Shown: positions 1 to 64,000 of the stretch, one piece after another
Position numbering within the stretch: position 1 is the stretch's first letter
How the letters are laid out: each line of letters starts with the position of its first letter
Source: Deltaproteobacteria bacterium
GTDB lineage: Bacteria; Desulfobacterota; Binatia; Binatales; Binataceae
Assembly: GCA_021794015.1 (NCBI GenBank)
Contig: JAJYRQ010000007.1
Coordinates: 9,755 to 73,754, forward strand
DNA length: 64,000 nt
Direction of reading: 5' to 3'
The notes under the pieces: model-generated
Databases searched by the model: none
Seen by the model: the letters and a program-made list of their open reading frames with translations, nothing else
Told to the model about the DNA's origin: nothing
Translations under genes and position numbers: made by a program

Positions 1-1084
1 AATCGCTGTAGCCATGGCGGGCGAGCCGCGCCTGCTCATCCTGGACGAACCCACCTCGGGTCTAAGCCTGGCCGAAAAGCCGGAAGTGCTGGTCCACCTG
101 CGCCGCCTGGCCGCCCGGGCGCATGCCACCATGGTGCTGGTCGAACACGACATGGATATCGTCTTCTCGCTGGCCTCGCGCATCGTCGTGATGCATCAGG
201 GCATGGTGCTGGCTGACGGCGCGCCCGAGGTGATTCGCGATGATGGCCGGGTGCGCGAGGTCTACCTGGGCGCAGCGCTCGAAGCGGCGCCGTCACAGCG
301 CCGGGAGCGCGCGCCAGGGCCCGCGCAAGCCCTGCTCACCGTGCGCGGCCTCGAGGCAGGCTACGGCCTGGGCCGCGTCGTTCAGGGCGTTTCGCTGACG
401 GTACACCGCGCCGAGGTCGTGGCGCTGCTCGGCCGCAACGGCGCCGGCAAGACTACCACGCTAAAAAGCATCATGGGGCTGGTCCGGCCCAGCGCGGGCG
501 AAGTCGAGCTGGCGGGGCGCCGGCTTACGGGGCTGGCCCCGCACCGGGTCGCGGCCGCGGGCATCGGCTACGCCCCCGAGGAACGGCGCATCTTTGCCGA
601 ACTCACGGTGCGCGACAATCTTGCCGTTGCCGACCAGCTCGCGCGCCGCAACCATCAACGCTCCAGGCCGCGCCTGTGGCCCATCGATCAGGTTTACGCG
701 CTTTTCCCCGACCTGGCGCGGCTGGCGCACCTGCGCGGCGATCAGTTGAGCGGCGGACAACAGAAGATGCTCGCCATCGGGCGCGCGCTCATGGGCAACC
801 CCGAGGTGCTCCTGCTCGATGAGGCTTCGGAGGGGCTGGCGCCGCCGGTGGTGCGGATGCTCGGCGAGGCCGTCGCCAGAATTCGCGCGCAAGGCGTGAG
901 CATCCTGATGGCCGAGCAGAATGCCGCCTTTGCCGGCACGGCCGCCGACCGGCTCTATATTCTGGAGAAGGGGCGGGTGCAATTCGAGGCCTCGAGCGCG
1001 GAGCTGGGCGCAAGCGCGGAAATCTTGCATCGCTACCTCGCCGTGGCCGGCGGCGAAGCTCGGGCGTCGGGCGCCACACCGTAG
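1..1084 (+). CDS. 5'-partial fused double ABC ATPase, LivG-like C-terminus joined in frame to a full LivF-like domain (branched-chain amino acid transporter type)
   Basis: The ORF is open to the window edge. It reads 'LLILDEPTSGLS' (Walker B), then '...VREVYLG' (LivG-type end), then with no stop 'LLTVRGLEAGYG...GRNGAGKTTTLK...LSGGQQKMLAIGRAL...LLLDEASEGLAP' (LivF-type). Confidence 0.6.
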   Translation, partial: IAVAMAGEPRLLILDEPTSGLSLAEKPEVLVHLRRLAARAHATMVLVEHDMDIVFSLASRIVVMHQGMVLADGAPEVIRDDGRVREVYLGAALEAAPSQRRERAPGPAQALLTVRGLEAGYGLGRVVQGVSLTVHRAEVVALLGRNGAGKTTTLKSIMGLVRPSAGEVELAGRRLTGLAPHRVAAAGIGYAPEERRIFAELTVRDNLAVADQLARRNHQRSRPRLWPIDQVYALFPDLARLAHLRGDQLSGGQQKMLAIGRALMGNPEVLLLDEASEGLAPPVVRMLGEAVARIRAQGVSILMAEQNAAFAGTAADRLYILEKGRVQFEASSAELGASAEILHRYLAVAGGEARASGATP

Positions 1085-1196
1085 ACCGGCGCGCGTTTCA
1101 GCCGGGCGCCGCGCCGTCTGCGCGGATGCGGGCCTGCGAGGCGCGCCGGGTCGCCCGTGCGCTTGGGCAGATGGACCGTTCAGCAGCGGTTGCGTG

Positions 1197-2438
1197 ATGT
1201 CGGGCAGTTTTCCCTACACCGAAGTTGCCACCAAGATAGCTGTCGCGCTCGGCGTGGGGTTGCTGGTCGGGCTGGAGCGCGAGTGGGCGCACAAGGAGGT
1301 CGGTGCGCGCACCTTTGCGATCACGGCGCTGCTCGGCACGCTGGCCGCGCTGCTCGGGGCCGCGCTGGTGCCGGTCGCCCTGGGCGGCATGTTCCTGTTG
1401 GTCGGCCTGCTCAATGCGCGTTCGCTGATGCGTGACGGCTCGCTCGAGATGACGACTTCGGCGGCGCTGCTCGCCACGCTGCTCATCGGGGTGCTGGTAG
1501 GCTGGGGTCACTACTTCACCGCGGTGATGGCGGCCATCCTGGTCGCGATGTTGCTTGCCTGGAAGGCGGAGCTGTCGCGGTTTGCGAGCGTGCTTTTGCC
1601 CGAGGAAATCCGCAGCGCGCTGCTGCTCGGGCTGCTGGCCTTTGTGATCTATCCGCTGCTGCCCGATCGTTTTGTCGATCCTTGGGGGTTGGTGAATCTC
1701 CACCGGGCCTGGATGGTCGTGGTGGCGATCGCTGGGTTGGGGTTCTTCAACTACGTAATGTTCCGGCTTTACGGCCCGAGCGGCGCCTACTATGCGGCGT
1801 TTCTTGGGGGTCTGGTGAACAGCACGGCGGCGGCGGCCGAGTTGTCGGGCAGCGTGGGCGGCGCGCGGCGCTGGCGCTCGCCGGCGCTTTCGGTGCTGGT
1901 GCTGACGCGCGAGGCGATGCTGGTGCGCAACCTGGTGGTGCTGGCGATTTTTGCGCCGGGCGCCGCGCTGCTGGCGCTTGCTCCGCTGGGCGCGATGGCG
2001 CTTGCGGCCGGCGCGTTTGTCTGGCTTGGCTGGGACCGCTCGGAGGCGGTGCGGCGCGAAATTCAGCTGGCCTCCCCGCTCTCGCTTGTGCGGGTGGCGA
2101 AGTTTGCCCTGCTGTTCGTGGGGCTGTCGGCGGCCGGCACGCTGGCCAAGCGCTACTTAAGCGAATTGGGGTTTCTCGGGGTGAGCTTGTTGGGCGGTCT
2201 GGTGAGCAGCGCCAGCAGCACGGCGACCGCAGCCGAGCTTTGCGCGGTGGGTAGGATTTCGCAAAAGAGCGCGGCAACCGCGGCGGTGCTGGCCTCCATC
2301 GGCAGCGTGCTGATGAACCTGCCGTTGGTTTACCAGCAGACGGGCCGGGGCGTGCTCATCCGCACGCTGGTCCTCGTTTCGGCCTTGATTATCGCGCTCG
2401 GTCTGGTGGTGCTGGCGGTGAGTGTGCGCCCGGCATAG
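1197..2438 (+). CDS. MgtC/SapB + DUF4010-type integral membrane protein
   Basis: ATG at 1197 follows the end of the upstream gene. The product is polytopic and hydrophobic, with 'YTEVATKIAVALGVGLLVGLEREW' typical of an MgtC-family N-terminus. The ORF-track start at 921 overlaps the ABC gene and is probably wrong. Confidence 0.45.
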   Translation: MSGSFPYTEVATKIAVALGVGLLVGLEREWAHKEVGARTFAITALLGTLAALLGAALVPVALGGMFLLVGLLNARSLMRDGSLEMTTSAALLATLLIGVLVGWGHYFTAVMAAILVAMLLAWKAELSRFASVLLPEEIRSALLLGLLAFVIYPLLPDRFVDPWGLVNLHRAWMVVVAIAGLGFFNYVMFRLYGPSGAYYAAFLGGLVNSTAAAAELSGSVGGARRWRSPALSVLVLTREAMLVRNLVVLAIFAPGAALLALAPLGAMALAAGAFVWLGWDRSEAVRREIQLASPLSLVRVAKFALLFVGLSAAGTLAKRYLSELGFLGVSLLGGLVSSASSTATAAELCAVGRISQKSAATAAVLASIGSVLMNLPLVYQQTGRGVLIRTLVLVSALIIALGLVVLAVSVRPA

Positions 2439-3618
2439 CGGCCGGGGAGCGGCGCTTTGGGGTTTGGTGGCGGGCAGCGAGCGGGGCGAAAGCGTGGCTT
2501 TGCGCCAAAAGGCGAGGCAACTGCTGGTTGTGGTGAGCGCGCGCCGGCGTATCTTCAAGACCGCGCTTGCGGCCGGCGGCTCCTGGTCGCTTGCCGGCTG
2601 GCTTTTGTCCGATGCGCGGCCTTACTTTGCCCCGCTGGCCGCGATCCTGGCGCTGCAAATCACCGTGGCCGAATCGCTGCGCGCCAGCGCCCAGCGCATC
2701 CTCGGCGTGGTGGTCGGCGTTGCCCTGGCGCTTTTCCTGGCGCGGCTTGCCGGCCTTAGCGGCTTGAGCGTCGCAGCCCTGGTCTTCGTTGCGCTTAGCG
2801 GGGCGGCGGCCTTGCGGATGCCGCCTGCCGCCGCCGTCCAAGTGGCGATAAGCGGGCTGCTGGTCGCCACGGTAGGCGCCGGAATACCGGGCTATGCCTG
2901 GCACCGGATAGTTGAGACCGTTATCGGCGCTGCCTTGGCGGTGGCGATCAACGCGGCCATAGCGCCGGCCGATCACCTCGACACGGTCGAGCAGGCGCTG
3001 GCCAGATTGGCCGCAGGACTGGGGCGCCTCTTCGAGGAGCTGGGAGGGCTGGTCGGTCCGGCCGAGAGCGGCGATAATGCCGCCGCGCTGCTGGCGCGCG
3101 CCCGGGCGCTCCACAGCCAGGAGGTGGCGGCGGTGCACGAGGCCCTGGCGCTGGCCGCGCAGGGCCTTAAATGGAATTACTTCGGCGCCTCCAAACAGCC
3201 CAGGCTGGCGCGCTGCAAACAGATATCCGAGACGCTCGAACGCGTGCTCATCATGCTGCGCGGCATCATCCGGACGCTCAGCGAGCGGGCCGACAGCGCA
3301 GGCCCCGCTTCGGCGTGCGAGGCGCTGCGCACAGGACCGCCGCGCTTGCGTGCGGCCGTGGTCGCGCTTATCGAGTCGTGCCGCGCCGCCCTGGCGGCGG
3401 TCGAGCAGCATCTTGCGGCGCCGGGATGCCCGCCGGGGTGCGCTTCGCTGGCGGCGGTTGGTACGGCACGGCTTGCCCTGAGCGGCGCGGTCGAGGCTGA
3501 GCCGCAGGCGTTGGGCCGCGCGCGGTGGATTTGGCTGGGCTCGGTGACGACCGACCTGCTGCGTATCGCCCGGGAGCTGGCTGAGGCCTTTCCCGCAAGT
3601 CCGGGGAATGAGGCCTAG
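2422..3618 (+). CDS. FUSC/aromatic-acid-exporter-like membrane protein (start uncertain)
   Basis: N-terminal TM block 'PLAAILALQITVAESLRASAQRILGVVVGVALALFLARL' followed by a long Ala/Leu-rich, predicted helical cytoplasmic tail. The real start may be a GTG/TTG downstream of 2422. Confidence 0.4.
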   Translation: MCARHSGRGAALWGLVAGSERGESVALRQKARQLLVVVSARRRIFKTALAAGGSWSLAGWLLSDARPYFAPLAAILALQITVAESLRASAQRILGVVVGVALALFLARLAGLSGLSVAALVFVALSGAAALRMPPAAAVQVAISGLLVATVGAGIPGYAWHRIVETVIGAALAVAINAAIAPADHLDTVEQALARLAAGLGRLFEELGGLVGPAESGDNAAALLARARALHSQEVAAVHEALALAAQGLKWNYFGASKQPRLARCKQISETLERVLIMLRGIIRTLSERADSAGPASACEALRTGPPRLRAAVVALIESCRAALAAVEQHLAAPGCPPGCASLAAVGTARLALSGAVEAEPQALGRARWIWLGSVTTDLLRIARELAEAFPASPGNEA

Positions 3619-4391
3619 AAGCGGTCTTTCAGCGCGCGTGCCAGCGCGAAGACGCTCACCGGGTCTTCGCCGAGCGCCGGCGCGCGCGCCTTCAAGGCGG
3701 CGCGCAGTTCGGCGCTGTCCGCGCGCAGAAAGGGGTTGGTGGCCTTTTCCTCGGCGATCGTCGAGGGAACGGTCCAGCGTCCCTCGGCGCGTGCGGTAAC
3801 GGCGCGCGCGTAGCGGGCGTTAAGCGCGGCGTTGTCGGGCTCCAGCGTGAGCGCGAACTTGAGATTGTTTACCGTGTACTCGTGGCCGCAGAAAACCCGG
3901 GTCGCCTCGGGCAGCGCCGCCAGCCGCTTAAGCGATGCGAGCATGGTTGCCGCGTCGCCCTCGAAGAGCCGGCCGCATCCACCGGCAAACAGCGTGTCGC
4001 CGGTGAAAACCGCGCCCAGCGCGGCAAGGTAATAGGCGACATGCCCGCGGGTGTGGCCTGGCACGGCGATCACGCGCGCCTCAAGTGAATCGAGCCTTAT
4101 CGTGTCGCCATCGCCGACGGGATGGGTCAGGGCGGGAATCCGACCGTTCTCAGCGTGCCCGCCATAAATTTCGATTCCCGGAACGGCTTGCGCAAGCGCC
4201 TGGTTGCCCCCCACGTGATCGCCATGCCAGTGGGTGCAGAGCGCGGCGGCCAGCTTGAGGCCGCGCTCGGCGGCGGCGCCGAGTACCTTGTCGGCTTCGG
4301 CGCAATCCACCGCCACGCATCGGCGCGCCGCTTGGTCAACGACGAGGTAGGCAAAGTTATCGCTAAGCTGCGGGACAATTACGACCGACAT
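3615..4391 (-). CDS. gloB: hydroxyacylglutathione hydrolase (glyoxalase II)
   Basis: MBL motif 'CTHWHGDHVGGN', 'VPGHTRGHVAYY' and the C-terminal 'TNPFLR' region typical of GloB; 258 aa. Confidence 0.85.
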   Translation of the reverse strand: MSVVIVPQLSDNFAYLVVDQAARRCVAVDCAEADKVLGAAAERGLKLAAALCTHWHGDHVGGNQALAQAVPGIEIYGGHAENGRIPALTHPVGDGDTIRLDSLEARVIAVPGHTRGHVAYYLAALGAVFTGDTLFAGGCGRLFEGDAATMLASLKRLAALPEATRVFCGHEYTVNNLKFALTLEPDNAALNARYARAVTARAEGRWTVPSTIAEEKATNPFLRADSAELRAALKARAPALGEDPVSVFALARALKDRF

Positions 4392-4526
4392 TGTGGCTTC
4401 CTCGCTTGCCGGCGCCTGCGCCGTTTCTGCGGCCGGCCTTGCGGCCCCTCAGCGTAAGCTAGCATACCCGTAGCCGAGGCCGCGCGGGTGTCGGCGGCCG
4501 AACAGGGGTTGCGGGGCGGCGCCGAT

Positions 4527-5405
4527 TCAGGCGAGGACGTTGACCAGGGAAATCTTGGCCGCGGCCGACGCCAGCGACACCAGAGCGTTGGCCTGCGTCG
4601 TCTCCTGGGAGGCCTGCAGCGAGGCCTGGGCGAGGTTGACGTCCACGAGCTGGCCGATCGAGTCGGTCAACGAAGTCGCTTGCGCCTGCGCGTTCTGGGA
4701 AAGCGTTTGCGCAAACTGGCTGGCGGCGCCTATGACGGCGCGGGTCTGGGCAAGCTGGTCGACCGCGGTATTGAGTTGCGCCAGGGTGGCGGAGACGGCT
4801 GAGGTGTTGCCGCTGGAGAGGGCGGTTGCGAGGCTTTGCAGGGTGCCGATTAGCCCCCCGGTTGCGTTGCCGAAGACGCTCTGGCCGTCGAAGGTAAGTT
4901 GCAGTTGCGCGCCGTTGCTGAGCGTAACCGAGTTGCCGGGGCCGCCGCCCGCATAGTTGCCGGCCGAGTCGAAAGGTGCGCTCAGGGTTCGGTCGCCGCC
5001 GAAGACGTAGACGCCGTTGTAGCTGAAGTTGGCGCTCGCCAGCACTTGGGTCAGGTCGTTTTGCACGCTGGCGGCAATGTCGGTCATCTGGGCTGCGGTC
5101 AGCGTGCCGTTGGCTCCTTCGTTGGCGCTGGCAATCGCGGAGTCGAGCGCGCTTGCCGCCTGGCTGAGGGCGCCGTCGGTCGCGTTGAGCTGGTTCTGCG
5201 CGTCGCTGGCCAGCGCGTTGTCGTTATTGATCGCCGAAACGGTCGTTTGCAGCTCGGCGGCGCCAGCGAAGGACGACGGGTTGTCCGACGGCTCGACGAC
5301 CTGTTTGCCGGTGGCCAATTGCCCTTCGGTCGTCTGCAGGGCCTGGTACGTGTTGGTAATCGAGTCGGCCAGGGAATTGAAAAATCCGATGTCGGAGACC
5401 GTCAT
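4527..5405 (-). CDS. flgL: flagellar hook-associated protein 3 FlgL
   Basis: Flagellin-like N- and C-terminal helices, Ser/Thr/Asn/Gln/Ala-rich, and the last gene after flgK. Confidence 0.8.
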   Translation of the reverse strand: MTVSDIGFFNSLADSITNTYQALQTTEGQLATGKQVVEPSDNPSSFAGAAELQTTVSAINNDNALASDAQNQLNATDGALSQAASALDSAIASANEGANGTLTAAQMTDIAASVQNDLTQVLASANFSYNGVYVFGGDRTLSAPFDSAGNYAGGGPGNSVTLSNGAQLQLTFDGQSVFGNATGGLIGTLQSLATALSSGNTSAVSATLAQLNTAVDQLAQTRAVIGAASQFAQTLSQNAQAQATSLTDSIGQLVDVNLAQASLQASQETTQANALVSLASAAAKISLVNVLA

Positions 5406-5418
5406 TGGCTAAACTCCG

Positions 5419-6786
5419 TTAGTAGGTAAGCTGCGTCAGCAGAAAGGAGAGCGAGTCGCTGGCCGCCTGGACGGCGCGGCCGGCCGCCTGGAGGGTCTGC
5501 TGGTACTGAATGAGCTCGGTGAGCTGTTGGTTGACCGAGACGCCGGTGATCGACCCCGCCAGCGTGTTGAGCGAGTCGAGCGAGGCCTGCGCCTGCTGCT
5601 GGCCGCTCTGGGCGTTGGCGATCTGCGAGCCGAAATTGCTGGCAATGTCGGCATAGGACTGGCTCGGCGTGCTGCTCGGAAAAGAGCTGTCGAGCCCGGT
5701 TGCGCCGGCCAGCGCCGCAATCGCGCTGGCGTTCGAGCCGTCGCCCGGCACGCCTGCGGCGGTTGAAGCGGCCGGCAGGTTCTGCACGGTGATTGCCGGG
5801 TTGAGCGCGATCGGGCCGTTGCCGCCGGGAATCAAAAACAGGTCGTTGCCGGTCGAGCCGTCCAGCCCGTAGCCGAGCGCGCTCTGGCTGTTGATCGCCG
5901 TTGCCACCGAAGCGGTGAAGTTGTCGACCGCGCTGCGCGTTGCCAGGATGTCGGAAGCGCCGGTAAAAAGGCCGCCGATCGTGCCGCCCAGCGAGGTGCT
6001 CGGCACCGGCACGGTGCCGTTGGCCAGCGAGACCTCGAGCCCAACGCCTACCGTGGGGCCGCCGATGGTCCCGGTAAGCGAAAGCGTAAGCGGCGTGGTT
6101 CCCGAGACTAGGGGCACACCCGCCACCGCAACGTTGCCGCTGGCGTCGCCGGTCGCGCCAATCAACCCGGCCAGTTGGCTGACCAGAGCGTTGCGCTGAT
6201 CGACCAGGGCCGCCGTGCTGCCGCCGTTGGACCCGGCGGCGGTAATCTGGGCGTTGAGCGTGGCGACCTGTTGACTGAGGCTGTTGACCTGTTGCACCAG
6301 CGGTGCGAGTTGGGTTAGCGCCGTGTCGGCCGTCTGGTTCAGGTTGCCGGAAAGCTGCTGGGCCAGGCTAGCGAACTGGCCCGCCGCGGCGATTACCGCC
6401 TGGCGCGTGGCCGGGTCGGTGGGTGAAGCGGAAAGGTTGCTGAAGGCGTTGAACAGATTCTGCAGGCTTTGTCCAAGATCGGTGCCTGAGCCGGGCTCCA
6501 GATAGACTTGTGCCGCCTGGGTCGTTTGCGTCAGCGCCGTGTTGAACGCCTGCACGCCGCTGAGCTGGTTGATATCGGCGGTAAGGAATGGCGCCTGCGC
6601 GGCTTGGGCGGTTCCGACCTCGACGCCGACGGAATTGCCCTGCGGGCCGGCCAGGGCGCTGAGCGGCACCGACTCGACCGCATAGTTGGGGTTGTCGGCG
6701 TTGCTGATGTTGGCTGCGGTAGTGGCGATCTCGGCCTGCGCCGCCTCGATTCCGCTAAGGCCTATTGCCAGAAGATTCACGCTCAT
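5419..6786 (-). CDS. flgK: flagellar hook-associated protein 1 FlgK
   Basis: N-terminal 'LLAIGLSGIEAAQAEIATTAANISNADNPNY' rod/hook motif and C-terminal '...LTELIQYQQTLQAAGRAVQAASDSLSFLL'. Confidence 0.85.
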   Translation of the reverse strand: MSVNLLAIGLSGIEAAQAEIATTAANISNADNPNYAVESVPLSALAGPQGNSVGVEVGTAQAAQAPFLTADINQLSGVQAFNTALTQTTQAAQVYLEPGSGTDLGQSLQNLFNAFSNLSASPTDPATRQAVIAAAGQFASLAQQLSGNLNQTADTALTQLAPLVQQVNSLSQQVATLNAQITAAGSNGGSTAALVDQRNALVSQLAGLIGATGDASGNVAVAGVPLVSGTTPLTLSLTGTIGGPTVGVGLEVSLANGTVPVPSTSLGGTIGGLFTGASDILATRSAVDNFTASVATAINSQSALGYGLDGSTGNDLFLIPGGNGPIALNPAITVQNLPAASTAAGVPGDGSNASAIAALAGATGLDSSFPSSTPSQSYADIASNFGSQIANAQSGQQQAQASLDSLNTLAGSITGVSVNQQLTELIQYQQTLQAAGRAVQAASDSLSFLLTQLTY

Positions 6787-7027
6787 CGCGTAATCCGCTC
6801 CTCAATAAGGCGATCCGCAGCGCGACCGCCTGTTGCAACCGGGCAATGGTCGTCGTCAGCGCGCCGAGCTCGCGTGCCAGGCGCGGGGCCTCGCGCGCCC
6901 GCTCGGCGGGGTCGGCAGTTTCGAGCGATGCCTTAAGCGCGGCAAGTTCCTCCGCCACGCTCGACAGTTCGACCTTGATGCCGAGCCGCGCCGCCATCAG
7001 GGCCGGCCTTATCTGCTCCAGGCTCAT
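6755..7027 (-). CDS. flgN: FlgN-like flagellar chaperone (small, putative)
   Basis: 90-aa helical protein between flgM and flgK that overlaps the flgK start. Called from position only, so confidence is low. Confidence 0.35.
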   Translation of the reverse strand: MSLEQIRPALMAARLGIKVELSSVAEELAALKASLETADPAERAREAPRLARELGALTTTIARLQQAVALRIALLRSGLRDERESSGNRP

Positions 7028-7362
7028 CGCGTGACGGGGCCCAGCGCCTTTGCCACTGCGGCGCCGACCGCCAGCGGGTCTGGCTGGTAGCTCCCGCTGT
7101 TAACTGCCTGTTTTATGGCGCCCACGACCGCAGGGCGAAAGGCCGGCACCGCCTTGAGCGCTTGGCTGAGCCGAGCGGCCATTTGCCCCTGCGACGAAAG
7201 CGTCGTCTGGTCGACGGGTGGCGCGCTTTCGGAAGGTCCGTTGCCGCCGGCTGGTTGCGCGGGCTGCGCGGCGGTCGCGGAGGCCGGCTTTTTGCTTGCG
7301 GCTGCCGGCACGGGGCGTAAGTCGAGCGGCAAATTATTGGCGCCGTTGATGGTGTTGGCCAT
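7024..7362 (-). CDS. flgM: anti-sigma-28 factor FlgM
   Basis: The C-terminal 'RPAVVGAIKQAVNSGSYQPDPLAVGAAVAKAL' matches the FlgM sigma-28-binding helix pattern (IK.AI..G.Y.VD...IA), and the N-terminal half is disordered. Confidence 0.6.
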   Translation of the reverse strand: MANTINGANNLPLDLRPVPAAASKKPASATAAQPAQPAGGNGPSESAPPVDQTTLSSQGQMAARLSQALKAVPAFRPAVVGAIKQAVNSGSYQPDPLAVGAAVAKALGPVTR

Positions 7363-7367
7363 TGGTT

Positions 7368-7904
7368 TTACTCCGTGGACCTGCCGGCGTGCGGGCGCGG
7401 CAGAAAGGCCGCCTGGCCGGACTGTGTCGGCGATGGCGGCAGCAGGCGCGGCCCGCGCCCGTTGGTTGGCATTGGCGGCTGAAGGCGCGCCGGCTTAAGC
7501 ATCGTCAGCCCCGGCTGCGCGCTGGCCAGCGGTTGCGCCAAGGCCGGCTTACTTCGGGCCGTCGCTCGGGGCCGGAGCGCCGGCCCATTGGTGTTGCGCA
7601 AGGCGCTTAAGCGTCCAATTTCCTTGCTGAGCATCGCATTGAGAGGTTTCATGGCGGAGGACTTGGCCAGGCTCTTGCCCAGTGCCTGGTCGAAAAGCGA
7701 GCCGTAGACGGCGCCCGCCGCGCTGTCACCCATTCCCAGGGCAGCGCCTGTGCTGCCGGTAGTCATCGACCGCCTGAGCTCCCTCGTCACGAGCGAAGTC
7801 AGTATCTGCGAGAAACCCTCTACTGCAATTTTCCGGCCGGGATGACGCTCGGCGCCGATGGCGAAAAGGCCCCGGGTGAAAGTCGGATTCGCAATTGACG
7901 GCAT
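7368..7904 (-). CDS. flgJ: rod-binding protein FlgJ (rod-binding domain only, no glucosaminidase domain)
   Basis: 'FSQILTSLVTRELRRSM...AVYGSLFDQALGKSLAK' is the Rod_binding signature. The C-terminal half is Pro/Ala-rich low complexity with no muramidase fold. Confidence 0.6.
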   Translation of the reverse strand: MPSIANPTFTRGLFAIGAERHPGRKIAVEGFSQILTSLVTRELRRSMTTGSTGAALGMGDSAAGAVYGSLFDQALGKSLAKSSAMKPLNAMLSKEIGRLSALRNTNGPALRPRATARSKPALAQPLASAQPGLTMLKPARLQPPMPTNGRGPRLLPPSPTQSGQAAFLPRPHAGRSTE

Positions 7905-7922
7905 GGATGCTCCCCTTTGCGC

Positions 7923-9197
7923 TTAACGAATGATTAACTGCCCGTGGAGCGCGCCGGCGGCGCGCAGACCTTCGAAAATCGCGATCACGTCGCCGGGCTC
8001 CGTCCCCACGGCATTGAGCGTGTCGGCGATCTGCTCGACGCTGGCGGCCTCGGGTGTCATGAAAAATTGGCCGCGATGCTGCTTGGCCCGGATGCGGCCG
8101 GTTTTCATCGCCACGGTAGTGCCGGCGCTGAGCGCTCCCGGCTGCGAGACGGTAAGCTGCGGCTGGATGGTGATCGTGAGGTTGCCGTGGGTGATGGCCG
8201 CCTTGCCGACGGTGACTTCGCCGCCGATAACTACGGTGCCGGTGCGCTCGTCGACCACGACGCGGTCGGACTCAACCGTCTCGACGGCCATCGTGTGCAG
8301 CTTGGCGGCAAAGGCCACCGGGGTCATCCAGGGTGGGAGATCGACGGTTAGCGTGCCCGGGTCGTCGACGCGGACCCGCGCGCTGGTCAGTTGCGTTCCG
8401 ATCTCCTGCGCCACGCGCATCACCAGCGTCGCATTGGGTTGGTCGAGGTCGAGTTGCAGTTGGCGCAGGTTGCTGAAGCTGCTGGCGACCTCGCGCTCGA
8501 CCGTAACGCCGTTGGGTATCTGACCGGCGGTCTGGAAATTCTTGCGTGCGGCGGCGCCGCCCATCGCTCCCGCAAAATACCCTTCGATGGTGATCGGTCC
8601 CTCGGCCAGCGCGTAGATTTTTCCGTCGGCGCCGCGCAGCGGAGTCATGATTAGCGTCCCGCCCTGCAGCGATCGGGCGTCGCCCATCGAGGAGACCAGC
8701 GCGTCGATGCGCGAGCCGCGCCGGGCAAAGGGCGGCAAGTCGGCGGTTACCATTACCGCGGCCAGGTTGCGCGTTTGGATGTCCAGCGGGTTGAGCGCCG
8801 AAGGCAGCGTCACGCCGGCGTGAGCGAGCAGGTTTATCAGGAGCTGAATCGAGAACATGGTTTCCTGCGTGTCGCCGGTATTCTGCAGCCCGGCGACCAT
8901 CCCCATACCCACCAGGTGATTCACCCGCAGGCCGTGAACGTGGACGAGCGTGGTCAGGGAGACCAGGCCGCTGCCGTTTCCGCGCCGGTAGCCGAGCATC
9001 GCGCCGCCGGGAGGCAACAGCCTGGGCGAGGGCGGCATTAGCTGGGGCAGGAGCATTGCCTGCGCGCCGGCCGGCTGCGCGTAAGCGGCGGGCGCCCGGC
9101 AGGCAAGCAGCGCCAGCACGACGGCGGCAAAGATCAGAGTGGCGGCCAGAGCCCCGACTTCGCGGTTGCGCTTTGCGAGAGAAGGCCGGCCGGGCAA
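7923..9197 (-). CDS. flgI: flagellar P-ring protein FlgI
   Basis: C-terminal 'GDVIAIFEGLRAAGALHGQLIIR' and an internal 'GGTLIMTPLRGADGKIYALAEGPI'. The proposed TTG start gives the signal peptide 'PGRPSLAKRNREVGALAATLIFAAVVLALLA'. The ORF-track start at 9284 is probably too far upstream. Confidence 0.8.
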   Translation of the reverse strand: MPGRPSLAKRNREVGALAATLIFAAVVLALLACRAPAAYAQPAGAQAMLLPQLMPPSPRLLPPGGAMLGYRRGNGSGLVSLTTLVHVHGLRVNHLVGMGMVAGLQNTGDTQETMFSIQLLINLLAHAGVTLPSALNPLDIQTRNLAAVMVTADLPPFARRGSRIDALVSSMGDARSLQGGTLIMTPLRGADGKIYALAEGPITIEGYFAGAMGGAAARKNFQTAGQIPNGVTVEREVASSFSNLRQLQLDLDQPNATLVMRVAQEIGTQLTSARVRVDDPGTLTVDLPPWMTPVAFAAKLHTMAVETVESDRVVVDERTGTVVIGGEVTVGKAAITHGNLTITIQPQLTVSQPGALSAGTTVAMKTGRIRAKQHRGQFFMTPEAASVEQIADTLNAVGTEPGDVIAIFEGLRAAGALHGQLIIR

Positions 9198-9336
9198 CGG
9201 TAGGCCGCGCGACCGGGCTCTTGCTCCGGGTAAGCGAGGGCTAAGCGGTACTTGTCTGCCGGTTGTTGTAGGGTGCACCCTCAATTTTCACTGCGCGCCT
9301 GTGCGCGCCGTCTCCGCAGTTTCTTTGCCATCGCCG

Positions 9337-10284
9337 CTAGAACGGCCAGAGCCAGTCGAAGAGGCGGCTGCCGGCGCCGACTCCCTGCTTGTCGCGGATC
9401 AGCCCCTTGCCGGCCAGGCTTACGTGCAGGTTGGCGACCTTGTACGACGGCACGTTGTTGTTCGAGTCCAGGTCTTCGATCCGGACGATGCCGCTTACCC
9501 GGACAGTGTCGGTTTCGCCGTTGATGTGAACCTCGCGTTCGCCCTTAACCACCAGGTCGCCGGCGGGCGTCATGGCGACCACCAGGGCGCTTATGTTGGC
9601 GGTGAAGGTGTCGCCGGCGGTCATGTTGCCCTGGCCGGCGGTGTTGTTCTGGGATGACGTGTTGATGAGGCTGCCCAGGTTGAGCAGCGGATTGTGAGCC
9701 GCCAGTGACTCGGTTCCGGTGAGCAAATTGGGCGCCGCGCTTTGCAGCGCGCGCTTGTCGGCGAGCGTAGTCTGCGCCGAGCTGGCCCCGCTTATCGACT
9801 CGCTCACTTTGACGGTGATGAGATCGCCGACTGCGCGGGCTTTGTAGTCGGCGGCTAGATCAACGTCGTTCTCGGCCAGTGCTATGGTGCCGTCGGCTTG
9901 GGCGGCGCCTTGTGCCGTGCCAGGGTAGGCCAGCTCGGCCGGCGCCATGAGCATCGCCCCGGCGCCTGGGCCCTCCTTGGGCGGGTCGATTCGAGAAGGA
10001 TTGGCCGGCGCCGGCTGCGGCAATGCCGCGGCGCCGCTTGCGCTGCCGGCATTGGCAACTTGCACCGGGCCGCCCGCGGCCGGGCTCGTCGGCTGCGCCG
10101 CAACAGGCGGATCGGGACTGTCGGCCGGCGCGTTGGATCGCTCGGAACGGCGGCTGCCGGAGAACAGAGGCGGTGCCAGTTGGGCCACCGTCGGCAGATA
10201 ACCCAGAAAAGGCAGCGCGGCGCATCCCGCGGTCGTTGCCGCCAGGACAAGCAGCGCGGCTGCGGTGCCCAGGGTCCTGCTCAT
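9337..10284 (-). CDS. flgH: flagellar L-ring lipoprotein FlgH (with a long low-complexity insertion)
   Basis: Lipobox 'AATTAGCA' and C-terminal 'GETDTVRVSGIVRIEDLDSNNNVPSYKVANLHVSLAGKG' FlgH core. Confidence 0.8.
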   Translation of the reverse strand: MSRTLGTAAALLVLAATTAGCAALPFLGYLPTVAQLAPPLFSGSRRSERSNAPADSPDPPVAAQPTSPAAGGPVQVANAGSASGAAALPQPAPANPSRIDPPKEGPGAGAMLMAPAELAYPGTAQGAAQADGTIALAENDVDLAADYKARAVGDLITVKVSESISGASSAQTTLADKRALQSAAPNLLTGTESLAAHNPLLNLGSLINTSSQNNTAGQGNMTAGDTFTANISALVVAMTPAGDLVVKGEREVHINGETDTVRVSGIVRIEDLDSNNNVPSYKVANLHVSLAGKGLIRDKQGVGAGSRLFDWLWPF

Positions 10285-11018
10285 TGCAACAGCAGTTCGG
10301 CGCTGTGCGGTCCGGTCACGCGGACCGTCACGGCGGTGGCGCCGGCAGGGTTGAGCAGGACGGTGTTATCGCCGACGGCGGCGTTAGAGCGGGCCTGCAT
10401 TCTTGTTTTGAGCGTTACCGGACCGTTCCTGACCAGCACGCTCACCAACTCTCCCGCCCGTATCGCAACCGGGCGGACCAACTGATTGGCGTAGACCGGA
10501 GCGCCTGCCGGGATGAAGACCGCGGCGATCCTGGGCGCGGGTAGTGAAAAGCTGCTCAGCGCGCCGGGGGCAAGGCTTGCGGCGTCGGCCCAGCCCGAGG
10601 TGAAATCGGCGGCGCTGAGTTCCTGCCCGGGGGGAATGTCGCGGGCGGCGCGCAGCACGCGATGCTGCAAGGCCACCAGGGCGCTGCACAGGCGGGTGCG
10701 GCCGTTGTGCTCCAGCTCGACCGTGATGCTGGGGGAGCTCAGCCGGCTGACGCCGGGCGCAACGGCCTTGAGTTGCGTGTCGGGTCCCGCCGAGCAGCCA
10801 AGACTTACGCTGCGAAGCCGGGTCTCGGGCGGCACCAGCGGCTGCAACTGTTCGCCGATGCGCGCCTCGAGCGCTTTGCGGGCGGCCTCCCGGACGTCGC
10901 CGGAGGTTGATGGCGCGGCTCTCCTGCCGGCCGCCTGGGCGGCGTACACCCACAACGCGGTGATGAGCAGCCAGATGAAGAGCGCCACGGCAAGCCGGGT
11001 ATGCTTTTGCCGGCGCAG
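10281..11018 (-). CDS. flgA: flagellar P-ring assembly chaperone FlgA (start uncertain: CTG 11018, GTG 10987 or GTG 11066)
   Basis: Signal-like 'RRQKHTRLAVALFIWLLITALWVYAAQA' and a C-terminal SAF-like 'NAAVGDNTVLLNPAGATAVTVRVTGPH'. The stop overlaps the flgH start. Confidence 0.5.
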   Translation of the reverse strand: MRRQKHTRLAVALFIWLLITALWVYAAQAAGRRAAPSTSGDVREAARKALEARIGEQLQPLVPPETRLRSVSLGCSAGPDTQLKAVAPGVSRLSSPSITVELEHNGRTRLCSALVALQHRVLRAARDIPPGQELSAADFTSGWADAASLAPGALSSFSLPAPRIAAVFIPAGAPVYANQLVRPVAIRAGELVSVLVRNGPVTLKTRMQARSNAAVGDNTVLLNPAGATAVTVRVTGPHSAELLLQ

Positions 11019-11154
11019 CCACTGATAGCGCGGCGGTCGAGCAAGCGCGCCTGCAAAGGGAAGCACCAGATGCTGTGAACCCTGCGGGCAAGGCCGCGCG
11101 GGCGCTTTGCGCCAGCCCCTGCGGCCGGCAGATGAAGCGGCAGGCCGGCGCACC

Positions 11155-11943
11155 TTACTTGACCAGGTTGTTGGCGATGCTTTGCATGTTGTCGCCAATC
11201 GACACCGCCTTGGAGCTGGCCTCGTAGGCGCGCTGCGCTTCAATCAGGCCGACCATCTCCTGGACTACGCTTTCGTTGGGCATCTCCAGAAAGCCCTGCA
11301 TGATCACGCCGAAGCCGTTTTCGCTGGCGATGCCGACCTGCGGCGGCCCAGCGCCTTCGCTTTCCAGATATAGGTTCTGTCCGATCGGCATTAAGCCGGC
11401 CGGGTTAAGGAAGCGCACGAGTTGGACTTGGCCGATTTGCGTCGGCACGGTCTGGTTGTTGACCTGGACCGACACCGTGCCGTCGGGACCGACGGTCGGG
11501 TTGCGCGCTCCCTGCGGAATGTTAATGCCCGGCAGCAGGGGATAGCCGTCCAGCGTCACCAGGCGGCCGTTTTGGTCGAGCCGGAAGCTGCCGTCGCGGG
11601 TGTAGGCGATACTTCCGTCGGGCATCGAGATCTGGAACAGCCCGTCGCCTTCGACCGCCAGGTCGAGCGGATTGCCGGTGTTCTCCAACTCGCCCTCGGT
11701 AAAAATCTGGTCGACCGCGGCCGTGCGCGTGCCCAGCCCGATCGACTTGCCGGTCGGCACGTAGCTTACCGGCGAGGATTGGGTGCCGGCCTCGCGCTCG
11801 TTGATGTAGAGGAGATCCTGGAAGCGGGCGCGCGAGACCTTGAAGCCGGGCGTCGAGGCGTTGGCCAGGTTGTTGGCGATCACCTCGGTGCGAGTTTCCT
11901 GGGCCTGCATTCCGGTTGCGGCAACCGACAATGACTGCAGCAT
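11155..11943 (-). CDS. flgG: flagellar distal rod protein FlgG
   Basis: 'MLQSLSVAATGMQAQETRTEVIANNLANASTPGFK' and C-terminal 'IEAQRAYEASSKAVSIGDNMQ'. Confidence 0.9.
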   Translation of the reverse strand: MLQSLSVAATGMQAQETRTEVIANNLANASTPGFKVSRARFQDLLYINEREAGTQSSPVSYVPTGKSIGLGTRTAAVDQIFTEGELENTGNPLDLAVEGDGLFQISMPDGSIAYTRDGSFRLDQNGRLVTLDGYPLLPGINIPQGARNPTVGPDGTVSVQVNNQTVPTQIGQVQLVRFLNPAGLMPIGQNLYLESEGAGPPQVGIASENGFGVIMQGFLEMPNESVVQEMVGLIEAQRAYEASSKAVSIGDNMQSIANNLVK

Positions 11944-11962
11944 GGTGCTCCGGGTCCTCCTG

Positions 11963-12673
11963 TTATGCCTGGAAGGTGAAGGCCTGAATGGCCTGTTGAG
12001 TGGTCTGGTCGATCGTGCTGACGGCGTGCATCGCGGATTCGTAGCTGCGCATCACGTTGACGAGTTCGACCATGCCGGTTACCGGACTGGCGGCCGATTT
12101 TTCCAGGTAGCCCTGCTGCAGGCTGCTTACGGCCGGCTCCTCTGCCGGCAGGGGCGAGCCGTCGGCGTTCTGGTACAGGCCGCTGCCGATCAGCTCGAGA
12201 TTGGCATCGGTGGCGTCGGCCAGTTTGAGATGGCCTTGGAAGACGCCGTTGACCGTCACCGCGCCGTCGCCGTCGATAAGCAGCGTGCCCGGCGGCACCG
12301 CCAGCGGGTCGCCGTCGGGGTTGAGCAGCGGCATACCGGAAGCGTTGAGTAGCGTGCCGTCGGAGGCCACTGCCAGACGGCCGTCGCGGGTGTAGGCTTC
12401 GCCGTTGTCGGTTGCGACGGCCAGGTAGCCGTCTCCCACGATGGCGACATCGAGCGGGTTTGCGGTGCGTTCGAGCATGCCCGGGCCGCCGGCCGGCTCG
12501 GCGCGGGGCGGCGCCGCGTACTGGTAGGGCGAGCCGGCCGCGCTTGCGCTCTGCGCCACTATCTCGAGGCGGCGAAAGCCCGGGGTCGAGGCGTTGGCCA
12601 GGTTGTGGGCCTTGACCTCGAGCACCGCGGCCTGGAAGGCGGCGCCCGAGGCGGCGAGGTAAAGCCCGTTCAT
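11963..12673 (-). CDS. flgF: flagellar proximal rod protein FlgF
   Basis: ATG at 12673 is preceded by AAGGAG and gives 'MNGLYLAASGAAFQAAVLEVKAHNLANASTPGF'. The C-terminus reads 'VELVNVMRSYESAMHAVSTIDQ'. The start overlaps the fliA stop as ATGA. Confidence 0.8.
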   Translation of the reverse strand: MNGLYLAASGAAFQAAVLEVKAHNLANASTPGFRRLEIVAQSASAAGSPYQYAAPPRAEPAGGPGMLERTANPLDVAIVGDGYLAVATDNGEAYTRDGRLAVASDGTLLNASGMPLLNPDGDPLAVPPGTLLIDGDGAVTVNGVFQGHLKLADATDANLELIGSGLYQNADGSPLPAEEPAVSSLQQGYLEKSAASPVTGMVELVNVMRSYESAMHAVSTIDQTTQQAIQAFTFQA

Positions 12674-13275
12674 CGGCGCTCCTTTTCCTCCAGTGCTTTT
12701 TTTAGCTTGGCCAGGGATTGCCGGATAAGCCGCACCAGCGCGCCCGGCGTCTGTTCCACCACCGCGGCGATTTCGGCCAGGGTCAGCTCCTCGTAGTAGT
12801 AAAGCGTCAGGACAAGCCGTTCGGCCGGGGTAAGCAGGTATTCCATGAGTTGGCGGACCTCGGCCGCTTCGGCGCACGCGCCCGCGCTCGGCGTGCGCTC
12901 GTCGGGCAGCGAGTCGGGTTCGACCGGATCGCCCGGCGCCACCAGCGCGGCCTGCGGGCCAAGTCCCGAGGCCTGGATGGCCAGATTTATCTCCCGCATC
13001 AGCGCGCCGTGGATGTGGGCGTGCGCAAAGGCGGCGAAGGCCACGCCGCGCCCCGGATCGAAGCGCCGGGCGGCGAGCAAAAGTCCGTAGCCGCCGGCCG
13101 ATAGCAGGTCGTCGCGCGTAAGCCCAAGGCGCGCCGACAGCCAGACCCGCGCAACCGCTCTGGCCACCAGCGGCAGATGGCTTTCCACCAGTTGCCTGAT
13201 CCGTTCCTGGGCCGCGCTATCGGCGCCGGCGCAGGCGGCGGGCGGCTCGGCCAGAATCGTCGAGTAGCCCTTCAC
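12670..13275 (-). CDS. fliA: flagellar sigma factor FliA (sigma-28)
   Basis: Sigma-70 region 2 'LVESHLPLVARAVAR' and region 4 'ERLVLTLYYYEELTLAEIAAVVEQTPGALVRLIRQSLAKL'; 201 aa. Confidence 0.85.
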   Translation of the reverse strand: MKGYSTILAEPPAACAGADSAAQERIRQLVESHLPLVARAVARVWLSARLGLTRDDLLSAGGYGLLLAARRFDPGRGVAFAAFAHAHIHGALMREINLAIQASGLGPQAALVAPGDPVEPDSLPDERTPSAGACAEAAEVRQLMEYLLTPAERLVLTLYYYEELTLAEIAAVVEQTPGALVRLIRQSLAKLKKALEEKERR

Positions 13276-15317
13276 TTGATCCTCCCGACCACGACCGGGG
13301 TGACATAGGCCGGGATGTCGGTGGCACCCAGAACCGTCAGGTGGCGCGACACGCGCCGGGCCACCAGCTCGAACATGCGGCGTACCTGGGGTGAAACCAC
13401 GATGACCGGCGCCTCGGCCGACGCCGCGCTCCCTTCAACGGCACGTTGGATCGCTTCGGTCAGGCGCTGGATAACCTCGGGATCGGCGGGTATCGGCTGC
13501 TCGGCGGCCAAAGCGGCGAACAGCGGCTCTTCCAGCGCCGGGTCAAGCAGGATGACCGCCAGGGTGCCGTCGCTGCGGCGCAACGGCTCGCAAATGATCC
13601 GGCCCAGGCGCGGCCGAATGCGCTCGGCCAGCTCGCTCGGTTCCTTGGCGGCCGCACCTTCGGCCGCCAGCGCCTCCAGGATGACCGGGAGGTCGCGGAT
13701 CGCGACGCGCTGGGAGAGCAGCAGTTGCAGCACCCGGTGCACCGTACCGAGATGGATGTTGAGGCCGGAGAGTTCCTCGACGATGCGCGGCACGACCTTT
13801 TGCGCCTGCTCGAGCATCGTTTCGGTCTCCTTGCGGGTCAGGATTTCCGCGCCGTGGCTACGCACCACCTCGGCAAAGTGGGTTACCAGCGCGGTGAGCG
13901 CGTCGACCACCGTGTAGCCGCGCAGGCGCGCGTTGGTTGCCTGTTCCGTGGTGAGCCAGAGCGCCGGCAGGCCGAAGGCCGGCTCGACCGCGGCCAGCCC
14001 CTGGACGCTTTGGTGCGGTCCGCGGCTGCCGGCGATCGCCAGGCTCATCGTGGGGCGTAGCTGGGAGCGGGCGACTTCGGTTGCGCGCACCAGGATGCGG
14101 TAGCTGTTTGGCTCCAGCGCCAGGTTGTCGGCCAGGCGTACCGCCGGCAGCGTAAGCCCCAACTCGTCGCGCAGCTTGGGCCGCAGCGCCTGGATGCGTT
14201 CGACCAGCTTCCAGGGCTCGTTGACAAACGGCACCAGCGCGGCGCCGAGCTCGATTCGGATCGGCTCCGGCCAGGGGCCTTGGCTGCTCTTGTCGCCCGC
14301 CGCGGCTTTGGCGGCCGCCGGCGCCTCGCTGATGGCCGCGGCGGCAATTAGCCGGCCGCGCCGGGCCAGCGCCGCCAGCGTTGCCGCCATCAGGATGAAC
14401 GGCAGATGGGGCAGCCCGGGCGTGAGTGCCAGGAGCCCCAAAAGGCCGGCGGTTCCTAAAAGCGTTCCCGGGCTGCGCAAAAGCTCATGACCGATTGACT
14501 GCGCCAGGTCCGAATCGCTCCCGGCGTGCGCCACGATGATCCCCGCCGCGGTTGAGGTCAGCAGGGCCGGGATTTGCGTGGCCAGGCCGTCGCCTACCGT
14601 GAGCACCGTGTAAGTATGGAGCCCCGCGCTGAGCGTCAGGCCCTTTTCAAAGACGCCGATGAACAGCCCGGCCACCAGGTTGATCGCCATGATGAGAATG
14701 GCTGCCACCGCGTCGCCCCGCACGAACTTGCCGATCCCGTCCATGGCGGCGTAGAAGTCGCCCTCGCGCGCCAGCTCGCGCCGGCGCCGGCGCGACTCCT
14801 CTTCGCCGATCATGCCGGCGTTTAGGTCGGCGTCGATCGCCATCTGCTTGCCGGGCATGGCATCCAGCGCGAAGCGCGCCGCCACCTCGGCCACCCGGCT
14901 TGCGCCCTTGGTGACCACGGCGAAATTGATGATCGCCAGCACGACGAACACCACCACGCCGACCGCGTAGTTGCCGCCCACTACCGCGCGCCCGAAGGAC
15001 TCGATCACCACGCCGGCGGCGCCCGGGCCCCGCTCGCCATGCAGCAGGATGAGCCGCGTCGAGGCGACGTTGAGCGAAAGCCGCAACAGGGTTGCGCCCA
15101 GCAGCACCGTGGGAAATGCCGAAAAGTCCAGCGGCCGGCGGCTGGCCGCAGCTACCACCAGCACCGTTAGCGACAACGCCAGCGAGAGCGCCAGCAGCAT
15201 GTCGAGCAGGCCGGGGCTGATGGGCGCTATCATGCCGGCCAGCACCAGCACCGCGCCCAGCGGCAGCGCCAGCTCCGAGGCGGTCATCAGCGGTCCGGTG
15301 TTGGTTGGCGCGGCCAT
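13272..15317 (-). CDS. flhA: flagellar export apparatus protein FlhA
   Basis: 681 aa with N-terminal TM domains, then the FHIPEP core 'GGNYAVGVVVFVVLAIINFAVVTKGASRVAEVAARFALDAMPGKQMAIDADLNAGMI' and a cytoplasmic ring domain. Confidence 0.95.
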   Translation of the reverse strand: MAAPTNTGPLMTASELALPLGAVLVLAGMIAPISPGLLDMLLALSLALSLTVLVVAAASRRPLDFSAFPTVLLGATLLRLSLNVASTRLILLHGERGPGAAGVVIESFGRAVVGGNYAVGVVVFVVLAIINFAVVTKGASRVAEVAARFALDAMPGKQMAIDADLNAGMIGEEESRRRRRELAREGDFYAAMDGIGKFVRGDAVAAILIMAINLVAGLFIGVFEKGLTLSAGLHTYTVLTVGDGLATQIPALLTSTAAGIIVAHAGSDSDLAQSIGHELLRSPGTLLGTAGLLGLLALTPGLPHLPFILMAATLAALARRGRLIAAAAISEAPAAAKAAAGDKSSQGPWPEPIRIELGAALVPFVNEPWKLVERIQALRPKLRDELGLTLPAVRLADNLALEPNSYRILVRATEVARSQLRPTMSLAIAGSRGPHQSVQGLAAVEPAFGLPALWLTTEQATNARLRGYTVVDALTALVTHFAEVVRSHGAEILTRKETETMLEQAQKVVPRIVEELSGLNIHLGTVHRVLQLLLSQRVAIRDLPVILEALAAEGAAAKEPSELAERIRPRLGRIICEPLRRSDGTLAVILLDPALEEPLFAALAAEQPIPADPEVIQRLTEAIQRAVEGSAASAEAPVIVVSPQVRRMFELVARRVSRHLTVLGATDIPAYVTPVVVGRIK

Positions 15318-15332
15318 TGGTATTCTCCCGAG

Positions 15333-16415
15333 CTAGGTCTGTGCCGGCGCGTTTTGGGCGGCGCCGGTCTCGGATGCGCGCGGCGGGCGGCCGCGCATGA
15401 TAAGGGCCAGGACCTCGGCGATCGCCCGGTAAAAGGCGCGTGGAATGAAGTCGCCCACTTCGACGGCGCGAAACAGCGCCTGGGCGAGCGGGCGGTTCTC
15501 GACCACCGGCACGGCTGCCAGGCGCGCCACGGCGACGATGCGCGCCGCGCCGGCGCCGGCGCCCTTGGCCACCACCAGCGGCGCCGGGTCGAAACCCCGG
15601 CGGTAGCGCAGTGCCACTGCCAGGTGGGTCGGGTTGGTCAGCACCACGCTGGCCGATGCCGCCTGGTGCATCCCGCCGAAGCGCCGAACCCGCTTGAACA
15701 GCATCCGCCGCAGCACGCGGCGTACGTGCGGGTCGCCTTCCTCGCGGCGCAATTCGTCACGGAACTCCTGGCGCGTCATCCGCAGCTCGCTTTCCTGTTC
15801 GTGCCAGCGGTGGAGGTAATCAATGACTCCCACCGCCAGAGCGAGCACCGCCCCGGCCAGCAGCACTCGGCTTGCGCTCCACGCCCAAAGCGCCAGCCCT
15901 TTGCTCACCCCGCCGTCTGCCGGGTAGCGTTCCAGCGCATCGCGCGCCACCGCCCAGCCGACGAAAAGCAGGGGAACGATTTTAAGCAGCGCCCGGCCAA
16001 GCTCGACCCAACTGGCCGAGGAAAAGGTCCGCGCCAGGTACTTCGCCGGATTCAGGCGCGCCGGGTCGAATACCAGCCTTGCCGGAGTAAACAGAAACCC
16101 GCCCTGAAGCGTTGCCCCGAGGAGCGCAACCGCCGCCAGTACAAGGCCGAACAGTATCGCCCAGGCCAGCGGCTTAAGCAGCGCAAAACGCGTCGCGCCC
16201 GCTAAGTCGCTTGCCCCGCTGACGTTCATCACCGCGCCAAAGCCGCTGAGCGCCAGGGCCGACCATGTCCGCACGCCGGCGCAAAGGCCAAGCGCCACAA
16301 CCGCAAAAGCAAACGCCCCGGTCAGCTCGCTGCTGCGCGCCACCTGCCCCTGTTCCCGAGCGCGCTGGCGGCGCTGCGGCAGCGCGGGGAAAATCTTTTC
16401 CTCGCGCTCAGCCAT
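15333..16415 (-). CDS. flhB: flagellar export apparatus protein FlhB
   Basis: 'MAEREEKIFPALPQRRQRAREQGQVARSSEL' and the autocleavage site 'NPTHLAVAL'. Confidence 0.9.
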   Translation of the reverse strand: MAEREEKIFPALPQRRQRAREQGQVARSSELTGAFAFAVVALGLCAGVRTWSALALSGFGAVMNVSGASDLAGATRFALLKPLAWAILFGLVLAAVALLGATLQGGFLFTPARLVFDPARLNPAKYLARTFSSASWVELGRALLKIVPLLFVGWAVARDALERYPADGGVSKGLALWAWSASRVLLAGAVLALAVGVIDYLHRWHEQESELRMTRQEFRDELRREEGDPHVRRVLRRMLFKRVRRFGGMHQAASASVVLTNPTHLAVALRYRRGFDPAPLVVAKGAGAGAARIVAVARLAAVPVVENRPLAQALFRAVEVGDFIPRAFYRAIAEVLALIMRGRPPRASETGAAQNAPAQT

Positions 16416-17184
16416 TGAGCCAACCCAGCGCCTGGTCCATCATCGCCTCCCAGACCCGCTCAATCCCGGTTACCAAGCCGTAGGAGTAGCCGAGCATCAA
16501 AAGCAGCCCGGCGATCGTCATGGCGGCCGGCGCGGCCATCAGGGGATTGAGTTGCGGCGCGATGCGCGCGAGCACGCCCTGGACCAGCGCCAGCGCGAAA
16601 AGCGGCACCAGCAGCGGCAGCGCCAGTTCAAGGCAAATCACGAAAATCGATCCCGCCGCGGCCAACACCGCGTGCAGCCCGGGCAAGGCGGCTGCGCCCA
16701 GCGGTATGGTGCTCAGGCTCTTGCCCAGGGCGAGCAACAGCGAGCGGTGAAAGCCCGCGACGAAAAAGACCAGCCCGGCCAGCGCCGCCAGCGCCTCGCT
16801 CAGCACGTTGGGCGCCTGCGCGGCAGCGCTGAGTTGGCTTACCCCGCGCAAAAGACCACCTGCCTGCAGCTCCATGGTGTTGCCGATAAGCTCGCCCGCC
16901 ATCAGCACGGCGCCGACCGCCAGCGCCGTGGCAAATGAAATGAGAAGCCCCAGCACGATCTCGGGCGCCACCATCAGCGCCACGCCCAGCGCCCCCTGGG
17001 CCGGCGCCGCAGCCAGACGCGCCGCGGGCAGCAGCGCCGCCGAGAGCAGTGCCGCCAAAAGAATCCGCACCTGGACCGGCAACGCCACGCCCAGCATCGC
17101 GGGCAGCGCCAGCAGCACGGTGCCCGCGCGCGCGAACAGCAGCACGTAGGCCAGCGCGAGCTGGTCGGCAAAGCTTAAGTTCAC
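16408..17184 (-). CDS. fliR: flagellar export apparatus protein FliR
   Basis: GTG start at 17184 overlaps the fliQ stop, giving a polytopic product of about 259 aa. The ORF-track N-terminal extension is an artefact. Confidence 0.8.
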   Translation of the reverse strand: MNLSFADQLALAYVLLFARAGTVLLALPAMLGVALPVQVRILLAALLSAALLPAARLAAAPAQGALGVALMVAPEIVLGLLISFATALAVGAVLMAGELIGNTMELQAGGLLRGVSQLSAAAQAPNVLSEALAALAGLVFFVAGFHRSLLLALGKSLSTIPLGAAALPGLHAVLAAAGSIFVICLELALPLLVPLFALALVQGVLARIAPQLNPLMAAPAAMTIAGLLLMLGYSYGLVTGIERVWEAMMDQALGWLNG

Positions 17185-17453
17185 TGGCGGACGATCCACG
17201 GAATCGCTCCCAGGGTCTTGTCGACAAAGCCGCTGAGCAGCCGGGCCGCCTGACCGGCCCACAGCCACGTTACCAGCAGCGCTGCCGCCAGCTTGGGCGC
17301 AAACGAGATGCTGGAGTCCTGGACCTGGGTGGCGGCCTGCAGCACCCCGATCACCACGGCGGCCGCCGTGACGCATCCCAGAATCGGCGCCCCCAGCTCG
17401 ACCGCCAGCCAGAGCGCCGAGTGAAACAGATCGGCAGCCAGCGTCGGCGTCAT
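17181..17453 (-). CDS. fliQ: flagellar export apparatus protein FliQ
   Basis: About 90 aa, 'MTPTLAADLFHSALWLAVELGAPILGCVTAAAVVIGVLQAATQVQD', a typical FliQ hairpin. Confidence 0.85.
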   Translation of the reverse strand: MTPTLAADLFHSALWLAVELGAPILGCVTAAAVVIGVLQAATQVQDSSISFAPKLAAALLVTWLWAGQAARLLSGFVDKTLGAIPWIVRQ

Positions 17454-17478
17454 CGTCGTAAACCTCCTTGCTCCCCGG

Positions 17479-18219
17479 TCAGGCAAAGCTCCCAGCCAAA
17501 TTGCCCAGCAACAGCGGCCAGCCCGAGGCCAGCACAAAGACCAGCAGCTTTAGCGGCGTCGAGATAATTGCCGGCGGCAGCATGAACATGCCTAGGGCCA
17601 TCAGCACCGCCGAGGTGACCAGATCGATCGCCAGAAAAGGCAGGTAAATCAGGAAGCCCACCCGGAAGGCCGCGGTCAACTCGCTGGAAACGAAAGCCGG
17701 CACCAACGCGTAAAACGGCATCGCCTCCGGCCGCGCATCCGCCGGCGCACCGCGCGCATGGGTCAAAAGCGCGCGCGCCATCGCCAAGTCTTCGCGCCGG
17801 GTCTGGCGCAGCATGAACTCCCTTAGCGGCTCGGCCGCGCGCTCGGCGGCCTCGCCCGAGGCAAGCTTGCCCGCCAGATAAGGGTCCAGCGCGCCCTGCC
17901 GGATGCGCTGCCAGGTGGGCGCCATCACCAGCACGGTGAGAAACAGCGAGATCCCGGTAAGCACGATGTTCGGCGGGGTTTGCTGCAGGCCGAGCGCCTG
18001 GCGCAAAAGCGACAGCACAATCACGATTCGGGTGAACGAGGTCAGCATCACGAGCAGCGCCGGAGCCAGCGTGACCAACGCGAACAGCGCGGCAAGCTCC
18101 AGCGGCTCGGCCGCGCGCTTGCTCTGGATGCTGAGGTCGAACGCCCAGGCGCAGGCCGGCGCCGCCGCAATCAACGCCGCCGGCACGCCGGCCAAGCATA
18201 TGGCCTGCCGCGGTTTCAT
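17479..18219 (-). CDS. fliP: flagellar export apparatus protein FliP
   Basis: Signal peptide followed by 'LLVMLTSFTRIVIVLSLLRQALG...PTWQ'. Confidence 0.9.
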   Translation of the reverse strand: MKPRQAICLAGVPAALIAAAPACAWAFDLSIQSKRAAEPLELAALFALVTLAPALLVMLTSFTRIVIVLSLLRQALGLQQTPPNIVLTGISLFLTVLVMAPTWQRIRQGALDPYLAGKLASGEAAERAAEPLREFMLRQTRREDLAMARALLTHARGAPADARPEAMPFYALVPAFVSSELTAAFRVGFLIYLPFLAIDLVTSAVLMALGMFMLPPAIISTPLKLLVFVLASGWPLLLGNLAGSFA

Positions 18220-18644
18220 TCGACCAGGTAGTCCTTGAAGTAGAGCGAGCTTACGGCGCCGGGGAACGGGCGCTTAAGCGCCTCAATGATGTCGTGCTTG
18301 AGCTTGCGGGCGCCGGCCGGCGTCATCAGCTCGGTCGAGGTGCTCGAACTTGCCACCAGCAAAATGGCGTCGCGCACCATCGGCAGATGGCGGGTCAGCT
18401 CGTCCTGGCTTCCCGGCCTGACGGCCAGCACCGGCGCAAACTTGAGGTAATGCTCGTCGCCGGTGTCGGCCAGCCGCAGCGTGAAGTTGTCCAGGGGCAG
18501 GTAGACCGGCGCCTGCGCCTCGGTGGCGGCGGCGGCGTGCGCGCTTGCGCGCAGGCCGCCCGGGTAGTAGTAACGGCCGGCGAAAAAGCCCGCGCCGCCC
18601 AGCACCAGCGCCGTCGGCCCAAGCAGTAAGAGCAGCTTCTTCAT
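18216..18644 (-). CDS. fliL: FliL-like flagellar basal-body-associated protein (sits in the FliO position)
   Basis: 142 aa with a single N-terminal TM segment 'MKKLLLLLGPTALVLGGAGFFAG' and FliL-like 'YLKFAPVLAVRP...MVRDAILLV'. Confidence 0.5.
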   Translation of the reverse strand: MKKLLLLLGPTALVLGGAGFFAGRYYYPGGLRASAHAAAATEAQAPVYLPLDNFTLRLADTGDEHYLKFAPVLAVRPGSQDELTRHLPMVRDAILLVASSSTSTELMTPAGARKLKHDIIEALKRPFPGAVSSLYFKDYLVE

Positions 18645-19882
18645 GGCTGAATCTGGAGCTGTACGATGTCGGCCTCCATGTTGGCCGCCGTCTGGAGCGC
18701 CTGAGCGTTGGCCTGGAAGCTGCGCTGCAGCGCGATCAGGTTGACGAGCTGGCTGGTCGAATCAACGTTCGAGCTTTCCAGCGCGCTCGGCCGGATGACC
18801 CCGGCGCTGCCGGCGCCGGGCGTCGAAATCGTCGGCGCCCCCGACGCGCTGGTCGCCTGCAAAAGCCCGCTGGCGGTAAGCGATAGACCCTCGAGCGAGG
18901 GCAAGGTCGCCAGCGCCACCTGGCCGACGTTGCTCGTCTCGCCGTTGGAGTAGGAGACCGATATCACGCCGGTTGAGCTGACCTGCACGCCCTCGGGCGT
19001 GCCCACGGGATTGCCGTCGGCGGTGCCGGTGGCCGCACTGGTGGCCGCGTACTGGGTGAGCGAGCCCAGGTTGAGGGCAAGCGAAAGCGGTGCCGCACCG
19101 GTGACAGTGGCGGTCAGCGCCGCGGCCGGCGTAGCGCCCGAGACCACCGCGCCGGCGCTGTTGAATTCGACCGTGCCGGTGTTGTTGCTGAGCCCGGTTG
19201 TGCTGCCGTCGAGGGTCGCCAGCCAGTTCCACTGTTCGTTGGGCGGAGTGCCCGCGGTCGGCCCGGCGTTCTGGAAGTAGAAGGTCAGCACGTGGCTTTG
19301 CCCCAGGCTGTCGAAGACCTGAACGCTTACCGAGGCGCTGTAGCTGCTCGCATTGGAGGGATTTATCGCGCCTGTCAGCGCCGGATCGGCGGCGTCCAGG
19401 TTGCCGCTCAAGGCGACCTTGGCCGAGGCGGTCGGCGCTGCCACGGTCTGCGGAATCGTGAGCGGCGCAAGCACGCCGCTGGCGGCGCCGGCCGAGTTGA
19501 GCGCAAAGCCGAGCAAGGGATCGCCGGTGCTCCCGACCAGCGTGCCGTTGGGACCGATGCTTAGCTGTCCGTCGCGCGAGTAGGCCTGGATTCCCGCGCT
19601 GTCCTGGAAGATGAAAAAACCGTTGCCCTGGATCGCCAGGTCGGTCGGCGAGTTGCTCTGCACGATCGCCCCCTGGGAAAAATCGCGGTAAAGCCCGGTT
19701 ATCTCGGCGCCGCCGCCCAAGGCGTTGTTCCCCACCAGGGAGCCGAGCAGCGTGCCGAACTCGGCCGATTCGGCCTTGAAGCCGATCGTCTCGGCGTTGG
19801 CCAGGTTGTCGCTTACGGCCTGGAGGGCGGTATCGATGGTTTGCAGGCCGGTCTCGGTGATCGTTAGAGAATTTCCTGACAT
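18641..19882 (-). CDS. flgE: flagellar hook protein FlgE
   Basis: N-terminal 'LQAVSDNLANAETIGFK' and C-terminal 'QLVNLIALQRSFQANAQALQTAANM'. Confidence 0.85.
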   Translation of the reverse strand: MSGNSLTITETGLQTIDTALQAVSDNLANAETIGFKAESAEFGTLLGSLVGNNALGGGAEITGLYRDFSQGAIVQSNSPTDLAIQGNGFFIFQDSAGIQAYSRDGQLSIGPNGTLVGSTGDPLLGFALNSAGAASGVLAPLTIPQTVAAPTASAKVALSGNLDAADPALTGAINPSNASSYSASVSVQVFDSLGQSHVLTFYFQNAGPTAGTPPNEQWNWLATLDGSTTGLSNNTGTVEFNSAGAVVSGATPAAALTATVTGAAPLSLALNLGSLTQYAATSAATGTADGNPVGTPEGVQVSSTGVISVSYSNGETSNVGQVALATLPSLEGLSLTASGLLQATSASGAPTISTPGAGSAGVIRPSALESSNVDSTSQLVNLIALQRSFQANAQALQTAANMEADIVQLQIQP

Positions 19883-19908
19883 CGGGGTAGTCCTCTTTTT
19901 TACTTCAC

Positions 19909-20604
19909 CTAGGGTTGTGCCACCTGCGTTACGGAGGAGCCGGGCACGACCAGGTTGCCTAAGTTAAGGTTGATTCCGGAACTCGACATCGTGACGTTTT
20001 GCACCACGCCCTGTTCGAGCAGTCCGGAGAGCGCGCCAGCGCTGCTGCCGACGATCTGGACCGTGTAGGAGCCGTCGGCGATCGAGGTCGGCGGCTGCCA
20101 GGTAAAGGTCTGAAGCGTTCCGGCGCCGAGTTGGCCGAGTGACACGCTGCCCACCTGCGCGCCTTGGGCGTTGTAGATTTGCGCGGTGTAGTTGTCGGCG
20201 GCCGTCGGCGTGTAGACGATCGAGGTCGCCTTGCCGCCGCTCACTCCGATGGCGTTGCCGGGGGCGACGACCTGCTGCCCGATAAAGGAGGCCGCCTGGC
20301 TTAGGCCGGCCAGCGGCGACGGCTGTACCTCCTGGCTTATCGTTTGTAGCTGACCAAGCGTGGCAAACTGCGCCAGTTGGCTGGCAAACTCCGTGGGATC
20401 GACCGGCGCCGTGGGGTCCTGGTTCTGCATCTCGGCGGTAAGAAGCGTAAGAAAATCGGTCTCGCTGGCTGTCCCGCTGGAAGCCGCCGCGGAAGAGGCC
20501 GCGGAGGCCGCCGCGGAAGCGGCGACAGCAGCCGTCGGCGGCGAAGAAACCGAGCTTCTGACGCTGGGCGCCAACAGCCCGACAAGACTTGAGACGGAGA
20601 TCAT
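19909..20604 (-). CDS. flgD: flagellar hook capping protein FlgD
   Basis: 'DFLTLLTAEMQNQDPTAPVDPTEFASQLAQFATLGQLQ' is the FlgD signature. Confidence 0.8.
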   Translation of the reverse strand: MISVSSLVGLLAPSVRSSVSSPPTAAVAASAAASAASSAAASSGTASETDFLTLLTAEMQNQDPTAPVDPTEFASQLAQFATLGQLQTISQEVQPSPLAGLSQAASFIGQQVVAPGNAIGVSGGKATSIVYTPTAADNYTAQIYNAQGAQVGSVSLGQLGAGTLQTFTWQPPTSIADGSYTVQIVGSSAGALSGLLEQGVVQNVTMSSSGINLNLGNLVVPGSSVTQVAQP

Positions 20605-22193
20605 TGTTTCACCTCCTCTACGATGAAAACGCCGTGGTCGCCGGAGTCGCCGCGCTTGGCCTGCGCCGGCGATTCGAAGCCGTCGGACTGGCGGCCGCGG
20701 CCGGGGTCTCGATAGCTTACGTCGGCATGCTCGAGCTGCAGGCCGGCGCCGTGCAGCGCGCGCCGCAGGGCCGGCAGGCCGGCACTGATAAGCTCGGCGG
20801 CCTGCGCAGTGGGCGCGAAGACCTGCAGATCGACGGCGCCGTTGCGCTCCCGCACGGTGGCCCGGGCGGAATCCTCCGGCGCCAGATTGACGCTAAGGCG
20901 CGCCACGCGCACCGCAGGCTCTACCGCTTGGATCGACGGCGCCAGTCGAGGCGCCGCCACGGAGGCGGCGGCACCTGGTTGAGCGTTGCTGCCGCCGGGC
21001 AACGCGTTGCCCGGCGCGGTGCTCGCCGATGATTGCGGCCCCGTGCCTAGAGCGTCGAGTTTCGTCGGTGCGGTCTTGGGCCCGGCCGTCGCCGAAGCCG
21101 GCAGATCAGGGAGCAGGGTCTTTGCCTGGGCGCGAGCGCCGGTTGGCTGGGCGGTGGCGTTAGCTGGCGCATCCGAGCTGGTTTGCGCAGGATTGGGATT
21201 GGCAGCCGAATCCGAGGCCGACGGCGCAGGATCGGAGCTGATCGCCGGCGCTGATGAGTCTTGCTGGCTGCGGCCTTGCGCGAGGTTGGCGCCTGAAGCT
21301 GCCGGCGTGTCCGGTGCGCCGGTGCTGCCGGTCGGCGGACTCGCCGCTTCGCCTGTCGGTGGCGTTGCGCTTGCGGTAGCGCTTGTGTCGCTCGCCGTCT
21401 GTGTTGTCCTGCCGGCAGGGGATGCCGGAGGAGTGATCTCAAGGCTTGCCGGCGGCGGCGGCAAGGTGACCTCGGCTTCGGAAAAATCCTGAGGTCTGGG
21501 CGGTGAAGCATCCGCCTGTCCAGCGGATGACAAGACGGCTTGCGAATGCGGTACAGAAGCCGCCGCTTTGGCGGCGGAGCCGGCAGCGGCCTGGGTGTGA
21601 GCGGCACGGACTTGAACGCCGGCGCCGCCTTGAGTAGTAGCCCCGGCTTGTGCGCTGGCGCCCGGTTGCGCGGTTGTGCCGGGTTGTACGGCGGAACCGG
21701 CTTTGGCTGCGGCGTGGGGCAGCGGCGTAGTCCGCGCCTGTGCAGCGTCGCTGGAAGGTCTGCCGGTAGAGACCGCGGATGGGTCGGTAACGGCCTGGAC
21801 GGTCGCCCGGGGCGCGCCAGGCGATGCACCCTTGTGCTGCGCGCCGGCATCGAGCGTCGAGGTTGTCCGGCCTGGGGTAGAGGGCGTGACGTTGTCGGCC
21901 AGCGGCGCAACGGTGGCGCCACTGGCTGGCGCCGGCGCGCTGGCGACTGAGGGGTCTTGCCGGGCTTTGCCGGCGGGCGGATCGCTGGAGGTTTGCGCCG
22001 CCGCGCCGCTCGGCCGCCGGGCATGCGCTGCCGGTCCAGCCGGCGCTGCCGGGTTGGACGGCAGGGCGAGGAACCCCAGGAGCGCTGCTGCGAAGTCGGT
22101 GCCCTGATGCTCGCCTTTGCGTGCCGCCTTGCCGGAGGACTGGTCGTTCGGCCCGGCGAGCTGGGGGGTTAGGTTTGGTGCGACAAGCGCCAT
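20601..22193 (-). CDS. fliK: flagellar hook-length control protein FliK (Pro/Ala/Ser/Thr-rich)
   Basis: Long disordered region followed by the C-terminal FliK domain 'ARATVRERNGAVDLQVFAPTAQAAELISAGLPALRRALHGAGLQLEHADV'. Confidence 0.6.
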   Translation of the reverse strand: MALVAPNLTPQLAGPNDQSSGKAARKGEHQGTDFAAALLGFLALPSNPAAPAGPAAHARRPSGAAAQTSSDPPAGKARQDPSVASAPAPASGATVAPLADNVTPSTPGRTTSTLDAGAQHKGASPGAPRATVQAVTDPSAVSTGRPSSDAAQARTTPLPHAAAKAGSAVQPGTTAQPGASAQAGATTQGGAGVQVRAAHTQAAAGSAAKAAASVPHSQAVLSSAGQADASPPRPQDFSEAEVTLPPPPASLEITPPASPAGRTTQTASDTSATASATPPTGEAASPPTGSTGAPDTPAASGANLAQGRSQQDSSAPAISSDPAPSASDSAANPNPAQTSSDAPANATAQPTGARAQAKTLLPDLPASATAGPKTAPTKLDALGTGPQSSASTAPGNALPGGSNAQPGAAASVAAPRLAPSIQAVEPAVRVARLSVNLAPEDSARATVRERNGAVDLQVFAPTAQAAELISAGLPALRRALHGAGLQLEHADVSYRDPGRGRQSDGFESPAQAKRGDSGDHGVFIVEEVKQ

Positions 22194-22196
22194 CGG

Positions 22197-22598
22197 CTAT
22201 TTGCCTTGGGGACGATTTTTCCAGCCGAAAAAAGACTCGGCGTCGCCTTCCTGGTCGCGCTCGCGCTGCCGGTCCTGGCGGCGCAAGAGCTCTGCCCGCG
22301 ACTGCAAGGCGGCGCGGTGCAGTCGGCGCGCCTGGTCGGTTGCCTGGGCCGCGGCGGCGAGTTCCGCCCTAAGCGAGCGCACCTGGCGTGCCTGGCGCAG
22401 CCGCGCCGCTCCCAGCAGGCCGAGATCGGCGACCGAGGCCGGGGCGGCAGCGGCGCCTTGCGCGGCGCTTAGCGCCTGCGCGCGCGCCTGTTCCGCCTGG
22501 CCTACCGCGGCGGCGCGGGCCTTGAGTCCCGCAAGCGCTCCTTTGAGTCCGAGTTCGCGGATGCGGAGCAGCCGTTGGATTAGCTTGCTGTGCGCCAT
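22197..22598 (-). CDS. fliJ: flagellar export chaperone FliJ (coiled coil)
   Basis: 133-aa Ala/Arg/Gln-rich helical protein lying between fliI and fliK. Confidence 0.5.
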   Translation of the reverse strand: MAHSKLIQRLLRIRELGLKGALAGLKARAAAVGQAEQARAQALSAAQGAAAAPASVADLGLLGAARLRQARQVRSLRAELAAAAQATDQARRLHRAALQSRAELLRRQDRQRERDQEGDAESFFGWKNRPQGK

Positions 22599-23888
22599 CT
22601 ACTGAATTGCCTCGCTGAGTTGGTTGAGACTTGCGGCGAACGAAACCCGTTCGTCCATTGGTTGCTTGAGGAAAGACTCGAGTTTCTCGTGCAGGCGGAC
22701 CGCCTCGTCGGCGCGCCGGTCGTGCCCCGCGTGGTAAGTGCCGAGTGCCATCAACTCCTCGGCCTCGCGCCAGCGCACATAGAGCTCAAGAAAGCGCAGG
22801 CGGTCGCCGTTGTGCTCGGGACTCGAAATGCGCGGGGCCAGCCGGGAGACGGAGGTGCTGACCTCGATCGCCGGATAATGGCCGCGCCCGGCAAGCTCGC
22901 GGCTTAGCACGATGTGGCCGTCCAGCACCGACTTGGCAAGCTCGCCAACGGTGTCGTTCTCCTCGTGCAGAAGCACGGTGTAGATACCGGTGATGCTGCC
23001 GCCGGCCTCCCGGGTGCCGGCGGTCTCGACCAGCCGCGGGATCAACGCGAAGACCGAAGGCGGGTAGCCGCGCGCGGTGGGCGGCTCGCCGCTGGCCAGC
23101 CCAATCTCGCGCTGCGCCATCGCCACACGCGTCAGGCTGTCCATCAGCAGGAGCACGTTGTTGCCCTGGCGGCGCAGGTAGTTGGCGATGGCGGTTGCCA
23201 GGATGGTTCCCTTAAGCCGCATCGGCGCCGGCATGTCGCCGGTCACTACGATCGCCACCGAGCGCTTGAGCCCCTCGAGGCCGAGGATGTCCTCGATAAA
23301 CTCGCGCGCCTCGCGCCCACGCTCGCCAATCAGCGCGATGACGTTGCTGTCGGCCGCGGTGCCGCGCGCGATCATGCCGAGCAGCACGCTCTTGCCCACG
23401 CCGGGCATCGAGAAGACCCCGATCTTTTGTCCGACCGCGATCGGGAAAAGCCCGTTTATCGCCCGCACGCCGACGTCCAGCGGCGCCGAGCTGAGTCCGC
23501 GCGCCATCGGCTGCAGCGCCGGCGGCTCCAACTCGATAGCTTCGCCTTGGCTTGGCGCCGGTCCGCCGTCCAGCGGGCGGCCCAGGCCGTCGAGCACCCG
23601 GCCGAGCATCCAGGGCCCGGCCTTGAAGGTGAGATGCAGCGGCGCCACCGGACTGCGCGGCGCAAGGTGCTGGAACTTGTCGATCGCCAGCAGCAAGAGA
23701 CGGTCGTCGCGAAAGCCGACAACCTCGCAAATGACTCCGCCGTTGCCGTCCTCGACCACGGCCAGTGCGCCGACCGGCAGCGCCGGCCCGGTCGATTCCA
23801 GCAGCATCCCGACCGAGCGAATAAGCCGCCCCTTGGGCAAAAAGTGCGGCTCGGGCAGGGCCGCGAGGTAGCGCGCCGACTCTATCAT
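22599..23888 (-). CDS. fliI: flagellum-specific ATP synthase FliI
   Basis: Walker A 'GVFSMPGVGKSVLLGMIARG' and Walker B 'VLLLMDSLTRVAMAQREI'; 429 aa. Confidence 0.95.
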   Translation of the reverse strand: MIESARYLAALPEPHFLPKGRLIRSVGMLLESTGPALPVGALAVVEDGNGGVICEVVGFRDDRLLLLAIDKFQHLAPRSPVAPLHLTFKAGPWMLGRVLDGLGRPLDGGPAPSQGEAIELEPPALQPMARGLSSAPLDVGVRAINGLFPIAVGQKIGVFSMPGVGKSVLLGMIARGTAADSNVIALIGERGREAREFIEDILGLEGLKRSVAIVVTGDMPAPMRLKGTILATAIANYLRRQGNNVLLLMDSLTRVAMAQREIGLASGEPPTARGYPPSVFALIPRLVETAGTREAGGSITGIYTVLLHEENDTVGELAKSVLDGHIVLSRELAGRGHYPAIEVSTSVSRLAPRISSPEHNGDRLRFLELYVRWREAEELMALGTYHAGHDRRADEAVRLHEKLESFLKQPMDERVSFAASLNQLSEAIQ

Positions 23889-24553
23889 TGGCGCCGGCTC
23901 CCGGCCGGCCGTGGGCGGCGCGGCGCCACGGCCAAAAGGGCGCCTTTGATCTGCTCGAATGCCTCATCGATGCCGCCTTCGACGAAGACCGGACCGGCCT
24001 CGACCACCGCGTGGCCCGGCGCCAGGGTTGCGTCGGGGGCGACCGGAAGGTCGGCAAGCGCCTTGCCGAGCAGGGCCTGGTCGGCCGGGTTGATACGAAT
24101 TAGCGTCGGCGCCTGGGGCGCCAGGGCGCTCTGCGCCAAGCGGACCAGGCGGGTTATGAACTCGGCACGAACGCGGTCGATCTCGATGAGGCGTGCGGCG
24201 GCGGCCAGCGCGATTTCCAGGGCGAATTGTTCGACTTGCTCGCGCTGGGCTTTGGCCTCCTGCTCAAGTTGTGTGAGCGCGTCCTTTAGCGCTGCGAGGG
24301 CCTGAGCCGCCTCTGCCAAGCCTTCGCCGTGTCCCTGTTCGATGCCTTGGGCACGTGCGGCGGCGGCCAGTTGGGTCAACTCGGCCTGCGCCGCGGCGCG
24401 TCCTCTTTCCAGTCCTTCTTGGAAACCCCGGCGGACGGCTTCGGCGACCGCGGGGGGCTCGGCCGTCGCCGGGGTTTCGCGGTGGGCCTGCTGCGGGGGG
24501 AGCAGCAGGTCGTGCAGCCGCGGGAAGCTGTAGAGGCGCAGCGGCTCGCTCAT
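23885..24553 (-). CDS. fliH: flagellar assembly protein FliH
   Basis: Glu/Ala-rich coiled-coil N-terminus and a C-terminal FliH domain 'LIRINPADQALL'. The gene overlaps the stop of fliF and the start of fliI. Confidence 0.6.
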   Translation of the reverse strand: MSEPLRLYSFPRLHDLLLPPQQAHRETPATAEPPAVAEAVRRGFQEGLERGRAAAQAELTQLAAAARAQGIEQGHGEGLAEAAQALAALKDALTQLEQEAKAQREQVEQFALEIALAAAARLIEIDRVRAEFITRLVRLAQSALAPQAPTLIRINPADQALLGKALADLPVAPDATLAPGHAVVEAGPVFVEGGIDEAFEQIKGALLAVAPRRPRPAGSRRQ

Positions 24554-26217
24554 GGGGAAATCCGATGTTCGGGCGGGTTGGGAGCGGACCTGCCGCCGCT
24601 AATCCAGGAGCGCAGGACTGCGGCGGCCGCCGCGGGATTGCGCTCGACGTGCTCGTTTAAGCGGCGCTGCAGTTCGGCAAAGTCGGGCTCCGCCCGGTCG
24701 GCACCGGCGCCGTTCTCGGCGGCCACCTGCTGCTGGACCTGTTCGAGCAGGGTGTGGGCGCGGGCTTGCGTCCTGGTCTTGCGCCGGGCAAGCCAGCGGC
24801 GCACGCGCCAGGTAAGCAGCGCGGCGAGCGCCACCGCCAGCAGCGCGCCCAGGCCGACGGCGCCGTAGAGATAGAGCGGATTGCTCAAGAGGCTGCGCAA
24901 CTGTGTCACGGGATTCGGTACCGGCGGTATGTAGGGCTGGGAAAGCGGCGCGCTCTGGACATCAACGGTGTCTCCGCGCTGCGGCTGGGCGCCGACCGCG
25001 GCCGTGATCAGGTGCTTGATCGCTGCCAGACGTTCGGGCTCGAGCGGCTTGAAGCGGCCGCCCTCGTAGGTGCCGTCCAGGACCACAGCCACGGAGATGC
25101 GCTCGATTCTGATCGACGCGCCGACGTTGCGCACCTCGCGCTTGGAGGGCTGGTAATTGATGATGTCCTTGCGGGCAAGCTCGCCGCTCTGCATGGTTTT
25201 CTGAACTACGGCACCGGCGGCAGCGGGCGGCGCGGCGCCGGCTGCCTGCACTGGGGCAGGGGTGGGCGACGGCGTTGCGGTGGGCAGATTCGAGGTCAGC
25301 CCCGGGATACCGGCGGCCGGCGGCTCGACCGGCGCGACGCTGTGCTCTTCGCTGAGAATTACCCGGTCGCCGCCGCTGCCGTAGATGCTTTCCTGCCGCG
25401 AAATCCGCGAGGTGTCCAAGGCCACCGATACGGCCGCCGCGTAACGGTTCTCGCCCATGACGCGGGTGAGCAGGCGGGCGACCTTGCCCTGGAGGCGGTG
25501 CTCGAGGTCGTTGCGCAGCTCGGTGGCCTGGGAGAGATCGTTGCGGTTGGGCGGCGGGAAGAGCGTGGCGCCGTCGCTGGTGGTCACGATGACCAGCTCG
25601 GGTTTAAGCCCGCGCACCGCGCCGGCCACCAGGTGCGCGATAGCGGCGGCTACGCTTGCGTCGATTTGCGCTCCCGGCGCGGTGGTGAGCAACACCGAGG
25701 CGTGGCCGGCCTCGCCCGGGCCCAGCGCAAACGGCGAGGGGTGCTCCATCGCGATCATCACCCGGGCGCTGTCCACGCCCCGGATGTCCATGATGGTGCG
25801 TTCGAGTTCGCCCTGTACGGAGCGCTGATAGTTGACTTGCGCCTCGAAGTCGCTTTGGCCGAAGCTGGCGTGGTCGAAAAGGCCGAAGTCGTAGCCGCCT
25901 CCGCTAAAGCCCGGACTGCCCTCGAGCACGGCGCGCGCCTGCTCGAAGTAGCGCTCCGGCACGCTTATCGCGTCTTCGCTCAGGGAAAACGGCAGATGAT
26001 GGCGGCGCAGCCTTAAGGCAAGCGCCGTGCGGTCGGCCGGCGCCAGATTGGCGGCCAGCACGCGCGGGGCGCCGGGATCGAGCAAGTAGAGCATCGCTCC
26101 CAGCAGCAGTCCGACGAGCGCCAGCGCAGCGCCCAGGTTGAAAAGCGCCGGATTCTGCTCGCGCAAGACGGCAAGCTTAAGCCAAAGCTGGCGAAGCTGT
26201 TGGCGCAACGCTTCCAT
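24550..26217 (-). CDS. fliF: flagellar MS-ring protein FliF
   Basis: 555 aa, 'FNLGAALALVGLLLGAMLYLL' N-terminal TM segment, a periplasmic ring-building domain and a C-terminal TM segment. Confidence 0.9.
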   Translation of the reverse strand: MEALRQQLRQLWLKLAVLREQNPALFNLGAALALVGLLLGAMLYLLDPGAPRVLAANLAPADRTALALRLRRHHLPFSLSEDAISVPERYFEQARAVLEGSPGFSGGGYDFGLFDHASFGQSDFEAQVNYQRSVQGELERTIMDIRGVDSARVMIAMEHPSPFALGPGEAGHASVLLTTAPGAQIDASVAAAIAHLVAGAVRGLKPELVIVTTSDGATLFPPPNRNDLSQATELRNDLEHRLQGKVARLLTRVMGENRYAAAVSVALDTSRISRQESIYGSGGDRVILSEEHSVAPVEPPAAGIPGLTSNLPTATPSPTPAPVQAAGAAPPAAAGAVVQKTMQSGELARKDIINYQPSKREVRNVGASIRIERISVAVVLDGTYEGGRFKPLEPERLAAIKHLITAAVGAQPQRGDTVDVQSAPLSQPYIPPVPNPVTQLRSLLSNPLYLYGAVGLGALLAVALAALLTWRVRRWLARRKTRTQARAHTLLEQVQQQVAAENGAGADRAEPDFAELQRRLNEHVERNPAAAAAVLRSWISGGRSAPNPPEHRISP

Positions 26218-26226
26218 CGCGGTTCC

Positions 26227-26514
26227 TTAGACCGACATGGCGGCGATCTGCTGGTAGGCCGCCAGCGCGCGGTTGCGCAGCGCAACCGCCAGTCCGAAGG
26301 TGATATCGGCGCGCTCGGCCGCAAGCGCGGCCTCGGTAAGTCCGGTGCGTCCTTGCGCATAGCCGGCGGCCGCCTGGTCGGCCTGCCTGAGCGCCTGGTC
26401 GAGGGTTGTGAGCATTGCGGCGAAGCCCCCCGGCGAGGCGCTGTCGGCGCTCGCCGCCGGGGGACGCAGCGTCACTTCAGGAAGGCTTGCGCTGCTGGGA
26501 AGACTCACCGTCAT
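26227..26514 (-). CDS. fliE: flagellar hook-basal body protein FliE
   Basis: 95 aa with C-terminal 'GLAVALRNRALAAYQQIAAMSV'. Confidence 0.8.
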   Translation of the reverse strand: MTVSLPSSASLPEVTLRPPAASADSASPGGFAAMLTTLDQALRQADQAAAGYAQGRTGLTEAALAAERADITFGLAVALRNRALAAYQQIAAMSV

Positions 26515-26539
26515 CGGTTGCTTTTGCTCCCGCTCGGGG

Positions 26540-26969
26540 CTACGGGCCCTTTAAAATGTTGAGCGTCTGCAGGGCGACCGATTCGGCGCTCTGGAGCGTG
26601 GAGACGTTGGCCTGGTAGGAACGCGCCGCCTGCATGAGATCGACCATTTCCAGGATCGGATTGACCGCAGGGCTCGCGACGTAACCCGAGGCGTCGGCCA
26701 TCGGGTTGCCCGGATCGTAGCTTTTGCGTGCCGGTGCTGGATCGCGCACCACCGCGGCCACTTTCACGCCGAGCGCGCCGGAGTCGCTGACCGGCGCCGT
26801 TTCGATGAGCGGCACGCGGCGCTGGTAGGGGCCGCCCTCGGGCGTGCTGAGCGTGTCGGCGTTGGCAAGGTTCTGTGCAATCAGCGTCAGCCGCTCTGCT
26901 TGCACGCCGAGCGCGCTTGCGGATATGGCGAAAATCTCGTGGATCGACACCGCTTGCGTTTCCCCCAGC
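26540..26969 (-). CDS. flgC: flagellar rod protein FlgC
   Basis: GTG start at 26969 follows a GGGGGA Shine-Dalgarno. The product reads 'SIHEIFAISASALGVQAERLTLIAQNLANADT' and ends 'ILEMVDLMQAARSYQANVSTLQ'. Confidence 0.85.
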
Positions 26970-26984
26970 CGGCGTTCGCAGCTC

Positions 26985-27305
26985 CTAGGCGCTGTTCGCG
27001 GAGGCCTTGAGCCGCGCCAGCGAGTCGCCGTAGAGCTTGAGTGTGGCGAAGTAGCCCAGCGCGTTCTCGTAGACTCGGCCCAGCGCTTTGTTGACGTCGA
27101 TGCCGTTGCCGTCGGCCCGCAGGTCTTCGGGCGCGACCGCGCGGGTAATGACTGACGGGCCGTCGGCGGCCGGCCGCCCGAGCATCTCTTTGAGCGCCGC
27201 TTCAAAGCGCACGTCGCGGCCTAGGTAGTTGGGCGTGTCGGCGTTGGCCACGTTCTCGGCCAGAAGGCGCGCGCGTAGCGAGCGTACTCTAAGCGCGCCT
27301 TCCAT
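26985..27305 (-). CDS. flgB: flagellar rod protein FlgB
   Basis: 'LRARLLAENVANADTPNY' and C-terminal 'ALGYFATLKLYGDSLARLKAS'. Start taken at internal Met 27305, since the ORF extends to 27353. Confidence 0.75.
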   Translation of the reverse strand: MEGALRVRSLRARLLAENVANADTPNYLGRDVRFEAALKEMLGRPAADGPSVITRAVAPEDLRADGNGIDVNKALGRVYENALGYFATLKLYGDSLARLKASANSA

Positions 27306-27821
27306 CAGGGCTTGCTCTCCGGTTAGAACCTGCACGCCGGCGTTGCAACGCAACGGGCGTGCCGCCCAGCCTAAAAGGATTACCTAAAACCGCCTGGTCC
27401 AGTTGCCGGGCGCCGAGCAGCGGAAAACCCTTTTCCGCCGCGCTTCCGTGAAGCGCAACGCCAGGGAAACTCGGTTGCCGTGAGGCCGCCGCCGCGCCCA
27501 AAGGAAAGCGGCCTGGGTGGGACGGTCCGGCGCCGCACCGGCCGGGTCTTTTCCATGCAGCGCTCGTTTAGTGTCGCGCCTCAGACCCCTGCCTGAAGGG
27601 CGGCATGGCGTGGCCTGGTACACATAATGTCGCGTCTTGGTACAAGGCCACACGCGCCCGGGCGGGCAGGCGGCACAATGGCGCGTCACTCGACAATCCA
27701 AGAGTGGCAGAGTGTAGGGGAGCGCGCTGGAGTGCGGGGTTGGGATGCGAGCACGTTAGGCGTCGCAGCGCCCGGCCGCCCCGTGGCGGCCGCGGGCTCG
27801 GGCACAGCCGCGCTTGTGCTT

Positions 27822-28409
27822 TTAGCGCAGCTCGCCCCGCAAATAGCGTTGGTAGTAGTCGTAGACCTGCTGGTTGTAATGGGCACGGGCAGCCGGGCGG
27901 CGGCTATGGTAGGCGCCGATTCGCTCCCACAGGTCTCCGCCTTCCTGGAGGCAAAGCTTCAGGATGCGCGCGCCGGCCAGGAGATTGGTGCGCGGATCGA
28001 GCAGCTCCTCCTTGGAGAGGCCAAGACGGCGTCCCCAAAACGCCCAGTTGATTTGCATCAAGCCGATATCGACATTGTTGGAAAGCGCGACCAGGCGTGC
28101 CGCTTCGGCGCGGGAACTGCAATAAATCTCGCGCCCGTTGAAGTTGACGGCCCAGGGATGATAGCCGCTTTCCGCCCCTGCAACCGCAGCCAGCAGGGCA
28201 AGCGGCACGCCCGTGCTATCGGCGGCAGCCACGTAGGGGTCTTGTTGCAAAGCGGCTGAGGCCGGCGCAGCAGCCGCCGCCGCAGGCGGCTGTGCGCGGA
28301 GCGGGCCGGCTGGCGGGCCGATGCCAAGCAGCACCACGGCGGCTGTCAGCGCGGCCAGCAGTGCTTGCCGGTATGAGCCCCGCGCGCGTGTTGGCGGGCT
28401 TGCTTGCAC
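27822..28409 (-). CDS. SLT-domain lytic transglycosylase with signal peptide (flagellum-associated candidate)
   Basis: 'LLAAVAGAESGYHPWAVNFNGREIY...NVDIGLMQINWAFW...LLDPRTNLLAGARIL' is the family-1 lytic transglycosylase catalytic core, including the catalytic E in 'AESGY'. Confidence 0.7.
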   Translation of the reverse strand: MQASPPTRARGSYRQALLAALTAAVVLLGIGPPAGPLRAQPPAAAAAAPASAALQQDPYVAAADSTGVPLALLAAVAGAESGYHPWAVNFNGREIYCSSRAEAARLVALSNNVDIGLMQINWAFWGRRLGLSKEELLDPRTNLLAGARILKLCLQEGGDLWERIGAYHSRRPAARAHYNQQVYDYYQRYLRGELR

Positions 28410-28415
28410 GAGCGG

Positions 28416-29405
28416 CTAGGCGACCATTTCTTCGGCGGCGCGCACGGTTATCTTGCCTTCGCGCTCGAGCTGCATGGCCAGCGTGGTTAGCTCTCGGCGC
28501 GCCGCGCGCACGTCGCGCACGGGCACGGGTCCCATGGCCTCGAGCTCCTCGCGGATCGACTTGACGGTCACCTCGGGCAGGGCGCTGAAAATGGCCTGCT
28601 GTTGGTCGGCGGACAGCCCCTTTAGGGCGAGCGCGAGGCGCTCCGGGCGCGCGGCGGCCAGAATGGTCTGCAGGGTGCGGCCGTCGAGCCTGAAGAGGTC
28701 CTGAAAGCTGAACATTTCCTGCTCAATCGCGCTGGCGCGCGCGGCGTCGCCTTCACGGATCGCCTGGATTATCTTGCCCGCCACCTCGCCGTCGAGCTGG
28801 CTGAGCACTGCCGCCGCGCGCTGCACGCCCTGATTGCGTTTGCCGGCCTCGAAGGAGGCATGGCCGGCCAGGTTGGTTTCGATCGCCCGCAGCACGGCGT
28901 CCAGCGTGGGCGGGCTTACGCCTTCGGTTTCAGCGATCCGGGTGACGGTTTGCGCCCTAAGCTCTTCGGGCAGTCCCGCCAGCACTTCGGCGCTGTAGCG
29001 CGGAGGCAGGTGGGAGAGCACGATGGCCAGCGTCTGTGGCTGCTCGTCCTGGAGCATCGTGGTGAGCGCCTGAGGCGGCACGCGGGCGGCGATGGTGCGC
29101 CAGTGGTCGAGGCGCAGCATCTGCTCGGCGGTCTGGCCGCCGAAGGCGAGCGCCATCGCCTCGCGCATCATGTCGAGTGTCGAGGCGTTGCTGCCGGCTT
29201 GCAGGAACTCGCGCGCCACGGTCCGCATCTGTTCCTCGCTGGGCCGCTCGGTGGCGCCGGCGCTTTCGAGTTGCTGCATGATGCGCAGGACCTCGGGCGC
29301 TTGTAGCTGTTGGAGCAGCTTGGCCAGCACCGGCTGTTCGAGGTGCAGGATGAGCCAGAGTGCCTTGGTCAGGCCGGGATCGGCAGGAGGTGCGCTTTCT
29401 GCCAT
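28416..29405 (-). CDS. fliG: flagellar motor switch protein FliG
   Basis: ATG at 29405 gives about 330 aa with 'QTLAIVLSHLP', 'LQTILAAARPERLALALKGLS' and a C-terminal torque helix 'VRDVRAARRELTTLAMQLEREGKITV'. Confidence 0.85.
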   Translation of the reverse strand: MAESAPPADPGLTKALWLILHLEQPVLAKLLQQLQAPEVLRIMQQLESAGATERPSEEQMRTVAREFLQAGSNASTLDMMREAMALAFGGQTAEQMLRLDHWRTIAARVPPQALTTMLQDEQPQTLAIVLSHLPPRYSAEVLAGLPEELRAQTVTRIAETEGVSPPTLDAVLRAIETNLAGHASFEAGKRNQGVQRAAAVLSQLDGEVAGKIIQAIREGDAARASAIEQEMFSFQDLFRLDGRTLQTILAAARPERLALALKGLSADQQQAIFSALPEVTVKSIREELEAMGPVPVRDVRAARRELTTLAMQLEREGKITVRAAEEMVA

Positions 29406-29470
29406 GATCGGTTGACTCCTGGCGGTTTCGTTGTGATCCTGCCCCGGAGCCATGCTCCACACTGCGCGGG

Positions 29471-29770
29471 TCAGGCTGTATCCGTCGGCCGTTTTGCTAT
29501 CTGCCATCGCGCGTAGACCTTGGGCGGTGTGCCCTCCAGGATGCGGTTGATTTCAGCGAAGGCTGCGCCGCCTTCTTGAATCAGGGTTGCTTCGGCAAAG
29601 GGACGGCCGTTGGCCCAAAGCTCGATGCGCGGCGGCCAGCGGCAGGGTTCGACGATCTCCAGGCAGTCCTCGGTTTTAAGCGCGGCCAGCGTGCTGACCG
29701 GGATTCTTAGCCGGCAGAGCACGGCCGAGACCTCGACGGGAAGCCTGCTTGCGGCCTTAAGCTTGTTCAT
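29471..29770 (-). CDS. fliN: flagellar motor switch protein FliN (SpoA domain)
   Basis: 'VEVSAVLCRLRIPVSTLAALKTEDCLEIVEP...ELWANGRPFAEATLIQEGGAAFAEI'. Confidence 0.7.
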   Translation of the reverse strand: MNKLKAASRLPVEVSAVLCRLRIPVSTLAALKTEDCLEIVEPCRWPPRIELWANGRPFAEATLIQEGGAAFAEINRILEGTPPKVYARWQIAKRPTDTA

Positions 29771-30611
29771 CGCCGGCAAAGCGGCGGCGCAGGCGTAGCC
29801 TGACGCCGTCGGGTCCAAAGCTGGTCGCCACAGGCATCAGGTCGTGGTTGCGCGCGCGCAGGATGCACTCGACCGGATCGGGCAGCAGGACGCGGTCGCC
29901 GGGGCGCATCCGGCCCAGCTCGCCGACCGCGCTTTGCCAAATGCCCAGCACCACCTCGGCATCGACCGGGAGATCGTCCAGGGCGGGGCGGCCCGGGATT
30001 TGTTCCCGGGGTTTGTTGGCCTCGGTCTTGTCGCGCAACAGGTTGAGAAAGCCGGTCTCCAGCGCGATCAGGATTCTGCCCTCGCTGCCGGCGGGACCGC
30101 CGACAAGGCGGGTGACTATCATGTAGTCGCCGGGATCGAAGAAAAGCGTGAGATCGTGCAGGCGGCTGGCGCGATGGGTGAGTGTTGCCCGGCCCAAGCC
30201 GGCATGATCGCAGGCCTCGGCCAGCGCTTCAAAGACCAGGGTCGCGGCTTCTTCGGCGATTACCGCTTCGATCGAGGTGAAGGTGCGGCGCGGCTGGTCG
30301 CCCGCGCCGGCGCTAAGGCCCAGGTTGAAGTCAACGAAGCGGCGCGCCAGGACCGCGTCGATCGCCAGCAGCCCGGCGGCGGGGGCCTTCTCCAGGCTAA
30401 AGGCGCGCGCCAGGACCAGCGCGTCGTCTTCGGCATCAATTTGCGCGACGCGCACAAAGACGCCGGGCTGCGGCTCAAAACCGCCCAGGCTGCCCATCGA
30501 TTTGCGCAGCTTGGCGCCCACCGCGTGGTGCAGTTCGAGCAGCCGCATCCGCTGGATGGCGCTGAGCGTGGGGCGCCAGATTTCGTAGGGTTGTCCCTGT
30601 TCAGCGAGCAT
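29757..30611 (-). CDS. fliM: flagellar motor switch protein FliM (short, no recognisable N-terminal CheY-P binding motif)
   Basis: 284 aa with a CheC-like middle domain and a C-terminal SpoA-like domain. The N-terminus 'MLAEQGQPYEIWRPTL' replaces the LSQxEIDALL motif. Confidence 0.7.
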   Translation of the reverse strand: MLAEQGQPYEIWRPTLSAIQRMRLLELHHAVGAKLRKSMGSLGGFEPQPGVFVRVAQIDAEDDALVLARAFSLEKAPAAGLLAIDAVLARRFVDFNLGLSAGAGDQPRRTFTSIEAVIAEEAATLVFEALAEACDHAGLGRATLTHRASRLHDLTLFFDPGDYMIVTRLVGGPAGSEGRILIALETGFLNLLRDKTEANKPREQIPGRPALDDLPVDAEVVLGIWQSAVGELGRMRPGDRVLLPDPVECILRARNHDLMPVATSFGPDGVRLRLRRRFAGDEQA

Positions 30612-31344
30612 TAGCCGTTGCCTTCTCTAACGGCGGGCGCGAAAGCGCCGGTATGACGATGTCCACCCGCCGGTTGCGCGCCCGCTCCTGCTCGGTGTCG
30701 TTGCCGGCCACCGGGTGATAGGGACCGTAACCGGCCAGCGACAGGCGGCTGGCCGGTAGCGCGCAATGGTCGACGATGTAGCGCAAGACGTTGGCCGCAC
30801 GCGCCGCCGAAAGGTCCCAGTTGTCGGCAAAGCGGTTGTTGCTGATCGGGATCGAGTCGGTAAAACCCTCGATCCGCAGCGGATTGGGCAGCTTGACCAG
30901 CGGCGCCACGATCAGGTCGAGGGCCGGCTTCTCAGCGGGGTTGATGTCGGCCTGCCCGCTGGCAAAAAAGGGCGAGGCGGCAAGCCGTATGGTAAGCCCG
31001 TGCTCGTCGGCTATCAGGCTCACCCCCGAAACGGGATATTGGCTTAGGGAGGCCTCGAGCGCGCGCTGAGCGCGGGCCAAAGCGCGGTCGTGGTACCTCT
31101 TGACGCTTGGCCGTGCTCCCTTGGCTATCGGATTGTTCAACTGCGGCCGCTCGCCGCCCATCAGCGGCTTGGCCCCGAGCGCCACCGCCATCGCTCGCCA
31201 AATCTTGATGCGGTCGTTCGCCGATGAGATCGCCACGGCGTAAAGCAGCACGAAGAGCGCGAACAGCGTCGTGATGAAGTCGGCGTAGGAGACGATCCAG
31301 CGCTCGTCGACGTGCCCGCCGCCCTGCTGTTCGTCGTCCGCCAT
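30601..31344 (-). CDS. motB: flagellar stator protein MotB
   Basis: ATG at 31344 gives 'DERWIVSYADFITTLFALFVLLYAV' (the plug/TM segment with conserved D) and an OmpA-like C-terminus 'NWDLSAARAANVLRYI...NRRVDIVI'. The ORF-track Arg-rich N-terminal extension is an artefact. Confidence 0.8.
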   Translation of the reverse strand: MADDEQQGGGHVDERWIVSYADFITTLFALFVLLYAVAISSANDRIKIWRAMAVALGAKPLMGGERPQLNNPIAKGARPSVKRYHDRALARAQRALEASLSQYPVSGVSLIADEHGLTIRLAASPFFASGQADINPAEKPALDLIVAPLVKLPNPLRIEGFTDSIPISNNRFADNWDLSAARAANVLRYIVDHCALPASRLSLAGYGPYHPVAGNDTEQERARNRRVDIVIPALSRPPLEKATANAR

Positions 31345-31379
31345 GGTTAGGCGCCCTTTAGAGCCTGCACCGGTTGTCG

Positions 31380-32204
31380 TCAGGCGGCCCGGGCACGGCC
31401 GGTTTCGGACCCCTCGGCCGCCGCCGTGGTCTGCCCGCCGCTGGAGAAGTGGAGTCCTTCGGCCATCAGTTGGCGAAGCGGCGTGCCGATCATCCCTGCA
31501 CGCAGGCCCTCGATGCCGGTCACCACGAGCCGGTCGAGTTGGCGCTCGCTTATCGCGCGGGTGCGGATTTTGCGGGCTACAGGGTAGGCGATCAGGTTGG
31601 CAAACCCGACGCCGTAGACCGTGGCGACAAAGGCCGTGGCGATGCCCTCGCCGACCTTGCTCGGGTCGGCAAGGTTGCCCATGGTGTGAATCAGGCCGAG
31701 CACCGCGCCCAGGATGCCGAAAGTGGGCAGGTAGCCGCCGGCCGCCTCGAAGACCTCGGCGCCGGCGTTGTTGAGCCGCACCCGTTCGTGGAAGGCCCGC
31801 TCCATAATGGTAGCCATCGATTCCTCGGGAGTGTTGCTGATAATCAGATTGAGGCCGGTGCTCAGCATCGCGTAACGTTCCTCGCGCGCGTATTTTTGCA
31901 GGGCGATCGGGCCTTCCTTGCGCAGGACGGTGGCATAGCGGACGACGCGCTCGATGAGATCGTAAGGGTCGGGCGTGTCTTCGCTGATTACCTTGCGCAG
32001 GTCGCGCATCGCCGCCCAAAGGTAGCTCTGGGAAAAAGAGACCGCGCACGAAGCAACCGTGGCGCCGAGCACGATGAGCGCCGCGCTTTTCTGTAACAGC
32101 GCACCGATGCTGCCGCCCTCCATATGTTGGCCGAGCAGGATGAAGCCGGGTCCGGCCAAAAGGCCGAGCAGGCTGGCGAAATCGATGCGTCCACCCTTTT
32201 GCAT
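31380..32204 (-). CDS. motA: flagellar stator protein MotA
   Basis: ATG at 32204 gives four TM segments and 'YLPTFGILGAVLGLIHTMGNL...IATAFVATVYGVGFANLIAYPVARKI'. Confidence 0.85.
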   Translation of the reverse strand: MQKGGRIDFASLLGLLAGPGFILLGQHMEGGSIGALLQKSAALIVLGATVASCAVSFSQSYLWAAMRDLRKVISEDTPDPYDLIERVVRYATVLRKEGPIALQKYAREERYAMLSTGLNLIISNTPEESMATIMERAFHERVRLNNAGAEVFEAAGGYLPTFGILGAVLGLIHTMGNLADPSKVGEGIATAFVATVYGVGFANLIAYPVARKIRTRAISERQLDRLVVTGIEGLRAGMIGTPLRQLMAEGLHFSSGGQTTAAAEGSETGRARAA

Positions 32205-32251
32205 GGCGTTAGAGCGCGGCTTGAGCGGCGCCGGCACCCAGCGCGTGCCGC

Positions 32252-33553
32252 CTACGGTACATGCGAAGACATCGGGCCCGGCGCAGGCGGCAGCTCGAGC
32301 ATCGGTTGCGGCGCCAGCGCGGGCGCGCCCGCCGGGCCGGTGAAGATGCGCTGGGCGCCGCGCCTGCGCGAAAGCCCCGCCTTGGTGATGTGGTACTGCA
32401 GCGCGCGCGTGGTGATGCCGAGCTTGTGGGCGGCCTCGGCCCGGTTGCCGCCGCAGGCGGTGATCACGCGCAACACCATTTCGCGCCGCGCCTCCTCGCG
32501 GCTGACTTTCCAGCCCGAGCCGGCCGCCGGCTCGGGCGCCTTGATGTTGGCAAGTTGGCGGCGCAAGTCGGCAAGGTCGACCTGGTGGTTTGCCGCCGCA
32601 AGCGGGACGATCGCCAGGCGCGCGGCCAGATTGCTCAACTCGCGCACGTTGCCCGGAAATGGGTAGCTGCCAAGCATCCGCAAAGCCCCGGCCGTAAACC
32701 AACGGCGCGGGTTGGCCTGCCTGAGGAAATGCGCGGCCAAAAGCGTGATGTCCGCAGGACGCTCGCGCAGGGGCGGAAGCTTGATGCTGAAGACGTTAAG
32801 CCGCCAGTAAAGGTCGCGGCGTAGTTCGCCTCGCTCGACGCTTTGGCTGAGCAAGCGGTTGGTCGCGCCGATGTAGCGGGTTCGCCGCTCTGCGCCCGCG
32901 TCGTCCGCCGCGGCTGGCGCCGCGTCGTCCAGCTCGAGCCGGCGTAAAAAGCGCGCCTGCGCCGCGGACGAGAGTTCCGCAATCTCGTCAAGAAAGAGGG
33001 TAGCTTGCGGCGCCGGCGCCAGCGGGTCGTCAGCCGGCTGCAAGCTTTGGCTCGCCGCAAGCTCGGGCGGCTCGGCGCCGCCGCCTTCCAGCGTGGCGCA
33101 GTTGAGCACCCGAAACGGACCGCGGGCGTTGCTCGCCCGGTGGATCAGGCGGGCCAAGGTCTTCTTGCCGCTGCCGGTCTCTCCTTCCAGGATGACCGGT
33201 ACGGGGCTGGGCGCAACCGCCAGCGCGGTGCGCAGCGCGTGAAACATTTCGGCGTCAGCCGTGAGCAGGGGCGGCGCAAGTCCCAGCACGTGGCAGAGAA
33301 TGAAACAGGCCGCGGCCTGCAAATTGTCGCCGGCAAAGTTGGCTCCGGCACGCGGCGCACGCTGAACCTGCTTGCCCAGGTCAAGGCTGAGCAGCGGGAT
33401 ACCGCCGGGCTGCGCGCCGACGAAATCAATGTAAAGCGTTGCATGCTGCTTCTGGGCGTAGGGCAGAGGTTCCAGTCCCAGGCGCCTTAGCAGCTCGGGC
33501 AGCTCGCCCGGCGCGCCAAGACCGAGGCAGATACGGGCTGACGTCAGCTTCAC
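32252..33553 (-). CDS. AAA+ sigma-54-activator-type regulator (FleQ/FlbD-like position) lacking the GAFTGA loop; C-terminal Fis-type HTH
   Basis: 'LEGETGSGKKTLARLIH' (Walker A), 'TLFLDEIAELS' (Walker B), 'YIGATNRLL', 'YWRLNV', 'PPLRERPADI', 'FPGNVRELSNL' and HTH 'GNRAEAAHKLGITTRALQYHI'. The segment that normally carries ESELFGHEKGAFTGA is replaced by 'GGGAEPPELAASQSLQPADDPLAPAPQ'. Confidence 0.7.
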   Translation of the reverse strand: MKLTSARICLGLGAPGELPELLRRLGLEPLPYAQKQHATLYIDFVGAQPGGIPLLSLDLGKQVQRAPRAGANFAGDNLQAAACFILCHVLGLAPPLLTADAEMFHALRTALAVAPSPVPVILEGETGSGKKTLARLIHRASNARGPFRVLNCATLEGGGAEPPELAASQSLQPADDPLAPAPQATLFLDEIAELSSAAQARFLRRLELDDAAPAAADDAGAERRTRYIGATNRLLSQSVERGELRRDLYWRLNVFSIKLPPLRERPADITLLAAHFLRQANPRRWFTAGALRMLGSYPFPGNVRELSNLAARLAIVPLAAANHQVDLADLRRQLANIKAPEPAAGSGWKVSREEARREMVLRVITACGGNRAEAAHKLGITTRALQYHITKAGLSRRRGAQRIFTGPAGAPALAPQPMLELPPAPGPMSSHVP

Positions 33554-33702
33554 GGGGCGATGGCCTCCTTGGCGCGTTCGCGGCCGCGCCCCGCGCCTTG
33601 CCGAGCAGTTGCAGTTAAGGCGCGGCCGGCGGGGCGGCGAAAGGCCGTTTTGCGTGGCCTGGGCTCTGGTCGCAGCATGGGCCCGGTTTAGCCGTAAATC
33701 TG

Positions 33703-34131
33703 CTAGCGCAGCGACCCGGCGTGCCCTTGCGCTGCTGCGTCGAGCACCTCGGTTATGCGCACGCCGATTTGATCCTGCACCACTACGACCTCGGCGCGGG
33801 CGAAAAGAGCGCCGTTGACGTAGATATCGACCGGCTCACCGGCGTGACGGTCGAGCCGCAGTGTGTTGCCGACCTCGATTTCGCTCAGCACTTCGCCCAG
33901 GGTGAGCGTGGTGCGCCCGACCTCGACGTGCACCGTCATCGGCACCTGGGACAGGGCTCCCAGTTCGCTCGGTTGGGCGGTCTGAGGCGCAGCCGGCTTT
34001 GCCTCTGACGCGGCCGCAGCGCTCTCCTGCACGAGCGGCGGCGGCGGCGCAGCGGGCCGCTTCGCCGCCTTGGCGAGCACACCCGGCGGCGGGCTGGAGG
34101 ACGGCTTAAGGGTGGGTTGCTGTGCTTCCAT
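33703..34131 (-). CDS. second FliN-like SpoA-domain protein
   Basis: 'MTVHVEVGRTTLTLGEVLSEIEVGNTLRLDRHAGEPVDIYVNGALFARAEVVVVQDQIGVRITEVL' is an SpoA fold preceded by a Pro/Ala-rich linker. Start taken at Met 34131. Confidence 0.5.
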   Translation of the reverse strand: MEAQQPTLKPSSSPPPGVLAKAAKRPAAPPPPLVQESAAAASEAKPAAPQTAQPSELGALSQVPMTVHVEVGRTTLTLGEVLSEIEVGNTLRLDRHAGEPVDIYVNGALFARAEVVVVQDQIGVRITEVLDAAAQGHAGSLR

Positions 34132-35167
34132 TTTGCCAAGCCTTCTCCCGAACGAGAAATTTGCGCCATCCCCGGTCTTCGACCACGGTGCCGTAAAACA
34201 CCGGGTGCCCGTTGCAGGCAAGCTCAACCGGCATCGGCGCCTGTTGCGCGCGGTTCAGTACCAGCATGCTTCCGGGCCTAAGCCCGGCCAAATCGCCGAG
34301 CGGCAGCGTAACCGTGGCCAGCACGGCGTGCAGCTCGATCCGGGTTTTTGTGCTCGCGCCCACGATCGCCAATGCCGGCGCTGTTTCCTTCTTGAGGCCA
34401 GGCTGGCACGCGGGCAAACGTCCCCGCACGCCCATCAGGGCCGGCAGCGGCAACGCAAGTCCCAACGGCTCCCTGAGCAATCCGAGGGTGCATTGCGCGA
34501 CCAGCGCGGCGACTCGTTCCTGGGGCGCAACGGGCGCCGAGGCGCCCGCGGCCGGCAGGCTGCCGTCGGACTGCAGGCGTACGGCGCGTCCCTCGGCGCC
34601 GAATAGTTCTCCAAGACCTCGATTGAAGCCGTCAAGGGTCGCGGTGTTGAGCGTGTCGAACAATACCGCCGTTTCCAGCGCGGTCAAAGGACGCGCGGCG
34701 TCTCCAGGGGTTGTCGGCGCGGGAACCTCCCGGCTGAAGAGATCGTCTACCAACGCCCGGGCAAGCTGTTCCGTCAGCGCCAAAACCGCCACGGTCTGAA
34801 GATTCACCTCGACGGCGACGGCCAGTGCTCCTGCGCCCAGGCGAGCGGTGAAGGCAGCGTAGGATTCGACTCTCAAGCCGGCATCCAGCATCGTGGGCGG
34901 CCGCGCCGTGAACGTCGCAAAAGCGGCGCGCAAACCGTCGAAAAAGCGCTCGCTCAGTATCCTGAGCTGGGTCAGCTCCTCGCGCTTGAGCGCGTAGGTC
35001 TCGGCCAATGCTGCTAGTCCGGTTGCTTCCATGACCGCAGCCGGGAACAGCAAGAAGGATGCCGCCGGTGATGGTGCGAACGTCAAGGCGTCATAGGAAG
35101 GCGAAAGGAAAAAACACTGCCCGTGTCGCCCTAAACCCGCGGCTTCGAATGCGTCAGCGCGGGACAT
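34106..35167 (-). CDS. second FliM-like switch protein (CheC-like middle plus a C-terminal SpoA domain)
   Basis: ATG at 35167. The C-terminal 'RIELHAVLATVTLPLGDLAGLRPGSMLVLNRAQQAPMPVELACNGHPVFYGTVVEDRGWRKF' is an SpoA fold, and there is no N-terminal CheY-binding motif. Confidence 0.5.
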   Translation of the reverse strand: MSRADAFEAAGLGRHGQCFFLSPSYDALTFAPSPAASFLLFPAAVMEATGLAALAETYALKREELTQLRILSERFFDGLRAAFATFTARPPTMLDAGLRVESYAAFTARLGAGALAVAVEVNLQTVAVLALTEQLARALVDDLFSREVPAPTTPGDAARPLTALETAVLFDTLNTATLDGFNRGLGELFGAEGRAVRLQSDGSLPAAGASAPVAPQERVAALVAQCTLGLLREPLGLALPLPALMGVRGRLPACQPGLKKETAPALAIVGASTKTRIELHAVLATVTLPLGDLAGLRPGSMLVLNRAQQAPMPVELACNGHPVFYGTVVEDRGWRKFLVREKAWQNGSTATHP

Positions 35168-35475
35168 GGTGTCGCAGCGGCGACACCGAAGCGTTCGCTC
35201 AACCCATCTCGGTAAAACAGAGTTGATGTCCCACAGGGAAAAAACCTTCCCTTGGCCTGCCGGCCGCCGCCCGTTGACCCGGCCCGCGCCGCAATTGCCT
35301 CGACAGGAGGGAGCAAGCCGGCCCTGCGCCACACACCGAGGCCGGCGACCAAGACGAGTGATGCGCGAAGGTCAACCAACAACAACGCCGGCGCAACTTA
35401 GCGCGATGCGCGCGCGGCCACATTCGCTCGCCGCAGAACGAAAAAAGCGCAATCGCCCAACCCACGCTGCGCCCG

Positions 35476-35483
35476 GCCGACAA
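35476..35483 (+). promoter_or_regulatory. sigma-28-like -10 element (GCCGACAA) upstream of the flagellin gene
   Basis: It is one mismatch from the GCCGATAA consensus and lies about 67 nt before the flagellin GTG. A -35 TAAA-like element is not clear. Confidence 0.3.
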
Positions 35484-35549
35484 CGACGTTGCGCAGCGTC
35501 GTCGCGGCAGACGTTGAGCAACAAACCACATTAGAAAAGGAGGGGAGCG

Positions 35550-36779
35550 GTGCTAAGTATTCTCACCAACATGGGGGCCATCGAAGCCTCCAACGCCCTG
35601 CAGAACAACGAACTCTCACTTAACCAGTCGATCGCCCAGCTTTCCAGCGGCAAGCGAATCGTAACCGCGGCCAACGACCCGGCCGGTCTTGCCATTTCGA
35701 TGGAGATAACCGGCCTGCTCGGCGCGCTCAACCAGAACTCGACCAACACGGCCAACGCCCAGGGGATGCTGCAGACCGCCGACGGCGCGCTGGCCAACAT
35801 CGGCAACTCGCTCGCCACCATGCAGCAGCTTGCCACCGAGGCGGCCGACGGCACGATTAACAGTACCCAGCGGTCGGCGCTCGACTCGCAGTATCAGGCG
35901 CTTTACAAGGAGATCAACAACATCGCCCAGAGCAGCCAGTTCAACTCGATAAACCTGCTCCAGGGCGCAAGTGTCACCTTCCAGGTCGGTCCGACCGACA
36001 GTTCTGCCAATCAACTCGCGGTGACCATGCCTGACGTTACGGCAGCCGGCCTTCTTGGCGTGACGCCGCTTACCCCAGGCACCCTGCTAACCAGCGGCAC
36101 CAACGTTACCGTAACCGCTCCCGGCACCGACACGATGACGCTCGGCACAGGCGCGACGGCTGACTCCGGCATTGCGGCGAACACGGTCACGTCGGCCGCG
36201 CCGGTAAGCGGCACGCTCTCCTCGACGCCGCCCAATGAGGTGACCCTGACCGTTACCGGCACGACCAACAGCTCTGGCACCGGTACGGTCGGCACCGACA
36301 GCATCACCTTTGTCTTAACCGACTCCAACGGTACGACCTCGTCGCCCTTTACGATCACCCCGACCAACATGACGGTGCAGAACCTGGACAATCTGGGCTT
36401 CGACGTCCAATTCAAGACTGGCAATACCTACGCGGTCGGCCAGCAGGTGGGCTTTGTCTTCGGCACCTCCGGCAACCAGGTGAGCATTGCCACGCAAAGC
36501 GCGGCGCAGCAGCAGGTGACGCAGACCGCCAGCGGGCTGTCGACGCTTGCAGGCTACCGGGGCAACATGGGGGCCTACGAGCAGCAGTTGCAGACGGTCT
36601 CGGCCAACCTGCAGTCGGAGCAGCAAAACCTGACCTCCGCGCTCTCCAACATCCAGGACGCCAACATCGCGCAGACCATGGCGAGCTTCACCCAGTACCT
36701 GGTGCTGCAACAGGCTGACGTGTCGGTGCTGAAAAACGCGCAGCAGGTGCCGCAACAGCTCGTAGCGCTGCTCCAGTAG
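35550..36779 (+). CDS. fliC: flagellin
   Basis: GTG start 8 nt after AAAGGAGGGG. The conserved D0/D1 ends are 'IAQLSSGKRIVTAANDPAGLAISMEITG...' and '...LAGYRGNMGAYEQQLQTVSANLQSEQQNLTSALSNIQDANIAQTMASFTQYLVLQQAD'. The central region is Thr/Ser/Gly-rich. Confidence 0.9.
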   Translation: MLSILTNMGAIEASNALQNNELSLNQSIAQLSSGKRIVTAANDPAGLAISMEITGLLGALNQNSTNTANAQGMLQTADGALANIGNSLATMQQLATEAADGTINSTQRSALDSQYQALYKEINNIAQSSQFNSINLLQGASVTFQVGPTDSSANQLAVTMPDVTAAGLLGVTPLTPGTLLTSGTNVTVTAPGTDTMTLGTGATADSGIAANTVTSAAPVSGTLSSTPPNEVTLTVTGTTNSSGTGTVGTDSITFVLTDSNGTTSSPFTITPTNMTVQNLDNLGFDVQFKTGNTYAVGQQVGFVFGTSGNQVSIATQSAAQQQVTQTASGLSTLAGYRGNMGAYEQQLQTVSANLQSEQQNLTSALSNIQDANIAQTMASFTQYLVLQQADVSVLKNAQQVPQQLVALLQ

Positions 36780-36815
36780 CGGGCGCGGCGGGCGCAGGCG
36801 GCCTTGAGGCGAACA

Positions 36816-36849
36816 GGTACGGCTTCCGCCGCAAGGCGGAGGCCGTACC
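36816..36849 (+). terminator. strong GC hairpin between flagellin and fliD, a candidate attenuator or terminator
   Basis: GGTACGGCTTCCGCC-gcaa-GGCGGAGGCCGTACC forms a 15-bp stem with one mismatch. There is no clear U-tract. Confidence 0.4.
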
Positions 36850-36935
36850 GCCTGAGACCCAAGAGAGAAACCCCCTGGAGATCAGCGCAGGCCGTCTGAT
36901 ATCGCGCCGCCAGCGCAAAACGAGCAGAGAAAGCG

Positions 36936-38300
36936 ATGGCCGGAAGCATTGGTCCAATAAGCCTCCCCAACTACGCGGGCGTCGACTTTAACCAGATTCT
37001 GCAGTCGATCGAGGCCGCCGGGCAGGTCCCCATCGACCAGCTCCAGCAGGAAGTGAGCACGGAGAACTCGGCGGTCACGGCTTTGGGGCAGATAGGCAGC
37101 GATCTGAGCACGCTGGAGAGCGCGCTCACCCAATTCCAGACCATGGGCGCGCAGACGCCGATGGCTGCGACGGTCTCCAGCGGAGCGCCGCTTACGGCCA
37201 CGGTTGACTCCACCGGCGGCGCTCAGGCCGGCAGCTATTCCGTCTCGGTAAGCCAGCTTGCGCAGGCGCAGGTAAGCGTCTCGCAGGGGTATTCCAGCGC
37301 CTCGGATGCCGTCGGAACGGGCACGGTCACGCTTACCGTGGGAAGCACCAACTACACGGTGACGCTCACCAGCTCGAACGACACGCTGCAGGGGCTGGCC
37401 GATGCGGTCAACAGTTCCGGAGCGCCGGTTACCGCCCAGGTGCTGGACACCGGCAGCGGATCGACTCCCTACGTTCTGGAGCTGAGTGCCGCGGCAACTG
37501 GGACCAACGATGCCTTCAGCGTAAGCTCAAGCCTAAGCGGCGGCACGGCGCCCGCTTTCACCACGACCGTGGCGGCGCAGAATGCAGCGCTAACGGTTAA
37601 CGGCGTCGCTTTCGCCTCGCAGAGCAACACTGTCACCGACGCGATCGCCGGGGTAACCCTGGGCCTGAGCGGCGCCGGCGGGCCTTACACCGTTACGGTG
37701 GCGCAGGACACGGCAAGCGAGAGCCAGGCGATCTCGGCGTTTGTTTCCGCCTACAACAAGCTTCTCACGGACGTGGCTTCGAACACGCAAACGCAGCCGG
37801 GGCAGACGCCGCCGCCCTTGGCCAGCAACGGCGCAGTCGAGTCGATCGGTCTGGGGCTTCAGATCGGCCTTGACGGCATCAACCTGTCCGATCTCGGCAT
37901 CACCGTCGACAACAATGCCACCACCAACAACAACGGCCAGTTGGTCTTCGACCAGACATCGTTCTTGAACGCGGTCTCGACCGACCCAAGCGGGGTTCAG
38001 CAGGCCTTTTCCCAGGTTTATAACGCGCTTTATCCGATGGTCAGCTCGGCGCAAACGCCGACTACCGGCCTGATCCCTTCGGAAACCACCTCGTTTAACA
38101 ACCTGATCAATCAGCAAGACCAGCAGATTGGCACGCTGACCTCTCAGCTCCAACAGCAGGAGCAGATGTTCATCAGCGAGTCAGGCCAGGTGCAGGCGGA
38201 AATGGCCTACTACGCCAATATCGCCCAGCTCTTCCTGACCAGCAGCACCACCGGCTCCGGCAGCGGTCTCTCCAGCGGCACGCTGGCGTCGGTGGCATAG
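36936..38300 (+). CDS. fliD: flagellar filament cap protein FliD
   Basis: 'LPNYAGVDFNQILQSIEAAGQVPIDQLQQEVSTENSAVTALG' and a C-terminal coiled coil 'QQIGTLTSQLQQQEQMFISESGQVQAEMAYYANIAQLF'. Confidence 0.85.
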   Translation: MAGSIGPISLPNYAGVDFNQILQSIEAAGQVPIDQLQQEVSTENSAVTALGQIGSDLSTLESALTQFQTMGAQTPMAATVSSGAPLTATVDSTGGAQAGSYSVSVSQLAQAQVSVSQGYSSASDAVGTGTVTLTVGSTNYTVTLTSSNDTLQGLADAVNSSGAPVTAQVLDTGSGSTPYVLELSAAATGTNDAFSVSSSLSGGTAPAFTTTVAAQNAALTVNGVAFASQSNTVTDAIAGVTLGLSGAGGPYTVTVAQDTASESQAISAFVSAYNKLLTDVASNTQTQPGQTPPPLASNGAVESIGLGLQIGLDGINLSDLGITVDNNATTNNNGQLVFDQTSFLNAVSTDPSGVQQAFSQVYNALYPMVSSAQTPTTGLIPSETTSFNNLINQQDQQIGTLTSQLQQQEQMFISESGQVQAEMAYYANIAQLFLTSSTTGSGSGLSSGTLASVA

Positions 38301-38306
38301 GGTCGT

Positions 38307-40523
38307 ATGAAAGGACCAGGCGCGGCGCTGAACGGAGCAGCACCATTGCCCCCGACGGCGGGGAGCGCCGCCGCAGCGCGCCAGCCGGCCTTAAGCTCGG
38401 TAAGCGACGAGGCAGGGCGCTATCGGGCGCGTGGCGACCGTCTTGCCCTTAAAGGACAACTTGAACTTGCGGCCCAGGCTTACGCGCGCGTGCTGGAGAT
38501 AAATCCCGACGACGCTGTTGCTCATTCCAACCTGGGCGCGGTGCTCATCAGATTGGGCGCCCTGGCGGAAGCCGGCCTGCACCTAAGCCGCGCGGTCGAG
38601 TTGGCGCCCGATCTGGCCGACGCATATTCCAACCAAGCCTGCCTGCTGGTGCGGCTGGGGCGCTTTAGCGAGGCCGGCCAGAGCGCCCGGCGCTGCCTTG
38701 AGCTAAAGCCGTCGCACGTCGAGGGATGGATCAACTTGGGAGGGGCTTTCGCCGGCGCGGGCTTTAGTGGGCAAGCCAAGCGATGTTTGTTGCAGGCGGC
38801 CAAGCTTGCGCCCAACCGCGCCCGTGTCTGGCTGGACCTGGCGGACCTGCTGTGGCAAAACCGCGAGTTCGAGTTGGCCTTGAAATCCTGTCAACGGGCG
38901 CTGGCGCTCGATCCGGCTGCGCCCCAGGCGCAGGCGCTTCTGGGTGCGGTGCAGAGCGTGCTGCACGGACCTGACGCCGGGATCGTGCACCTGGTCCGCG
39001 CGCTGGCGTTTGACCCTCGAAACCCGGCGACGCTCGACACCCTGGGCGCGCTGCTGGCGCAACAGGGCAAGCCGCAGGCGGCGCAGGGCGCCTACCTGAA
39101 GGCGCTCGAAGTGGGAGCAGGCGCCCGGGCCAGCGCGATCAAACTCAAGCTTGCCGCCTTGGCGCCGGTGATACCGGAATCGACCGCCGAGATTCTTGCC
39201 TGGAGAAAGCGGGCCGACACGAGGCTTGCAGCACTGGTTAAAGACGACAGCCTAAAGCTCACAGATCCCTACCGGGAGGTGAATCTGGTGAGCTTCTATC
39301 GGGCGTACCACGGACTTAACGAGGCAGGGTTAAACCGCCGCTTTGCAGAGGTCTACCTCAAGGCATGCCCCGAGTTGGGCTGGACGGCGCCGCACTGTCA
39401 GAACTGGAAACGGCCGAGGCATTTGCGCCTGGGAATGATTACGGCTTTCGAGCAGACGCACATCGTGGGCGAGCTGTATCGGGCCATTGCGCGGCTGTTC
39501 GATCGCCGGCGCTTCGAGGTCTTTGGCCTTTACTCGCCGCGTTTGGCGAAAGATCCCCGGTCCATTGCGCCTGAGCTGGACGGAGTTGTGAGCTATGCGC
39601 CGGCGCTGGCGCCGGCCCGCGCAGCGATTGCCGAGGCGAGGCTCGACGTTCTTTTCCACCTGGACGTCTTCATGGACCCGTTCAGCTATTTTCTTAGCTT
39701 TGCGCGGCTGGCGCCGATCCAGTGTACGACCTGGGGCCATCCGCTAAGCACTGGCGTGCCCAACATGGATTACTTCATTTCGGCTGAGGACTGGGAGGTG
39801 CCCGGCGCCGAGGCGCACTATACCGAGCGGCTGGTAAGGCTAAAGGCGCTGCCGATGTACTTCGAGCGGCCGCCGGTTCCGGAAAGGGCTTTCGAGCGCG
39901 AGCGCCTGGGGGTGGACAGGGAGGCCAGGCTTTACCTCAGCCTGCAGAGCCTGTTCAAGCTGCATCCTGATTTTGACGCCGCGTTGGCCGGAGTTCTAAG
40001 GCGCGACTCAAAGGGCGTGGTGCTGTTGCTAAGCGGCAATGCGGCACACTGGGATGCGCTCTTTAGGCGGCGTTTTGAGCAGGCTTTTCCCGACGTTGCC
40101 GCGCGGGTTTTCTTGCTGCCGAAGCTTACGCGGCGCGACTACCTGGCACTGCTCAAGGCGAGTGACGCGGTGCTCGACCCGTTTCACTGGTCGGGGGGCA
40201 ACACGACCCTCGAGGCGCTTGCCTGTGGCGTGCCGGTGCCGACGCTTGCGAGCGAGTACCTGCGCGGCAGGCTGACGCTGGGCTTTTACCGCAGGATGGG
40301 GATCGCCGAGCTGGTGGTCCAAAGCTGTGATGAGTTCGTCGATCTCAACGTTCGGATTGCCAACGACCGGCCGTTTAGGCAAGTCCTGCAGGCCGCGGTC
40401 GAGGAGCGTCTAGCGCGGCTCTGGCAGGACCAGGGCGGAATCGAGGCGCTGGAGGAATTTTTCCTTGAAACAGCCGAGAAACAAGAATCTCAGTCGCGAA
40501 GCGATGCAACCGATATCGCCTAA
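38307..40523 (+). CDS. TPR-repeat + GT41-like glycosyltransferase (FlmG-like candidate flagellin glycosyltransferase)
   Basis: The N-terminal 330 aa contain repeated TPR units ('AHSNLGAVLIRLGALAEA', 'AYSNQACLLVRLGRFSEA' and others). The C-terminus resembles an O-GlcNAc-transferase fold: 'TTWGHPLSTGVPNMDYFIS...DPFHWSGGNTTLEALACGVPVPTL'. Confidence 0.65.
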   Translation: MKGPGAALNGAAPLPPTAGSAAAARQPALSSVSDEAGRYRARGDRLALKGQLELAAQAYARVLEINPDDAVAHSNLGAVLIRLGALAEAGLHLSRAVELAPDLADAYSNQACLLVRLGRFSEAGQSARRCLELKPSHVEGWINLGGAFAGAGFSGQAKRCLLQAAKLAPNRARVWLDLADLLWQNREFELALKSCQRALALDPAAPQAQALLGAVQSVLHGPDAGIVHLVRALAFDPRNPATLDTLGALLAQQGKPQAAQGAYLKALEVGAGARASAIKLKLAALAPVIPESTAEILAWRKRADTRLAALVKDDSLKLTDPYREVNLVSFYRAYHGLNEAGLNRRFAEVYLKACPELGWTAPHCQNWKRPRHLRLGMITAFEQTHIVGELYRAIARLFDRRRFEVFGLYSPRLAKDPRSIAPELDGVVSYAPALAPARAAIAEARLDVLFHLDVFMDPFSYFLSFARLAPIQCTTWGHPLSTGVPNMDYFISAEDWEVPGAEAHYTERLVRLKALPMYFERPPVPERAFERERLGVDREARLYLSLQSLFKLHPDFDAALAGVLRRDSKGVVLLLSGNAAHWDALFRRRFEQAFPDVAARVFLLPKLTRRDYLALLKASDAVLDPFHWSGGNTTLEALACGVPVPTLASEYLRGRLTLGFYRRMGIAELVVQSCDEFVDLNVRIANDRPFRQVLQAAVEERLARLWQDQGGIEALEEFFLETAEKQESQSRSDATDIA

Positions 40524-41316
40524 ATGGGCCGCCCAGGCCAGTCGCCGCCTGCATGCCTACCTGGACGCGCTTGCAGCTTCACCCAAGCTGGTGGCCGACG
40601 ACGGCCGGCTCTACGACGTCTATCCTGTGGGCCTTACCCCGGAGCGGGCCGGACTTCTGGTCGAGGTGTGCCGCAGCGCGCGGCCGCGGGCCACCCTGGA
40701 AGTGGGCATGGCCTTGGGCGTCTCGACCCTGACTATTCTGGAAGCGCTTCTCGAAGGCGGCCCCATGGCCAGCCGCCACGTGGTAATCGACCCGTTTCAG
40801 CAAAGCCAGTGGCGCAACGCAGCGCGGCGCTCGCTTAGGCTGCTTGGAGTCGAGGAGCTGGTCGAGTTTTACGAAGAGTCGTCGCTGGCCGTGCTGCCCC
40901 GGATGGTTGGCGAAGGCCGGCGTTTCGATCTGATATTTGTCGACGGCAACCATCGCTTCGACTACGCCTTTGTCGATTTCCGCTTTGCCCACGAGCTTCT
41001 GACAGCCGGGGGAGTCGTCGTGCTGGACGATACCTGGCTTGACGCGCTGCATCTTACGGTTCGTTACGCCGAGACCAACCTGGGCTACACGATTTGCGCG
41101 GCCGCCGGGCGAACTATGGGCCGGCCGGCGATTTTGGCGTTGCGCAAGCCGGCGGAAGAACCGCGCCGAGGCTGTTCGCACTTTGAATCGTGCGGCTGCC
41201 AGGATTTTGTCCCGTTCTTCGACGGGCCGGACGCGGTCGTGCCGGTGCCGTCAGAGGAAGCCGATCTCGGGCGGCGCGCGGATGGCATGGCAGGTGTAGA
41301 GTGCGCCGAAGCGTGA
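40504..41316 (+). CDS. class I SAM-dependent methyltransferase
   Basis: 'LEVGMALGVSTLTILEAL' (motif I GxGxG-like), 'DLIFVDGNH' and 'GGVVVLDD'. The ORF-track start at 40465 overlaps the glycosyltransferase. Confidence 0.55.
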   Translation: MQPISPKWAAQASRRLHAYLDALAASPKLVADDGRLYDVYPVGLTPERAGLLVEVCRSARPRATLEVGMALGVSTLTILEALLEGGPMASRHVVIDPFQQSQWRNAARRSLRLLGVEELVEFYEESSLAVLPRMVGEGRRFDLIFVDGNHRFDYAFVDFRFAHELLTAGGVVVLDDTWLDALHLTVRYAETNLGYTICAAAGRTMGRPAILALRKPAEEPRRGCSHFESCGCQDFVPFFDGPDAVVPVPSEEADLGRRADGMAGVECAEA

Positions 41317-41517
41317 AAAAGCGGTGTCAGTGCCGCTGCTGACTGCGACCGCGTCGGCGGGCAATCTCGGTTGCTCGGCGGTGCTGAAAAGGGGGGAGCG
41401 GTCCGGCCGGTAGCGGCCAAGGGTGGGGCGCCCCGCAAGGGCGTCTCACCCGGAAAATTCCGAGCGCTGGACGAAGCAAGCCGGCGAGCCGGCACGCGAA
41501 CCGAAAAGAGGAGTAAA

Positions 41518-41907
41518 ATGGCAGCGTCTCTGACTTATTCACGCATGCAGGCGATTACCACCGAGGGCGAGCGCGCCTTCGCTCAGCTTTACGTGCGCCT
41601 TGCCCGCTGGTGCGGCGAGTTGCTCGACCTTTGCCGCGCTCAGGAACTGCAGCGCTATGACGCCTTGATCGAACGCTCGATCTACGTCATCGGCATAATG
41701 GACGGCCTCATCGACGTGTCGCGCCACTACCAACTGGCATGCCGGATACTTAGCCTCCATCGTTTCGCGGTGCGCAGCCTTGTCAAGGCCAAGCTCAATC
41801 CCGGCGACGGCGAGCTGGCCGACTTGGCCAAGGTTTTCGCTACGCTCGGCGAGACTTTTGAGCTGATGGCTCGCCGGGGCGCAGGGCGCGAAGACGCCGC
41901 CGGCTAG
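41518..41907 (+). CDS. FliS-like flagellin export chaperone (tentative)
   Basis: ATG at 41518 follows GAGGAG. The 129-aa all-helical protein carries 'SIYVIGIMDGLIDVSRHYQLACRILSLHRFAVRSL', which resembles the FliS helical bundle. Its position directly follows the flagellin, cap and glycosylation genes. Confidence 0.35.
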   Translation: MAASLTYSRMQAITTEGERAFAQLYVRLARWCGELLDLCRAQELQRYDALIERSIYVIGIMDGLIDVSRHYQLACRILSLHRFAVRSLVKAKLNPGDGELADLAKVFATLGETFELMARRGAGREDAAG

Positions 41908-42123
41908 CGGGCTGCCTCACACCTGCGCCCACTAAGCGCGCGCTGTCGTTGCCGGTGCCGGCCGGCCGCGGCGCGGCAGCCAGGCGACCCGCCGCGCCGT
42001 AACGCCTTCCGCCCTGCTCCCGGCAGGGAGAGGGCGGTGCGAGGCATCGAGTGAGGAACCTTTTTATGGTACCGGACGCTGCCGGACCCAGCCGCTCGGG
42101 GCGTCACAGCCGCGCCTTGGCCG

Positions 42124-42525
42124 TCAGGCGGCTTGGACCTCGATCCGGTGCGTCCTGGCCTGCTCGACCTTGGGCAGATAGAGTTCGACTACGCCGCTGC
42201 GCAGAACGGCGCGGATTTTCGAGCGATCAATCATCTCATCCAAGATAAATTGCCGGTAGTAGCCGTCGACGGCGTACTCGGTATAAAGCGGCGTCAGCTT
42301 CTTATCCTGTTCGAGCGAGGACATTGCGCTCAGAGTCAGCAGATCGCCATCGACGGTCGCCTCGAGGCTGCCGTCGGCAACGCCGGGCACGTTGGCGTAT
42401 AGCACCAGGTGATCGTCGTACTCGACTATATCGACATCCGGCGACAGGCGGTGTTGCGGCCGGCTGTTCGGCGCATCTTTAAGTTGGTTCGCGGCCGGGG
42501 CCGCGAGTTTTTGTCCGGCGAACAT
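42124..42525 (-). CDS. Hsp20/alpha-crystallin small heat-shock protein
   Basis: ATG at 42525 follows AGGGAGG. The product carries 'DVDIVEYDDHLVLYANVPGVADGSLEATVDGDLLTLSA...AVLRSGVVELYLPK'. Confidence 0.75.
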   Translation of the reverse strand: MFAGQKLAAPAANQLKDAPNSRPQHRLSPDVDIVEYDDHLVLYANVPGVADGSLEATVDGDLLTLSAMSSLEQDKKLTPLYTEYAVDGYYRQFILDEMIDRSKIRAVLRSGVVELYLPKVEQARTHRIEVQAA

Positions 42526-42556
42526 GATTGGGACCTCCCTAAGCTGGCGTCGTTGG

Positions 42557-43063
42557 TCAGGCATTCTGAACGGCGATCCGCTGCGGCCGCGCGGGTTGCG
42601 CCTTCGGCACCTCGACGGTGAGCAGTCCGGCTTCGTACCTGGCGCTTGCCTTATCGGCCTCGAGTTCCTGCGGCAGCAAAAAGGAGCGGGAGAAGCTTCC
42701 GCTCGGACATTCACGACGCAGGAAGCCGAGCGGTTGCCGGGCGCCGTTGGGCGAGCTGCGCTCGCCGCTTACGGTAAGCGTGCGGCCTTCAATTGATACG
42801 CTAAAATCGCCCGGCTTGAGCCCGGGTGCTTCGAAGGTCAGCACGGCGGCATCGCCGCGGTCAAATATATTGACCGGAGGATAGGCGTTGGCAGCCGGCA
42901 CTCCCAAGCTCAGGGCCGGATTCTGCCAAAAGCCTTGAAGGGCGTTTTCCAGGGAACGCAGGTCCATCCATGGGCTAAGTTCTAATCTTGCTGCCAGGGC
43001 GGGCATGTTGGTAATACCTCCTGCAAAGCCGAGACCGAGTCGGCCTGCTTGAAACCTAAGCAT
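42557..43063 (-). CDS. Hsp20/alpha-crystallin small heat-shock protein (second copy)
   Basis: 'PVNIFDRGDAAVLTFEAPGLKPGDFSVSIEGRTLTVSGER...ARYEAGLLTVEVPK'. Confidence 0.7.
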   Translation of the reverse strand: MLRFQAGRLGLGFAGGITNMPALAARLELSPWMDLRSLENALQGFWQNPALSLGVPAANAYPPVNIFDRGDAAVLTFEAPGLKPGDFSVSIEGRTLTVSGERSSPNGARQPLGFLRRECPSGSFSRSFLLPQELEADKASARYEAGLLTVEVPKAQPARPQRIAVQNA

Positions 43064-43502
43064 TGTATTTCCGGCGTCAAGGCCGCGGTATCGTGACCGG
43101 CAAGGGCGAGGGCGGGCGCTCGTGTGGCCGACAGAGATGGATTGAGCCCGGATGTACGTGTCCCAGTCGACTAGTAATTTGGCAAGATGTCCGGCAGGCC
43201 CGATGGGTGCGGGGAGAGGCGACCGGCGACCCGCCACGAGAGCTTTTCCGGCGCGCGGCCGCAGGAAGTAGAGCCGGCCCCACTGGCGGCCGCCCAGAGT
43301 CGGCCGCGGCCGTCAGACATGCGGCAAGTTGACAGCGGGACCGCCCGTGGCCTGCAACCCTTGCGGGAAGAAGTCAAAATCGGCATTGTGGGCTAAAGCG
43401 GGTATTCGAGTCTCCGTGCCGCCACGACTTCCAAACGGCGTTGGCGCACCCAGGTGGCTTCCGGTTCCCAATCTTTATAGGGCGAAAACACAATAGCGAA
43501 AG

Positions 43503-44102
43503 GTGCAGTTGGCGGAGGCGGGGTTGGGGCCGAGACGGCCAGGATTTTGGTGGTTCGACCCCGGGATTACCATTGGCTTCGCGACGCTGATTGCGGCCTG
43601 CGGTAACGATTATTCAGCTTCGCTTTCGGGAACCGTGAGGAGCGGGCCCAATCCCATTTCGGCGGCGGCGGTGACGCTTTACCAGGCCGGGAACGCGGGC
43701 GCCCGAACTGGCGCGACCGCCCTGGACCGGGCGACCACCGATTGCGCCGGCAATTTCACGATGGCTTTTGTTCCTCCTACGGGGCGGGCGACGCTTTACC
43801 TGGTGGCGCTCGGCGGAGATGCCGGCTTGGGAAATAACCCGGCGATCGGTTTGATTGGCGTTGCGGGCCTGTCAAACGCGCTGCCCGCGTCGGTGACGCT
43901 CAACGAGTTGACCACGGTGGCTGCGCAATGGGCGTTGGCGCAATTTACCGACTCGACCGGCCAACAGATGGGGACTACCTCCACTAACGCGCCCGGCATC
44001 CAGAACGCGGTCGAGCTGGTTGAAGCCAACCTGGTCGATAGTGCAGGCAACCCGGCCGGGTTCTGGCCTGCGCCGGCGCTCGGGCCGCCGCAAAAACCGT
44101 GA
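43503..44102 (+). CDS. hypothetical lipoprotein
   Basis: Lipobox 'TLIAACGN' followed by a Gly/Ala/Thr-rich secreted-type sequence with no recognisable domain. Confidence 0.3.
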   Translation: MQLAEAGLGPRRPGFWWFDPGITIGFATLIAACGNDYSASLSGTVRSGPNPISAAAVTLYQAGNAGARTGATALDRATTDCAGNFTMAFVPPTGRATLYLVALGGDAGLGNNPAIGLIGVAGLSNALPASVTLNELTTVAAQWALAQFTDSTGQQMGTTSTNAPGIQNAVELVEANLVDSAGNPAGFWPAPALGPPQKP

Positions 44103-44402
44103 CCAATTCGGCGACTTCTCAGAGCGGCATCCTCGCCCGCCGCCGCAGAGCCATCCGGCCGGGCATGCCGGCGGGCGCTGGGCCGTTCGGTCTGTCTCTG
44201 GAGACCGGCGAAGCGGCGCCTGGCGACCCGAGCATCGTTTCGCCGGTAGGCGAGCAAGAGCGTTCAGGATTCATGCGGAGAGTACGCCGCCGAAGGGAAA
44301 GGTGGTTAAAATGTCTTGTGTAGCCCTCGGTTGCGAACGGTTAAAGGCGCTGTGCTGGAACAGGCTGGGGGTGCCGGTAGGATTAGCCGCGCAAGGATGC
44401 CA

Positions 44403-45695
44403 ATGGTAGAGCGCAGGAAGGTCGTCATTTTGGGCAGTAACGGTACGATGGGCGCCGGCGCGGCGGTGGTCTTTGCCGGCGCCGGATTCGAGGTCGTGAT
44501 GCTGGCGCGCGAGCCGGCCAAGGCGCGCGCCGGGATCGAGGCGGCCAAGCGCGTCGCCCGCTCGGAGGCGGTTGCCGAACGGATCGAGTACGGCAGCTAT
44601 CGCGAGCATCTGGCGCGGGCAGTGGCGCAGGCGGATATCGTGTTCGAGGCGCTGGCCGAGGAGTTGGAACTCAAGCGCGCTTTCTTCGCCGAGGTAGACC
44701 GCTGGCGCAAGCCCGAGGCGCTGGTGGCGAGCAATTCCTCGGGGCTTTCGATGGCCGAGATGGCCGCCGGGCACAGCCTTTCGTTTCGCCGTTGCTTTCT
44801 GGGCATTCATCTCTTCAACCCGCCGCACCTGGTGGTCGGCGCCGAGGTGGTGCCGAATCCCGAGTCCGACCCGGAGGTGGTTGAGCAAACCGCGGTCCTG
44901 CTGGCCCGGCGGCTGGGCCGCAAGGTGATCGTTGCGGGCGACCAGCCGGGCTTCGTAGGCAATCGTGTCGGCCTCAAGGTGCTCAACGAAGTGGCGCAGC
45001 TTGCCGTCGAACATGGGGTGGCGCTGATGGATTACCTGGTGGGGCCGCACACCGGACGCTCGATGCCGCCGCTTAAGACCATCGACCTTATCGGATGGGA
45101 CGTCCACAAGGCGATTGTTGCCAACATTTATGCGCGTTGCCCCGAGGACCCGGCGCGTGATTCATTTCGCCTGCCGCAGTTTATCGAACACGGCGTCGCG
45201 GCCGGGCGGCTCGGAGTCAAGACGCCGGCCGGCGGCGGGTTCTACCGCCAGGAGACGAACGGCACCCTGACCGTGCTCGATCCGGCAAGCGCAGAGTACC
45301 GGCCCTACCGGGCGCCTGCGCCCGTCGGGTTTGTTGAGGCGATGCGAAGACTCAACCGGATCGGCCGCTACCGTGAAGCGGTCGCGGTGATGGCCGACGC
45401 GCAGGGCGCCGAGGCGGAGCTTTTGCGCCGCCTGGTTCTGGGCTACCTAAGCTACGGGCTTGGGCTGTGCGGCGGGGTTGCACGCACCGCGGCCGACGTC
45501 GATACGATCATGGGTTACGGTTTCAACTGGGCGCCGCCGGGAGCGTTGGTCGATCTGCTGGGGGCGCGCCGCACGGTTGAGCTGCTTGAGCGCCACCGGC
45601 TTGCGGTGCCGGCGGTGGTCGAGCGCGCCGCGGCAAATGGAGAACGACTGTGCGGGGGCGGCCCGATGGAATACGGCCGCACTCTAGTGGGATAA
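44403..45695 (+). CDS. 3-hydroxyacyl-CoA dehydrogenase family protein
   Basis: Rossmann 'KVVILGSNGTMGAGAAVVFAGAGFEVVM', then 'GFVGNRV' and a C-terminal 3HCDH dimerisation domain. Confidence 0.8.
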   Translation: MVERRKVVILGSNGTMGAGAAVVFAGAGFEVVMLAREPAKARAGIEAAKRVARSEAVAERIEYGSYREHLARAVAQADIVFEALAEELELKRAFFAEVDRWRKPEALVASNSSGLSMAEMAAGHSLSFRRCFLGIHLFNPPHLVVGAEVVPNPESDPEVVEQTAVLLARRLGRKVIVAGDQPGFVGNRVGLKVLNEVAQLAVEHGVALMDYLVGPHTGRSMPPLKTIDLIGWDVHKAIVANIYARCPEDPARDSFRLPQFIEHGVAAGRLGVKTPAGGGFYRQETNGTLTVLDPASAEYRPYRAPAPVGFVEAMRRLNRIGRYREAVAVMADAQGAEAELLRRLVLGYLSYGLGLCGGVARTAADVDTIMGYGFNWAPPGALVDLLGARRTVELLERHRLAVPAVVERAAANGERLCGGGPMEYGRTLVG

Positions 45696-45710
45696 AAAGG
45701 AGCTACGATT

Positions 45711-46946
45711 ATGGCCAAGGCACCGGCGGTTTATATTCTGGGCGGCGCGCAAAGCGATTTCGCCCGCAACTGGACCAAGGAGGGCAAGCACTTCGTGGCG
45801 ATAATGCGCGAGGTGGTGCTGGCTGCGCTCGAGACCGCGAAGCTTGAGCCGCACGAAGTGGAGACGGCGCACGTCGGCAATTTCGCCGCCGAACTCTACG
45901 CCAAGCAGGGGCATGTCGGGGCGTTTTTCGTCGAGATCGATCCGGCTTTTCGCGGTCTGCCCACGGCGCGGCACGAGGCAGCCTGCGCCTCGGGCTCGAT
46001 CGCGGCGCTCGCCGCCTCGGCCGAAATCGAGGCCGGCCGCTACGATCTGGCCGCGGTGGTGGGCGTCGAGCAGATGAAAACCGTCGATTCGGTCACCGGC
46101 GGCGATTTTCTCGGCACTGCCGCCTGGTACGAGCGCGAATCCAAGGGTATTGAGTTTCCCTTTCCCAAGCTCTTCGGGCGGTTGGGCGATGAATACGACC
46201 GGCGCTACGGACTCAAGGACGAGTACCTGGCGCGCATTTCAGCCATCAACTACGCCAACGCGCGGCGCAACCCGCTGGCCCAGACGCGCAACTGGTTCAT
46301 GAGCGACAGCCACGCGCTCAAGAGCGACAAGTACAACGCCGTGGTGGCCGGTCGAATCAAGGTCAGCGACTGTTCGCAGATAACCGACGGCGCGGTGGCC
46401 CTCTTCCTTGCCTCGGAGCGCTGGGCCGCGCGGTACGCCCGCCGCCATGGGGTGGCGCTGGAGCGCATTCCCCGCATTTTAGGCTGGGGACACCACACGG
46501 CGCCGCTTGAATTTGACACCAAGGTTGCGGAAAGCCGGGAGAGTGCTTACGTTCTCCCACATACGAGGCAGGCGATCCTGGATGCTTTTCAGCGGGCAGG
46601 GGTGGCTTCGGTCGAACAGATCTCGGCAATCGAGACGCACGATTGCTTTACCACCTCCGAATATATGGCTATCGATCATTTCGGCATCACCGCGCCCGGC
46701 CAGTCATGGAAGGCGATCGAGGAGGGCTGGATCGAACCGGGTGGACGCATCCCGATAAACCCCAGCGGCGGCTTGATTGGCGCCGGGCATCCGGTGGGCG
46801 CCACCGGCGTTCGGCAGTTGCTTGACGCTTACCGGCAGGTCGCCGGGCAGGCGGGCGATTACCAGGTCGAGGGCGCCGGCCGGGTGGCGACGCTGAACAT
46901 CGGCGGCAGCGGAACGACCAGTTGCGCTTTCGTGGTAGGCTGCTGA
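45711..46946 (+). CDS. thiolase-family acyltransferase (SCP-x/propanoyl-CoA C-acyltransferase-like)
   Basis: 'AVYILGGAQSDFARN', active-site Cys context 'EAACASGSIAALAAS' and C-terminal 'NPSGGLIGAGHPVGATGVRQ'. Confidence 0.8.
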   Translation: MAKAPAVYILGGAQSDFARNWTKEGKHFVAIMREVVLAALETAKLEPHEVETAHVGNFAAELYAKQGHVGAFFVEIDPAFRGLPTARHEAACASGSIAALAASAEIEAGRYDLAAVVGVEQMKTVDSVTGGDFLGTAAWYERESKGIEFPFPKLFGRLGDEYDRRYGLKDEYLARISAINYANARRNPLAQTRNWFMSDSHALKSDKYNAVVAGRIKVSDCSQITDGAVALFLASERWAARYARRHGVALERIPRILGWGHHTAPLEFDTKVAESRESAYVLPHTRQAILDAFQRAGVASVEQISAIETHDCFTTSEYMAIDHFGITAPGQSWKAIEEGWIEPGGRIPINPSGGLIGAGHPVGATGVRQLLDAYRQVAGQAGDYQVEGAGRVATLNIGGSGTTSCAFVVGC

Positions 46947-47042
46947 GCCCGTGCCGGACGTCGAGCGCTCGGCCGAGGACGCTATCGGTATATCAACTTG
47001 AGCGGACAATGAGCCGTTCATGACACGAGGAGGACAAAGAGA

Positions 47043-47282
47043 ATGTCAATGACAGAACCCTTGAGCGGGTCCGAGTTTGTCGAAGGCACCAGGAAGTTTG
47101 CTTCCTGGTATATCGACACCGGCGAGAAGTTCGCCAACGCGGTCCTTGACTTGCAGAGCGCGACGACCAAGTGGGCAAAGGAAACGCCGCTCGGCCCGGT
47201 CTTCGAGGCGCAGAACGACTTTGCGCGCAAGCTGGTCAAGCAGGGATCCGAGACCGCGCGCAACCTCTGGCAGCGCGCGTAA
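47043..47282 (+). CDS. small phasin-like protein upstream of phaC (tentative)
   Basis: 79-aa helical, Lys/Glu-rich protein immediately upstream of the PHA synthase. Phasin identity is inferred from context only. Confidence 0.3.
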   Translation: MSMTEPLSGSEFVEGTRKFASWYIDTGEKFANAVLDLQSATTKWAKETPLGPVFEAQNDFARKLVKQGSETARNLWQRA

Positions 47283-47367
47283 CCTTCGGTAGTCTCGCCC
47301 GGGCGATGGGAGCATCGACGGCCTGCAAGCCGCATGCTTCCTGCGCCCGGCGCGACGGCTCCCAGCC

Positions 47368-49170
47368 GTGACGCTCAAGGCCGCGCCAAGGGGAATCGAG
47401 GCGGCCGCTTCCGAGCGGGCGCGGGATTCGACCGCCGCCGATCGGGGCGCGCAGGGAGATGACGCGTCCGCGCGGGCGCCAGGCGCAGCCGGCGCCGAGC
47501 AGCCGGCGGCCCTGGACGCCATTTTGGGAGCCAATCCGTTTGTTGCCCCCAGCCTGCGCTACGTGGTTTCGCTGTTGGGGGCGGTCGGGCAGCGGTTCCT
47601 CGCCCGTCCCGGTGAGCTGGCCTCGCGCCTGGGGCGGTTGGGGATTGAGTTGGGCGAGATCGCGGCCGGCGTGTCATCGCTCGAGCCGGCGCCCGAGGAT
47701 CGGCGGTTCGCCGACGCGGCCTTTACGGGGAATCCGTTCTACCGGCGCTTGATGCAAACCTATCTTGCCTGGCGGACCGCGGTCTACGACCTGGTAAAGG
47801 CCGATGGATCGGCGGCGGCCGGCGATTGGAAGACCGCCGAACAGTTGCAGTTTGCGGCCAAGCTCTTGGCCGAGGCGCTGGCGCCCACCAACGTCTTGAT
47901 TGGTAATCCGGCGGCGCTCAAGCGCGCCTTCGATACCGCGGGGCTGAGTCTGGCGCGCGGGTTGCGCAACTTCGTCGGCGATCTGCTGGAGAACGGCGGG
48001 ATGCCTGCGCAGGTGGACAAGCGGCCGTTTGTGGTGGGCAAGACCCTGGCCGTGAGCCGGGGTGCGGTCGTCCGGCGCAGCCCGCTGTTTGAGTTGATTC
48101 AGTATCAGCCTCTGACCGAGAAAGTGCTTGGGCGGCCGCTGGTCATCATCCCGCCTCAGATCAACAAGTTTTACATTATGGATCTGGCGCCCGGGCGCAG
48201 TTTTGTCGAGTATGCGGTGGGGCGCGGGATCCAGGTTTTCGTGGTGAGCTGGAAAAACCCCGGCCGCGCGCAGTCCGAATGCGGGCTGGACGAATACGTG
48301 GACGCCTGCAAGGAGGCGACGGCAGCGGCCTGCGCCATCACCGGCAACTCGCAGTGCAATGTGCTCGGCATCTGCGCCGGCGGAATCACGACGGCGATTC
48401 TGCTGGGCCACTTGGCGGCGCTGGGCGATGAACGGGTCAATGCCGCCACGCTTTTGGTGGCGATGCTCGATACGAAGCTGCCTTCGATGACCGGCATGTT
48501 TGCCACCAAGGAACTGGTGGCGTCGGCGGTTGAGCGCTCGCGCCGCCAGGGAGTGTTGTCGGCCGCCGAGATGGGGCGATTGTTTGCCTGGTTAAGGCCC
48601 AACGACTTGGTCTGGAATTACTGGGTGAACAACTATTTGATGGGCGAGAGGCCGGCGGCCTTTGACATTCTTTACTGGAACAATGATTCGACCAACCTGC
48701 CGGCGCGGCTTCACGCCGGGTTTATGCGGCTGTTCACCGACAATCCGCTGCAGAGGGCGGGGGCCTGGCGCGTCCTGGGCACGCCGATCGACCTGCGCGA
48801 GGTCAAGTGTGATCTTTACGTGGCCGGCGGGCAGACCGATCATATCTGCGCCTGGCGCGCGGCTTACCATGGCGCCCGGATGTTCGGCGGCAAGGTCGAA
48901 TTCGTGCTCAACTCAAGCGGCCACGTGCAAACGCTGGTGTGTCCCCCGGGCAATCCCAAGGCGCGCTACTTCACCAACGCTCGGTTGCCTGACGATCCCG
49001 ACGCATGGCTTCACGAGGCTGCCGCGCACAGCGGCAGTTGGTGGGATCATTGGCTGGCGTGGATTGGGCCGCGCTCCGGCGAGTTGCGCGAGGCACCTGG
49101 AAAGCTGGGGGGGAACGGATTTGCGCCGCTTGAGCCGGCGCCCGGCCGCTACGTGCACGAGCGCGGTTAG
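47368..49170 (+). CDS. phaC: class I poly(3-hydroxyalkanoate) synthase PhaC
   Basis: Lipase box 'GICAGG', the 'FVVSWKNPG' region and 'YWNNDSTNLP'; about 600 aa. Confidence 0.85.
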   Translation: MTLKAAPRGIEAAASERARDSTAADRGAQGDDASARAPGAAGAEQPAALDAILGANPFVAPSLRYVVSLLGAVGQRFLARPGELASRLGRLGIELGEIAAGVSSLEPAPEDRRFADAAFTGNPFYRRLMQTYLAWRTAVYDLVKADGSAAAGDWKTAEQLQFAAKLLAEALAPTNVLIGNPAALKRAFDTAGLSLARGLRNFVGDLLENGGMPAQVDKRPFVVGKTLAVSRGAVVRRSPLFELIQYQPLTEKVLGRPLVIIPPQINKFYIMDLAPGRSFVEYAVGRGIQVFVVSWKNPGRAQSECGLDEYVDACKEATAAACAITGNSQCNVLGICAGGITTAILLGHLAALGDERVNAATLLVAMLDTKLPSMTGMFATKELVASAVERSRRQGVLSAAEMGRLFAWLRPNDLVWNYWVNNYLMGERPAAFDILYWNNDSTNLPARLHAGFMRLFTDNPLQRAGAWRVLGTPIDLREVKCDLYVAGGQTDHICAWRAAYHGARMFGGKVEFVLNSSGHVQTLVCPPGNPKARYFTNARLPDDPDAWLHEAAAHSGSWWDHWLAWIGPRSGELREAPGKLGGNGFAPLEPAPGRYVHERG

Positions 49171-49231
49171 CGCCGGCGCAAGCGTGACGCGAGCGGGGAG
49201 CCCGGGGCGGCCGTGAAAAAGACGGCCGGAG

Positions 49232-49252
49232 CCGTGCAGCGCCACGGTTTTT
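49232..49252 (+). terminator. rho-independent-like terminator after phaC
   Basis: Stem CCGTG-cagcgc-CACGG followed by TTTTT. A second hairpin GGCCGT-gaaaaag-ACGGCC lies just upstream. Confidence 0.45.
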
Positions 49253-49259
49253 GACGCTC

Positions 49260-50015
49260 ATGGAGATTTTTGCCTGTATCATCGGGCGCGCGCTGCGCAG
49301 CCGCCATTTCATGTTTCACCTCTCGAACGAAGTGGGAGAGGTGGAGCTGGTCTACCCGTTTTGGGTGATAAGAGACGCAGCGTCCCGGCCGATCCTGATC
49401 GATACCGGGTTTGCCGAGCAGGTCGCTCTGCGGCGCGGGGTGGGGGCCTATGTCGATCCCGGCCGCGCGCTTGCCACGCTCGGGATTTCGCCGGCGGAGA
49501 TCGAACTGGTCGCGGTCTCGCACCTGCACTACGACCATTTCGGGATGCCGGAGCGTTATCCCAATGCGGTCTTCGCCGTGCAGCGCGAGGACCTCGACTA
49601 CTTCAATCGCCGGGGGCTCAAGCATCCGGCGCGCGCGCTGGCCGACGAAGAGAGCCTGGCCAGGCTGGCCGGTCTCGGCGCGTCCGGGCGGCTGCGCGCG
49701 CTTGACGGCGCAACCCGGCTTGCGCCCGGCATCCGGCTTGTACCGGTGGGCGGCCATACGCCCGGCATGCAAATCGTGGTCTGCGAGGCGGGCGCAAGCC
49801 GCGTCGTGCTGGCCTGCGACGCCTCGCACTTCTACGCCAACCTGGAAGAGCGCCGGCCCACGGCCATCATCCATGACTACGAGGCCTACCAGCGCGGCTT
49901 TGAGACCATCGAGCGCGAGGCGGGCGCAGGCCGGTGGTTTCCCGGCCACGATCCCGCGATCCTGCTCCGGCTCGAAGAGGTTGCGCCGGCAGTTTGGCGT
50001 GTGCCGGCGGCTTAG
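49260..50015 (+). CDS. MBL-fold metallo-hydrolase (AHL-lactonase-like)
   Basis: 'VSHLHYDHFG' (HxHxDH) and 'GGHTPGMQ...FPGHD'. ATG 49260 is preferred to the ORF-track TTG at 49251. Confidence 0.7.
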   Translation: MEIFACIIGRALRSRHFMFHLSNEVGEVELVYPFWVIRDAASRPILIDTGFAEQVALRRGVGAYVDPGRALATLGISPAEIELVAVSHLHYDHFGMPERYPNAVFAVQREDLDYFNRRGLKHPARALADEESLARLAGLGASGRLRALDGATRLAPGIRLVPVGGHTPGMQIVVCEAGASRVVLACDASHFYANLEERRPTAIIHDYEAYQRGFETIEREAGAGRWFPGHDPAILLRLEEVAPAVWRVPAA

Positions 50016-50404
50016 GCGCGCGCGGCCGGCTTAAGCCGTCCCTGTTCGCGCAGGACCTTGCGCGCGACCTGGAAGCCGCGCGCGGCAACCGGCACGCCTC
50101 CGTAGACCCCGGCCTGGAGCAGCACTTCGGCGATCTCGTCCGGGGTGACGCCGTTGTTGAGCGCGCCGCGCACGTGGATTTCAAACTCCTCCCAGCGGCC
50201 GAGCACGCTCAGCATCGCCAAATTCAGCATGCTGCGCGTTTTGCGCTCGAGACCGGGACGCACCCAGACATTGCCCCAGCAGTGCTCAATCGTGAAATCG
50301 AGGAAGTGCCGATAAAAGGAATCGACGTCGGCTTCGGCCCGGGCCGCGTATTCCGCGCCGAGCACTTCCCGGCGAATGCGAGCACCTTCTTTGATGCGAT
50401 CCAT
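50012..50404 (-). CDS. carboxymuconolactone decarboxylase family protein (PcaC-like)
   Basis: 'FLDFTIEHCWGNVWVRPGL...RSMLNLAMLSVLGRWEEFEIHVRGALNNGVTPDEIAEVLLQAGVYGGVPVA'. Confidence 0.7.
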   Translation of the reverse strand: MDRIKEGARIRREVLGAEYAARAEADVDSFYRHFLDFTIEHCWGNVWVRPGLERKTRSMLNLAMLSVLGRWEEFEIHVRGALNNGVTPDEIAEVLLQAGVYGGVPVAARGFQVARKVLREQGRLKPAARA

Positions 50405-50421
50405 TGGCGGTTCCCCTACGG

Positions 50422-51132
50422 TTAAATGCCCAGGTAAGAAGCCCGTACGGCCTCATCGCGGGCAAGTCTGGCGCTGGGTCCTTCCAGCGCAACGATGCCA
50501 TTTTCGATTACGTAGGCACGCGAGGCAAACTCAAGCGCCCGCGCCGCGCTCTGTTCGACCAGCAGGATTGCGGTCGTGCCCTGCGCGGCAATGGTGTCCA
50601 GACCCTGGTAAAGCTCCCCGATCGCGCGCGGCGCCAGACCCTGCGACGGCTCGTCCAGCATCAGCAGTCTCGGCCCCAGCATCAGGGCCCTGCCGATCGC
50701 AAGCATCTGCTGCTCGCCGCCGGAAAGCGTCTCGGACGCCTGCCGGCGGCGCTCCTTGAGCCGGGCAAAAAGCGCAAAAACCTCATCCAGCCGCCGGCGG
50801 CGCTGGGCCGAGCCCCAAGGAGCGGCATGGGCGCCCGCAAGCAGGTTGTCTTCCACGCTCATCCCGGCGAACACCTGCCGTCCTTCGGGAACGTGGGCGA
50901 TCCCGAGCGCGGGGATCAGATGCGGCGCAAGCGCCGAAAGATCGCGGCCGTCAAAATGAAGCCGCGCGCCTTGCCGGCGTACCAGGCCCGAGATCGCGCG
51001 CAGAATGGTTGTCTTGCCGGCACGGTTGGGCCCGATGATCGCCACGCGCTCGCCGGCTTGTACCGCAAGCGAAACACCGTGCAGCGCCTCGATCACCCCG
51101 TACCAGGCAAAAAGCTCCCGGATTTCAAGCAT
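50422..51132 (-). CDS. livF: branched-chain amino acid ABC transporter ATP-binding protein LivF
   Basis: 'GPNRAGKTTILRAISGL', 'LSGGEQQMLAIGRAL', 'LMLDEPSQGLAP' and C-terminal 'YLGI'. Confidence 0.85.
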   Translation of the reverse strand: MLEIRELFAWYGVIEALHGVSLAVQAGERVAIIGPNRAGKTTILRAISGLVRRQGARLHFDGRDLSALAPHLIPALGIAHVPEGRQVFAGMSVEDNLLAGAHAAPWGSAQRRRRLDEVFALFARLKERRRQASETLSGGEQQMLAIGRALMLGPRLLMLDEPSQGLAPRAIGELYQGLDTIAAQGTTAILLVEQSAARALEFASRAYVIENGIVALEGPSARLARDEAVRASYLGI

Positions 51133-51844
51133 CGCCGGCGGCTCCGCCCAGGTACGACTCAACTACGCGCGGATCGCGACTCACTGCTTCGGGGCTGCCC
51201 TCGGCAATCAACCGACCGGCGTCCAGCGCCAGCACGCGGCCGCAAAGCCGCATCAGCGCACCCAGGTTGTGCTCGATTATGGCCAGGGTGAGCCCCTGGC
51301 TGTGAAGTCGGCGCAAAAGCTCAAGCGTCACATTAACTTCGGCGGGGCCCAGGCCAGCCAGTAATTCGTCCACCAGGAGCAGCGCCGGCTCGGTACACAA
51401 TGCTCTGGCCAGCTCCAGCCGCATCCGGTCGACCAAGCCGAGATCGCTTGCCGAAAGGTACGCCGCATGGCCAAGGCCGAGCCGTTCGAGCGCGGCCATG
51501 GCGATGCTGCGGGCTTGGCGGATATTGCGGGTGCGCAAAAGGGCGCCGACCAGGGCGTTGTCGGTGACGCTCATGCCGGGGAAGATGCGCACGAGTTGCG
51601 AGGTTTTGGCCAGTCCCAGGGCGCAAACCCGATGTGCCGGCAGTCCGTCGATGCGCCTGCCGGCAAAGCTGATGGCGCCCGTGTTAGGGCGCGCCAGGCC
51701 GCAAATCAGGTTGAACAGCGTGCTTTTGCCGGCGCCGTTGGGTCCGATAAGGCCGACGATTTCACCGCGTTCGATGGTAAAGGAGACCTCGCGCAGGACG
51801 GCCAAACCGCCAAAATGCTTCGAGACCCGGGTCAATTGCAGCAT
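51125..51844 (-). CDS. livG: branched-chain amino acid ABC transporter ATP-binding protein LivG
   Basis: 'GLIGPNGAGKSTLFNLI', 'LLLVDELLAGL' and the LivG-type C-terminus 'SYLGG'. Confidence 0.85.
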   Translation of the reverse strand: MLQLTRVSKHFGGLAVLREVSFTIERGEIVGLIGPNGAGKSTLFNLICGLARPNTGAISFAGRRIDGLPAHRVCALGLAKTSQLVRIFPGMSVTDNALVGALLRTRNIRQARSIAMAALERLGLGHAAYLSASDLGLVDRMRLELARALCTEPALLLVDELLAGLGPAEVNVTLELLRRLHSQGLTLAIIEHNLGALMRLCGRVLALDAGRLIAEGSPEAVSRDPRVVESYLGGAAGDA

Positions 51845-51862
51845 CGCAAAGCGCCTGCCGGC

Positions 51863-52843
51863 TTAAGCTTGGGCGCGCGCGCCGCGCCGGCGCCGGTTAA
51901 GCAGGGCCGCCAAGCCGTCGGGTTCGACGATCACCATGGCGACCAGGATGAGACCATAGAGCACCTTGGTGATGCCCGCGCCGGCGCCCGCTTCGGAAGA
52001 AGTCATGAGTTCGCCAAGCGGCACCAGCAGCGCGGCGCCGGCCAGCGGCCCCCACCAGGTGCGTGCTCCGCCGACGATCGCGTAAAGCGCAAGCTGGATC
52101 GAAAGCGGAATTGAGAGCACCGAATCGGGATCGATGAAGCCGGTGAACTGGGCGTACACGGTGCCGGCCAGCGCGGTCAGGATCGCCCCGGCAACGAAGG
52201 CGCGCATCTTGGCGCGCCGCACGTTGACGCCGGCCAGGGCCGCGGCGATCTCGTCGTCGTAAACGGCGCGCAGCTCGTAGCCCAGCGGCCAACCGGCGAT
52301 GGCGCGCGAGAGAGCGAGCGCCGCCAGCAGCAGCAGCGCGGCGATCTCGTAGTAGTCACGCGCCCGCGCAAACTGAAGCAGCACCAGCGAATTGCGCACC
52401 AGCGGCACGGAGAGTCCCTGCGCCCCTCCGGTCAGCGGCTGATCGTACTCGACGACGATTCGCACCATCTCGGCCAGCGCCAGCGTAATCAGCGCGAAGT
52501 AATGACCGCGCAAGCGAAAGGCGACGCCGCCCAGCGCAATCGCCACCAGCGCCGCCAGCGCCGCGCCGGCCGCACCGCCCAGCCAGGGAGTTACGCCCCA
52601 GCGCGCAAACAGCAGCGTCGAAACGTAACCCCCGATACCGAACATGGTTGCCTGGCCAAGCGATACCTGGTTGGCAAAGCCGCCGATTAGCGTCCACCCG
52701 GTCGCTGCCACCGCGTAAAGCGCCGTCAGCGTCGCCACCCGCATCGCGTAGTCGGAAAGACCCAGCAGCGGAAGGCCAAGAATCGCCAGCACGCCGGCCG
52801 CTAGCGCGCCGGCGCCCCCCAAGCCCGGGCCCTCAGAGCGCAT
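51863..52843 (-). CDS. livM: branched-chain amino acid ABC transporter permease LivM
   Basis: Polytopic permease with 'GGFANQVSLGQATMFGIGGYVSTLL'. Confidence 0.85.
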   Translation of the reverse strand: MRSEGPGLGGAGALAAGVLAILGLPLLGLSDYAMRVATLTALYAVAATGWTLIGGFANQVSLGQATMFGIGGYVSTLLFARWGVTPWLGGAAGAALAALVAIALGGVAFRLRGHYFALITLALAEMVRIVVEYDQPLTGGAQGLSVPLVRNSLVLLQFARARDYYEIAALLLLAALALSRAIAGWPLGYELRAVYDDEIAAALAGVNVRRAKMRAFVAGAILTALAGTVYAQFTGFIDPDSVLSIPLSIQLALYAIVGGARTWWGPLAGAALLVPLGELMTSSEAGAGAGITKVLYGLILVAMVIVEPDGLAALLNRRRRGARAQA

Positions 52844-53699
52844 GCGCGCGGCCCAGCAGACCCGCGGGGCGAATGCTCAGCACTAAAACGAAAAGCGTGA
52901 ATACCAGCAGATTCTCCAGCACCGTCGGGAAAAAAAGCGTGGATACCGACTGGACGACGCCGACCAAAAGCGCCGCGGCTATCGCGCCGTTGACGTTGCC
53001 CAAACCGCCCAACACAACCACCGTGAACATGATTACGATGTACTGAAAGCCGACCGTGGGGAAAACGTAAGCGTAGGGTAGGATCACCGCGCCAGCCAGG
53101 CCCGCCAAACCGCAGCCCAGCGCAAAGGCAACCATCCTGACCCGCGCCACGTTGACCCCGCAAAGCGTGGCGGCCGTCGAATTGGCTGCCACGGCCCGCA
53201 TCGCGCGCCCAAAGCCGGTGCGCGTTAGAAAAAGGTGCAGCGCCGCGCTGACTGCCCCGGCCCAGCCGAAGGCCAACAGGTAAGGCACTGAAAGTCGCAC
53301 CGGGCCGAGCGCCAGCGCGCTCACCTGGTAGGGCGTCTGCACCGCGCGGAAGTCGCCGCCGAACAGCGCCAGCGCACCGTTTTGCAGCGCTACCGAGAGG
53401 CCTACCGTCAGAAAAATGTGGCCTAGCTGAGAGCCCTTGAGCACCGGCCGCACCAGCCCGGCTTCGATTGCCATGCCCAGGCCGAACAGCAGGCCAAAGG
53501 CCAGCAGCGCCGACACCAACGGATCCAGGTGAAAGCCGACAAACCCCAGGTAGGCGATATACATCCCCAGCATCAGAAACTCACCCTGGGCGAAATTAAC
53601 GATCTCCATCACGCCGAAGACGAGCGTAAGTCCCACGCTGACGAGCGCGTAAACGCCGCCAACCAAAACTCCGTTGACCAGCGCCTGCAGCAGCGCCAT
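52833..53699 (-). CDS. livH: branched-chain amino acid ABC transporter permease LivH
   Basis: 'LLQALVNGVLVGGVYALVSVGLTLVFGVMEIVNFAQGEFLMLG'. ATG at 53699. Confidence 0.85.
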   Translation of the reverse strand: MALLQALVNGVLVGGVYALVSVGLTLVFGVMEIVNFAQGEFLMLGMYIAYLGFVGFHLDPLVSALLAFGLLFGLGMAIEAGLVRPVLKGSQLGHIFLTVGLSVALQNGALALFGGDFRAVQTPYQVSALALGPVRLSVPYLLAFGWAGAVSAALHLFLTRTGFGRAMRAVAANSTAATLCGVNVARVRMVAFALGCGLAGLAGAVILPYAYVFPTVGFQYIVIMFTVVVLGGLGNVNGAIAAALLVGVVQSVSTLFFPTVLENLLVFTLFVLVLSIRPAGLLGRAHAL

Positions 53700-53701
53700 C
53701 G

Positions 53702-54928
53702 CTAACGAAGCGGCTGGCCGCGCCAGGCCAGCGCCGCCCGCGCCGCCTCCCTCGGCCAGACGGTCGCCAAGTTGCCTGCGCGCCACTGCACCATGATCGG
53801 GTAGGCGCTCTCGTTGAGGCCGCTGGCGTTGAACTTGACCCTGCCGCCGGGAAGACCGGCAAACGGCCCGCCATGCACGTCGATGGCGCTCAAGGCCGCG
53901 TGCAGCGCCGCCGGCGTAGGGCGGCGGGCGGCGTTCAGCGCCGCCGCGATCACGTAAAGGCTGATCGCATTTTCATAGGCCTCGTGCGGCGCAAAGCTGT
54001 GATAGGCCGCCTGGTAGGCGGCCTCGAACTTTCCGTAATGATCGTAGTTCGAGGTGTCGACGCTCATGATGCCTTCGGTGAGCGGCCCCAGCGCCTCGAG
54101 AAAAGCCGGGATGACGAAGCCCGCGGCCCCGGCAACGATCTGCGGCTTGGCGCGGCTTTGGGCAAGTGCCCGCACAATAAGCACCGCGTCGGTAAAGTAG
54201 GAGACTGGGAAAAGCACCTCGGGGCGGCTGGCCAGCACCTTCTGCACCAGCCCCATGGCGTCGGTCAGCCCGTGCGGATAGGCCTCGAACAGCGCCACCT
54301 CAAGCGACAGCCGCTCGGCCTGCCGCCTAAGCCCCTGCGCCTGCGAAGTGCCGTAGGCAGTGTTTTCATAGATAATCGCAATCCGCTTAAGCGGCGTGCC
54401 GGCCCGGTTCGCGATGGCCGCCGCGTAGGACACCTGCGCCGCCCCGATGACCGAGGCCTTGGGCACTACCTGAAAGGTGTAGTGGTAGCCCCGGCTGGTC
54501 AGATCGTCGGTAAAGGACATGGTGACAAACGGTACGCCGGCCCGCTCGCAAACCGACGAAGCGGTCAGGCTAAGCGCGCTGGCGTAGGCGCCGATGATCG
54601 CCACCGGATGGGCCTGTTCGATCAGCCGGGCCGTGGCGTTGGCCGCCGCCGCCGGCTCGCTGGTGCTGTCGCGCACGACAAGTTTGACCGGCGCGCCGCC
54701 CAGGCCCGCGACGCCGCCGCGCGCGTTGATCTCGCGCGCGGCAAGCTCAACCCCGGCAAGCGAGGTCTTGCCGAAGGCGGCCAGGCTGCCGGTAAGCGGC
54801 ATCACCACGCCCACCACAACGGCCGGCGCGCCGGCACTGTTTGCCGGCTGAGCGAAAACGACGGCGACAAGCAGCGCCAGCGCGCCGGTGAGAAGCGGCC
54901 CGCACCTCAGGCGTCGCAACAGTTTCAT
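53702..54928 (-). CDS. livK: branched-chain amino acid ABC transporter substrate-binding protein (LivK/LivJ-like)
   Basis: ATG at 54928 follows AGGAGGAGAA. Signal peptide, then the type-I periplasmic binding fold 'VVGVVMPLTGSLAAFGK'. Confidence 0.8.
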   Translation of the reverse strand: MKLLRRLRCGPLLTGALALLVAVVFAQPANSAGAPAVVVGVVMPLTGSLAAFGKTSLAGVELAAREINARGGVAGLGGAPVKLVVRDSTSEPAAAANATARLIEQAHPVAIIGAYASALSLTASSVCERAGVPFVTMSFTDDLTSRGYHYTFQVVPKASVIGAAQVSYAAAIANRAGTPLKRIAIIYENTAYGTSQAQGLRRQAERLSLEVALFEAYPHGLTDAMGLVQKVLASRPEVLFPVSYFTDAVLIVRALAQSRAKPQIVAGAAGFVIPAFLEALGPLTEGIMSVDTSNYDHYGKFEAAYQAAYHSFAPHEAYENAISLYVIAAALNAARRPTPAALHAALSAIDVHGGPFAGLPGGRVKFNASGLNESAYPIMVQWRAGNLATVWPREAARAALAWRGQPLR

Positions 54929-55848
54929 TTCTCCTCCTTGTCGGATGCGCAAGCGCCGGCGGGCAGCTCAAATCCGGCCCAGCGCTCGATAAGCGTTATC
55001 AGGCTGGTGAGGTCGGCCTGCGGACCCAGCGCGTCGCGGGCGTGCAAGAGATGCCCTTCGGTTGCCGCCAGCAGCGGCGCCGGCACATCGCAGGAGCGGG
55101 CGAGCCGGGCCGCGATGCCGAGGTCCTTGGCCATCAGACCGAGCGAAAAGCCGTAGTCGAAAGTGCGCGGCAACACGGCGCGGGGAATCTTCACCTCGAG
55201 GGCATGCGAGCGCGCCGTGCCGGTCTTCCACACATCGACCATCACCGCCGGGTCCAAGCCGGCCCGTGCGCCGATCACCAACGCCTCGCACGAGGCCCAG
55301 AAGGCAGCCGCCGAAAGGTAGTTGTTGAGCGCTTTCATCGCATCGCCCGCGCCCAGGGCGCCGACCTGCCGGATGGTCGCGCACATATGGGCCAGCAGCG
55401 GCCGCCAGCGCTCGAAGACCTCGCCGCTGCCGCCCACCATCGTGGTAAGCTCGCCGGTTTGTGCGCGGGAAACGCCGCCGCTTACCGGCGCATCCAGCAT
55501 CGCCACCCCGGCCCGCGCCAGTTCCTGGCCGAGTTGGCGCGTCGGCCCCGGCGCCGAGCTGGACATGTCGATCAGCACCGCGCGGCGATGCGGCCCGCTA
55601 AGCGCGCCGCGCTCGCCGAGCACGGCCTCGCGCACCTCGGCGTCGGTCGGCAGCATCGTGATCACCGCCTCGCCCGCCAGCTCGGCGGGAAAGCGCGCCA
55701 CGCTTAGCCCCTGCCGGCGAAAAGGCTCAAGCGCCTGTTCAGAAAGGTCGCACACCGCCAGGCTTAAGCCGGCAGCCAGCAGGCGGCGCGCCATGGGATT
55801 GCCCATCCGGCCAACGCCGATGAAGAGCACCTTTCCAGTTTCGCTCAT
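54925..55848 (-). CDS. NAD(P)-dependent 3-hydroxyisobutyrate-dehydrogenase-family oxidoreductase
   Basis: 'KVLFIGVGRMGNPMARRLL' Rossmann and 'GAGDAMKALNNYLSAA' in the catalytic region. Confidence 0.75.
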   Translation of the reverse strand: MSETGKVLFIGVGRMGNPMARRLLAAGLSLAVCDLSEQALEPFRRQGLSVARFPAELAGEAVITMLPTDAEVREAVLGERGALSGPHRRAVLIDMSSSAPGPTRQLGQELARAGVAMLDAPVSGGVSRAQTGELTTMVGGSGEVFERWRPLLAHMCATIRQVGALGAGDAMKALNNYLSAAAFWASCEALVIGARAGLDPAVMVDVWKTGTARSHALEVKIPRAVLPRTFDYGFSLGLMAKDLGIAARLARSCDVPAPLLAATEGHLLHARDALGPQADLTSLITLIERWAGFELPAGACASDKEEK

Positions 55849-56011
55849 AACGTCATCCTCAGATACGACACCGGCCGCAGCTTCTGCTTTGGATACAAGG
55901 GAATGCGCCAATATACAAGCCGGCGCGGCCCGGGTTGCCGGCCCCGACGCTATCGGCTAAGACTTCGGCTAGCTTACAGCCCAAGACGTTGCAACCGCAG
56001 GAGAGGAGAGC

Positions 56012-57037
56012 ATGGCACCGTTGAAGAATCGGCAGTGGCTGCTGGCGGCGCGGCCGCAGGGCATGGTCAAGGAAAGCGATTTCCGCTGGCACGAGACGAC
56101 CGTCGACGCGCCGGCCGAGGGGCAGCTATTGGTGCGCAACCTGGCGCTCTCCTTCGATCCGACGCAGCGCGGCTGGATGTCGCGCGACACTTACGTGCCG
56201 GCCGTCCCGCTCGGGCAGGTGATGCGCGCCGGGGCCGTGGCGCAGGTGGTCGAATCGCGGCTGGAGGGCTTCGCCCCCGGCGACCTGGTACAGGGCGTGT
56301 TCGGCTGGGAAGACTATACGCGGACCGACGGCCGCGGGCGCTTCGGCTTGCGCAAGCTGGCGCCGGGAACCGATCCGCTGCTGGCGCTCTCGCTGCTTGG
56401 CTTAACCGGCCTGACCGCCTACTTCGGCACGCTCGAGATCGGGCGGCCCAGGCCGGGAGAGAGCTTCGTGGTCTCAGGCGCGGCGGGCGCCACCGGCTCG
56501 GTGGCCGGCATGATTGCCAAGCTCAAGGGATGCCGGGTTGTCGGGATCGCCGGCGGGCAGGCCAAGTGCGACTGGCTTATTAGCGAAGCGGGCTTCGATC
56601 TGGCCATCGACTACAAGCGCGAGGACGTCGGCCAGGCGCTTTCGCGCCACTGCCCGGATGGAATCAACGTCTATTTCGACAATGTCGGCGGCGCCATTCT
56701 CGATCTCGCGCTGGAGCGGCTGGCGCCTGCGGCGCGGGTGGTGCTGTGCGGGGCGATTTCGCAGTACAACGAGCCGGCCGGCCCGGCGGCGCGTCCGCCG
56801 CGCAACTACTTTTACTTGATTTGGCGCGGCGCGCGGATGGAGGGTTTTCTCGTCACTCAGTTTGCCGCACGTTTTCCCGAGGCGCTGGCCGATCTTTCCG
56901 CCTGGCACAGCCAGGGCCGGCTCAAGAACAGGATCGACCTGCAGCACGGGCTGGAAAACGCCCCGCGCACCTTGATTCGGCTCTTTACCGGCGACAACTT
57001 CGGCAAGCAGCTCCTTAAGCTTGCCGACCCGCGCTAG
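56012..57037 (+). CDS. NADP-dependent oxidoreductase (MDR family, CurA/YncB-like)
   Basis: 'FVVSGAAGATGSVAGMIAKLKGCRVVGIAG' and 'INVYFDNVGG'. Confidence 0.8.
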   Translation: MAPLKNRQWLLAARPQGMVKESDFRWHETTVDAPAEGQLLVRNLALSFDPTQRGWMSRDTYVPAVPLGQVMRAGAVAQVVESRLEGFAPGDLVQGVFGWEDYTRTDGRGRFGLRKLAPGTDPLLALSLLGLTGLTAYFGTLEIGRPRPGESFVVSGAAGATGSVAGMIAKLKGCRVVGIAGGQAKCDWLISEAGFDLAIDYKREDVGQALSRHCPDGINVYFDNVGGAILDLALERLAPAARVVLCGAISQYNEPAGPAARPPRNYFYLIWRGARMEGFLVTQFAARFPEALADLSAWHSQGRLKNRIDLQHGLENAPRTLIRLFTGDNFGKQLLKLADPR

Positions 57038-57123
57038 CCGGCGCGCTTGCTTGAGAGCGCCGGCCGGATCGTCCATGCCCGCGGATCGTCGTCGCGCTGC
57101 GCGCTCGGGCCGTGCCGCCAGGG

Positions 57124-58119
57124 TCAAATCCGAATCCGCTCAACCTCGTCGAGTGCGACCGCGTCGCGGGTGCGGTCGTAGAGCTTGGTGGTGCGCGGCG
57201 ACTCGTGCGCGGCGATCTGCTGGGCGTGCTCCAGCGTACCGCCGTTTTGCAGGTAGGTGGTGATGCCGGTTGCGCGGAAGGTGTGGCAGCAAGTCGAGTA
57301 GGGCAGCCCGGCCTTTAATGCCCGCCGCTTGATCATTTGCAGGACGTCGATCCGTGTAAGCGGGTTGGCCGCCAGCCGTCCTCCCTTGCGCACCGTCCGG
57401 AACAGCGGCCCCTTGCGCTCGGCCTTAAGCCCGGCTGCGGCGATCCAGGCGTCGATCGCTTCCTCCAGCTTATGATGGCAGGGCACCTCGTGGCGCTTGC
57501 CGCCCTTCTCATGGAGCCGCACCCAGGCGCGCCGGCCCTGGCTGAAGTAGTCCTCGACCCGCATCGCCACGACCGCTCCGACCCGGGCAAAGCTGTAGAC
57601 CATGGTTGCGATCAGCGCCCGGTCGCGAACGCCGATTAACGTATCGGTTTCAATTGAATCGATCAGCCGTCGGGTCTCCTCGGCGCTTAAAACCGGCGTC
57701 TTGCCCCGCTTGATAACGTATTTCGGCCCGCGCACCGAGCCGGCCGGATTGGAACGCAGGATGCCGCCGGTGACCAGGTAGTCAAAAAGCCGGCGAATCG
57801 CCGCCAGGTGTTGCTTGACGGTTGGCTTGGCCGCCCTTTGCTGAAGTCTTTCGACGTAGGCGGCCACCACGGTCGGCCCGATATCGTCCAGACTGAAGCG
57901 GCGCCGATCGCAGAAATCAAAGAACTGCCTTACCGCGCGGGCGTAGGCCAGGCGCGTGTTGCGGTTGCGAATCGCGGCGGCGAAAAACTCGATGAACCGC
58001 CGGCTTGCCTGCTCGCCGCCGGCACGGATCGCCGCCGGCAGGGCCTCCATTCCCGCCCGGACAAGGGCCGGCGGCGGCGCAACCTCGTCCGTCAGAAGAA
58101 TCGGCGCTTTGCCTGACAT
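57124..58119 (-). CDS. tyrosine-type site-specific recombinase/integrase
   Basis: N-terminal SAM-like domain and a C-terminal catalytic box 'HTFRATGITTYLQNGGTLEHAQQIAAHESPRTTKLYDRT' with the R...HxxR...Y signature. Confidence 0.85.
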   Translation of the reverse strand: MSGKAPILLTDEVAPPPALVRAGMEALPAAIRAGGEQASRRFIEFFAAAIRNRNTRLAYARAVRQFFDFCDRRRFSLDDIGPTVVAAYVERLQQRAAKPTVKQHLAAIRRLFDYLVTGGILRSNPAGSVRGPKYVIKRGKTPVLSAEETRRLIDSIETDTLIGVRDRALIATMVYSFARVGAVVAMRVEDYFSQGRRAWVRLHEKGGKRHEVPCHHKLEEAIDAWIAAAGLKAERKGPLFRTVRKGGRLAANPLTRIDVLQMIKRRALKAGLPYSTCCHTFRATGITTYLQNGGTLEHAQQIAAHESPRTTKLYDRTRDAVALDEVERIRI

Positions 58120-58143
58120 TCCGACTTCCAGCCATTCTGGCAG

Positions 58144-58506
58144 ATGATGGAAGCGTTGGCCAACAAGGTGGGCCGGCGCGCAACGGTCGTGTTGCCGGCG
58201 AAGCTGCGCCGCCGCCTCGGTATCGAAGAGGGGTCCTTCGTGGTCACCGAAGAGCGCGAGGATGGGATACTGATCCGCCCGGCTGCCGTGCTACCGGTCG
58301 AAGTCTATACAGCCGAGCGCAGGGCTGAGTCCCTGCTTAACAACGCGCTCGATGCTGAGGATTACCCGCGTGCACGCGCCGAAGTGAAGCGGCTGGGGCT
58401 GGATCCCGACCGCACCAAGCACCGCCGGCCCCAGGCGGCCAAGCCGCGAAGCCGGCAAAATCAAGCCGGCGCTGCGGGTAGGGCAGGGCGCCGGCGCCCT
58501 GGGTAA
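58144..58506 (+). CDS. AbrB/MazE/SpoVT-family antitoxin-like protein (orphan)
   Basis: 'RRATVVLPAKLRRRLGIEEGSFVVTEEREDGILIRP' is a swapped-hairpin AbrB fold. No cognate toxin ORF is adjacent. Confidence 0.5.
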   Translation: MMEALANKVGRRATVVLPAKLRRRLGIEEGSFVVTEEREDGILIRPAAVLPVEVYTAERRAESLLNNALDAEDYPRARAEVKRLGLDPDRTKHRRPQAAKPRSRQNQAGAAGRAGRRRPG

Positions 58507-58678
58507 TCTTCCGAGGCAGGTAGACGCGACAAGCAATGGAAGAAGGGGAAGGCCGCCGGAGAACGGCCGGCCTCGCGCAGATTCCATAAAAGCGCTTGCG
58601 TCCATCAATCCTGGCGTCCGGAAAGCCGGAAAATCGGTCGTGAACGACTTACATCCAGCCACCACTTGTTGCGTACTA

Positions 58679-58703
58679 CATGCTGTGATACATCTTAAGC
58701 ATG
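58679..58703 (+). promoter_or_regulatory. inverted repeat CATGCT-N13-AGCATG spanning the start of the RHH antitoxin gene, a candidate autoregulatory operator
   Basis: Perfect 6-bp arms at 58679-58684 and 58698-58703. The -35-like TTGCGT lies at 58669-58674. Confidence 0.3.
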
Positions 58704-58997
58704 AGCGCGTTGAGCATCAGAGTCGATCCGGAAACCGCAGCTTTTCTTGAGTGCGCGGCGCGCCAAACCGGTCGCACCAAGTCCGAACTCGTTCGCCAAG
58801 CGCTCGAGGCCCTGCGTAACCAGGAGGCTCAGCCGGTCATGCGGCCGGCCGCGGCGATGACTGGCCTGATCGGATGTTGGGACAGCGGCGGCATGCGGCT
58901 TTCCGAGCGCACGGGTGCGCGCTTCGCCCAGATGCTACAAAAGCAAAGACATGAGCACCGTACTGGTCGACGCCGGCCCGCTCGTCGCGCTGATTGA
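58701..58997 (+). CDS. ribbon-helix-helix (CopG-like) antitoxin
   Basis: 'LSIRVDPETAAFLECAARQTGRTKSELVRQALEAL'. Confidence 0.6.
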   Translation: MSALSIRVDPETAAFLECAARQTGRTKSELVRQALEALRNQEAQPVMRPAAAMTGLIGCWDSGGMRLSERTGARFAQMLQKQRHEHRTGRRRPARRAD

Positions 58998-59361
58998 TCG
59001 CAGCGATCCCTATCACGACGCCTGTCGAGAAGCTCTGAGGGAGATCGACGACCCGCTCGGCACCGTGTGGCCCGCTTTTACGGAAGCGATGTATTTGCTC
59101 AGATCATCCGCGCAGGCGCAGCGTGCGTTGTGGGACATGATCAATGTGGGCGCGGTGCGCTTCATGCCTCTCGGGAGCGACGACTGTCCCCGCATCCGTG
59201 AGCTAATGTGGAAATATCGCGATTTGCCGATGGACCTCGCGGACGCCGCTTTGGTCCGGTTGGCTGAACGTGAACGCCTGCGGCGCATTTTCACCGTGGA
59301 CCGTCAAGACTTCGAGGTTTACAGGCCGCATCGGCTCGGCCGTTTCGAGATTATTCCTTGA
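58951..59361 (+). CDS. vapC: PIN-domain toxin VapC
   Basis: 'MSTVLVDAGPLVALIDRSDPYH...DLADAALVRLAERERLRRIFTVDRQDF' PIN acidic residues. The internal ATG at 58951 is preferred to the ORF-track start at 58915. Confidence 0.7.
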   Translation: MSTVLVDAGPLVALIDRSDPYHDACREALREIDDPLGTVWPAFTEAMYLLRSSAQAQRALWDMINVGAVRFMPLGSDDCPRIRELMWKYRDLPMDLADAALVRLAERERLRRIFTVDRQDFEVYRPHRLGRFEIIP

Positions 59362-59402
59362 GCTTTCCCCGCCCGGGACAGGCGCTCAGCACACCGGCGC
59401 CT

Positions 59403-59882
59403 CGCTTTCTCCTGGACCGGATATTTCTCGACGCCAACGTACTGTCTTCGGCCGCATACCTGAAGAATTCCCGGCTGGGCCGGCTCTGACGGCTTGAAGA
59501 TGCCGAGCTTCTGAGCTCGGCCTTCGCCGTCGAGCAAGCGCGACGCAACCTGGCCTTGGACCGTCGCGCGGCGCTGGCCCGCCTTGAACGGCTGACCCTT
59601 GCGCTGAAACTGCTCAACCCGCCGCGCGACCTCAAGCTGCCGGCAGGCGTCCGGCTTGACTTCAACGATCAGCCGATCCTGCTGGCCGCGATCCACGGCA
59701 AGGCTGATTTTCTGCTGACCGGCGACGGCCGCCACTTCGGCCATCTTTTCGGCAAGCGCATCGAGGGCGCGATGGTGTTGCGGCCGGCGCAGTACTTCCA
59801 GCGCCGGGGGCGCCGCCGCTTTCCCGCCCGGAACCACCGCCTCGCCGACCATGGGCAAGCATTGGACTTAGTCCGAGGCTAA
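59403..59882 (+). pseudogene. PIN-domain toxin-like gene interrupted by an in-frame TGA at 59487-59489
   Basis: Frame 0 reads 'LDRIFLDANVLSSAAYLKNSRLGRL*RLEDAELLSSAF...DFNDQPILLAAIHGKADFLLTGDGRHFGHL', so the N- and C-terminal PIN motifs are separated by a single TGA. There is no ATG at the 5' end. Confidence 0.45.
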
Positions 59883-59886
59883 GTCT

Positions 59887-60135
59887 ATGATCAGCGACAT
59901 GAGCCGAGCGGTCAACGTACACGAAGCCAAAACGCGCTTCTCGAAGCTGCTCAAGCGCGTCGAACTCGGCGAAGAGGTGGTAATTGCCAAAGCCGGCCGC
60001 CCGGTGGCGCGCCTGGTTCCGTTTGTACTTGCCGGAGCCTTGCGGCGGCCCGGTACCGCCAAAGGTCGAATCACGGTTGCGCCTGACTTCGACGCGCCGC
60101 TCTCCGAAGAACTCGCAAGCGCCTTCCTCGGGTGA
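59887..60135 (+). CDS. Phd/YefM-family antitoxin (VapB-type)
   Basis: 'RAVNVHEAKTRFSKLLKRVELGEEVVIAKAGRPVARLVPF'. Its stop overlaps the vapC GTG as GTGA. Confidence 0.7.
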   Translation: MISDMSRAVNVHEAKTRFSKLLKRVELGEEVVIAKAGRPVARLVPFVLAGALRRPGTAKGRITVAPDFDAPLSEELASAFLG

Positions 60136-60518
60136 AGCTTCTGCTCGACACGCACGCCTTTCTTTGGTGGGTTAGCGACAATCCCAAGCTCTCGCCTCGC
60201 GCGCGCCGGCTAATCGCCGCCGGCACAAACCAAGTCTTCTTCAGCGCCGCCAGCGCCTGGGAAATAGCAATCAATACGGGCCTGGGCCGGCTAACAGTGG
60301 CCGGCGACCTGCAAGAGTTTATGCTCGAGCAGCTAAGGCTCAACGGCTTCGAGGTGCTGCCAATCCACCTCAAGCATGCGCTCTTAACCCACCGGCTGCC
60401 GCCACACCACAGCGACCCGTTTGACCGGATGCTGGTTGCCCAAGCGATGGCTGAGGGCTTGGCGATCCTGAGCGCCGATCCGGCGCTTGGCCGCTACCGG
60501 GTGCGCGTGGTCTGGTGA
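60132..60518 (+). CDS. vapC: PIN-domain toxin VapC
   Basis: 'KLLLDTHAFLWW...SAASAWEIAIN...SDPFDRMLVAQAMAEGLAILSADPAL'. Confidence 0.8.
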   Translation: MKLLLDTHAFLWWVSDNPKLSPRARRLIAAGTNQVFFSAASAWEIAINTGLGRLTVAGDLQEFMLEQLRLNGFEVLPIHLKHALLTHRLPPHHSDPFDRMLVAQAMAEGLAILSADPALGRYRVRVVW

Positions 60519-60519
60519 G

Positions 60520-61620
60520 CGGGCGGATCGCACCACCATCGAGGAGCAAAGCGCGGGCTTCGCCAGGCAGCTTCCAGCGCAGAGGCCGGCAATCGACTCA
60601 ACCACCGCTTCCGCGCCGCAGGCGGCGCCGTCATTATTGCTAATTGCATATTGCAGTGACAGAGTCGTCCTGAGCCGGCTCGTTTGGTGCGTGATTCTCG
60701 GCTGCAGTTGCCACGCGGAGAATCGTAACGTTTCGCCCGCGCTGCGGCAGCATAACCCGGGATTCCCCTCGGCAGGGACACGCGTCGCGCATCCCCGCAT
60801 TGCACTCCCGCTGGCCGGGCAAGCTGTCGTGCGGCGAGCACCGCGCGGGGGAGTGACAGCAGTGGGGCGCGCACCTCCTTTTCCTGATTCCTCTCCCCCG
60901 CCGGGGGAGAGGATCAAGGAGAGGGGGGCGCACCGCGCAAGCGGAGTCGAAGGCAGAAGGGGGGCGCACCCAGAGGCTCGAGGTGGCGCCAGCGGCCCCC
61001 CTCACCCTTCCCTCTCCCCCCAAGGGGAGAGGGAGACAAGAACGAGCACCGCGCGCGGGAATGACGGCAGTGGGGCGCGCGGCTCCTACTTGTCACCCCC
61101 GCGCTCCCTTCTCCCTGTCACCCTGAGCGAAGCGAAGGGCCTACGCGAAGCGATTTGTCCTCCAGCGGCGTGGCGAACCCACCTGCCTGCGCCGACGCGC
61201 CAGGCAGGTCGCTGCGCGTAGATTCTTCGCTCCGCAGACCGCGCTCAGAATGACATCCGCGGTCGACGGTCACCGGTGAGGCTGCCTCCAGCACGAGCAG
61301 GGCTGCCCTGCAGCGAGCGCCGCGCGGAAATGACGGCAGTGGGGCGTCCGGCTGCTGCTTGTCACCCCCGCGCGTGGCCGTTGCATCGCGGCAGGGACAC
61401 GCGTCGCGCATCCCCTTTTCCTGATTCCTCTCCCCCGCCGGGGGAGAGGATCAAGGAGAGGGGGGACGCTCCGCGCAAGCGCAGTCGAAGGAAGAGGGGG
61501 GACGCACCGCGCGCGAGGGGTCCCGGGCCCACGGCGCCACGCCATCGCGTGCCGCCTGGCTCGTGTGCCGACCAGCGCGGCGTTACGCTCCCGCTGGCCG
61601 TGCCGCACCCGAGGTGCTCG
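60520..61620. repeat. non-coding block of mosaic direct repeats and GC-rich hairpins
   Basis: A 26-nt exact direct repeat (GGCAGGGACACGCGTCGCGCATCCCC) lies at 60771-60796 and 61390-61415. A 52-nt exact repeat lies at 60877-60928 and 61414-61465 and extends to about 95 nt at roughly 90% identity. Three copies of a CGCGCGG..ATGAC.GCAGTGGGGCG unit lie at 60843, 61053 and 61320. Hairpins CTCTCCCCC-gcc-GGGGGAGAG and CCCTCTCCCC-caa-GGGGAGAGGG are present. Confidence 0.7.
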
Positions 61621-61751
61621 ACCAGGTGATCGAAGGACTCAACGAGAACATCGGGCGAGCCAAGCCGCTGTTCGGGCCTGATTTATCCATCATAAAGGAC
61701 ATTATGATAGGAAAAAAAGGAAGGCGCGCCGAGTCCTAAACGATCGCGCGA

Positions 61752-63569
61752 TTAGACTCCCCACAGCCGTTCCCGACAGAACGCTTCGGCCTGAGAGAAT
61801 CTGCGTATCGATCCGCCAAAGAGGCCTGCCCGGAGTGCCGGCCATTCCTCTTTCGCCTCTGCGGCCTCTCGGACGATCTCAACCCATGTCTCCTTAGCTT
61901 GCCACGCGAAGCGCCCTGGTAGCGTTATCGGCCAGTCAGGGGCAACATCCCTATGGACGAGCGTGAGGAAGCACTCGAAGCGGTGGAAGCATGCGTCATA
62001 TTGAGCGTCCTCAGGCAGCAGGTCCTGAAATGATTCACGGAGTGCGGCGTGAATGTGCTGGCTGAATGGTGTCGGCTTGGAATGGAGAACACCCTTAACC
62101 CCTGGCAGGTTGACCGCCAAGCGCTCATCGAGAATCATTCCCGTATTCACTAGCCGGATCAATGGAAGTTCGCCCGCTACGGAGCGCACCTTAATTTGCG
62201 GGGAAAGCAACGCCGCGAGCGCCTCGTACCCTGGCGCCGCCACCGCTGCAACTCCTCCAGCGTATAAAACGAGCAATGCCGGGTACCACCTGAAGTTGAA
62301 CCACTCCCCATCGCCAAAATGCGTTACCGGAGGGTTCGCGATCCGCCTGAGGCACCCAGCCCAATATGCCGCATGCTTCGGCGCACCCCAACGGCATCCC
62401 GTCAGAACAATGGCGCGAAGACGCCCGGTGAGCGACTCGTACTCTTTAAGCCGACCGGCAATTTCCGGAACCCTAAACGGCACGCCCAGAACGGGAAACC
62501 GAGCGTCGGTAAGCTTGGTGTGAACCGTCTCGGTTTCGCCAATGACAAGCTTGTGAAGTTCGATCCTATGTATGTCGTCGACCAGATATTTCTGCAACCG
62601 ATCGATGACATCAGCGGTCGCGGGCACTTTGGGCGCTTCGGTGTTCGGAAGCTCGACTAGCTCTGTGCTCTCTTCCGGCGCAATCGCGCGTACTAACTCC
62701 GCTATGACGTATTCGAGACCCCTTGCAGAGGATACAGCCACCCGGTCTGCCAATGTTGGCGAGTAGGCTCTTATCTCATTTGGGCCAATTTCATGCCATA
62801 CCGGCAGTAAGACTTTCGCCCCGCCAACTTCGCGCGCAACCAATCCGTCCAATTCCTTTTGAGGCCAGTTCTTCTGCAAAAAACTTGGGCTAATTACCAC
62901 CACGCCGAACTTGGAGCGTGCCAAACCCCGATCAATTGACTGGCGCAAGCTGTCTCCTACCCTAAGTGTGGCTTCATCGAACCACACCCTGAGCCCGCGC
63001 TCCTGTAGCCCTTTAGCCAGCGGACGCACAAAAGCCTCCTTGTCTTCGCTCGCGTGGCTCACGAACACCTCCCACTCTGCGTAGGGTGTCCCTTGGCCTC
63101 GCGGAATGACAGGCTCTTTGGGCAGAGCCTCCCAGAGAATATCACTGGGTTCACAGTCGACGGCTCCGGCAAGGTTCTTCACCTTTTCGACGCCGTCGGC
63201 GAGCGAACTTACCGCTCCCTCCGGCCAACCATCTTGGGCTGTTTTCGCACACTCCTGTTGACGCCTCTGCGTCACAAACATCAGCGCAGCCTTCACATAT
63301 CGCAGGTTCCCTACCGAGATCCCCCTGACGACGATCCCCTGGGCGTTCGCCTCGCCTAGTTGTTGCTCCCCAAATTCGAGTAGCTGGGTCAGGTCAGCGA
63401 CTTCGTGTTCATATGGTGGGTATGTCGCACCATGTTCGATCGCGCGCTGGTTCCACGCCTTGAGCTCGTCGCAAAGAAGACGCAGCCCTTCCTGGACAAC
63501 TTGGTAACGCATGCGCGAAAGCCTGAAATCTCCGGTAAGCGTCGAGTCAAACTCATAGTGATAGCCCAT
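61752..63569 (-). CDS. 605-aa protein with a central TIR domain flanked by unassigned N-terminal (about 160 aa) and C-terminal (about 300 aa) regions
   Basis: 'EVFVSHASEDKEAFVRPLAKGLQERGLRVWFDEATLRVGDSLRQSIDRGLARSKFGVVVISPSFLQKNWPQKELDGLVAR...VLLPVWH' matches a bacterial TIR pattern: the FISHASEDK-type betaA strand, the VW.D...L.VGDSL loop and the W..KEL helix with a conserved Glu. GAGGTGA Shine-Dalgarno 7 nt before the ATG. The gene is lower in GC than its neighbours. Confidence 0.8.
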   Translation of the reverse strand: MGYHYEFDSTLTGDFRLSRMRYQVVQEGLRLLCDELKAWNQRAIEHGATYPPYEHEVADLTQLLEFGEQQLGEANAQGIVVRGISVGNLRYVKAALMFVTQRRQQECAKTAQDGWPEGAVSSLADGVEKVKNLAGAVDCEPSDILWEALPKEPVIPRGQGTPYAEWEVFVSHASEDKEAFVRPLAKGLQERGLRVWFDEATLRVGDSLRQSIDRGLARSKFGVVVISPSFLQKNWPQKELDGLVAREVGGAKVLLPVWHEIGPNEIRAYSPTLADRVAVSSARGLEYVIAELVRAIAPEESTELVELPNTEAPKVPATADVIDRLQKYLVDDIHRIELHKLVIGETETVHTKLTDARFPVLGVPFRVPEIAGRLKEYESLTGRLRAIVLTGCRWGAPKHAAYWAGCLRRIANPPVTHFGDGEWFNFRWYPALLVLYAGGVAAVAAPGYEALAALLSPQIKVRSVAGELPLIRLVNTGMILDERLAVNLPGVKGVLHSKPTPFSQHIHAALRESFQDLLPEDAQYDACFHRFECFLTLVHRDVAPDWPITLPGRFAWQAKETWVEIVREAAEAKEEWPALRAGLFGGSIRRFSQAEAFCRERLWGV

Positions 63570-63658
63570 CCTGCGTCACCTCGACTGGCATAAGTAAACT
63601 GTTTCTCTGCTGCTTCCGAGCGTGAGCGGTGCAATCGACTTACGGCTTACCGGTTTTC

Positions 63659-63964
63659 CTACGCTGCACGTAGGCGAACGCGCCGGTTCCCAAAGCTAGC
63701 GACGACTTCGATCTCGCCTCCGAGAGCGGCCACGTACCGCTGCAATGTGGACAGTCGGTAGTCTGTCCGGCTTTCGAGCCGCGATATTTCCGACTGCGCC
63801 TTCCTCAGGGCTTCCGCCAGCTCCTCCTGCGTCTTTCCGGCAGCCTCGCGCAATTCCCTGAGGTCCATTTCGAGCAGTTGATCCGCTACGGCGCGGTCGA
63901 TCTCTTTGAGCTTCTTGGGCGAAAACTTCCGTGCCCGGACGTCGCGCCACGGCTTGGTCCTCAT
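63659..63964 (-). CDS. XRE-family HTH protein, HigA-type antitoxin-like
   Basis: 'WRDVRARKFSPKKLKEIDRAVADQLLEMDLRELREAAGKTQEELAEALRKAQSEISRLESRTDYRLSTLQRYVAALGGEIEV' is a HigA-like HTH. Its ATG overlaps a TGA of an upstream ORF as ATGA. Confidence 0.7.
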   Translation of the reverse strand: MRTKPWRDVRARKFSPKKLKEIDRAVADQLLEMDLRELREAAGKTQEELAEALRKAQSEISRLESRTDYRLSTLQRYVAALGGEIEVVASFGNRRVRLRAA

Positions 63965-64000
63965 TTTCTCTTCTCCTCTCTTGCCAGATCGGCCAAGTAG
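63961..64000 (-). CDS. 3' end of an upstream minus-strand ORF running off the window (possible HigB/RelE-type toxin partner)
   Basis: The frame is open from the window edge ('...YLADLAREEKRK*') and ends in an ATGA overlap with the XRE start. Its identity cannot be determined from 13 codons. Confidence 0.25.
   Translation of the reverse strand, partial: YLADLAREEKRK

Follow-up and report, generated by a model that had tools for sequence, protein, structure and literature searches.

The locus described here raises the question of what an enhancer-binding-type AAA+ protein does in a flagellar gene cluster when it lacks the loop that contacts sigma-54, and whether the flagellar hierarchy of this uncultured Binatota bacterium starts without sigma-54, as an initial annotation of the sequence had proposed. 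The window (the whole 64-kb stretch of DNA that was analysed, 64,000 nucleotides) contains the gene of this regulator together with flagellar operons.

Domain architecture and the L1 and L2 regions

The regulator gene (32252..33553, minus strand, as for all features below unless stated otherwise) is an open reading frame with a GTG start at 33553, preceded by a Shine-Dalgarno sequence, AAGGAGG, that was read directly (33564..33570). It encodes a 433-aa protein, identical to P0001 in public data, with Pfam matches to Sigma54_activat (PF00158, residues 98–257, E 2e-26), AAA_lid_14 (residues 263–341) and HTH_8 (residues 353–389, E 1.5e-6, 28.2 bits against a cut-off of 22). The AAA+ landmarks and the C-terminal Fis-type HTH on which the initial annotation was built are all present. 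Alignment and motif location place the Walker A motif GETGSGKKT at residues 124–132 (33158..33184), the Walker B motif LFLDEI with an intact DE at residues 186–191 (32981..32998) and the arginine-finger region RRDLYWRLNV at residues 245–254 (32792..32821), and motif location places sensor II, GNVREL, in which the arginine is retained, at residues 301–306 (32636..32653). The G-E-x-G-x-G-K signature of Walker A shows no variation across the alignments of the regulator family, and R251 is invariant in the alignment of the flagellar clade and nearly invariant in wider alignments. The recognition helix of the HTH domain (32387..32497), RALQYHITKAGLS, is nearly invariant in the family and, among all fetched loci, confined to its members. 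The regulator therefore has the Sigma54_activat-type AAA+ domain with Walker A/B, arginine finger and sensor II of enhancer-binding proteins, as well as their C-terminal Fis-type HTH domain, for which DNA binding is predicted and candidate palindromic sites were found.

The element that is missing is the one through which enhancer-binding proteins contact region I of sigma-54. In a residue-by-residue alignment, the segment LEGGGAEPPELAASQSLQPADDPLAPAPQ (residues 155–183, 33005..33091) falls exactly opposite ESELFGHEKGAFTGA of ZraR, NifA and NtrC1/NtrC4, so the L1/GAFTGA loop is replaced, as had been noticed initially, by a Pro/Ala-rich stretch of unconserved sequence. The L2/pre-sensor I region (residues 206–225, LELDDAAPAAADDAGAERRT, 32879..32938) is also degenerate, with a variable and gapped family alignment, and a conserved L2 insertion that would support L1 was not found. 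These two regions are the only uncertain parts of the AlphaFold model (overall pLDDT 85), with low pLDDT values of 51–76 over the segment that replaces L1 and ∼68 in the L2 region. Motif scans found no GAFTGA-like motif in the whole regulator protein or in any of the six frames of the 64-kb window, and neither the six-frame scan nor motif scans of family sequences revealed a relocated equivalent. The combination of a retained enhancer-binding-type AAA+ fold with a deleted or replaced L1 is the one known from GAFTGA-less homologues, which do not use sigma-54 (PMC3162934, PMC10274813). By analogy with those proteins, the regulator, being devoid of the sigma-54 contact loop, should not activate sigma-54 polymerase.

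Residues 1–95 (33269..33553) are predicted by AlphaFold, Foldseek and profile search to form a lineage-specific alpha/beta domain that is weakly receiver-like. The initial annotation did not recognise a receiver domain in this part of the protein, and we agree: these ∼95 residues match no Pfam or NCBIfam family, and the model of the domain (pLDDT 87.8) has receiver domains as its top Foldseek matches in the PDB, with weak scores (E ≥ 0.047, TM ≤ 0.53). A profile of the domain finds only 44 representative clusters in 1.84 billion proteins, and the domain is private to the Binatota lineage.

The regulator family and other GAFTGA-less proteins

Because GAFTGA occurs in none of the 76 homologues (Candidatus Binataceae) and in none of 26 further representatives that share the rare N-terminal domain (those with a readable AAA+ part), its loss is a lineage-wide trait. 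The segment at the L1 position varies between 22 and 55 residues across the 76 homologues and is not conserved in sequence; many family members have 22–24 residues there, compared with ∼37 in canonical proteins. The catalytic residues have also drifted: the Walker B DE is present in 65 of 75 scored homologues, DQ takes its place in a non-flagellar subclade and DQ, DR, DH, NR, NH or HR in distant branches, and the sensor II arginine is replaced by L, M, V or I in 55/76. Such a relaxed constraint on the ATPase would fit a protein that has to oligomerise and bind DNA but not to remodel sigma-54. The regulator and its closest clade keep the Walker B DE, the arginine finger and the sensor II arginine, so ATP hydrolysis may still matter in these proteins. 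More than 100 clusters with 38–59% identity retain the full length, a conserved N-terminal domain and a nearly invariant HTH, and this strong conservation, together with the intact fold model, argues that the regulator is not a pseudogene. As judged from the sequences, it belongs to a Binatota-specific family of three modules, namely a receiver-like N-terminal domain, an AAA+ domain devoid of L1 and L2, and the Fis-type HTH. In the divergent subclade P0099–P0108, with DQ in Walker B, the one genomic context examined (P0108 at locus L002) is non-flagellar; the flagellar linkage therefore applies to the main clade only. A scan of a genome collection for relatives returned 80 loci, three of which contain true family members; the other 77 are ordinary GAFTGA activators that were caught through the shared FRxxLYWRLN pattern.

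Several known proteins have lost GAFTGA as well. The NtrC proteins of Rhodobacter capsulatus and Caulobacter crescentus (RcNtrC and CcNtrC) and NtrX resemble the regulator in combining an AAA+ domain and a Fis-type HTH with a deleted or replaced L1, and also in sharing their genomes with sigma-54 and canonical activators. In the literature they act at sigma-70 promoters, and the R. capsulatus protein needs ATP binding but not hydrolysis. However, they have a genuine phosphorylatable receiver and control nitrogen genes, whereas the regulator has a private ∼95-aa fold without an acidic pocket and its gene is part of a flagellar operon that has a sigma-54-type promoter in front. In sequence it is no more similar to these proteins than to other enhancer-binding proteins (E 3e-21 for the NtrX structure, compared with 1e-39 for ZraR). 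In TyrR, PhhR, DhaR, HupR and VpsR, which are activators or repressors at sigma-70 promoters, the AAA+ domain is kept as a nucleotide- or ligand-dependent oligomerisation module, as would hold for the regulator, but their N-terminal sensors (ACT/PAS or REC) and regulons differ. The structures of VpsR and NtrX rank below canonical activators among the PDB matches of the regulator, and its NCBIfam scores are far under the family cut-offs (NtrX 128.5 against 600, TyrR 113.6 against 576, DhaR 114.4 against 551); because of these scores, we take the loop to have been lost independently of the TyrR-type families. Orthology with the RcNtrC, CcNtrC, NtrX, HupR, TyrR, DhaR or VpsR families was not found. 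GAFTGA-less enhancer-binding homologues are thus known, and to our knowledge none has been described in a flagellar operon or under an apparent sigma-54 promoter.

Operon structure and flagellar promoters

The initial annotation placed the regulator at the head of a motA-motB-fliM-fliN-fliG operon. That position has to be revised, since fliM and fliN lie directly upstream on the same strand, and the regulator is the third gene of a conserved unit, fliM-fliN-regulator-(motA)-motB-fliM′-fliN′-fliG. The first gene, fliM (34106..35032, 308 aa), is identified by Pfam FliMN_C, with fliM_switch as its best NCBIfam match (E 2.8e-8, under the cut-off), and its ATG start at 35032 was placed from the N-terminus conserved among relatives; fliN (33703..34131, 142 aa) matches Pfam FliMN_C and NCBIfam fliN (85.2 bits against a cut-off of 84.05). 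Downstream, motA (31380..32204, MotA_ExbB and MotA_N) lies 47 nt 3′ of the regulator stop codon and is followed by motB (30601..31344, MotB_plug and OmpA), a second FliM-like gene (29757..30611), a FliN/SctQ-like gene (29471..29818) and fliG (28416..29507), the last three assigned by domain searches and by synteny in relatives. The gene order given initially for this part holds, except that its 'fliM-fliN' is a second, very divergent FliM-like/FliN-like pair. The regulator is found 3′ of fliM-fliN in seven genomes and abuts or overlaps fliN in three relatives; the synteny around it is held in L001, L003, L004, L005, L083 and L084, and in the contig of P0009 from gene calls alone. In the window, unlike in the relatives, a gap of 150 nt separates fliN from the regulator, which leaves room for a promoter of its own; a search for a promoter or terminator in this gap gave nothing convincing.

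A −24/−12 element, CGGCATCCTTCTTGCT, was detected by consensus scan and cross-genome alignment 17 nt upstream of the fliM ATG (35049..35064). Elements of this type are the sole invariant block across five aligned fliM upstream regions, with the conserved form TGGCAT-N5-CTTGCT located 12–17 nt 5′ of the fliM start, and the element is also present in L083 and, in a weaker form, in L084. The other operon with such an element starts with flgB (GTG 27335, or alternatively ATG 27305 with a Shine-Dalgarno sequence), where CGGCACGCCCGTTGCG (27349..27364; consensus scan and relatives) lies 13 nt upstream of the start and equivalent elements are found 12–14 nt 5′ of the flgB ATG in L001, L003, L004, L005 and L084. 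Sigma-54-type sites thus occur at fixed spacing before fliM in 7/7 genomes and before flgB in 6/6, and, when sites are ranked by score over 367 kb of strand sequence, they fill nine of the top 12 places. The consensus is not enriched across the window (29 matches with ≤ 2 mismatches, 32.7 expected), and the promoter signal resides only in position and cross-genome conservation. The near-leaderless layout of the promoters of this type is a second unusual feature of the locus. A candidate third element, CGGCACAGACCTAGCT (15331–15346), is found 13 nt 5′ of the flhA ATG and overlaps a plausible Shine-Dalgarno sequence.

Related Binataceae-type contigs encode canonical GAFTGA activators, and in L003 two of these lie no more than 10 kb from the orthologous flagellar locus. 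With the conserved −24/−12 elements and these activators, the early flagellar operons look sigma-54-dependent. The initial proposal of a hierarchy that is sigma-54-independent at the top, with the regulator as its head, is not supported in view of the elements before the fliM and flgB operons: clear −24/−12 promoters in front of flagellar operons, which that proposal itself had named as counter-evidence, are present in the window and in 5–6 related genomes. The regulator is the sole enhancer-binding-type gene in the 64-kb window, and no canonical activator is conserved beside the flagellar cluster across seven loci. A scan for the RpoN-box motif of rpoN was negative in the window and in the fetched Binatota loci (±10 kb per locus), and we found no literature specific to Binatota flagella or sigma-54.

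For the bottom of the hierarchy, the initial suggestion of a sigma-28-dependent tier is plausible. Both genes on which it was based are present, a fliA-like sigma factor (12670..13275, Sigma70_r2 and r4, with FliA/WhiG as the best NCBIfam match at 84 bits, under the cut-off) and the anti-sigma-28 factor flgM (7024..7362, NCBIfam FlgM 44.4 bits against a cut-off of 40.75). In addition, a pattern scan identified a sigma-28-like promoter candidate, CCAA-N15-GCCGACAA (35457..35483, plus strand), whose −10-like GCCGACAA lies 67 nt before fliC (35550..36779, plus strand); by eye, this block is partly conserved in relatives.

Most of the sigma-54-type promoters of fliM and flgB have a GGAAAA-N3-TTTTCC palindrome upstream. 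In the window, pattern scans found an imperfect copy, GGAAAAAACCTTCCC (35237..35251, no strand assigned), in the fliC-fliM intergenic region and a perfect one, GGAAAACCCTTTTCC (27422..27436, no strand assigned), 58 nt upstream of the flgB −24 element, both of them candidate upstream activator or operator sites. At flgB, a TTTCC-type half-site occupies a conserved position at −58 to −62 (exact in 4/5 genomes, GCTTCC in L001), and seven of the 11 palindrome matches with ≤ 2 mismatches in five genomes sit 23–173 nt upstream of fliM or flgB promoters. It may be the true activator, not the regulator, that binds the palindrome. A decoy model involving a canonical activator with the shared recognition helix RALQYHI was dropped, as no such activator occurs in 84 loci.

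Possible roles of the regulator

In the reading that we favor, with a probability of about 0.5, the regulator is a sigma-54-blind derivative of an enhancer-binding protein, produced from a sigma-54 operon, that binds DNA to modulate flagellar promoters. Its role is probably in feedback or in a side branch and not that of a sigma-54-independent master switch, and it is most likely a product of the sigma-54-dependent tier, because its operon has the conserved −24/−12 element and GAFTGA activators are encoded on related contigs. Sigma-54 polymerase, fired by a canonical GAFTGA activator encoded elsewhere, would transcribe the early flagellar operons, and the regulator would be made as part of this tier. 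Its HTH would bind DNA, with the palindromes 5′ of the sigma-54 promoters as the most plausible sites and a nucleotide-dependent oligomer as the binding form; since it would be unable to remodel sigma-54, it would modulate these promoters instead of firing them. Most likely it would serve as a feedback anti-activator or repressor that occupies the upstream sites or poisons the true activator, with the N-terminal domain supplying the input from a ligand or from a switch/stator protein partner. We infer the direction of regulation (negative versus positive) from this logic only. Being the sole enhancer-binding-type gene in the window, with no conserved activator nearby, would normally point to the regulator itself as the activator, which speaks against this explanation.

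Within the sigma-54-blind framework, the main alternative, which we consider possible but about half as probable, is a conventional sigma-70-dependent or sigma-28-assisting activator of later genes, bound near the −35 region of promoters that do not use sigma-54. It would switch on fliC/fliD or other motility genes and so link expression of the switch/stator operon to the late genes. Every characterised GAFTGA-less enhancer-binding protein acts at sigma-70 promoters (PMC3162934, PMC10274813), the regulator keeps its ATP-binding motifs, and one palindrome lies within the shared fliC-fliM intergenic region; however, the cluster yielded no convincing sigma-70-type promoter next to a palindrome, and the palindromes are at a typical enhancer distance from the −24/−12 elements. 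The stronger version, a sigma-54-independent master at the top as in the initial annotation, conflicts with the third position of the gene behind a conserved sigma-54-type promoter. Alternatively, the regulator could join a canonical GAFTGA activator in a mixed hexamer, targeting the complex to the promoter while its partner contacts sigma-54, which would agree with the conserved oligomerisation surfaces and arginine finger and with the presence of canonical activators in the lineage, two of them beside the L003 cluster. This idea is speculative and rather unlikely, as the neighbourhoods of the seven loci have no conserved partner in common and no activator devoid of a DNA-binding domain was seen. 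FleQ and FleT of Cereibacter sphaeroides divide their labour in a comparable way.

It is improbable that the regulator still activates the sigma-54 flagellar promoters by contacting sigma-54 without GAFTGA. The absence of any other enhancer-binding-type gene from the cluster and the window, the sigma-54-type promoters with upstream palindromes that flank it, its intact Walker A/B, arginine finger and sensor II, and a positive autoregulatory layout typical of flagellar regulators would all be consistent with such activity, but neither the sequence nor the length of L1 and L2 is conserved, many members lack these loops altogether, the catalytic residues decay across the family, and GAFTGA is essential in every system tested in the literature. 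In the most far-reaching form of this idea, to which we give an equally small chance, sigma-54 open complexes at the flagellar promoters of Binatota would be driven by an enhancer-binding protein without L1 and L2. A milder version would be a dedicated enhancer-binding paralogue that has become a built-in, DNA-bound anti-activator of these promoters, with its private N-terminal domain as the link to switch/stator assembly. Least probable is a protein in decay, a non-functional remnant of what was once a flagellar sigma-54 activator. The loss of L1 and L2 and the eroded ATPase motifs of relatives would fit a relic, but it is opposed by the conservation of length, N-terminal domain and HTH across the >100 clusters, by the confident structure models and by the conserved place of the gene after fliN, which it abuts or overlaps in three relatives.

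The known flagellar regulators FleQ, FlrA, FlbD, FlgR and FlrC share with the regulator the flagellar association and the combination of AAA+ and HTH_8 domains, and their early flagellar operons have sigma-54 promoters, as here; like the regulator, FleQ also has a non-phosphorylatable receiver-like N-terminus. In contrast to the regulator, whose gene is part of the sigma-54-driven operon and does not stand above it, they keep GAFTGA and activate sigma-54. Neither a FleQ-type N-terminal domain nor a family-level match was found: the NCBIfam scores are 136.9 against 750 for FlbD and 94.7 against 750 for FlgR, the FleQ domain has no Pfam match in the regulator, no FleQ/FlrA model is among the 25 best NCBIfam matches, and the FleQ, FlrA and FlrC structures (E 1e-26 to 1e-28) are weaker PDB matches than ZraR, NifA and NtrC1. 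Nor does the position of the regulator gene fit that of a top-of-hierarchy gene expressed independently of the sigma-54-dependent flagellar operons, as it stands third behind fliM-fliN and a −24/−12 element. A functional analogy, and no more than that, can be drawn with FleN (FlhG), the anti-activator of FleQ, and with the FliX-FlbD coupling, in which a factor made with the early flagellar genes restrains or tunes the sigma-54 activator and sets flagellar gene dosage. FleN, a MinD-type ATPase, has no DNA-binding activity, and FliX is small and unrelated, whereas the regulator is an enhancer-binding paralogue that has a DNA-binding domain. Should the reading as a feedback regulator or anti-activator be correct, an activator would have been duplicated and its sigma-54 loop deleted while DNA binding and oligomerisation were kept. 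This would be a simple evolutionary route by which a sigma-54 circuit acquires a negative or tuning element, and the flagellar genes of a widespread, uncultured phylum would be under a new layer of control.

The public labels of the family need caution: more than 100 of its proteins are called 'sigma-54-dependent/interacting regulator' or 'NtrC/FlrC family response regulator', although the sigma-54 loop is absent from them and no receiver domain can be recognised.

The regulator and its domains

The regulator is encoded at 32252..33553 on the minus strand (433 aa), and in the window sequence its GTG start is preceded by AAGGAGG. Pfam assigned residues 98–257 to Sigma54_activat (E 2e-26), residues 263–341 to AAA_lid_14 and residues 353–389 to the Fis-type HTH_8 domain, with no Pfam match for the first ~95 residues. 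The NCBIfam matches comprised many enhancer-binding families (NorR, RtcR, NifA, AtoC, FlbD, NtrX and TyrR), all of them sub-threshold; the FlbD score was 136.9, against a cut-off of 750. When the regulator was compared with PDB sequences using phmmer, the top matches were ZraR (1e-39), NifA and NtrC1/NtrC4, followed by FlrC, FleQ, FlrA (1e-26 to 1e-28), VpsR and NtrX. These alignments recover Walker A as GETGSGKKT, Walker B as LFLDEI, the arginine-finger region as RRDLYWRLNV and sensor II as GNVREL, and LEGGGAEPPELAASQSLQPADDPLAPAPQ of the regulator stands where the aligned proteins have ESELFGHEKGAFTGA. As all frames of the 64-kb window also lack a GAFTGA-like motif, the initial annotation was right that the regulator has no GAFTGA, the loop (L1) that contacts sigma-54. 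The regulator itself is therefore not predicted to contact sigma-54.

The AlphaFold models of the regulator are confident predictions. The full-length model has a pLDDT of 85, and its only uncertain regions are L1 (51–76) and the pre-sensor I loop L2 (~68). The N-terminal domain was modeled with a pLDDT of 87.8 as a β-α-β-α-β3-α fold that is missing the acidic phospho-acceptor pocket. Its best Foldseek matches in the PDB are receiver domains, and because these matches are weak (E ≥ 0.047, TM ≤ 0.53), a "receiver-like" character of the modeled domain is a lead and not a finding.

The flagellar cluster

The flagellar cluster is almost complete and occupies the minus strand between 35032 and about 4527, in the transcriptional order fliM, fliN, regulator, motA, motB, a FliM-like and FliN/SctQ-like pair, fliG, lytic transglycosylase, flgB, flgC, fliE, fliF, fliH, fliI, fliJ, fliK, flgD, flgE, fliL, fliP, fliQ (presumed), fliR, flhB, flhA, a fliA-like sigma factor gene, flgF, flgG, flgA, flgH, flgI, flgM, flgK and flgL. 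The fliC and fliD genes lie on the plus strand, divergent from the fliM side. The order fliC<- ->fliM-fliN-regulator-(motA)-motB-fliM′-(fliN′)-fliG...flgB-flgC-fliE-fliF is common to five related loci (L001, L003, L004, L005 and L084). A sixth, L083, retains fliM-fliN-regulator, and gene calls alone give fliM-fliN-regulator-motA-motB for the contig of the homolog P0009. The fliN stop abuts or overlaps the regulator start in L001, L083 and L084, and in the 150-nt fliN-regulator gap of the window neither a promoter nor a terminator was detected. Thus, the regulator gene does not head the operon, as had been proposed, but is its third gene, behind fliM-fliN in the window and its relatives.

The pair between motB and fliG is very divergent. 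Its FliM-like gene (29757-30611, minus strand; 284 aa) matches fliM_switch with an E value of 1e-3 only and is kept in L001, L003, L004, L005 and L084, and its FliN/SctQ-like gene (29471-29818, minus strand; 115 aa) in L001, L005 and L084 at the least. With this pair, the cluster has FliM and FliN genes in two sets. In L083, the contig of the homolog P0040, particulate monooxygenase-like genes (12940-15999; AmoC, AMO and Monooxygenase_B in Pfam) lie inside the flagellar cluster directly after the regulator, separating it from fliH-fliI. In the window, genes for a 738-aa TPR and GT41 (O-GlcNAc-transferase-like) protein and a methyltransferase directly follow fliD (38307-41316, plus strand), and their products may glycosylate or otherwise modify flagellin. 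Genes for a 3-hydroxyacyl-CoA dehydrogenase, a thiolase and a PhaC-type PHA synthase (44316-49170, plus strand), an ordinary metabolic context, adjoin the flagellar region.

Promoter elements and the flagellar hierarchy

Upstream of fliM, a -24/-12 element, CGGCATCCTTCTTGCT (35064..35049, minus strand), is 17 nt away from the ATG (35032). Its orthologous counterparts are TGGCATTTCTCTTGCT in L001 (8655-8670) and L003 (8684-8699), TGGCATTCCTCTTGCT in L004 (1141-1156), TGGCATCCGCCTTGCT in L005 (8672-8687), TGGCATCGGACTTGCG in L083 and the weaker CGGTATCGGTTTTGCT in L084, so that in the window and all six related loci the element is 12–17 nt from the start codon. When five fliM upstream regions were aligned with MAFFT, the sole invariant block was this element plus the ATG. 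A second element, CGGCACGCCCGTTGCG (27364..27349, minus strand), sits 13 nt ahead of the conserved flgB start, with equivalents 12–14 nt upstream of the flgB ATG in L001 (16152-16167), L003 (16857-16872), L004 (6521-6536), L005 (15618-15633) and L084. The window has a GTG at this position and an alternative Shine-Dalgarno sequence and ATG 30 nt further on. Both elements fit the sigma-54 consensus TGGCAC-N5-TTGCW, including the invariant GG and GC, and the DNA flanking them is not conserved among the related genomes. Sites scoring ≥ 9.5 number 12 in 367 kb of strand sequence from seven sources, and nine of these are at fliM/flgB positions. Any one 10-nt window would contain a site scoring ≥ 8.5 by chance with a probability of ~0.0017, a value whose product across these related genomes overstates significance. 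Across the whole window the consensus is not enriched (29 matches observed, 32.7 expected). The proximity of the elements to the start codons and the missing Shine-Dalgarno sequences at these starts imply near-leaderless fliM and flgB transcripts, with predicted leaders of about 1–6 nt. In the window, CGGCACAGACCTAGCT (15331-15346, minus strand), 13 nt before the flhA ATG (15317), has the geometry of the flgB promoter and may be a third sigma-54 promoter; it overlaps a plausible Shine-Dalgarno sequence (GGGAGAA). L083 has another -24/-12-like element, TGGCCTGCTCCTTGCT (19042-19057), ahead of the next flagellar gene.

Canonical REC-AAA+-HTH activators with an intact ESELFGxxxGAFTGA are encoded on contigs L052 (Candidatus Binataceae) and L065 ("uncultured delta proteobacterium"), and L003 carries two more (GAFTGA and GAFSGA) within 10 kb of its flagellar locus. 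Together with the conserved -24/-12 elements, these make it very likely that the lineage has sigma-54. A sigma-54-independent top of the hierarchy, as initially suggested, is contradicted by the clear -24/-12 promoters before the class II operons, the very observation that the initial annotation named as refuting it. The companion suggestion of a sigma-28-dependent bottom tier is plausible, as the cluster encodes a sigma factor whose best NCBIfam match, under the cut-off, is FliA/WhiG, as well as FlgM (above the cut-off), and a sigma-28-like element, CCAA-N15-GCCGACAA (35457-35483, plus strand), places the -10-like GCCGACAA 67 nt before fliC. A similar CCA(A/G)(C/T)-N12-GCCGnnnA block can be made out upstream of fliC in L001, L003, L004 and L005.

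The palindrome GGAAAA-N3-TTTTCC is a candidate enhancer/operator site. An exact copy spans 27422-27436, with the flgB -24 element 58 nt downstream of it; an imperfect copy is found between fliC and fliM, at 35237-35251; and a near-perfect copy, GGGAAAATCTTTTCC, lies at 16387-16401, inside coding sequence at the fliR/flhB junction near the flhB start. Among palindromes with ≤ 2 mismatches in five genomes, 7 of 11 lie 23–173 nt upstream of fliM/flgB promoter types, and a TTTCC-type half-site is present at -58 to -62 upstream of flgB in each of the five, with an exact match in four and GCTTCC in L001. A 6-N3-6 dyad at about -70 to -95 relative to the predicted start would suit a Fis-type HTH dimer.

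The regulator family and its proposed role

Homologs of the regulator form >100 clusters at 38–59% identity, several with the source name Candidatus Binataceae. GAFTGA is found in none of 76 aligned homologs, in which 22–55 unconserved residues separate the NCA motif from Walker B, compared with ~37 in canonical proteins, so the hairpin has simply been lost by deletion in many relatives. The L2 region also varies, and 55 of the 76 have L/M/V/I in place of the sensor II arginine. In a divergent subclade Walker B is DQ; the surroundings of its sole member with context read, P0108 (locus L002), are not flagellar. A profile of the N-terminal domain retrieved only 44 clusters from 1.84 billion representative proteins; the AAA+ part was readable in 26 of the 41 new representatives, none of which has a GAFTGA-like motif, and most of the distant ones no longer have an acidic pair at Walker B (DR, DH, NR, NH, HR). 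The relatives that share the N-domain and carry DQ/DR/DH/NR/NH/HR at Walker B (L002 10001-11353, P0099-P0108 and P0126-P0160) are non-flagellar or uncharacterized. The N-terminal domain and HTH (GGNRAEAARRLGITxRALQYHITKAGLSR) are strongly conserved in the family, and the recognition helix is confined to family members among all fetched loci. GAFTGA loss is thus a family trait rather than a lesion, and most members of the wider family probably have an AAA+ module unable to hydrolyze ATP.

For the function of the regulator, which we infer throughout, the most economical model combines three elements. The fliM and flgB promoters would be fired by a canonical activator whose gene lies elsewhere; the regulator, a sigma-54-blind paralog, would be produced together with the switch and stator proteins; and its oligomer on flagellar promoter DNA would tune expression, most likely as a negative regulator that occupies upstream sites or poisons the activator. 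The family-wide erosion of catalytic residues supports a role that would need binding and not remodeling, and the DE pair, arginine finger and sensor II kept in the regulator and its closest clade leave room for ATP hydrolysis by the regulator itself. Alternatively, the regulator may switch on later genes from promoters that do not use sigma-54. Other readings are less likely. The regulator could join a canonical partner in a mixed hexamer; it could activate sigma-54 independently of GAFTGA, which would be unprecedented and for which the sole argument is that the cluster has no other enhancer-binding-type gene; or it could be a dead relic, which is contradicted by the conservation of the family.

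GAFTGA-less homologs are already known as a kind: TyrR, DhaR, HupR, VpsR, R. capsulatus and Caulobacter NtrC, and NtrX are treated as sigma-70-type regulators (PMC3162934, PMC10274813). The loss in the regulator is independent, and what is distinctive is its private N-terminal domain, the absence of both sigma-54-facing loops and its conserved position within a flagellar operon of sigma-54 type in an uncultured phylum; our literature searches turned up no paper on such a regulator. A sigma-54-blind paralog that is itself under sigma-54 control is a testable paradox and would mildly surprise specialists. In public annotation, homologs of the regulator are named sigma-54-interacting or NtrC-family response regulators.

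Follow-up and report, generated by a model that had tools for sequence, protein, structure and literature searches.

Gene content of the locus

The end of the window (the whole 64,000-nucleotide stretch that was analysed) carries the left two thirds of an accessory region of ~10.5 kb (~57.1-67.6 kb), set in the chromosome of an uncultured soil bacterium, probably a member of the Binataceae, where it is flanked by the genes for a CurA-like oxidoreductase and glycogen phosphorylase. According to domain calls by Pfam, NCBIfam and PADLOC, this region contains a single tyrosine recombinase, intact and of the simple Xer-like type, together with an AbrB-fold gene, six type II toxin-antitoxin (TA) loci, a TIR gene and a block of dispersed repeats. 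The TA loci are RHH-PIN, an unpaired PIN_3 (here a pseudogene), Phd-PIN, Gp49/HigB-XRE, AbrB-PIN and HigB-HigA. These calls support the initial annotation in part: the cluster is compact, accessory in kind and dense in type II TA modules, and a single candidate defence gene accompanies them beside an intact tyrosine recombinase. Every gene that the annotation listed (recombinase, AbrB-type, RHH-PIN, PIN_3 pseudogene, Phd-PIN, repeats, TIR and XRE/HigA-like) is present. The cluster does not end with the window at 64000 but goes on for ~3.6 kb with AbrB-PIN, HigBA and a 349-aa gene of no assigned family, which is followed by glycogen phosphorylase. Coordinates beyond the window are extrapolated from contig DAHZEH010000057.1, which is 100% identical to window positions 55001-64000.

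56012-57037, convergent with the recombinase gene: CurA-like oxidoreductase gene
57037-57064, no strand: palindrome with 11-bp arms and a 6-bp spacer, GCCGGCGCGCT TGCTTG AGAGCGCCGGC, starting on the final base of the oxidoreductase stop
57124-58119, - strand: tyrosine recombinase, 331 aa, intact, simple (arm-less, Xer-like) (Pfam Phage_integrase 1.8e-20, plus Phage_int_SAM_1, a SAM-like N-domain)
58144-58506, + strand: AbrB/SpoVT/MazE-fold gene, 120 aa (Pfam MazE_antitoxin 1.9e-9; TIGR01439)
58701-58997, + strand: ribbon-helix-helix (RHH) antitoxin, partner of the following PIN gene (Pfam RHH_1 3.4e-7)
58951-59361, + strand: PIN-domain (VapC-type) toxin, 136 aa (Pfam PIN 1.4e-10)
59358-59882, + strand: PIN_3-family toxin pseudogene with a single internal stop
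59887-60135, + strand: Phd/YefM-type antitoxin, 82 aa (Pfam PhdYeFM_antitox 4.5e-10; TIGR01552)
60132-60518, + strand: PIN-domain (VapC) toxin, 128 aa (Pfam PIN 1.9e-14)
60821-61587 (repeats ~60770-61600), no strand: dispersed GC-rich hairpin repeats, non-coding, 767 bp, strain-variable (repeats D1-D3, D6, D7; hairpins I2, I4)
61752-63569, - strand: TIR-domain protein, 605 aa (Pfam TIR_2 1.2e-21)
63659-63964, - strand: XRE-family HTH antitoxin (HigA-like), 101 aa (Pfam HTH_3 1.1e-9)
63961-64314 (extrapolated; 3' end at 63961-64000 in the window), - strand: Gp49/HigB-like (RelE-superfamily) toxin (Pfam Gp49 3.6e-16)
64438-64851 (extrapolated), - strand: PIN
64788-65135 (extrapolated), - strand: AbrB
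65586-65882 (extrapolated), - strand: HigA
65941-66258 (extrapolated), - strand: HigB
66574-67623 (extrapolated), + strand: 349-aa gene, no family assigned
from 67712 (extrapolated): glycogen phosphorylase

As for the recombinase, it is a simple Xer-like enzyme, whose catalytic R-K-H-R-H-Y residues align with those of XerA and XerD and which scores 115 bits against the NCBIfam XerD model. An integron integrase identity was ruled out, the IntI model reaching 46.7 bits against a cut-off of 265, with a match confined to residues 53-227. The gene, on the - strand with a stop codon at 57124, is transcribed toward the oxidoreductase gene, with which it converges, and not away from the housekeeping genes as previously stated. 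It is divergent from the +-strand TA genes, its start codon lying 24 bp from that of the AbrB-fold gene. The latter has no adjoining toxin gene; it is an orphan antitoxin of the VapB type or else regulates the promoter region that the two genes share.

The modules that follow are tightly packed. The RHH gene is called as 98 aa in contig L012, while its PIN partner is 136 aa long in the gene calls of every related contig and has acidic PIN residues that are readable in the sequence. PIN_3, the start of which overlaps the stop of this PIN gene by 4 bp, is disabled by one nonsense change, TGG to TGA at 59487-59489 (W44*), and is intact (174 aa) in strains L097, L098 and L099 (Pfam PIN_3 2.2e-10 in L097). 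The next PIN gene overlaps the Phd stop by 4 bp. At the end of the window, the predicted HigA-like gene is indeed there but is not solitary: there is a 4-bp overlap between its start and the stop of a Gp49/HigB toxin gene that runs off the window (contigs L001 and L093).

The TIR protein consists of three parts, a conserved N-terminal domain (~1-160), an AbTIR/TcpB-like TIR domain (165-296) and a helical C-terminal domain (~309-597). PADLOC assigns PDC-S66 to the TIR part (5e-59) and PDC-S65 to the C-terminal part (8e-42), the PDB match is AbTIR (1.6e-45), and residue E239 of the WxxxE motif is invariant across 31 homologues. The protein is a candidate antiphage NADase of the single-gene type. 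Some seven full-length homologues were found among the matches listed, in addition to the query's own cluster. Thoeris was ruled out for this gene since there is no ThsA partner.

Base composition and the left junction

The initial annotation had proposed that GC falls across the cluster. Overall, GC is 0.630 in the cluster part of the window and 0.671 in the rest of the window, but the two halves differ: the TIR-XRE half (61752-64000, GC 0.580) lies beneath every background window, while 19% of equal-sized background windows are as low as the recombinase-TA-repeat half (57038-61751, GC 0.654). Cargo GC3 is lowered (0.63-0.80, against 0.82 ± 0.03 for 30 long background ORFs and 0.85 for the phosphorylase gene), and is lowest in the TIR gene (0.625), although GC3 is noisy in short genes. 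This heterogeneity is expected for a mosaic origin. The recombinase, with a GC3 of 0.80, is host-like. GC3 and annotation together give a putative right-hand boundary.

At the left junction, predicted to lie in the 86-bp spacer between the oxidoreductase and recombinase genes, there is no tRNA, as initially noted; ARAGORN found none there or across the extended region, and Rfam none in the window. A search for the predicted right-hand counterpart, a direct repeat of the junction, found none above 12 bp in length within 10 kb past the window (to 74.0 kb), and no excisionase, conjugation or phage gene was found in the region. The spacer does contain the 11-6-11 palindrome. There are four such sites in 10.7 kb, where 0.6 would be expected, and none is related to another; no related counterpart was found downstream of 19 homologous recombinase genes. 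The junction palindrome is probably a terminator hairpin common to both convergent genes.

Structural variation among conspecific strains

We compared the locus with conspecific contigs at least 97.5% identical to it, reading the 24 longest from each of three look-ups, which list some two dozen distinct places. The recombinase and adjoining genes are present in every contig examined, as far as each contig runs, and there is no empty site, excision polymorphism or whole-block size polymorphism among them. Gene order is the same and flanking repeats are absent, which by the initial annotation's own criterion would argue against an inserted island, though weakly because the relatives compared were only conspecific; composition, its second criterion, is not flat. 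In the most divergent strain, L198, identity is 97.6% for the spacer, 96.9% for the recombinase gene and 97.6-98.0% for the core flank. With between-strain divergence equal to that of the core and a GC3 close to that of the host, the recombinase looks native.

All structural variants are internal to the cluster. Colinearity with L198 breaks at recombinase codon 5, where a 1036-bp Phd-PIN insertion cuts off the first five codons, and the L198 AbrB allele is only 82.5% identical, against 97-98% in adjoining DNA. L201 has a truncated second AbrB and a 309-aa ORF inserted inside PIN_3, with a 407-bp target duplication, while in L097 a 485-bp deletion takes out the promoter and 5' half of the second AbrB gene. 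The window lineage is itself variant in W44* and in the 767-bp repeat block, which is bounded by a 13-bp direct repeat, CTCCCGCTGGCCG, and missing from L004, L005 and L006 (contigs L098, L097 and L101, respectively), where surrounding identity is 99.0-99.6%. Units of this block are 27 to 61 nt long, with two or three copies each; it matches no Rfam family and forms no tandem array. Five metagenome contigs change to other genomic DNA inside it, at 61050-61104. Some contig-level variants, such as the L201 duplication and the contigs switching at repeats, could be assembly artefacts.

The recombinase family in other genomes

The recombinase belongs to a large family (at least 8000 database matches) that is linked to plasmids and mobile elements. 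Identity is 70-77% for members from other Binataceae and Acidobacteria, and 55-63% for members on plasmids of five phyla or classes; 1086 plasmid records have any match, most below 60% identity. Within the 70-77% group, L102 and L104 have several recombinase copies or fragments per locus, and in L103 the copy adjoins a TIR-domain gene. A decayed, more diverged copy (44-60% identical) lies 1.4 kb from a TIR orthologue in L186. Directly beside plasmid copies we found AbrB-VapC, HipBA, CopG, RelB-YafQ, RHH-PIN, TumE-type and PIN_3 genes, as well as mobile mystery proteins A and B and, in one case, a Phd-VapC-recombinase operon. In about half of 20 sampled contexts (an uncontrolled count, TA genes being common on plasmids generally), a TA or TA-like pair lies within 1 kb of the recombinase, sometimes in the same operon. 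Several members have no TA neighbour. Homology between recombinase loci ends at the ORF ends.

Origin of the cluster

The cluster is genuine, though an ordinary case of a type already known, with no sign of present mobility. We consider it probable that this is a fixed, eroding spot of TA and defence gene accretion, seeded by a mobile-element maintenance module. A recombinase and TA pair serving the maintenance of a plasmid or other mobile element would have settled at the site, which would then have become a permissive spot where recombination added further TA modules and the TIR gene. The cluster now appears to be eroding via nonsense mutation, deletion and an orphaned antitoxin, yet it seems fixed in the sampled population. 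Horizontal acquisition is suggested by composition and family context.

The initial annotation had instead proposed an integrative element, that is, an active or recently active island inserted site-specifically 3' of the oxidoreductase gene, with attL in the 86-bp spacer and attR past the window. An intact recombinase at the very edge of the block, the deviant cargo GC3, the junction palindrome and the occurrence of this recombinase family on plasmids and in variable, multi-copy contexts are all compatible with such an island. We nevertheless find it unlikely, since the search for a tRNA, junction repeat, excisionase, transfer gene, empty site or size polymorphism gave nothing within the contigs and distances above, the spacer and recombinase are conserved between strains like the core, and the palindrome is terminator-like and has no counterpart at homologous recombinase genes.

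It is rather improbable that the recombinase has no functional link to its neighbours, being a resident or decaying passenger at an insertion-tolerant site where TA and TIR genes gathered independently. Its host-like GC3 and core-like divergence, the failure to find a recombination site, the family members that have no TA neighbour and the limits of homology between loci would all fit, but the frequency of nearby TA pairs in the sampled contexts and the TIR relatives that again adjoin the same family in other organisms speak for a link.

TA cassettes are typical of sedentary chromosomal integrons, and here five small modules share one orientation, divergent from the recombinase, with the extra L198 Phd-PIN lying exactly at the recombinase 5' end, and the AbrB-led L201 module inserted, in the same orientation. 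An integron-like or Xer-module-like platform capturing TA cassettes at this end is, however, very improbable: the IntI score is far too low, no attC-like or dif-like repeat is common to the inter-module spacers, the distal half lies on the opposite strand, and the lost L198 codons and the L201 truncation and duplication suggest that illegitimate or homologous recombination was at work, not site-specific capture.

Under the accretion reading that we prefer, each antitoxin, by analogy with characterised families, would bind and neutralise its own toxin and repress its own operon. Should antitoxin supply fail, PIN RNases or RelE/HigB-type ribosome-dependent mRNases would arrest growth, which would penalise cells that lose the DNA and perhaps abort phage infection. 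The TIR protein would cleave NAD+ via E239 after its flanking domains sense a trigger, and the recombinase might act on a putative short core site.

Comparison with known systems

In Tn3-family transposons, TA pairs adjoin the resolvase gene (Lima-Mendez et al. 2020, PMC7157771). These are alike in that type II pairs (PIN, PIN_3, Gp49, ParE) lie right beside a site-specific recombinase of a mobile element. However, there is here no Tn3 transposase, terminal inverted repeat or res site, and the recombinase is Xer-like, not TnpR, TnpI or TnpS/T.

Sedentary chromosomal integrons resemble the cluster in having a recombinase divergent from mostly co-oriented small modules, TA pairs included, and one strain here has an extra module beside the recombinase. 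The cluster differs by having no IntI, no attC between modules, junctions that do not look site-specific and a part on the other strand.

The TIR domain is 44-55% identical to those of the NADases AbTIR, TcpB (BtpA) and PdTIR in structural alignments (Foldseek TM-score ~0.9, normalised to the TcpB/PdTIR target), with the catalytic glutamate conserved here too. It differs from them by its three-domain architecture, with an uncharacterised N-terminal domain, and its activity and defence role are predicted. Among PADLOC candidate systems PDC-S65/PDC-S66, it is the PDC-S65 profile that its C-terminal domain matches.

Plasmid maintenance regions (for example in Singulisphaera pSINAC03, Pararoseomonas plasmid unnamed2 and Sphingobium pCHQ1) combine a Xer-like recombinase of the same family (55-63% identity) with a TA module, having AbrB-VapC, Phd-VapC, RHH-PIN or RelB-YafQ directly beside it. 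The plasmid enzymes, annotated as putative resolution or integration functions, usually accompany one TA pair and are often co-transcribed with it, whereas the locus here is on the chromosome, has a divergent first neighbour and has gathered six TA loci.

Chromosomal type II TA clusters with integrases have been described in high-turnover spots of Photorhabdus (Belot et al. 2026, PMC13617665), where deletion and the decay of toxin genes into pseudogenes erode them. The host phylum differs, a defence gene in a TA cluster was found to be uncommon there while the candidate TIR gene is inside the cluster here, and no empty site was found here among the conspecific contigs examined. In both, unrelated type II TA pairs are packed beside an integrase-type gene, strains differ in the modules gained and lost, and erosion proceeds through deletion and toxin pseudogenisation.

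Content and extent of the cluster

The segment 57124-64000 is the left part of an accessory cluster of ~10.5 kb, which holds a TIR gene and an orphan AbrB gene besides six toxin-antitoxin (TA) loci, and lies between a CurA-like oxidoreductase gene (56012-57037) and a glycogen phosphorylase gene. Genes beyond the window were read from contig DAHZEH010000057.1 (221 kb; MAG GCA_027403145.1), which is 100% identical to window positions 55001-64000, and their coordinates are extrapolated. The nearest named relatives of the encoded proteins are from Candidatus Binataceae MAGs.

Features of the cluster and, in brackets, GC3 (30 long background ORFs: 0.819 ± 0.027)
57124-58119, minus: tyrosine recombinase, 331 aa; by ORF and profile (0.804)
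58144-58506, plus: AbrB/MazE-fold gene; by ORF and profile (0.752)
58701-58997, plus: RHH gene; by ORF and profile (0.667)
58951-59361, plus: PIN gene paired with the RHH gene (0.715)
59358-59882, plus: PIN_3 gene with one internal stop; by ORF and profile (0.783)
59887-60135, plus: Phd gene; by ORF and profile (0.711)
60132-60518, plus: PIN gene paired with the Phd gene (0.775)
60770-61600, no strand: repeat-rich spacer between the Phd-PIN pair and the TIR gene
61752-63569, minus: TIR protein, 605 aa; by ORF and profile (0.625)
63659-63964, minus: XRE-type HTH gene; by ORF and profile (0.745)
63961-64314 (extrapolated), minus: Gp49 toxin gene, from the 100% identical contig (0.695)
64438-64851 (extrapolated), minus: PIN gene paired with an AbrB gene
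64788-65135 (extrapolated), minus: AbrB gene paired with the preceding PIN gene
65586-65882 (extrapolated), minus: HigA (HTH_3), paired with HigB
65941-66258 (extrapolated), minus: HigB, paired with HigA (0.651)
66574-67623 (extrapolated; 6342-7391 in contig L001), plus: 349-aa protein, no family match in Pfam or PHROGs (0.749)
Beyond the 349-aa gene, in order: glycogen phosphorylase (0.849), acetyl-CoA-synthetase-like gene, MetE

ORF listing and profile searches recovered every gene named in the initial annotation, which had the recombinase transcribed away from the housekeeping genes; it is actually transcribed towards the oxidoreductase gene, the two being convergent. The gene it called HigA-like was correctly identified but incompletely described, since it is the antitoxin of a Gp49/HigB-type pair, with a 4-bp overlap, whose toxin gene starts past the window. 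The 349-aa gene, which follows the last TA pair and precedes the phosphorylase gene, could be cargo or core, which makes the right-hand boundary uncertain by ~1 kb.

Toxin and antitoxin roles in the cluster are predicted from domains and gene order. A VapBC-type arrangement, with the antitoxin gene directly upstream of the PIN gene and overlapping or abutting it, is seen in the RHH-PIN, Phd-PIN (4-bp overlap) and distal AbrB-PIN pairs. The acidic residues of the PIN active site can be read from the translations of the RHH-paired protein (D7, E46, D96/D99 and D118) and of the Phd-paired VapC2 (D6, E44, D95 and D116), both of which match the Pfam PIN profile over nearly their full length. The reversed, HigBA-type order occurs twice, as Gp49 (63961-64314) before XRE (63659-63964), overlapping by 4 bp, and as HigB before HTH_3. 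PIN_3 is interrupted by one substitution, TGG to TGA at 59487-59489 (W44*); other strains have this gene intact, at 174 aa. A beyond-window gene listed as a 92-aa unknown was ruled out as a truncated toxin, its full 137-codon PIN frame being open from a TTG start. The start codons of the divergent recombinase and orphan AbrB genes are only 24 bp apart (58119-58144), so that their promoters must overlap coding DNA. The orphan AbrB protein may be a regulator of the recombinase instead of an antitoxin.

Composition of the cargo

GC content is 0.671 for positions 1-57037 and 0.630 for the segment. The fall in GC reported by the initial annotation holds for 61752-64000, the only part (GC 0.580) below all equal-size background windows, and for the GC3 of the cargo, but not for the recombinase-TA-repeat half, whose GC of 0.654 is equalled or undercut by 19% of such windows, nor for the recombinase itself. 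GC3 resolves the genes better than overall GC: the cargo, at 0.63-0.80, departs from the host value of 0.82 ± 0.03, most strongly in the TIR and HigB genes. The cargo is foreign and heterogeneous in composition, while the recombinase is not deviant. A second stretch of slightly lower GC (0.62-0.65) is found at 35000-43000, far from the cluster.

Boundaries and mobility

If the cluster were an active island bounded by its integrase, its left junction would lie, as initially proposed, in the 86-bp spacer between the oxidoreductase and recombinase genes, with a direct repeat further right. Up to 74.0 kb, no same-strand repeat of 57020-57135 is longer than 12 bp, and the longest, of 12 bp, falls within a housekeeping gene. 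The spacer holds an 11-6-11 palindrome (57037-57064), the first base of which is the last of the oxidoreductase stop codon. No counterpart of it occurs in the rest of the region, nor downstream of any of 19 recombinase homologues; judged by its sequence, the palindrome would most simply be a terminator hairpin. As the initial annotation had observed, no tRNA is present at this junction: neither tRNA nor tmRNA was found by ARAGORN in 53.7-74.0 kb or by Rfam up to 64.0 kb. Elsewhere, ARAGORN reported a 96-nt tRNA-Asp at 32995-33090 (plus strand), which is ~20 nt too long and lies within a high-GC3 ORF (32252-33553, minus strand); Rfam at gathering score gave no tRNA in the entire window, and the prediction is probably a false positive.

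Comparison with relatives, also proposed at the outset as a way to find an empty site, gave none. Exact-protein look-ups returned solely conspecific contigs, all of those examined having the recombinase beside the oxidoreductase gene, and the next relatives are non-syntenic: the best matches in an oxidoreductase search (one genome per species; JGI metagenomes) are 73-74% identical and have no neighbouring genes in common. The conspecific contigs examined and the sequence to 74.0 kb showed no att site, no excision product and no empty site, and there are no excisionase, conjugation/mobilisation or phage structural genes among the genes of 57.1-67.6 kb.

Strain variation inside the cluster

Conspecific strains differ within the cluster. 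In strain L198, identity to the window is 97.6-98.0% in the flanks, 97.6% in the spacer, 96.9% in the recombinase and 97.9% in the RHH-PIN pair. This strain carries a 1036-bp insertion (L198 6992-8027; window 58104/58109) exactly at recombinase codon 5. The insertion carries genes for an 83-aa Phd and a 137-aa PIN protein, strands the old first recombinase codons beside AbrB and gives the recombinase a new N-terminus, MRRE. Its AbrB allele is only 82.5% identical, in surroundings of 97-98%, a pattern suggesting that an int-AbrB unit, paralogous or foreign, took part in an exchange. In strain L201, a 5'-truncated second AbrB copy (78% identical) and a 309-aa ORF without a Pfam or PHROGs match lie within PIN_3 (1404-2801), co-oriented with the array, and 407 bp of target are duplicated (window 59413-59819); the insertion may represent an artefact of assembly or a new toxin pair led by AbrB. 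Strain L097 has a 485-bp deletion (~18196-18206; window-equivalent 65003-65486) by which the distal AbrB gene loses its promoter and its initial 44 codons. The antitoxin thereby lacks its DNA-binding half while the PIN toxin frame is still open: either loss of the promoter silences the toxin, or a different AbrB protein covers it.

The repeat block at 60770-61600 also varies. It consists of two or three copies each of 27- to 61-nt units, including 60-nt GC-rich hairpins, with no tandem array and no Rfam family, and the rest of the window has no further copy. In this genome the block is an insertion of 767 bp, specific to the strain and flanked by a 13-bp direct repeat, and 60821-61587 is absent from strains L097 and L098. 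At 61050-61104, five metagenome or MAG contigs (L002, L003, L008, L009 and L010) switch to unrelated genomic DNA in which these units recur at 92-95% identity, and the block is therefore a repeat of dispersed, REP- or MITE-like kind. The contigs that switch include both halves of the cluster in MAG GCA_027403045.1. Either the rearrangements are real, or the assemblies broke at a multi-copy repeat. Taken together, the strain variants place the population-level break point at the 5' end of the recombinase gene and in the array, and not in the 86-bp spacer.

The recombinase and its family

The catalytic R-K-H-R-H-Y residues of the recombinase align with those of XerA and XerD, and its best family scores are with XerD (115 bits) and XerC (108 bits). 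It has a SAM-like core-binding domain and is without an arm-binding domain. A phage origin was rejected, no close relative being present in IMG/VR or in phage collections; the best phage match is 44.7% identical.

The family is very large (at least 8000 matches), with members 70-77% identical in other Binataceae and in Acidobacteria MAGs. DNA similarity among homologous loci ends at the ORF, with no conserved flanking DNA, and contexts vary: locus L102 has three copies or fragments in 19 kb and L104 has two, a TIR-domain gene lies 750 bp from a family member in L103, and a decayed copy lies 1.4 kb from a 71%-identical TIR orthologue in L186. A RepB primase, Mu/IS21 genes and TA genes of TumE and PIN_3 type also occur near family members. 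The recombinase has matches in 1086 plasmid records of PLSDB, the best (55-63% identical) on plasmids of Planctomycetota and Alpha-, Beta- and Gammaproteobacteria. TA genes directly adjoin the recombinase in 6 of the 13 plasmid neighbourhoods inspected, an uncontrolled count.

Neighbours of the recombinase on plasmids
AbrB-VapC
HipBA
CopG with RelB-YafQ and ParA
RHH-PIN
Mobile mystery proteins A and B (Thiothrix plasmid)
Phd-VapC-recombinase operon with 4-bp overlaps (Pararoseomonas plasmid)

In plasmid loci L195, L208, L210, L211, L212 and L215 and in metagenome loci L190 and L194, a TA or TA-like pair of type II recurs just upstream of the recombinase.

The boldest reading of these data is that the recombinase family and its adjoining TA pair form an undescribed self-stabilising mobile unit that, in the Binataceae lineage, would act as a cassette-accreting integron analogue without IntI or attC, TA and defence modules entering at the 5' end of the recombinase gene. 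Such entry is hinted at by the Phd-PIN insertion of L198, and we regard the proposal as very improbable. A true integron was rejected. The layout is integron-like, with a recombinase divergent from co-oriented small modules and, in one strain, an extra module at the recombinase end, but this reading fails on three counts. The IntI model TIGR02249 matches only residues 53-227, at 46.7 bits where the cut-off is 265, and the XerD and XerC models score higher; the 13 inter-module spacers, among them the ones of the L198 and L201 insertions, have no repeat in common that could be attC; and dif-like palindromes are few and unrelated. The same palindromes, four of 11-6/8-11 form in 10.7 kb and mutually unrelated in sequence, do not bracket the modules, which dismisses boundaries of dif/pdif type (28 bp, 11-6-11). 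To judge from their sequences, the insertion junctions (the truncated recombinase start, the truncated AbrB and the 407-bp duplication) look like products of illegitimate or homologous recombination.

The TIR protein

The TIR domain (residues 165-296) matches AbTIR, TcpB/BtpA and PdTIR in the PDB at E = 1e-38 to 1e-45 (AbTIR 1.6e-45), and its model (mean pLDDT 77) superposes on the AbTIR, TcpB and PdTIR structures with a target-normalised Foldseek TM-score of ~0.9. The WxxxE glutamate, E239, does not vary among 31 homologues. With the fold and catalytic glutamate of an AbTIR/TcpB-type TIR NADase domain both present, the protein is a predicted NADase. PADLOC placed the TIR part in candidate PDC-S66 and residues 309-597 in PDC-S65, a candidate on which we found nothing in the literature. 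Neither flanking domain matched Pfam. An uncharacterised N-terminal domain (~160 aa) and the TIR domain form the conserved core of a wider family in which C-terminal domains are swapped, and ~7 full-length homologues, 59-75% identical, are among the matches listed.

A conserved Gp49-XRE-TIR three-gene unit was discarded, the TIR orthologues in L186 and L187 having other neighbours. Likewise, the TIR domain hits ThsB profiles, but the region contains no ThsA-like gene, and Thoeris was rejected. Because a ThsA-like partner is lacking and the neighbours of the orthologues are unrelated, a single-gene system is the likeliest form of this predicted defence gene. TIR relatives lie beside the same recombinase family in two other organisms, as the 71% full-length orthologue of L186 and, in L103, as a shorter protein with only the TIR domain in common (65.5% over 145 aa).

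Overall reading and comparison with known systems

Together, these findings fit a fixed, mosaic and partly decaying spot at which TA and defence genes have accreted beside a simple tyrosine recombinase whose family is associated with plasmids and mobile elements. This reading is better supported than an active, integrase-bounded island. If it is true, the locus is one more documented pile-up and decay of selfish TA modules and a defence gene by a mobile-element recombinase, in a poorly studied and uncultured Binatia-like lineage. Two modest leads are the only ones worth following, and neither alters current concepts: an arm-less tyrosine recombinase family, widespread and uncharacterised, that is found repeatedly next to TA pairs on plasmids from several phyla, and a rare three-domain TIR protein whose flanking domains are without known relatives.

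On Photorhabdus chromosomes, TA pairs cluster with integrases in high-turnover spots and erode by deletion and toxin pseudogenisation (PMC13617665). The present cluster resembles those spots in its TA genes accompanied by an integrase-type gene, its deletion and its toxin pseudogene. TA pairs beside a site-specific recombinase gene are already known from Tn3-family transposons (PMC7157771), and the locus is therefore a further case of a known arrangement.

Follow-up and report, generated by a model that had tools for sequence, protein, structure and literature searches.

The 1.1-kb intergenic block analyzed here is most probably (roughly 70%) a local array of a dispersed, mosaic hairpin-repeat family that is related to the NTS/SRM repeats associated with Ssn. 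The block resembles the NTS/dRS3 mosaic repeats of Neisseria, not a new kind of element. For NTS/dRS3, SsnA, and the wider Ssn-related motifs (SRM), we relied on Chenal et al. 2025 (PMC11893778), who describe the role of Ssn nucleases and repeats outside Neisseria as an open question. By "the window" we mean the whole 64-kb stretch of DNA that was analyzed; L-numbers (L001, L012, L159, and so on) are labels of the related loci and contigs compared with it.

The block lies between two convergent genes with stops at 60518 and 61752, and the position given in an earlier note, between toxin-antitoxin cassettes and a TIR gene, is therefore correct. On the left, a gene encoding a VapC/PIN toxin (60132..60518, plus strand; Pfam PIN, E 1.9e-14) is the final gene of a constant arm made up of recombinase and toxin-antitoxin genes; the recombinase gene encodes an Xer-like tyrosine recombinase (57124-58119, minus strand). 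On the right, a gene encodes a TIR-domain protein of 605 aa (61752..63569, minus strand; Pfam TIR_2, E 1.2e-21). As had been proposed, the block is noncoding: the ORFs across it lack any Pfam domain, and their sole database relatives are other unnamed ORFs. A translated block ORF used as the query returned 26 unnamed ORFs without domains on different contigs, and the loci retrieved for four of the relatives all place the ORF on these repeats. A search for tRNA and tmRNA found none in the block, and Tandem Repeats Finder reported nothing there, the units being too long and mosaic for it. A retron ncRNA beside the TIR gene was considered and rejected, as the NCBIfam match is limited to the TIR domain and there is no reverse transcriptase nearby.

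The direct repeats and hairpins that the note had listed were all recovered, with small adjustments. The 26-nt direct repeat is an exact 27-nt repeat (CGGCAGGGACACGCGTCGCGCATCCCC; starts 60770 and 61389), and the 52-nt repeat is exact (60877-60928 and 61414-61465), with an extension, previously put at ~95 nt and ~90%, that measured 104 nt at 92% identity. Three CGCGCGG..ATGAC..GCAGTGGGGCG units are located at 60844, 61052, and 61321, the first of them truncated. The stem-loops with a gcc loop (CCTCTCCCCC-gcc-GGGGGAGAGG) occupy 60890-60912 and 61427-61449; the stem-loop described with a caa loop is CCCTCTCCCC-ccaa-GGGGAGAGGG at 61010-61033, and a further palindrome has its arms at 61173-61189 and 61201-61217. 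The block repeats did not arise in any of 100 dinucleotide-shuffled versions of the window, and the block units are absent from the rest of the 64-kb window.

The block is a modular array of ~10 repeat modules, given here on the plus strand unless stated. The outer module A (60635..60756) has a nonsignificant hairpin (z +0.6), and reversed copies of it, 91-95% identical, occur at the outer block edge in L012 (12638-12754) and L013 (12581-12657). Next to it, a frame search identified a split NTS-like frame on the minus strand (60758..60857; GTCAC-TCCCC...[interior]...GGGGA-ATCCCGGG), the interior of which consists of modules M3 and M2. The same ends occur in compact 41-nt hairpins in L013 and in ssn-homolog flanks; folding predictions leave the outer stem of the split frame open (z -0.3). 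The M2 core (60770..60796) is the exact 27-mer repeated at 61389-61415, and it is found further in L002, L004, L007, L009, L158, L159, L160, and L162. Module M3 (60797..60843; copies in L004, L007, L009, L158, L159, and L160) carries a head, CTCCCGCTGGCCG at 60805-60817, that forms the left junction of a 783-bp polymorphism. The first copy of unit G (60841..60872) is a left half only (CCGCGCGGGGGAGTGAC + AGCAGTGGGGCGCGC), joined straight to module H.

Module H occurs twice (60872..60970 and 61414..61508), with 92-94% identity between the copies, which share the exact 52-nt repeat; the first contains a long imperfect hairpin (60869-60931, core 60890-60912), the second has its core hairpin at 61427-61449, and eight further loci contain H copies. 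Module hp2 (60971..61048) contains the ccaa hairpin with CCCCCCTCACCC before it; copies are present in L002, L003, L004, L007, L009, L157-L160, and L162, and the hairpin with an identical 5' flank was found in many phyla. The second copy of G (61049..61108) is a full inverted repeat composed of CCGCGCGCGGGAATGAC (61049-61065), 26 nt, and GTCACCCCCGCGC (61092-61104), and its counterpart in L013 carries the missing right half, which yields a compact hairpin. Module M7 (61109..61317) includes a 138-nt hairpin (61117-61254) with an inner palindrome (61173-61217) and has terminal inverted repeats of 13 nt (GTCACCCTGAGCG and CGCTCAGAATGAC); L007 carries two copies, one reversed, and L157 and L158 also have copies. 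M7-type ends (GTCAYYCTGAGCG...GCTCAGAATGAC) flank the ssn homolog in L164. The third copy of G (61318..61377) is again a full inverted repeat, with its left arm at 61318-61334 and its right arm at 61361-61377, followed by the second M2 copy (61376..61415; GGCCGTTGCATCG plus the exact 27-mer). Module M8 (61509..61600; copies in L004, L157, and, twice, L007) follows the second H copy and ends in the tail CTCCCGCTGGCCG at 61588-61600, the right junction of the 783-bp polymorphism.

A folding analysis, which the earlier note had proposed, was carried out on the modules as single-stranded DNA, and three hairpin-forming modules scored better than their shuffled controls. For the long hairpins with gcc loops, z was -4.8 (60869-60931, copy 1) and -4.2 (copy 2); for the 138-nt hairpin at 61117-61254 it was -4.4 (plus strand) and -4.5 (minus strand), and for the ccaa hairpin it was -2.8. 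The inverted repeat of G, within the ATGAC unit, did not differ significantly from its controls (z -1.4 and -0.9).

Across the same metagenomic population, the ten modules are found, variously combined, in at least 16 intergenic contexts at 85-100% identity (L002, L003, L004 [two], L007 [two], L009, L012, L013, L157, L158, L159 [three], L160, and L162); these loci were selected for carrying blocks, and the 64-kb window itself has one block. Modules were mapped in 13 loci, and every block falls between called genes. The modules are found in either orientation and without a fixed order, and frames and modules follow one another head to tail in arrays that repeat roughly every 210-270 nt; a composite of G, M2, H, and hp2 has a tandem period of ~268 nt, with one to four composite units per array. 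The suggestion that the block consists of REP/MITE-like elements is thus supported, as the hairpin-forming modules are scattered over strictly intergenic positions, are rearranged among loci, and vary between strains. Outside this population, a family-specific 30-mer had no match among GTDB species representatives, and a looser hairpin pattern matched >120 unrelated GTDB genomes, with the window's lineage not among them. The string GGGGGAGAGGATCAAGGAGAG had 18 matches in JGI metagenomes, all in other organisms with a generic hairpin; plasmid and phage collections gave only short matches (39-46 nt), and literature searches on hairpin strings returned only eukaryotic and G-quadruplex papers.

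Closely related strains vary at the block in units of entire modules. In a short allele (L005, L006, L008, and L009), 783 bp are missing between the two CTCCCGCTGGCCG copies, so that 60820 is joined to 61580. In L002, M7 is deleted and the remaining G unit is a hybrid of copies 2 and 3, the sequence signature expected from recombination between both G copies. The left arm is identical in L001-L006, and what follows the block on the right changes from one assembly to another. At least five distinct neighbors follow the VapC arm (TIR, Meth_synt_2, ECH_1, T2SSF, or a tRNA), some of which may be assembly chimeras, and the TIR arm is joined through blocks to other neighbors in L012 and L013. An apparent 110-kb separation of the VapC and TIR arms was also noted. 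Many contigs terminate inside such blocks. In these sequence comparisons the repeats act like recombination substrates: close strains differ by whole modules, their junctions fall within linkers held in common, and the order of genes shifts at the block. The array is best read as a recombination hot spot.

A relationship to Ssn-associated repeats is visible in unit G. The NTS consensus in Neisseria is CGTCATTCCCGCGMAVGCGGGAATCYRG (PMC11893778), and the left arm of G copy 2, read on the minus strand, is CGTCATTCCCGCG, which is identical to the NTS 5' half at 13/13 bases. The oriented 5' flank (C/T)GTCAY runs straight into the stem, as seen when G copies 2 and 3 are read on the minus strand (CGTCATTCCCGCG and CGTCATTTCCGCG, respectively). 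The right arms of G and both M7 ends begin with GTCAC or GTCAT, and GTCAY is overrepresented in the block (8 occurrences vs 1.65 expected, P = 3e-4). A compact frame in L013 (12505-12545; CGTCATTCCCCCGCGCG-TGTCGG-GCGCGCGCGAGGAATCCCGG) folds in an NTS-like manner (z -2.3), and L160 (10123-10161) has the compact-frame sequence without a stable fold. An alignment of 14 compact frames shows that GTC and the stem base are kept and that two pairs are maintained by compensatory changes. The window has one split frame and half-sites and no intact compact hairpin; from its sequence, the copy in the window looks partly decayed.

A gene encoding a GIY-YIG protein of 103 aa (L159:1523-1834) is embedded in arrays of the window's modules, with reversed M2 and M3 upstream and M9-G-M2-H-hp2-G-M2-H-hp2-G downstream; a possible GTG start at L159:1553 would give a protein of 93 aa. 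The protein has 43% identity (E 5e-22) to the SsnA ORF of Neisseria gonorrhoeae, for which the reference was taken from an N. gonorrhoeae chromosome misfiled in PLSDB; that ORF agrees with the published residue numbering (Y6, Y17, E64, 94 aa), and 7 exact NTS copies flank it. Genes of the SsnA family inside window-type modules were identified in L159, L161-L163, and L169-L178. More distant loci also carry hairpins of their own, of the type GTCAY...RRATGAC, in the flanks of homologs with 68-75% (L167 and L166) and ~55% identity (L164 and L165). The relation of H, hp2, and M7 to Ssn is one of co-occurrence only.

The exact Ssn protein co-occurs with VapC and TIR contigs in samples ERZ27237162, ERZ27237313, ERZ27233557, and ERZ27237265, and it is also present in NCBI MAGs of the window's DAHZE accession series (e.g., GCA_027403005.1 and GCA_027403095.1). 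We did not detect an ssn gene in the window or within 10 kb of it using the GIY-YIG family HMM, and the contigs listed for the MAG from which the window comes showed none either. In the Ssn protein of this lineage, the first catalytic Tyr position (Tyr6) is occupied by His. In SsnA, the Y6A substitution abolishes cutting and keeps binding (PMC11893778), and the His in the lineage protein could mean binding without cutting.

The main competing explanation, which we consider unlikely, is that these are ordinary junk repeats of the REP/BIME/MITE type, specific to the lineage and functionally unconnected with Ssn, that ssn merely sits in one of many repeat-rich intergenic regions, and that the repeats spread through another transposase or through recombination alone. 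Several observations are consistent with it: the window has half-sites only, an IS110-family transposase adjoins a block in L158, M7 combines a long hairpin with MITE-like terminal inverted repeats, and the H/hp2 hairpin type occurs in many phyla in 8-kb loci that lack ssn. The strict published SRM pattern, HGTCWYN(0-2)YYVSBRHN(0-5)WNVSBRGN(0-2)RNCYNB, also has no matches in the window (0 vs 0.6 expected by chance) or in L159-L165. The same pattern gave 8 matches around N. gonorrhoeae ssnA as a positive control; traced by hand, it misses evident hairpins beside the 68-75% homologs and is therefore narrow. Against an origin as unrelated junk, the linker equals the NTS 5' half over the full 13 bases, both conserved flanks (GTCAT and AATCC.GG) occur in compact frames of the same lineage, and GTCAY-type hairpins flank each of five independent ssn homologs (5/5) that range from 43% to 75% identity. 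In addition, no IS200/IS605-type (RAYT) transposase is present in the Pfam listings of the fetched loci.

On the preferred reading, the recurring linker is half of an oriented hairpin frame, 5'-(C/T)GTCAY-TCC...GGA-ATCCCGG-3', which this lineage has in a compact form (~41 nt) and in a form split by 70-200 nt of other modules, the interiors being M2/M3, M9, and, by a looser match, H/hp2. The lineage codes for its own small GIY-YIG protein of the SsnA family, from a gene inside arrays of these modules. By analogy with SsnA, the frames may fold as hairpins once the DNA is single-stranded (during replication, repair, or DNA uptake), and Ssn may bind them and cut just upstream of GTCAY.

A more far-reaching version, which strikes us as quite doubtful, is that the arrays are products of an active mobile system driven by the GIY-YIG enzyme, with Ssn cutting GTCAY frames and modules (H/hp2, M2/M3, M7, and M9) being inserted or exchanged at the cuts. 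Such a system would explain the split frames with large interiors, the half-site linkers, and the module-level differences between strains that are 97-100% identical. NTS-ssnA-NTS has been likened to an insertion sequence, as speculation (PMC11893778); if the mobile system were real, Ssn would be the "transposase" of a new class of nonautonomous mosaic elements, and that speculation would become testable on natural variants.

It is very unlikely that the repeats are att- or attC-like sites used by the tyrosine recombinase (57124-58119) for swapping island segments or cassettes. The layout is integron-like, with a minus-strand recombinase and a plus-strand toxin-antitoxin row followed by the block, and gene order breaks exactly at the block in related assemblies, which in one sense bears out the weaker idea in the earlier note that the block marks boundaries. 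The proposal of site-specific sites was not supported: strain junctions fall at several module boundaries (~60820, 60847, ~61030, 61050, and 61104), with no single core. The recombinase is Xer-like, not IntI (TIGR02249, 46.7 bits vs a cut-off of 265), and its best profile matches are XerD and XerC, both below their cut-offs. Moreover, the recombinase flanks and the toxin-antitoxin spacers share no repeat with the block, toxin-antitoxin gene order is constant in all assemblies and variation begins only in the block, and the Pfam listings of block-bearing L157-L160 contain no recombinase gene.

One or more structured ncRNAs transcribed from the block, as had also been suggested, are likewise highly improbable despite the strong hairpins, U-G wobbles that on direct reading of the sequence suit H on the plus strand and G on the minus strand, and a promoter-like site facing outward within module A, because no Rfam gathering threshold was reached in the window (only tRNAs in 12 related loci; best match Whalefall-1, 25.1 bits vs a threshold of 37), modules occur in both orientations and any order, copy number differs between strains, no terminator was found after the block hairpins, and the linked protein family has been shown experimentally to act on single-stranded DNA, not RNA (PMC11893778). 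Whalefall-1 (at hp2) and the microRNA families obtained at permissive E-values were all taken as chance matches.

Such blocks break metagenome assemblies and give spurious ORFs; where they are recognized, mistaken gene calls and mistaken "island boundaries" are avoided. The population also provides natural variants, including compact, split, and half-site frames, arrays of varied length, and a short and a long allele at one locus, and these could show whether the repeats merely recombine or are actively moved.

Among known systems, the attC arrays of chromosomal integrons rich in toxin-antitoxin cassettes share with this locus a tyrosine recombinase reading away from a toxin-antitoxin row and imperfect palindromes nearby; here there is no IntI, and the repeats are all in one block past the last cassette, with none in the spacers. 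M7 is similar to MITEs such as Correia elements in its length (138 nt), 13-nt terminal inverted repeats, long hairpin, and occurrence in both orientations. However, no target-site duplication or empty site could be read for M7, as its full copies all share flanking module sequence, nor was a parent IS with corresponding ends identified.

Neisseria intergenic mosaic elements (NIMEs) are repeat units of 50-150 bp bounded by dRS3, a repeat covered in PMC11893778. As in NIMEs, the modules here form intergenic, strain-variable arrays near variable genes and are parted by a short constant linker derived from an inverted repeat. Like NIMEs and BIMEs, the block family combines several repeat families in varying order with a constant linker in strictly intergenic positions, and close strains are polymorphic in copy number and content. 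In contrast to NIMEs, the module sequences are unrelated, the linker is often half an inverted repeat, and there is a composite tandem period of ~268 nt. Enterobacterial REP, BIME, and REPIN repeats are also palindromic, extragenic, and arranged in mosaic arrays that vary in unit number, and REP/REPIN-RAYT systems likewise have a dedicated gene, flanked by repeats, for an enzyme acting on single-stranded DNA hairpins; a parallel between Ssn repeats and REP/RAYT systems is drawn in PMC11893778. Here, the enzyme is a GIY-YIG protein, not a Y1 transposase, and the repeats have no GTAG-type REP head.

The closest match is the NTS/dRS3 and SsnA system of Neisseria. Compared with NTS, stems in this lineage are longer and more GC-rich, the majority of copies consist of half-sites or of frames with 70-200 nt of modules between their ends, there is no match to the published SRM pattern, the Ssn protein has His at the first catalytic Tyr, and the host is an uncultured "Deltaproteobacteria" MAG known here from its sequence. 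The two systems are alike in their oriented hairpin with a CGTCAT 5' flank and an AATCC.G 3' flank, in their many dispersed and clustered intergenic copies, in an ssn gene flanked by repeats, and in a protein of the same size class, 43% identical between Neisseria and this lineage.

The block (window positions 60520-61620) is bounded by the stop codons of two convergent genes, as the earlier note had placed it: a VapC/PIN toxin gene on the left (60132-60518), last of the toxin-antitoxin genes, and a gene for a 605-aa TIR-domain protein on the right (61752-63569). Each repeat, hairpin, and palindrome listed in that note was found in its place. An exact 27-nt direct repeat occurs at 60770 and 61389, and an exact 52-nt direct repeat at 60877-60928 and 61414-61465 extends by BLAST to 104 nt at 92% identity. 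There are three copies of CGCGCGG..ATGAC..GCAGTGGGGCG (module G; 60844, 61052, and 61321), two of the hairpin CCTCTCCCCC-gcc-GGGGGAGAGG, and one of the hairpin CCCTCTCCCC-ccaa-GGGGAGAGGG; the two arms of the palindrome span 61173-61189 and 61201-61217. The repeats were reproduced in 0 of 100 shuffles of the window, and no further copies were detected elsewhere in its 64 kb. Based on single-stranded DNA folding, three hairpin-forming modules beat their shuffled controls: the long hairpin of module H (two copies, z = -4.8 and -4.2), a 138-nt hairpin at 61117-61254 (z = -4.4), and the hairpin of module hp2 (z = -2.8); the inverted repeat within G was not significant (z = -1.4 and -0.9). The block is also non-coding, as proposed: it contains no tRNA and no Rfam match at threshold, its ORFs lack Pfam domains, and their database relatives are only other unnamed ORFs, of which the four with fetched loci sit on the same repeats.

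The block belongs to a dispersed family of mosaic repeats. We divided it into ten modules (A, M2, M3, G, H, hp2, M7, and M8, plus Ae and M9) and mapped these on 13 loci, where the copies are 85-100% identical, vary in combination, and are in some cases reversed; most often they form head-to-tail arrays of one to four ~268-nt composite units, G-M2-H-hp2. With a translated ORF spanning the block as protein query, 26 further unnamed ORFs were identified on other contigs. In all four of their fetched loci the blocks lie between ordinary housekeeping genes, and modules occur in at least 16 intergenic contexts. An earlier REP/MITE-like reading was thus right, in that the modules are dispersed, reshuffled, and strain-variable.

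Comparison with related strains, as the earlier note had suggested, showed that gene order breaks at the blocks and that differences between close strains involve entire modules and have their junctions within linkers that are shared. Over 20 independent assemblies yielded contigs with an identical VapC or TIR protein; the VapC arm (recombinase and toxin-antitoxin genes) and the TIR arm are constant, and the junction between them varies. The window is a 100% match to contig DAHZEH010000057.1 (assembly GCA_027403145.1) over the 1.4 kb compared. In four contigs (L005, L006, L008, and L009), a short allele joins 60820 to 61580 and lacks the 783 bp between two copies of CTCCCGCTGGCCG; in another contig (L002), G copies 2 and 3 are fused into one hybrid unit and all the sequence separating them is missing. 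Further contigs track the window up to a module boundary (about 60847, 61030, 61050, or 61104), past which they enter unrelated genes via similar, non-identical repeats; the alternative neighbours are a tRNA, genes for type II secretion, and genes for an enoyl-CoA hydratase and a methionine-synthase-like protein. In many cases the contig end falls within the block.

The two arms, adjacent in the window, lie ~110 kb apart in the same orientation on a 173-kb contig (ERZ27237162:k141_773034; loci L004 and L014), where each adjoins a repeat block; this separation may reflect a genuine translocation, or the assembly may have been routed through repeats. In another strain, the VapC junction holds a 1.1-kb repeat block with a tRNA gene (L007:2350-2424) some 170 nt from its end. 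At a further locus, an IS110-family transposase gene (DEDD_Tnp_IS110 and Transposase_20 domains; L158:8652-9599) lies directly against a repeat block; some IS110 members prefer palindromic repeats.

Left of the block, a Xer-like tyrosine recombinase gene (57124-58119, minus strand) and four plus-strand toxin-antitoxin modules have a layout that looks integron-like; as an integron integrase the recombinase was rejected, at 46.7 bits versus a model cut-off of 265. No repeats are common to the block and the recombinase flanks or toxin-antitoxin gene spacers. A PIN_3-domain gene is broken in the window (59227-59882), leaving a 108-aa ORF (59556-59882) and a spurious 179-aa ORF on the opposite strand; L005, L006, and L010 have an intact version (174 aa). 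Just after VapC (60613-60662) are a terminator-like hairpin (GCGCCGCAGGCGGCGC then CGTCATTATT) and, where module A has its outer edge, a promoter-like site on the minus strand, CTGTCA-18-AATAAT; an EPSP-synthase-family gene in L012 is directly downstream of the same edge. In the TIR protein, only the TIR domain (about residues 163-277) is matched by the retron-TIR and Thoeris ThcB4 NCBIfam models. The N- and C-terminal regions of the protein gave no match. Its gene is followed by HTH/Gp49, MazE, and HigB-type modules, which places the block inside a small defence and toxin-antitoxin island.

The string GTCATTCCCGCG provided a literature lead to Chenal et al. 2025 (PMC11893778), in which the 28-nt Neisseria repeat NTS (CGTCATTCCCGCGMAVGCGGGAATCYRG) includes the old dRS3 repeat. 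As single-stranded DNA, NTS is bound by the 94-aa GIY-YIG nuclease SsnA and cut just upstream; cutting needs bases just 5' of the palindrome, binding needs the C just after it, and the Y6A substitution abolishes cutting and keeps binding (PMC11893778). Related hairpins (Ssn-related motifs, SRM) flank ssn genes in several bacterial phyla (PMC11893778).

In the window's own metagenomic population, an ssn gene lies physically inside the same repeats as those of the block. This gene, at a locus fetched via repeat ORFs (L159), encodes a 103-aa single-domain GIY-YIG protein (Pfam, 41 bits versus a cut-off of 22.6), with reversed M2 and M3 upstream and M9-G-M2-H-hp2-G-M2-H-hp2-G downstream. Using TBLASTN with a 68% identical homolog, we identified one match in each of two N. 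gonorrhoeae chromosomes (misfiled in a plasmid collection); the ORF fits the published SsnA numbering exactly (Y6, Y17, E64, 94 aa) and is surrounded by seven exact NTS copies. As the lineage protein is 43% identical to this ORF (E = 5e-22), we assign it to the SsnA family. The exact protein occurs in the samples that gave the VapC and TIR contigs and in MAGs of the window's accession series, and over half of the contigs carrying it are shorter than 2 kb, as would be expected of a repeat-embedded gene. A GTG at L159:1553 would give a 93-aa protein, nearer the family's usual length. In its GIY motif, lineage Ssn (L159:1523-1834; also L161, L162, and L169-L178) reads YYVHVM, with His (codon CAC) in place of the first catalytic Tyr in all contigs read; the Tyr is kept in nine full-length homologs (YFVYIM, YYVYIL, and similar) and in Neisseria SsnA (Tyr6).

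The published degenerate SRM pattern had 0 matches in the window (0.6 expected by chance), a null result weakened by the 8 sites it found in a control around the Neisseria gene and by hairpins plainly of SRM type beside ssn homologs that the pattern, traced by hand, misses. Beside the homolog with 75% identity to lineage Ssn (L166) are CCCGGGATTCCACGCG-AAAAA-CGCGCGTGGAATGACAG and GTCACTCTACGCG...GCGTAGAGTCCCGATCC; beside that with 68% identity (L167), TGTCATTCTACGCG-YCCGT-CGCGTAGAATCCCGA has two exact forward copies, one diverged forward copy, and reversed copies; and two loci at about 55% identity carry ...GCTCAGAATGAC repeats (L164, GC 45%) and ...GGCTCGCAATGACAGTGGGSCGG repeats (L165). In the window's lineage the oriented hairpin frame is 5'-(C/T)GTCAY-TCC...GGA-ATCCCGG-3', either compact (~41 nt) or split by 70-200 nt of modules. 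Fourteen aligned compact frames keep GTC and the stem base, with two pairs maintained by compensatory changes. A complete compact frame in the window's lineage, CGTCATTCCCCCGCGCG-TGTCGG-GCGCGCGCGAGGAATCCCGG (L013, 12505-12545), folds as expected (z = -2.3) and is the counterpart of the window's second G copy with the right half attached.

Within the block, a split frame on the minus strand (60758-60857), GTCAC-TCCCC...GGGGA-ATCCCGGG, has M3 and M2 as its interior. H and hp2 lie between GATTCC and GGAATGAC (a looser match), M7 starts with GTCAC and ends with AATGAC, and G is made of two opposed frame halves. The block holds about five times the expected number of GTCAY (8 versus 1.65 expected, P = 3e-4). 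Intact compact frames are absent from the window, and folding does not predict closure of the split one (z = -0.3), so this copy looks like a reshuffled, partly decayed array; the equivalent M9 frame adjoining ssn is predicted to close (z = -1.9).

The hp2-type hairpin (CCCCTCACCC-N2-3-CCCTCTCCCC-loop-GGGGAGAGGG; window 60998-61036; L019-L138) is not lineage-specific, its core pattern matching at least 120 GTDB species representatives in many phyla, including Sphingomonas, Nostoc, Planctomycetota, Acidobacteriota, and Omnitrophota. Among the matches listed, the conserved 5' flank is present in 67 of 144 instances, and no ssn gene was found within the 8-kb loci of other genomes; ten such loci scanned gave no match to an Rfam family.

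The likely refinement of the REP/MITE-like reading is an Ssn-related mosaic array. If the SsnA analogy holds, frames in single-stranded form would fold, be bound by Ssn, and be cut upstream of GTCAY, which would modulate recombination of the DNA carrying them or help the frames spread. Our confidence in Ssn activity at this locus is lowered by the His at the first catalytic Tyr, and because ssn was found neither in the window nor among the contigs listed for the window's MAG. That the block consists of generic REP/MITE repeats unrelated to Ssn is unlikely overall, and possible for H, hp2, and M7, which are tied to Ssn by co-occurrence only. The att-like sites suggested earlier, here those of the neighbouring recombinase, are highly improbable, being contradicted by the scattered block junctions and by listings for L157-L160 that hold no recombinase gene. 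A structured RNA from the block, the other earlier suggestion, is equally improbable, no Rfam family reaching its threshold there.

The population offers natural variants bearing on how such repeats arise. On the minus strand G reads CGTCATTCCCGCG, identical to the 5' half of the Neisseria NTS (13/13 bases). The array, of the type of the Neisseria intergenic mosaic elements (NIME), belongs to a kind already described in 2025 and is not a new kind.
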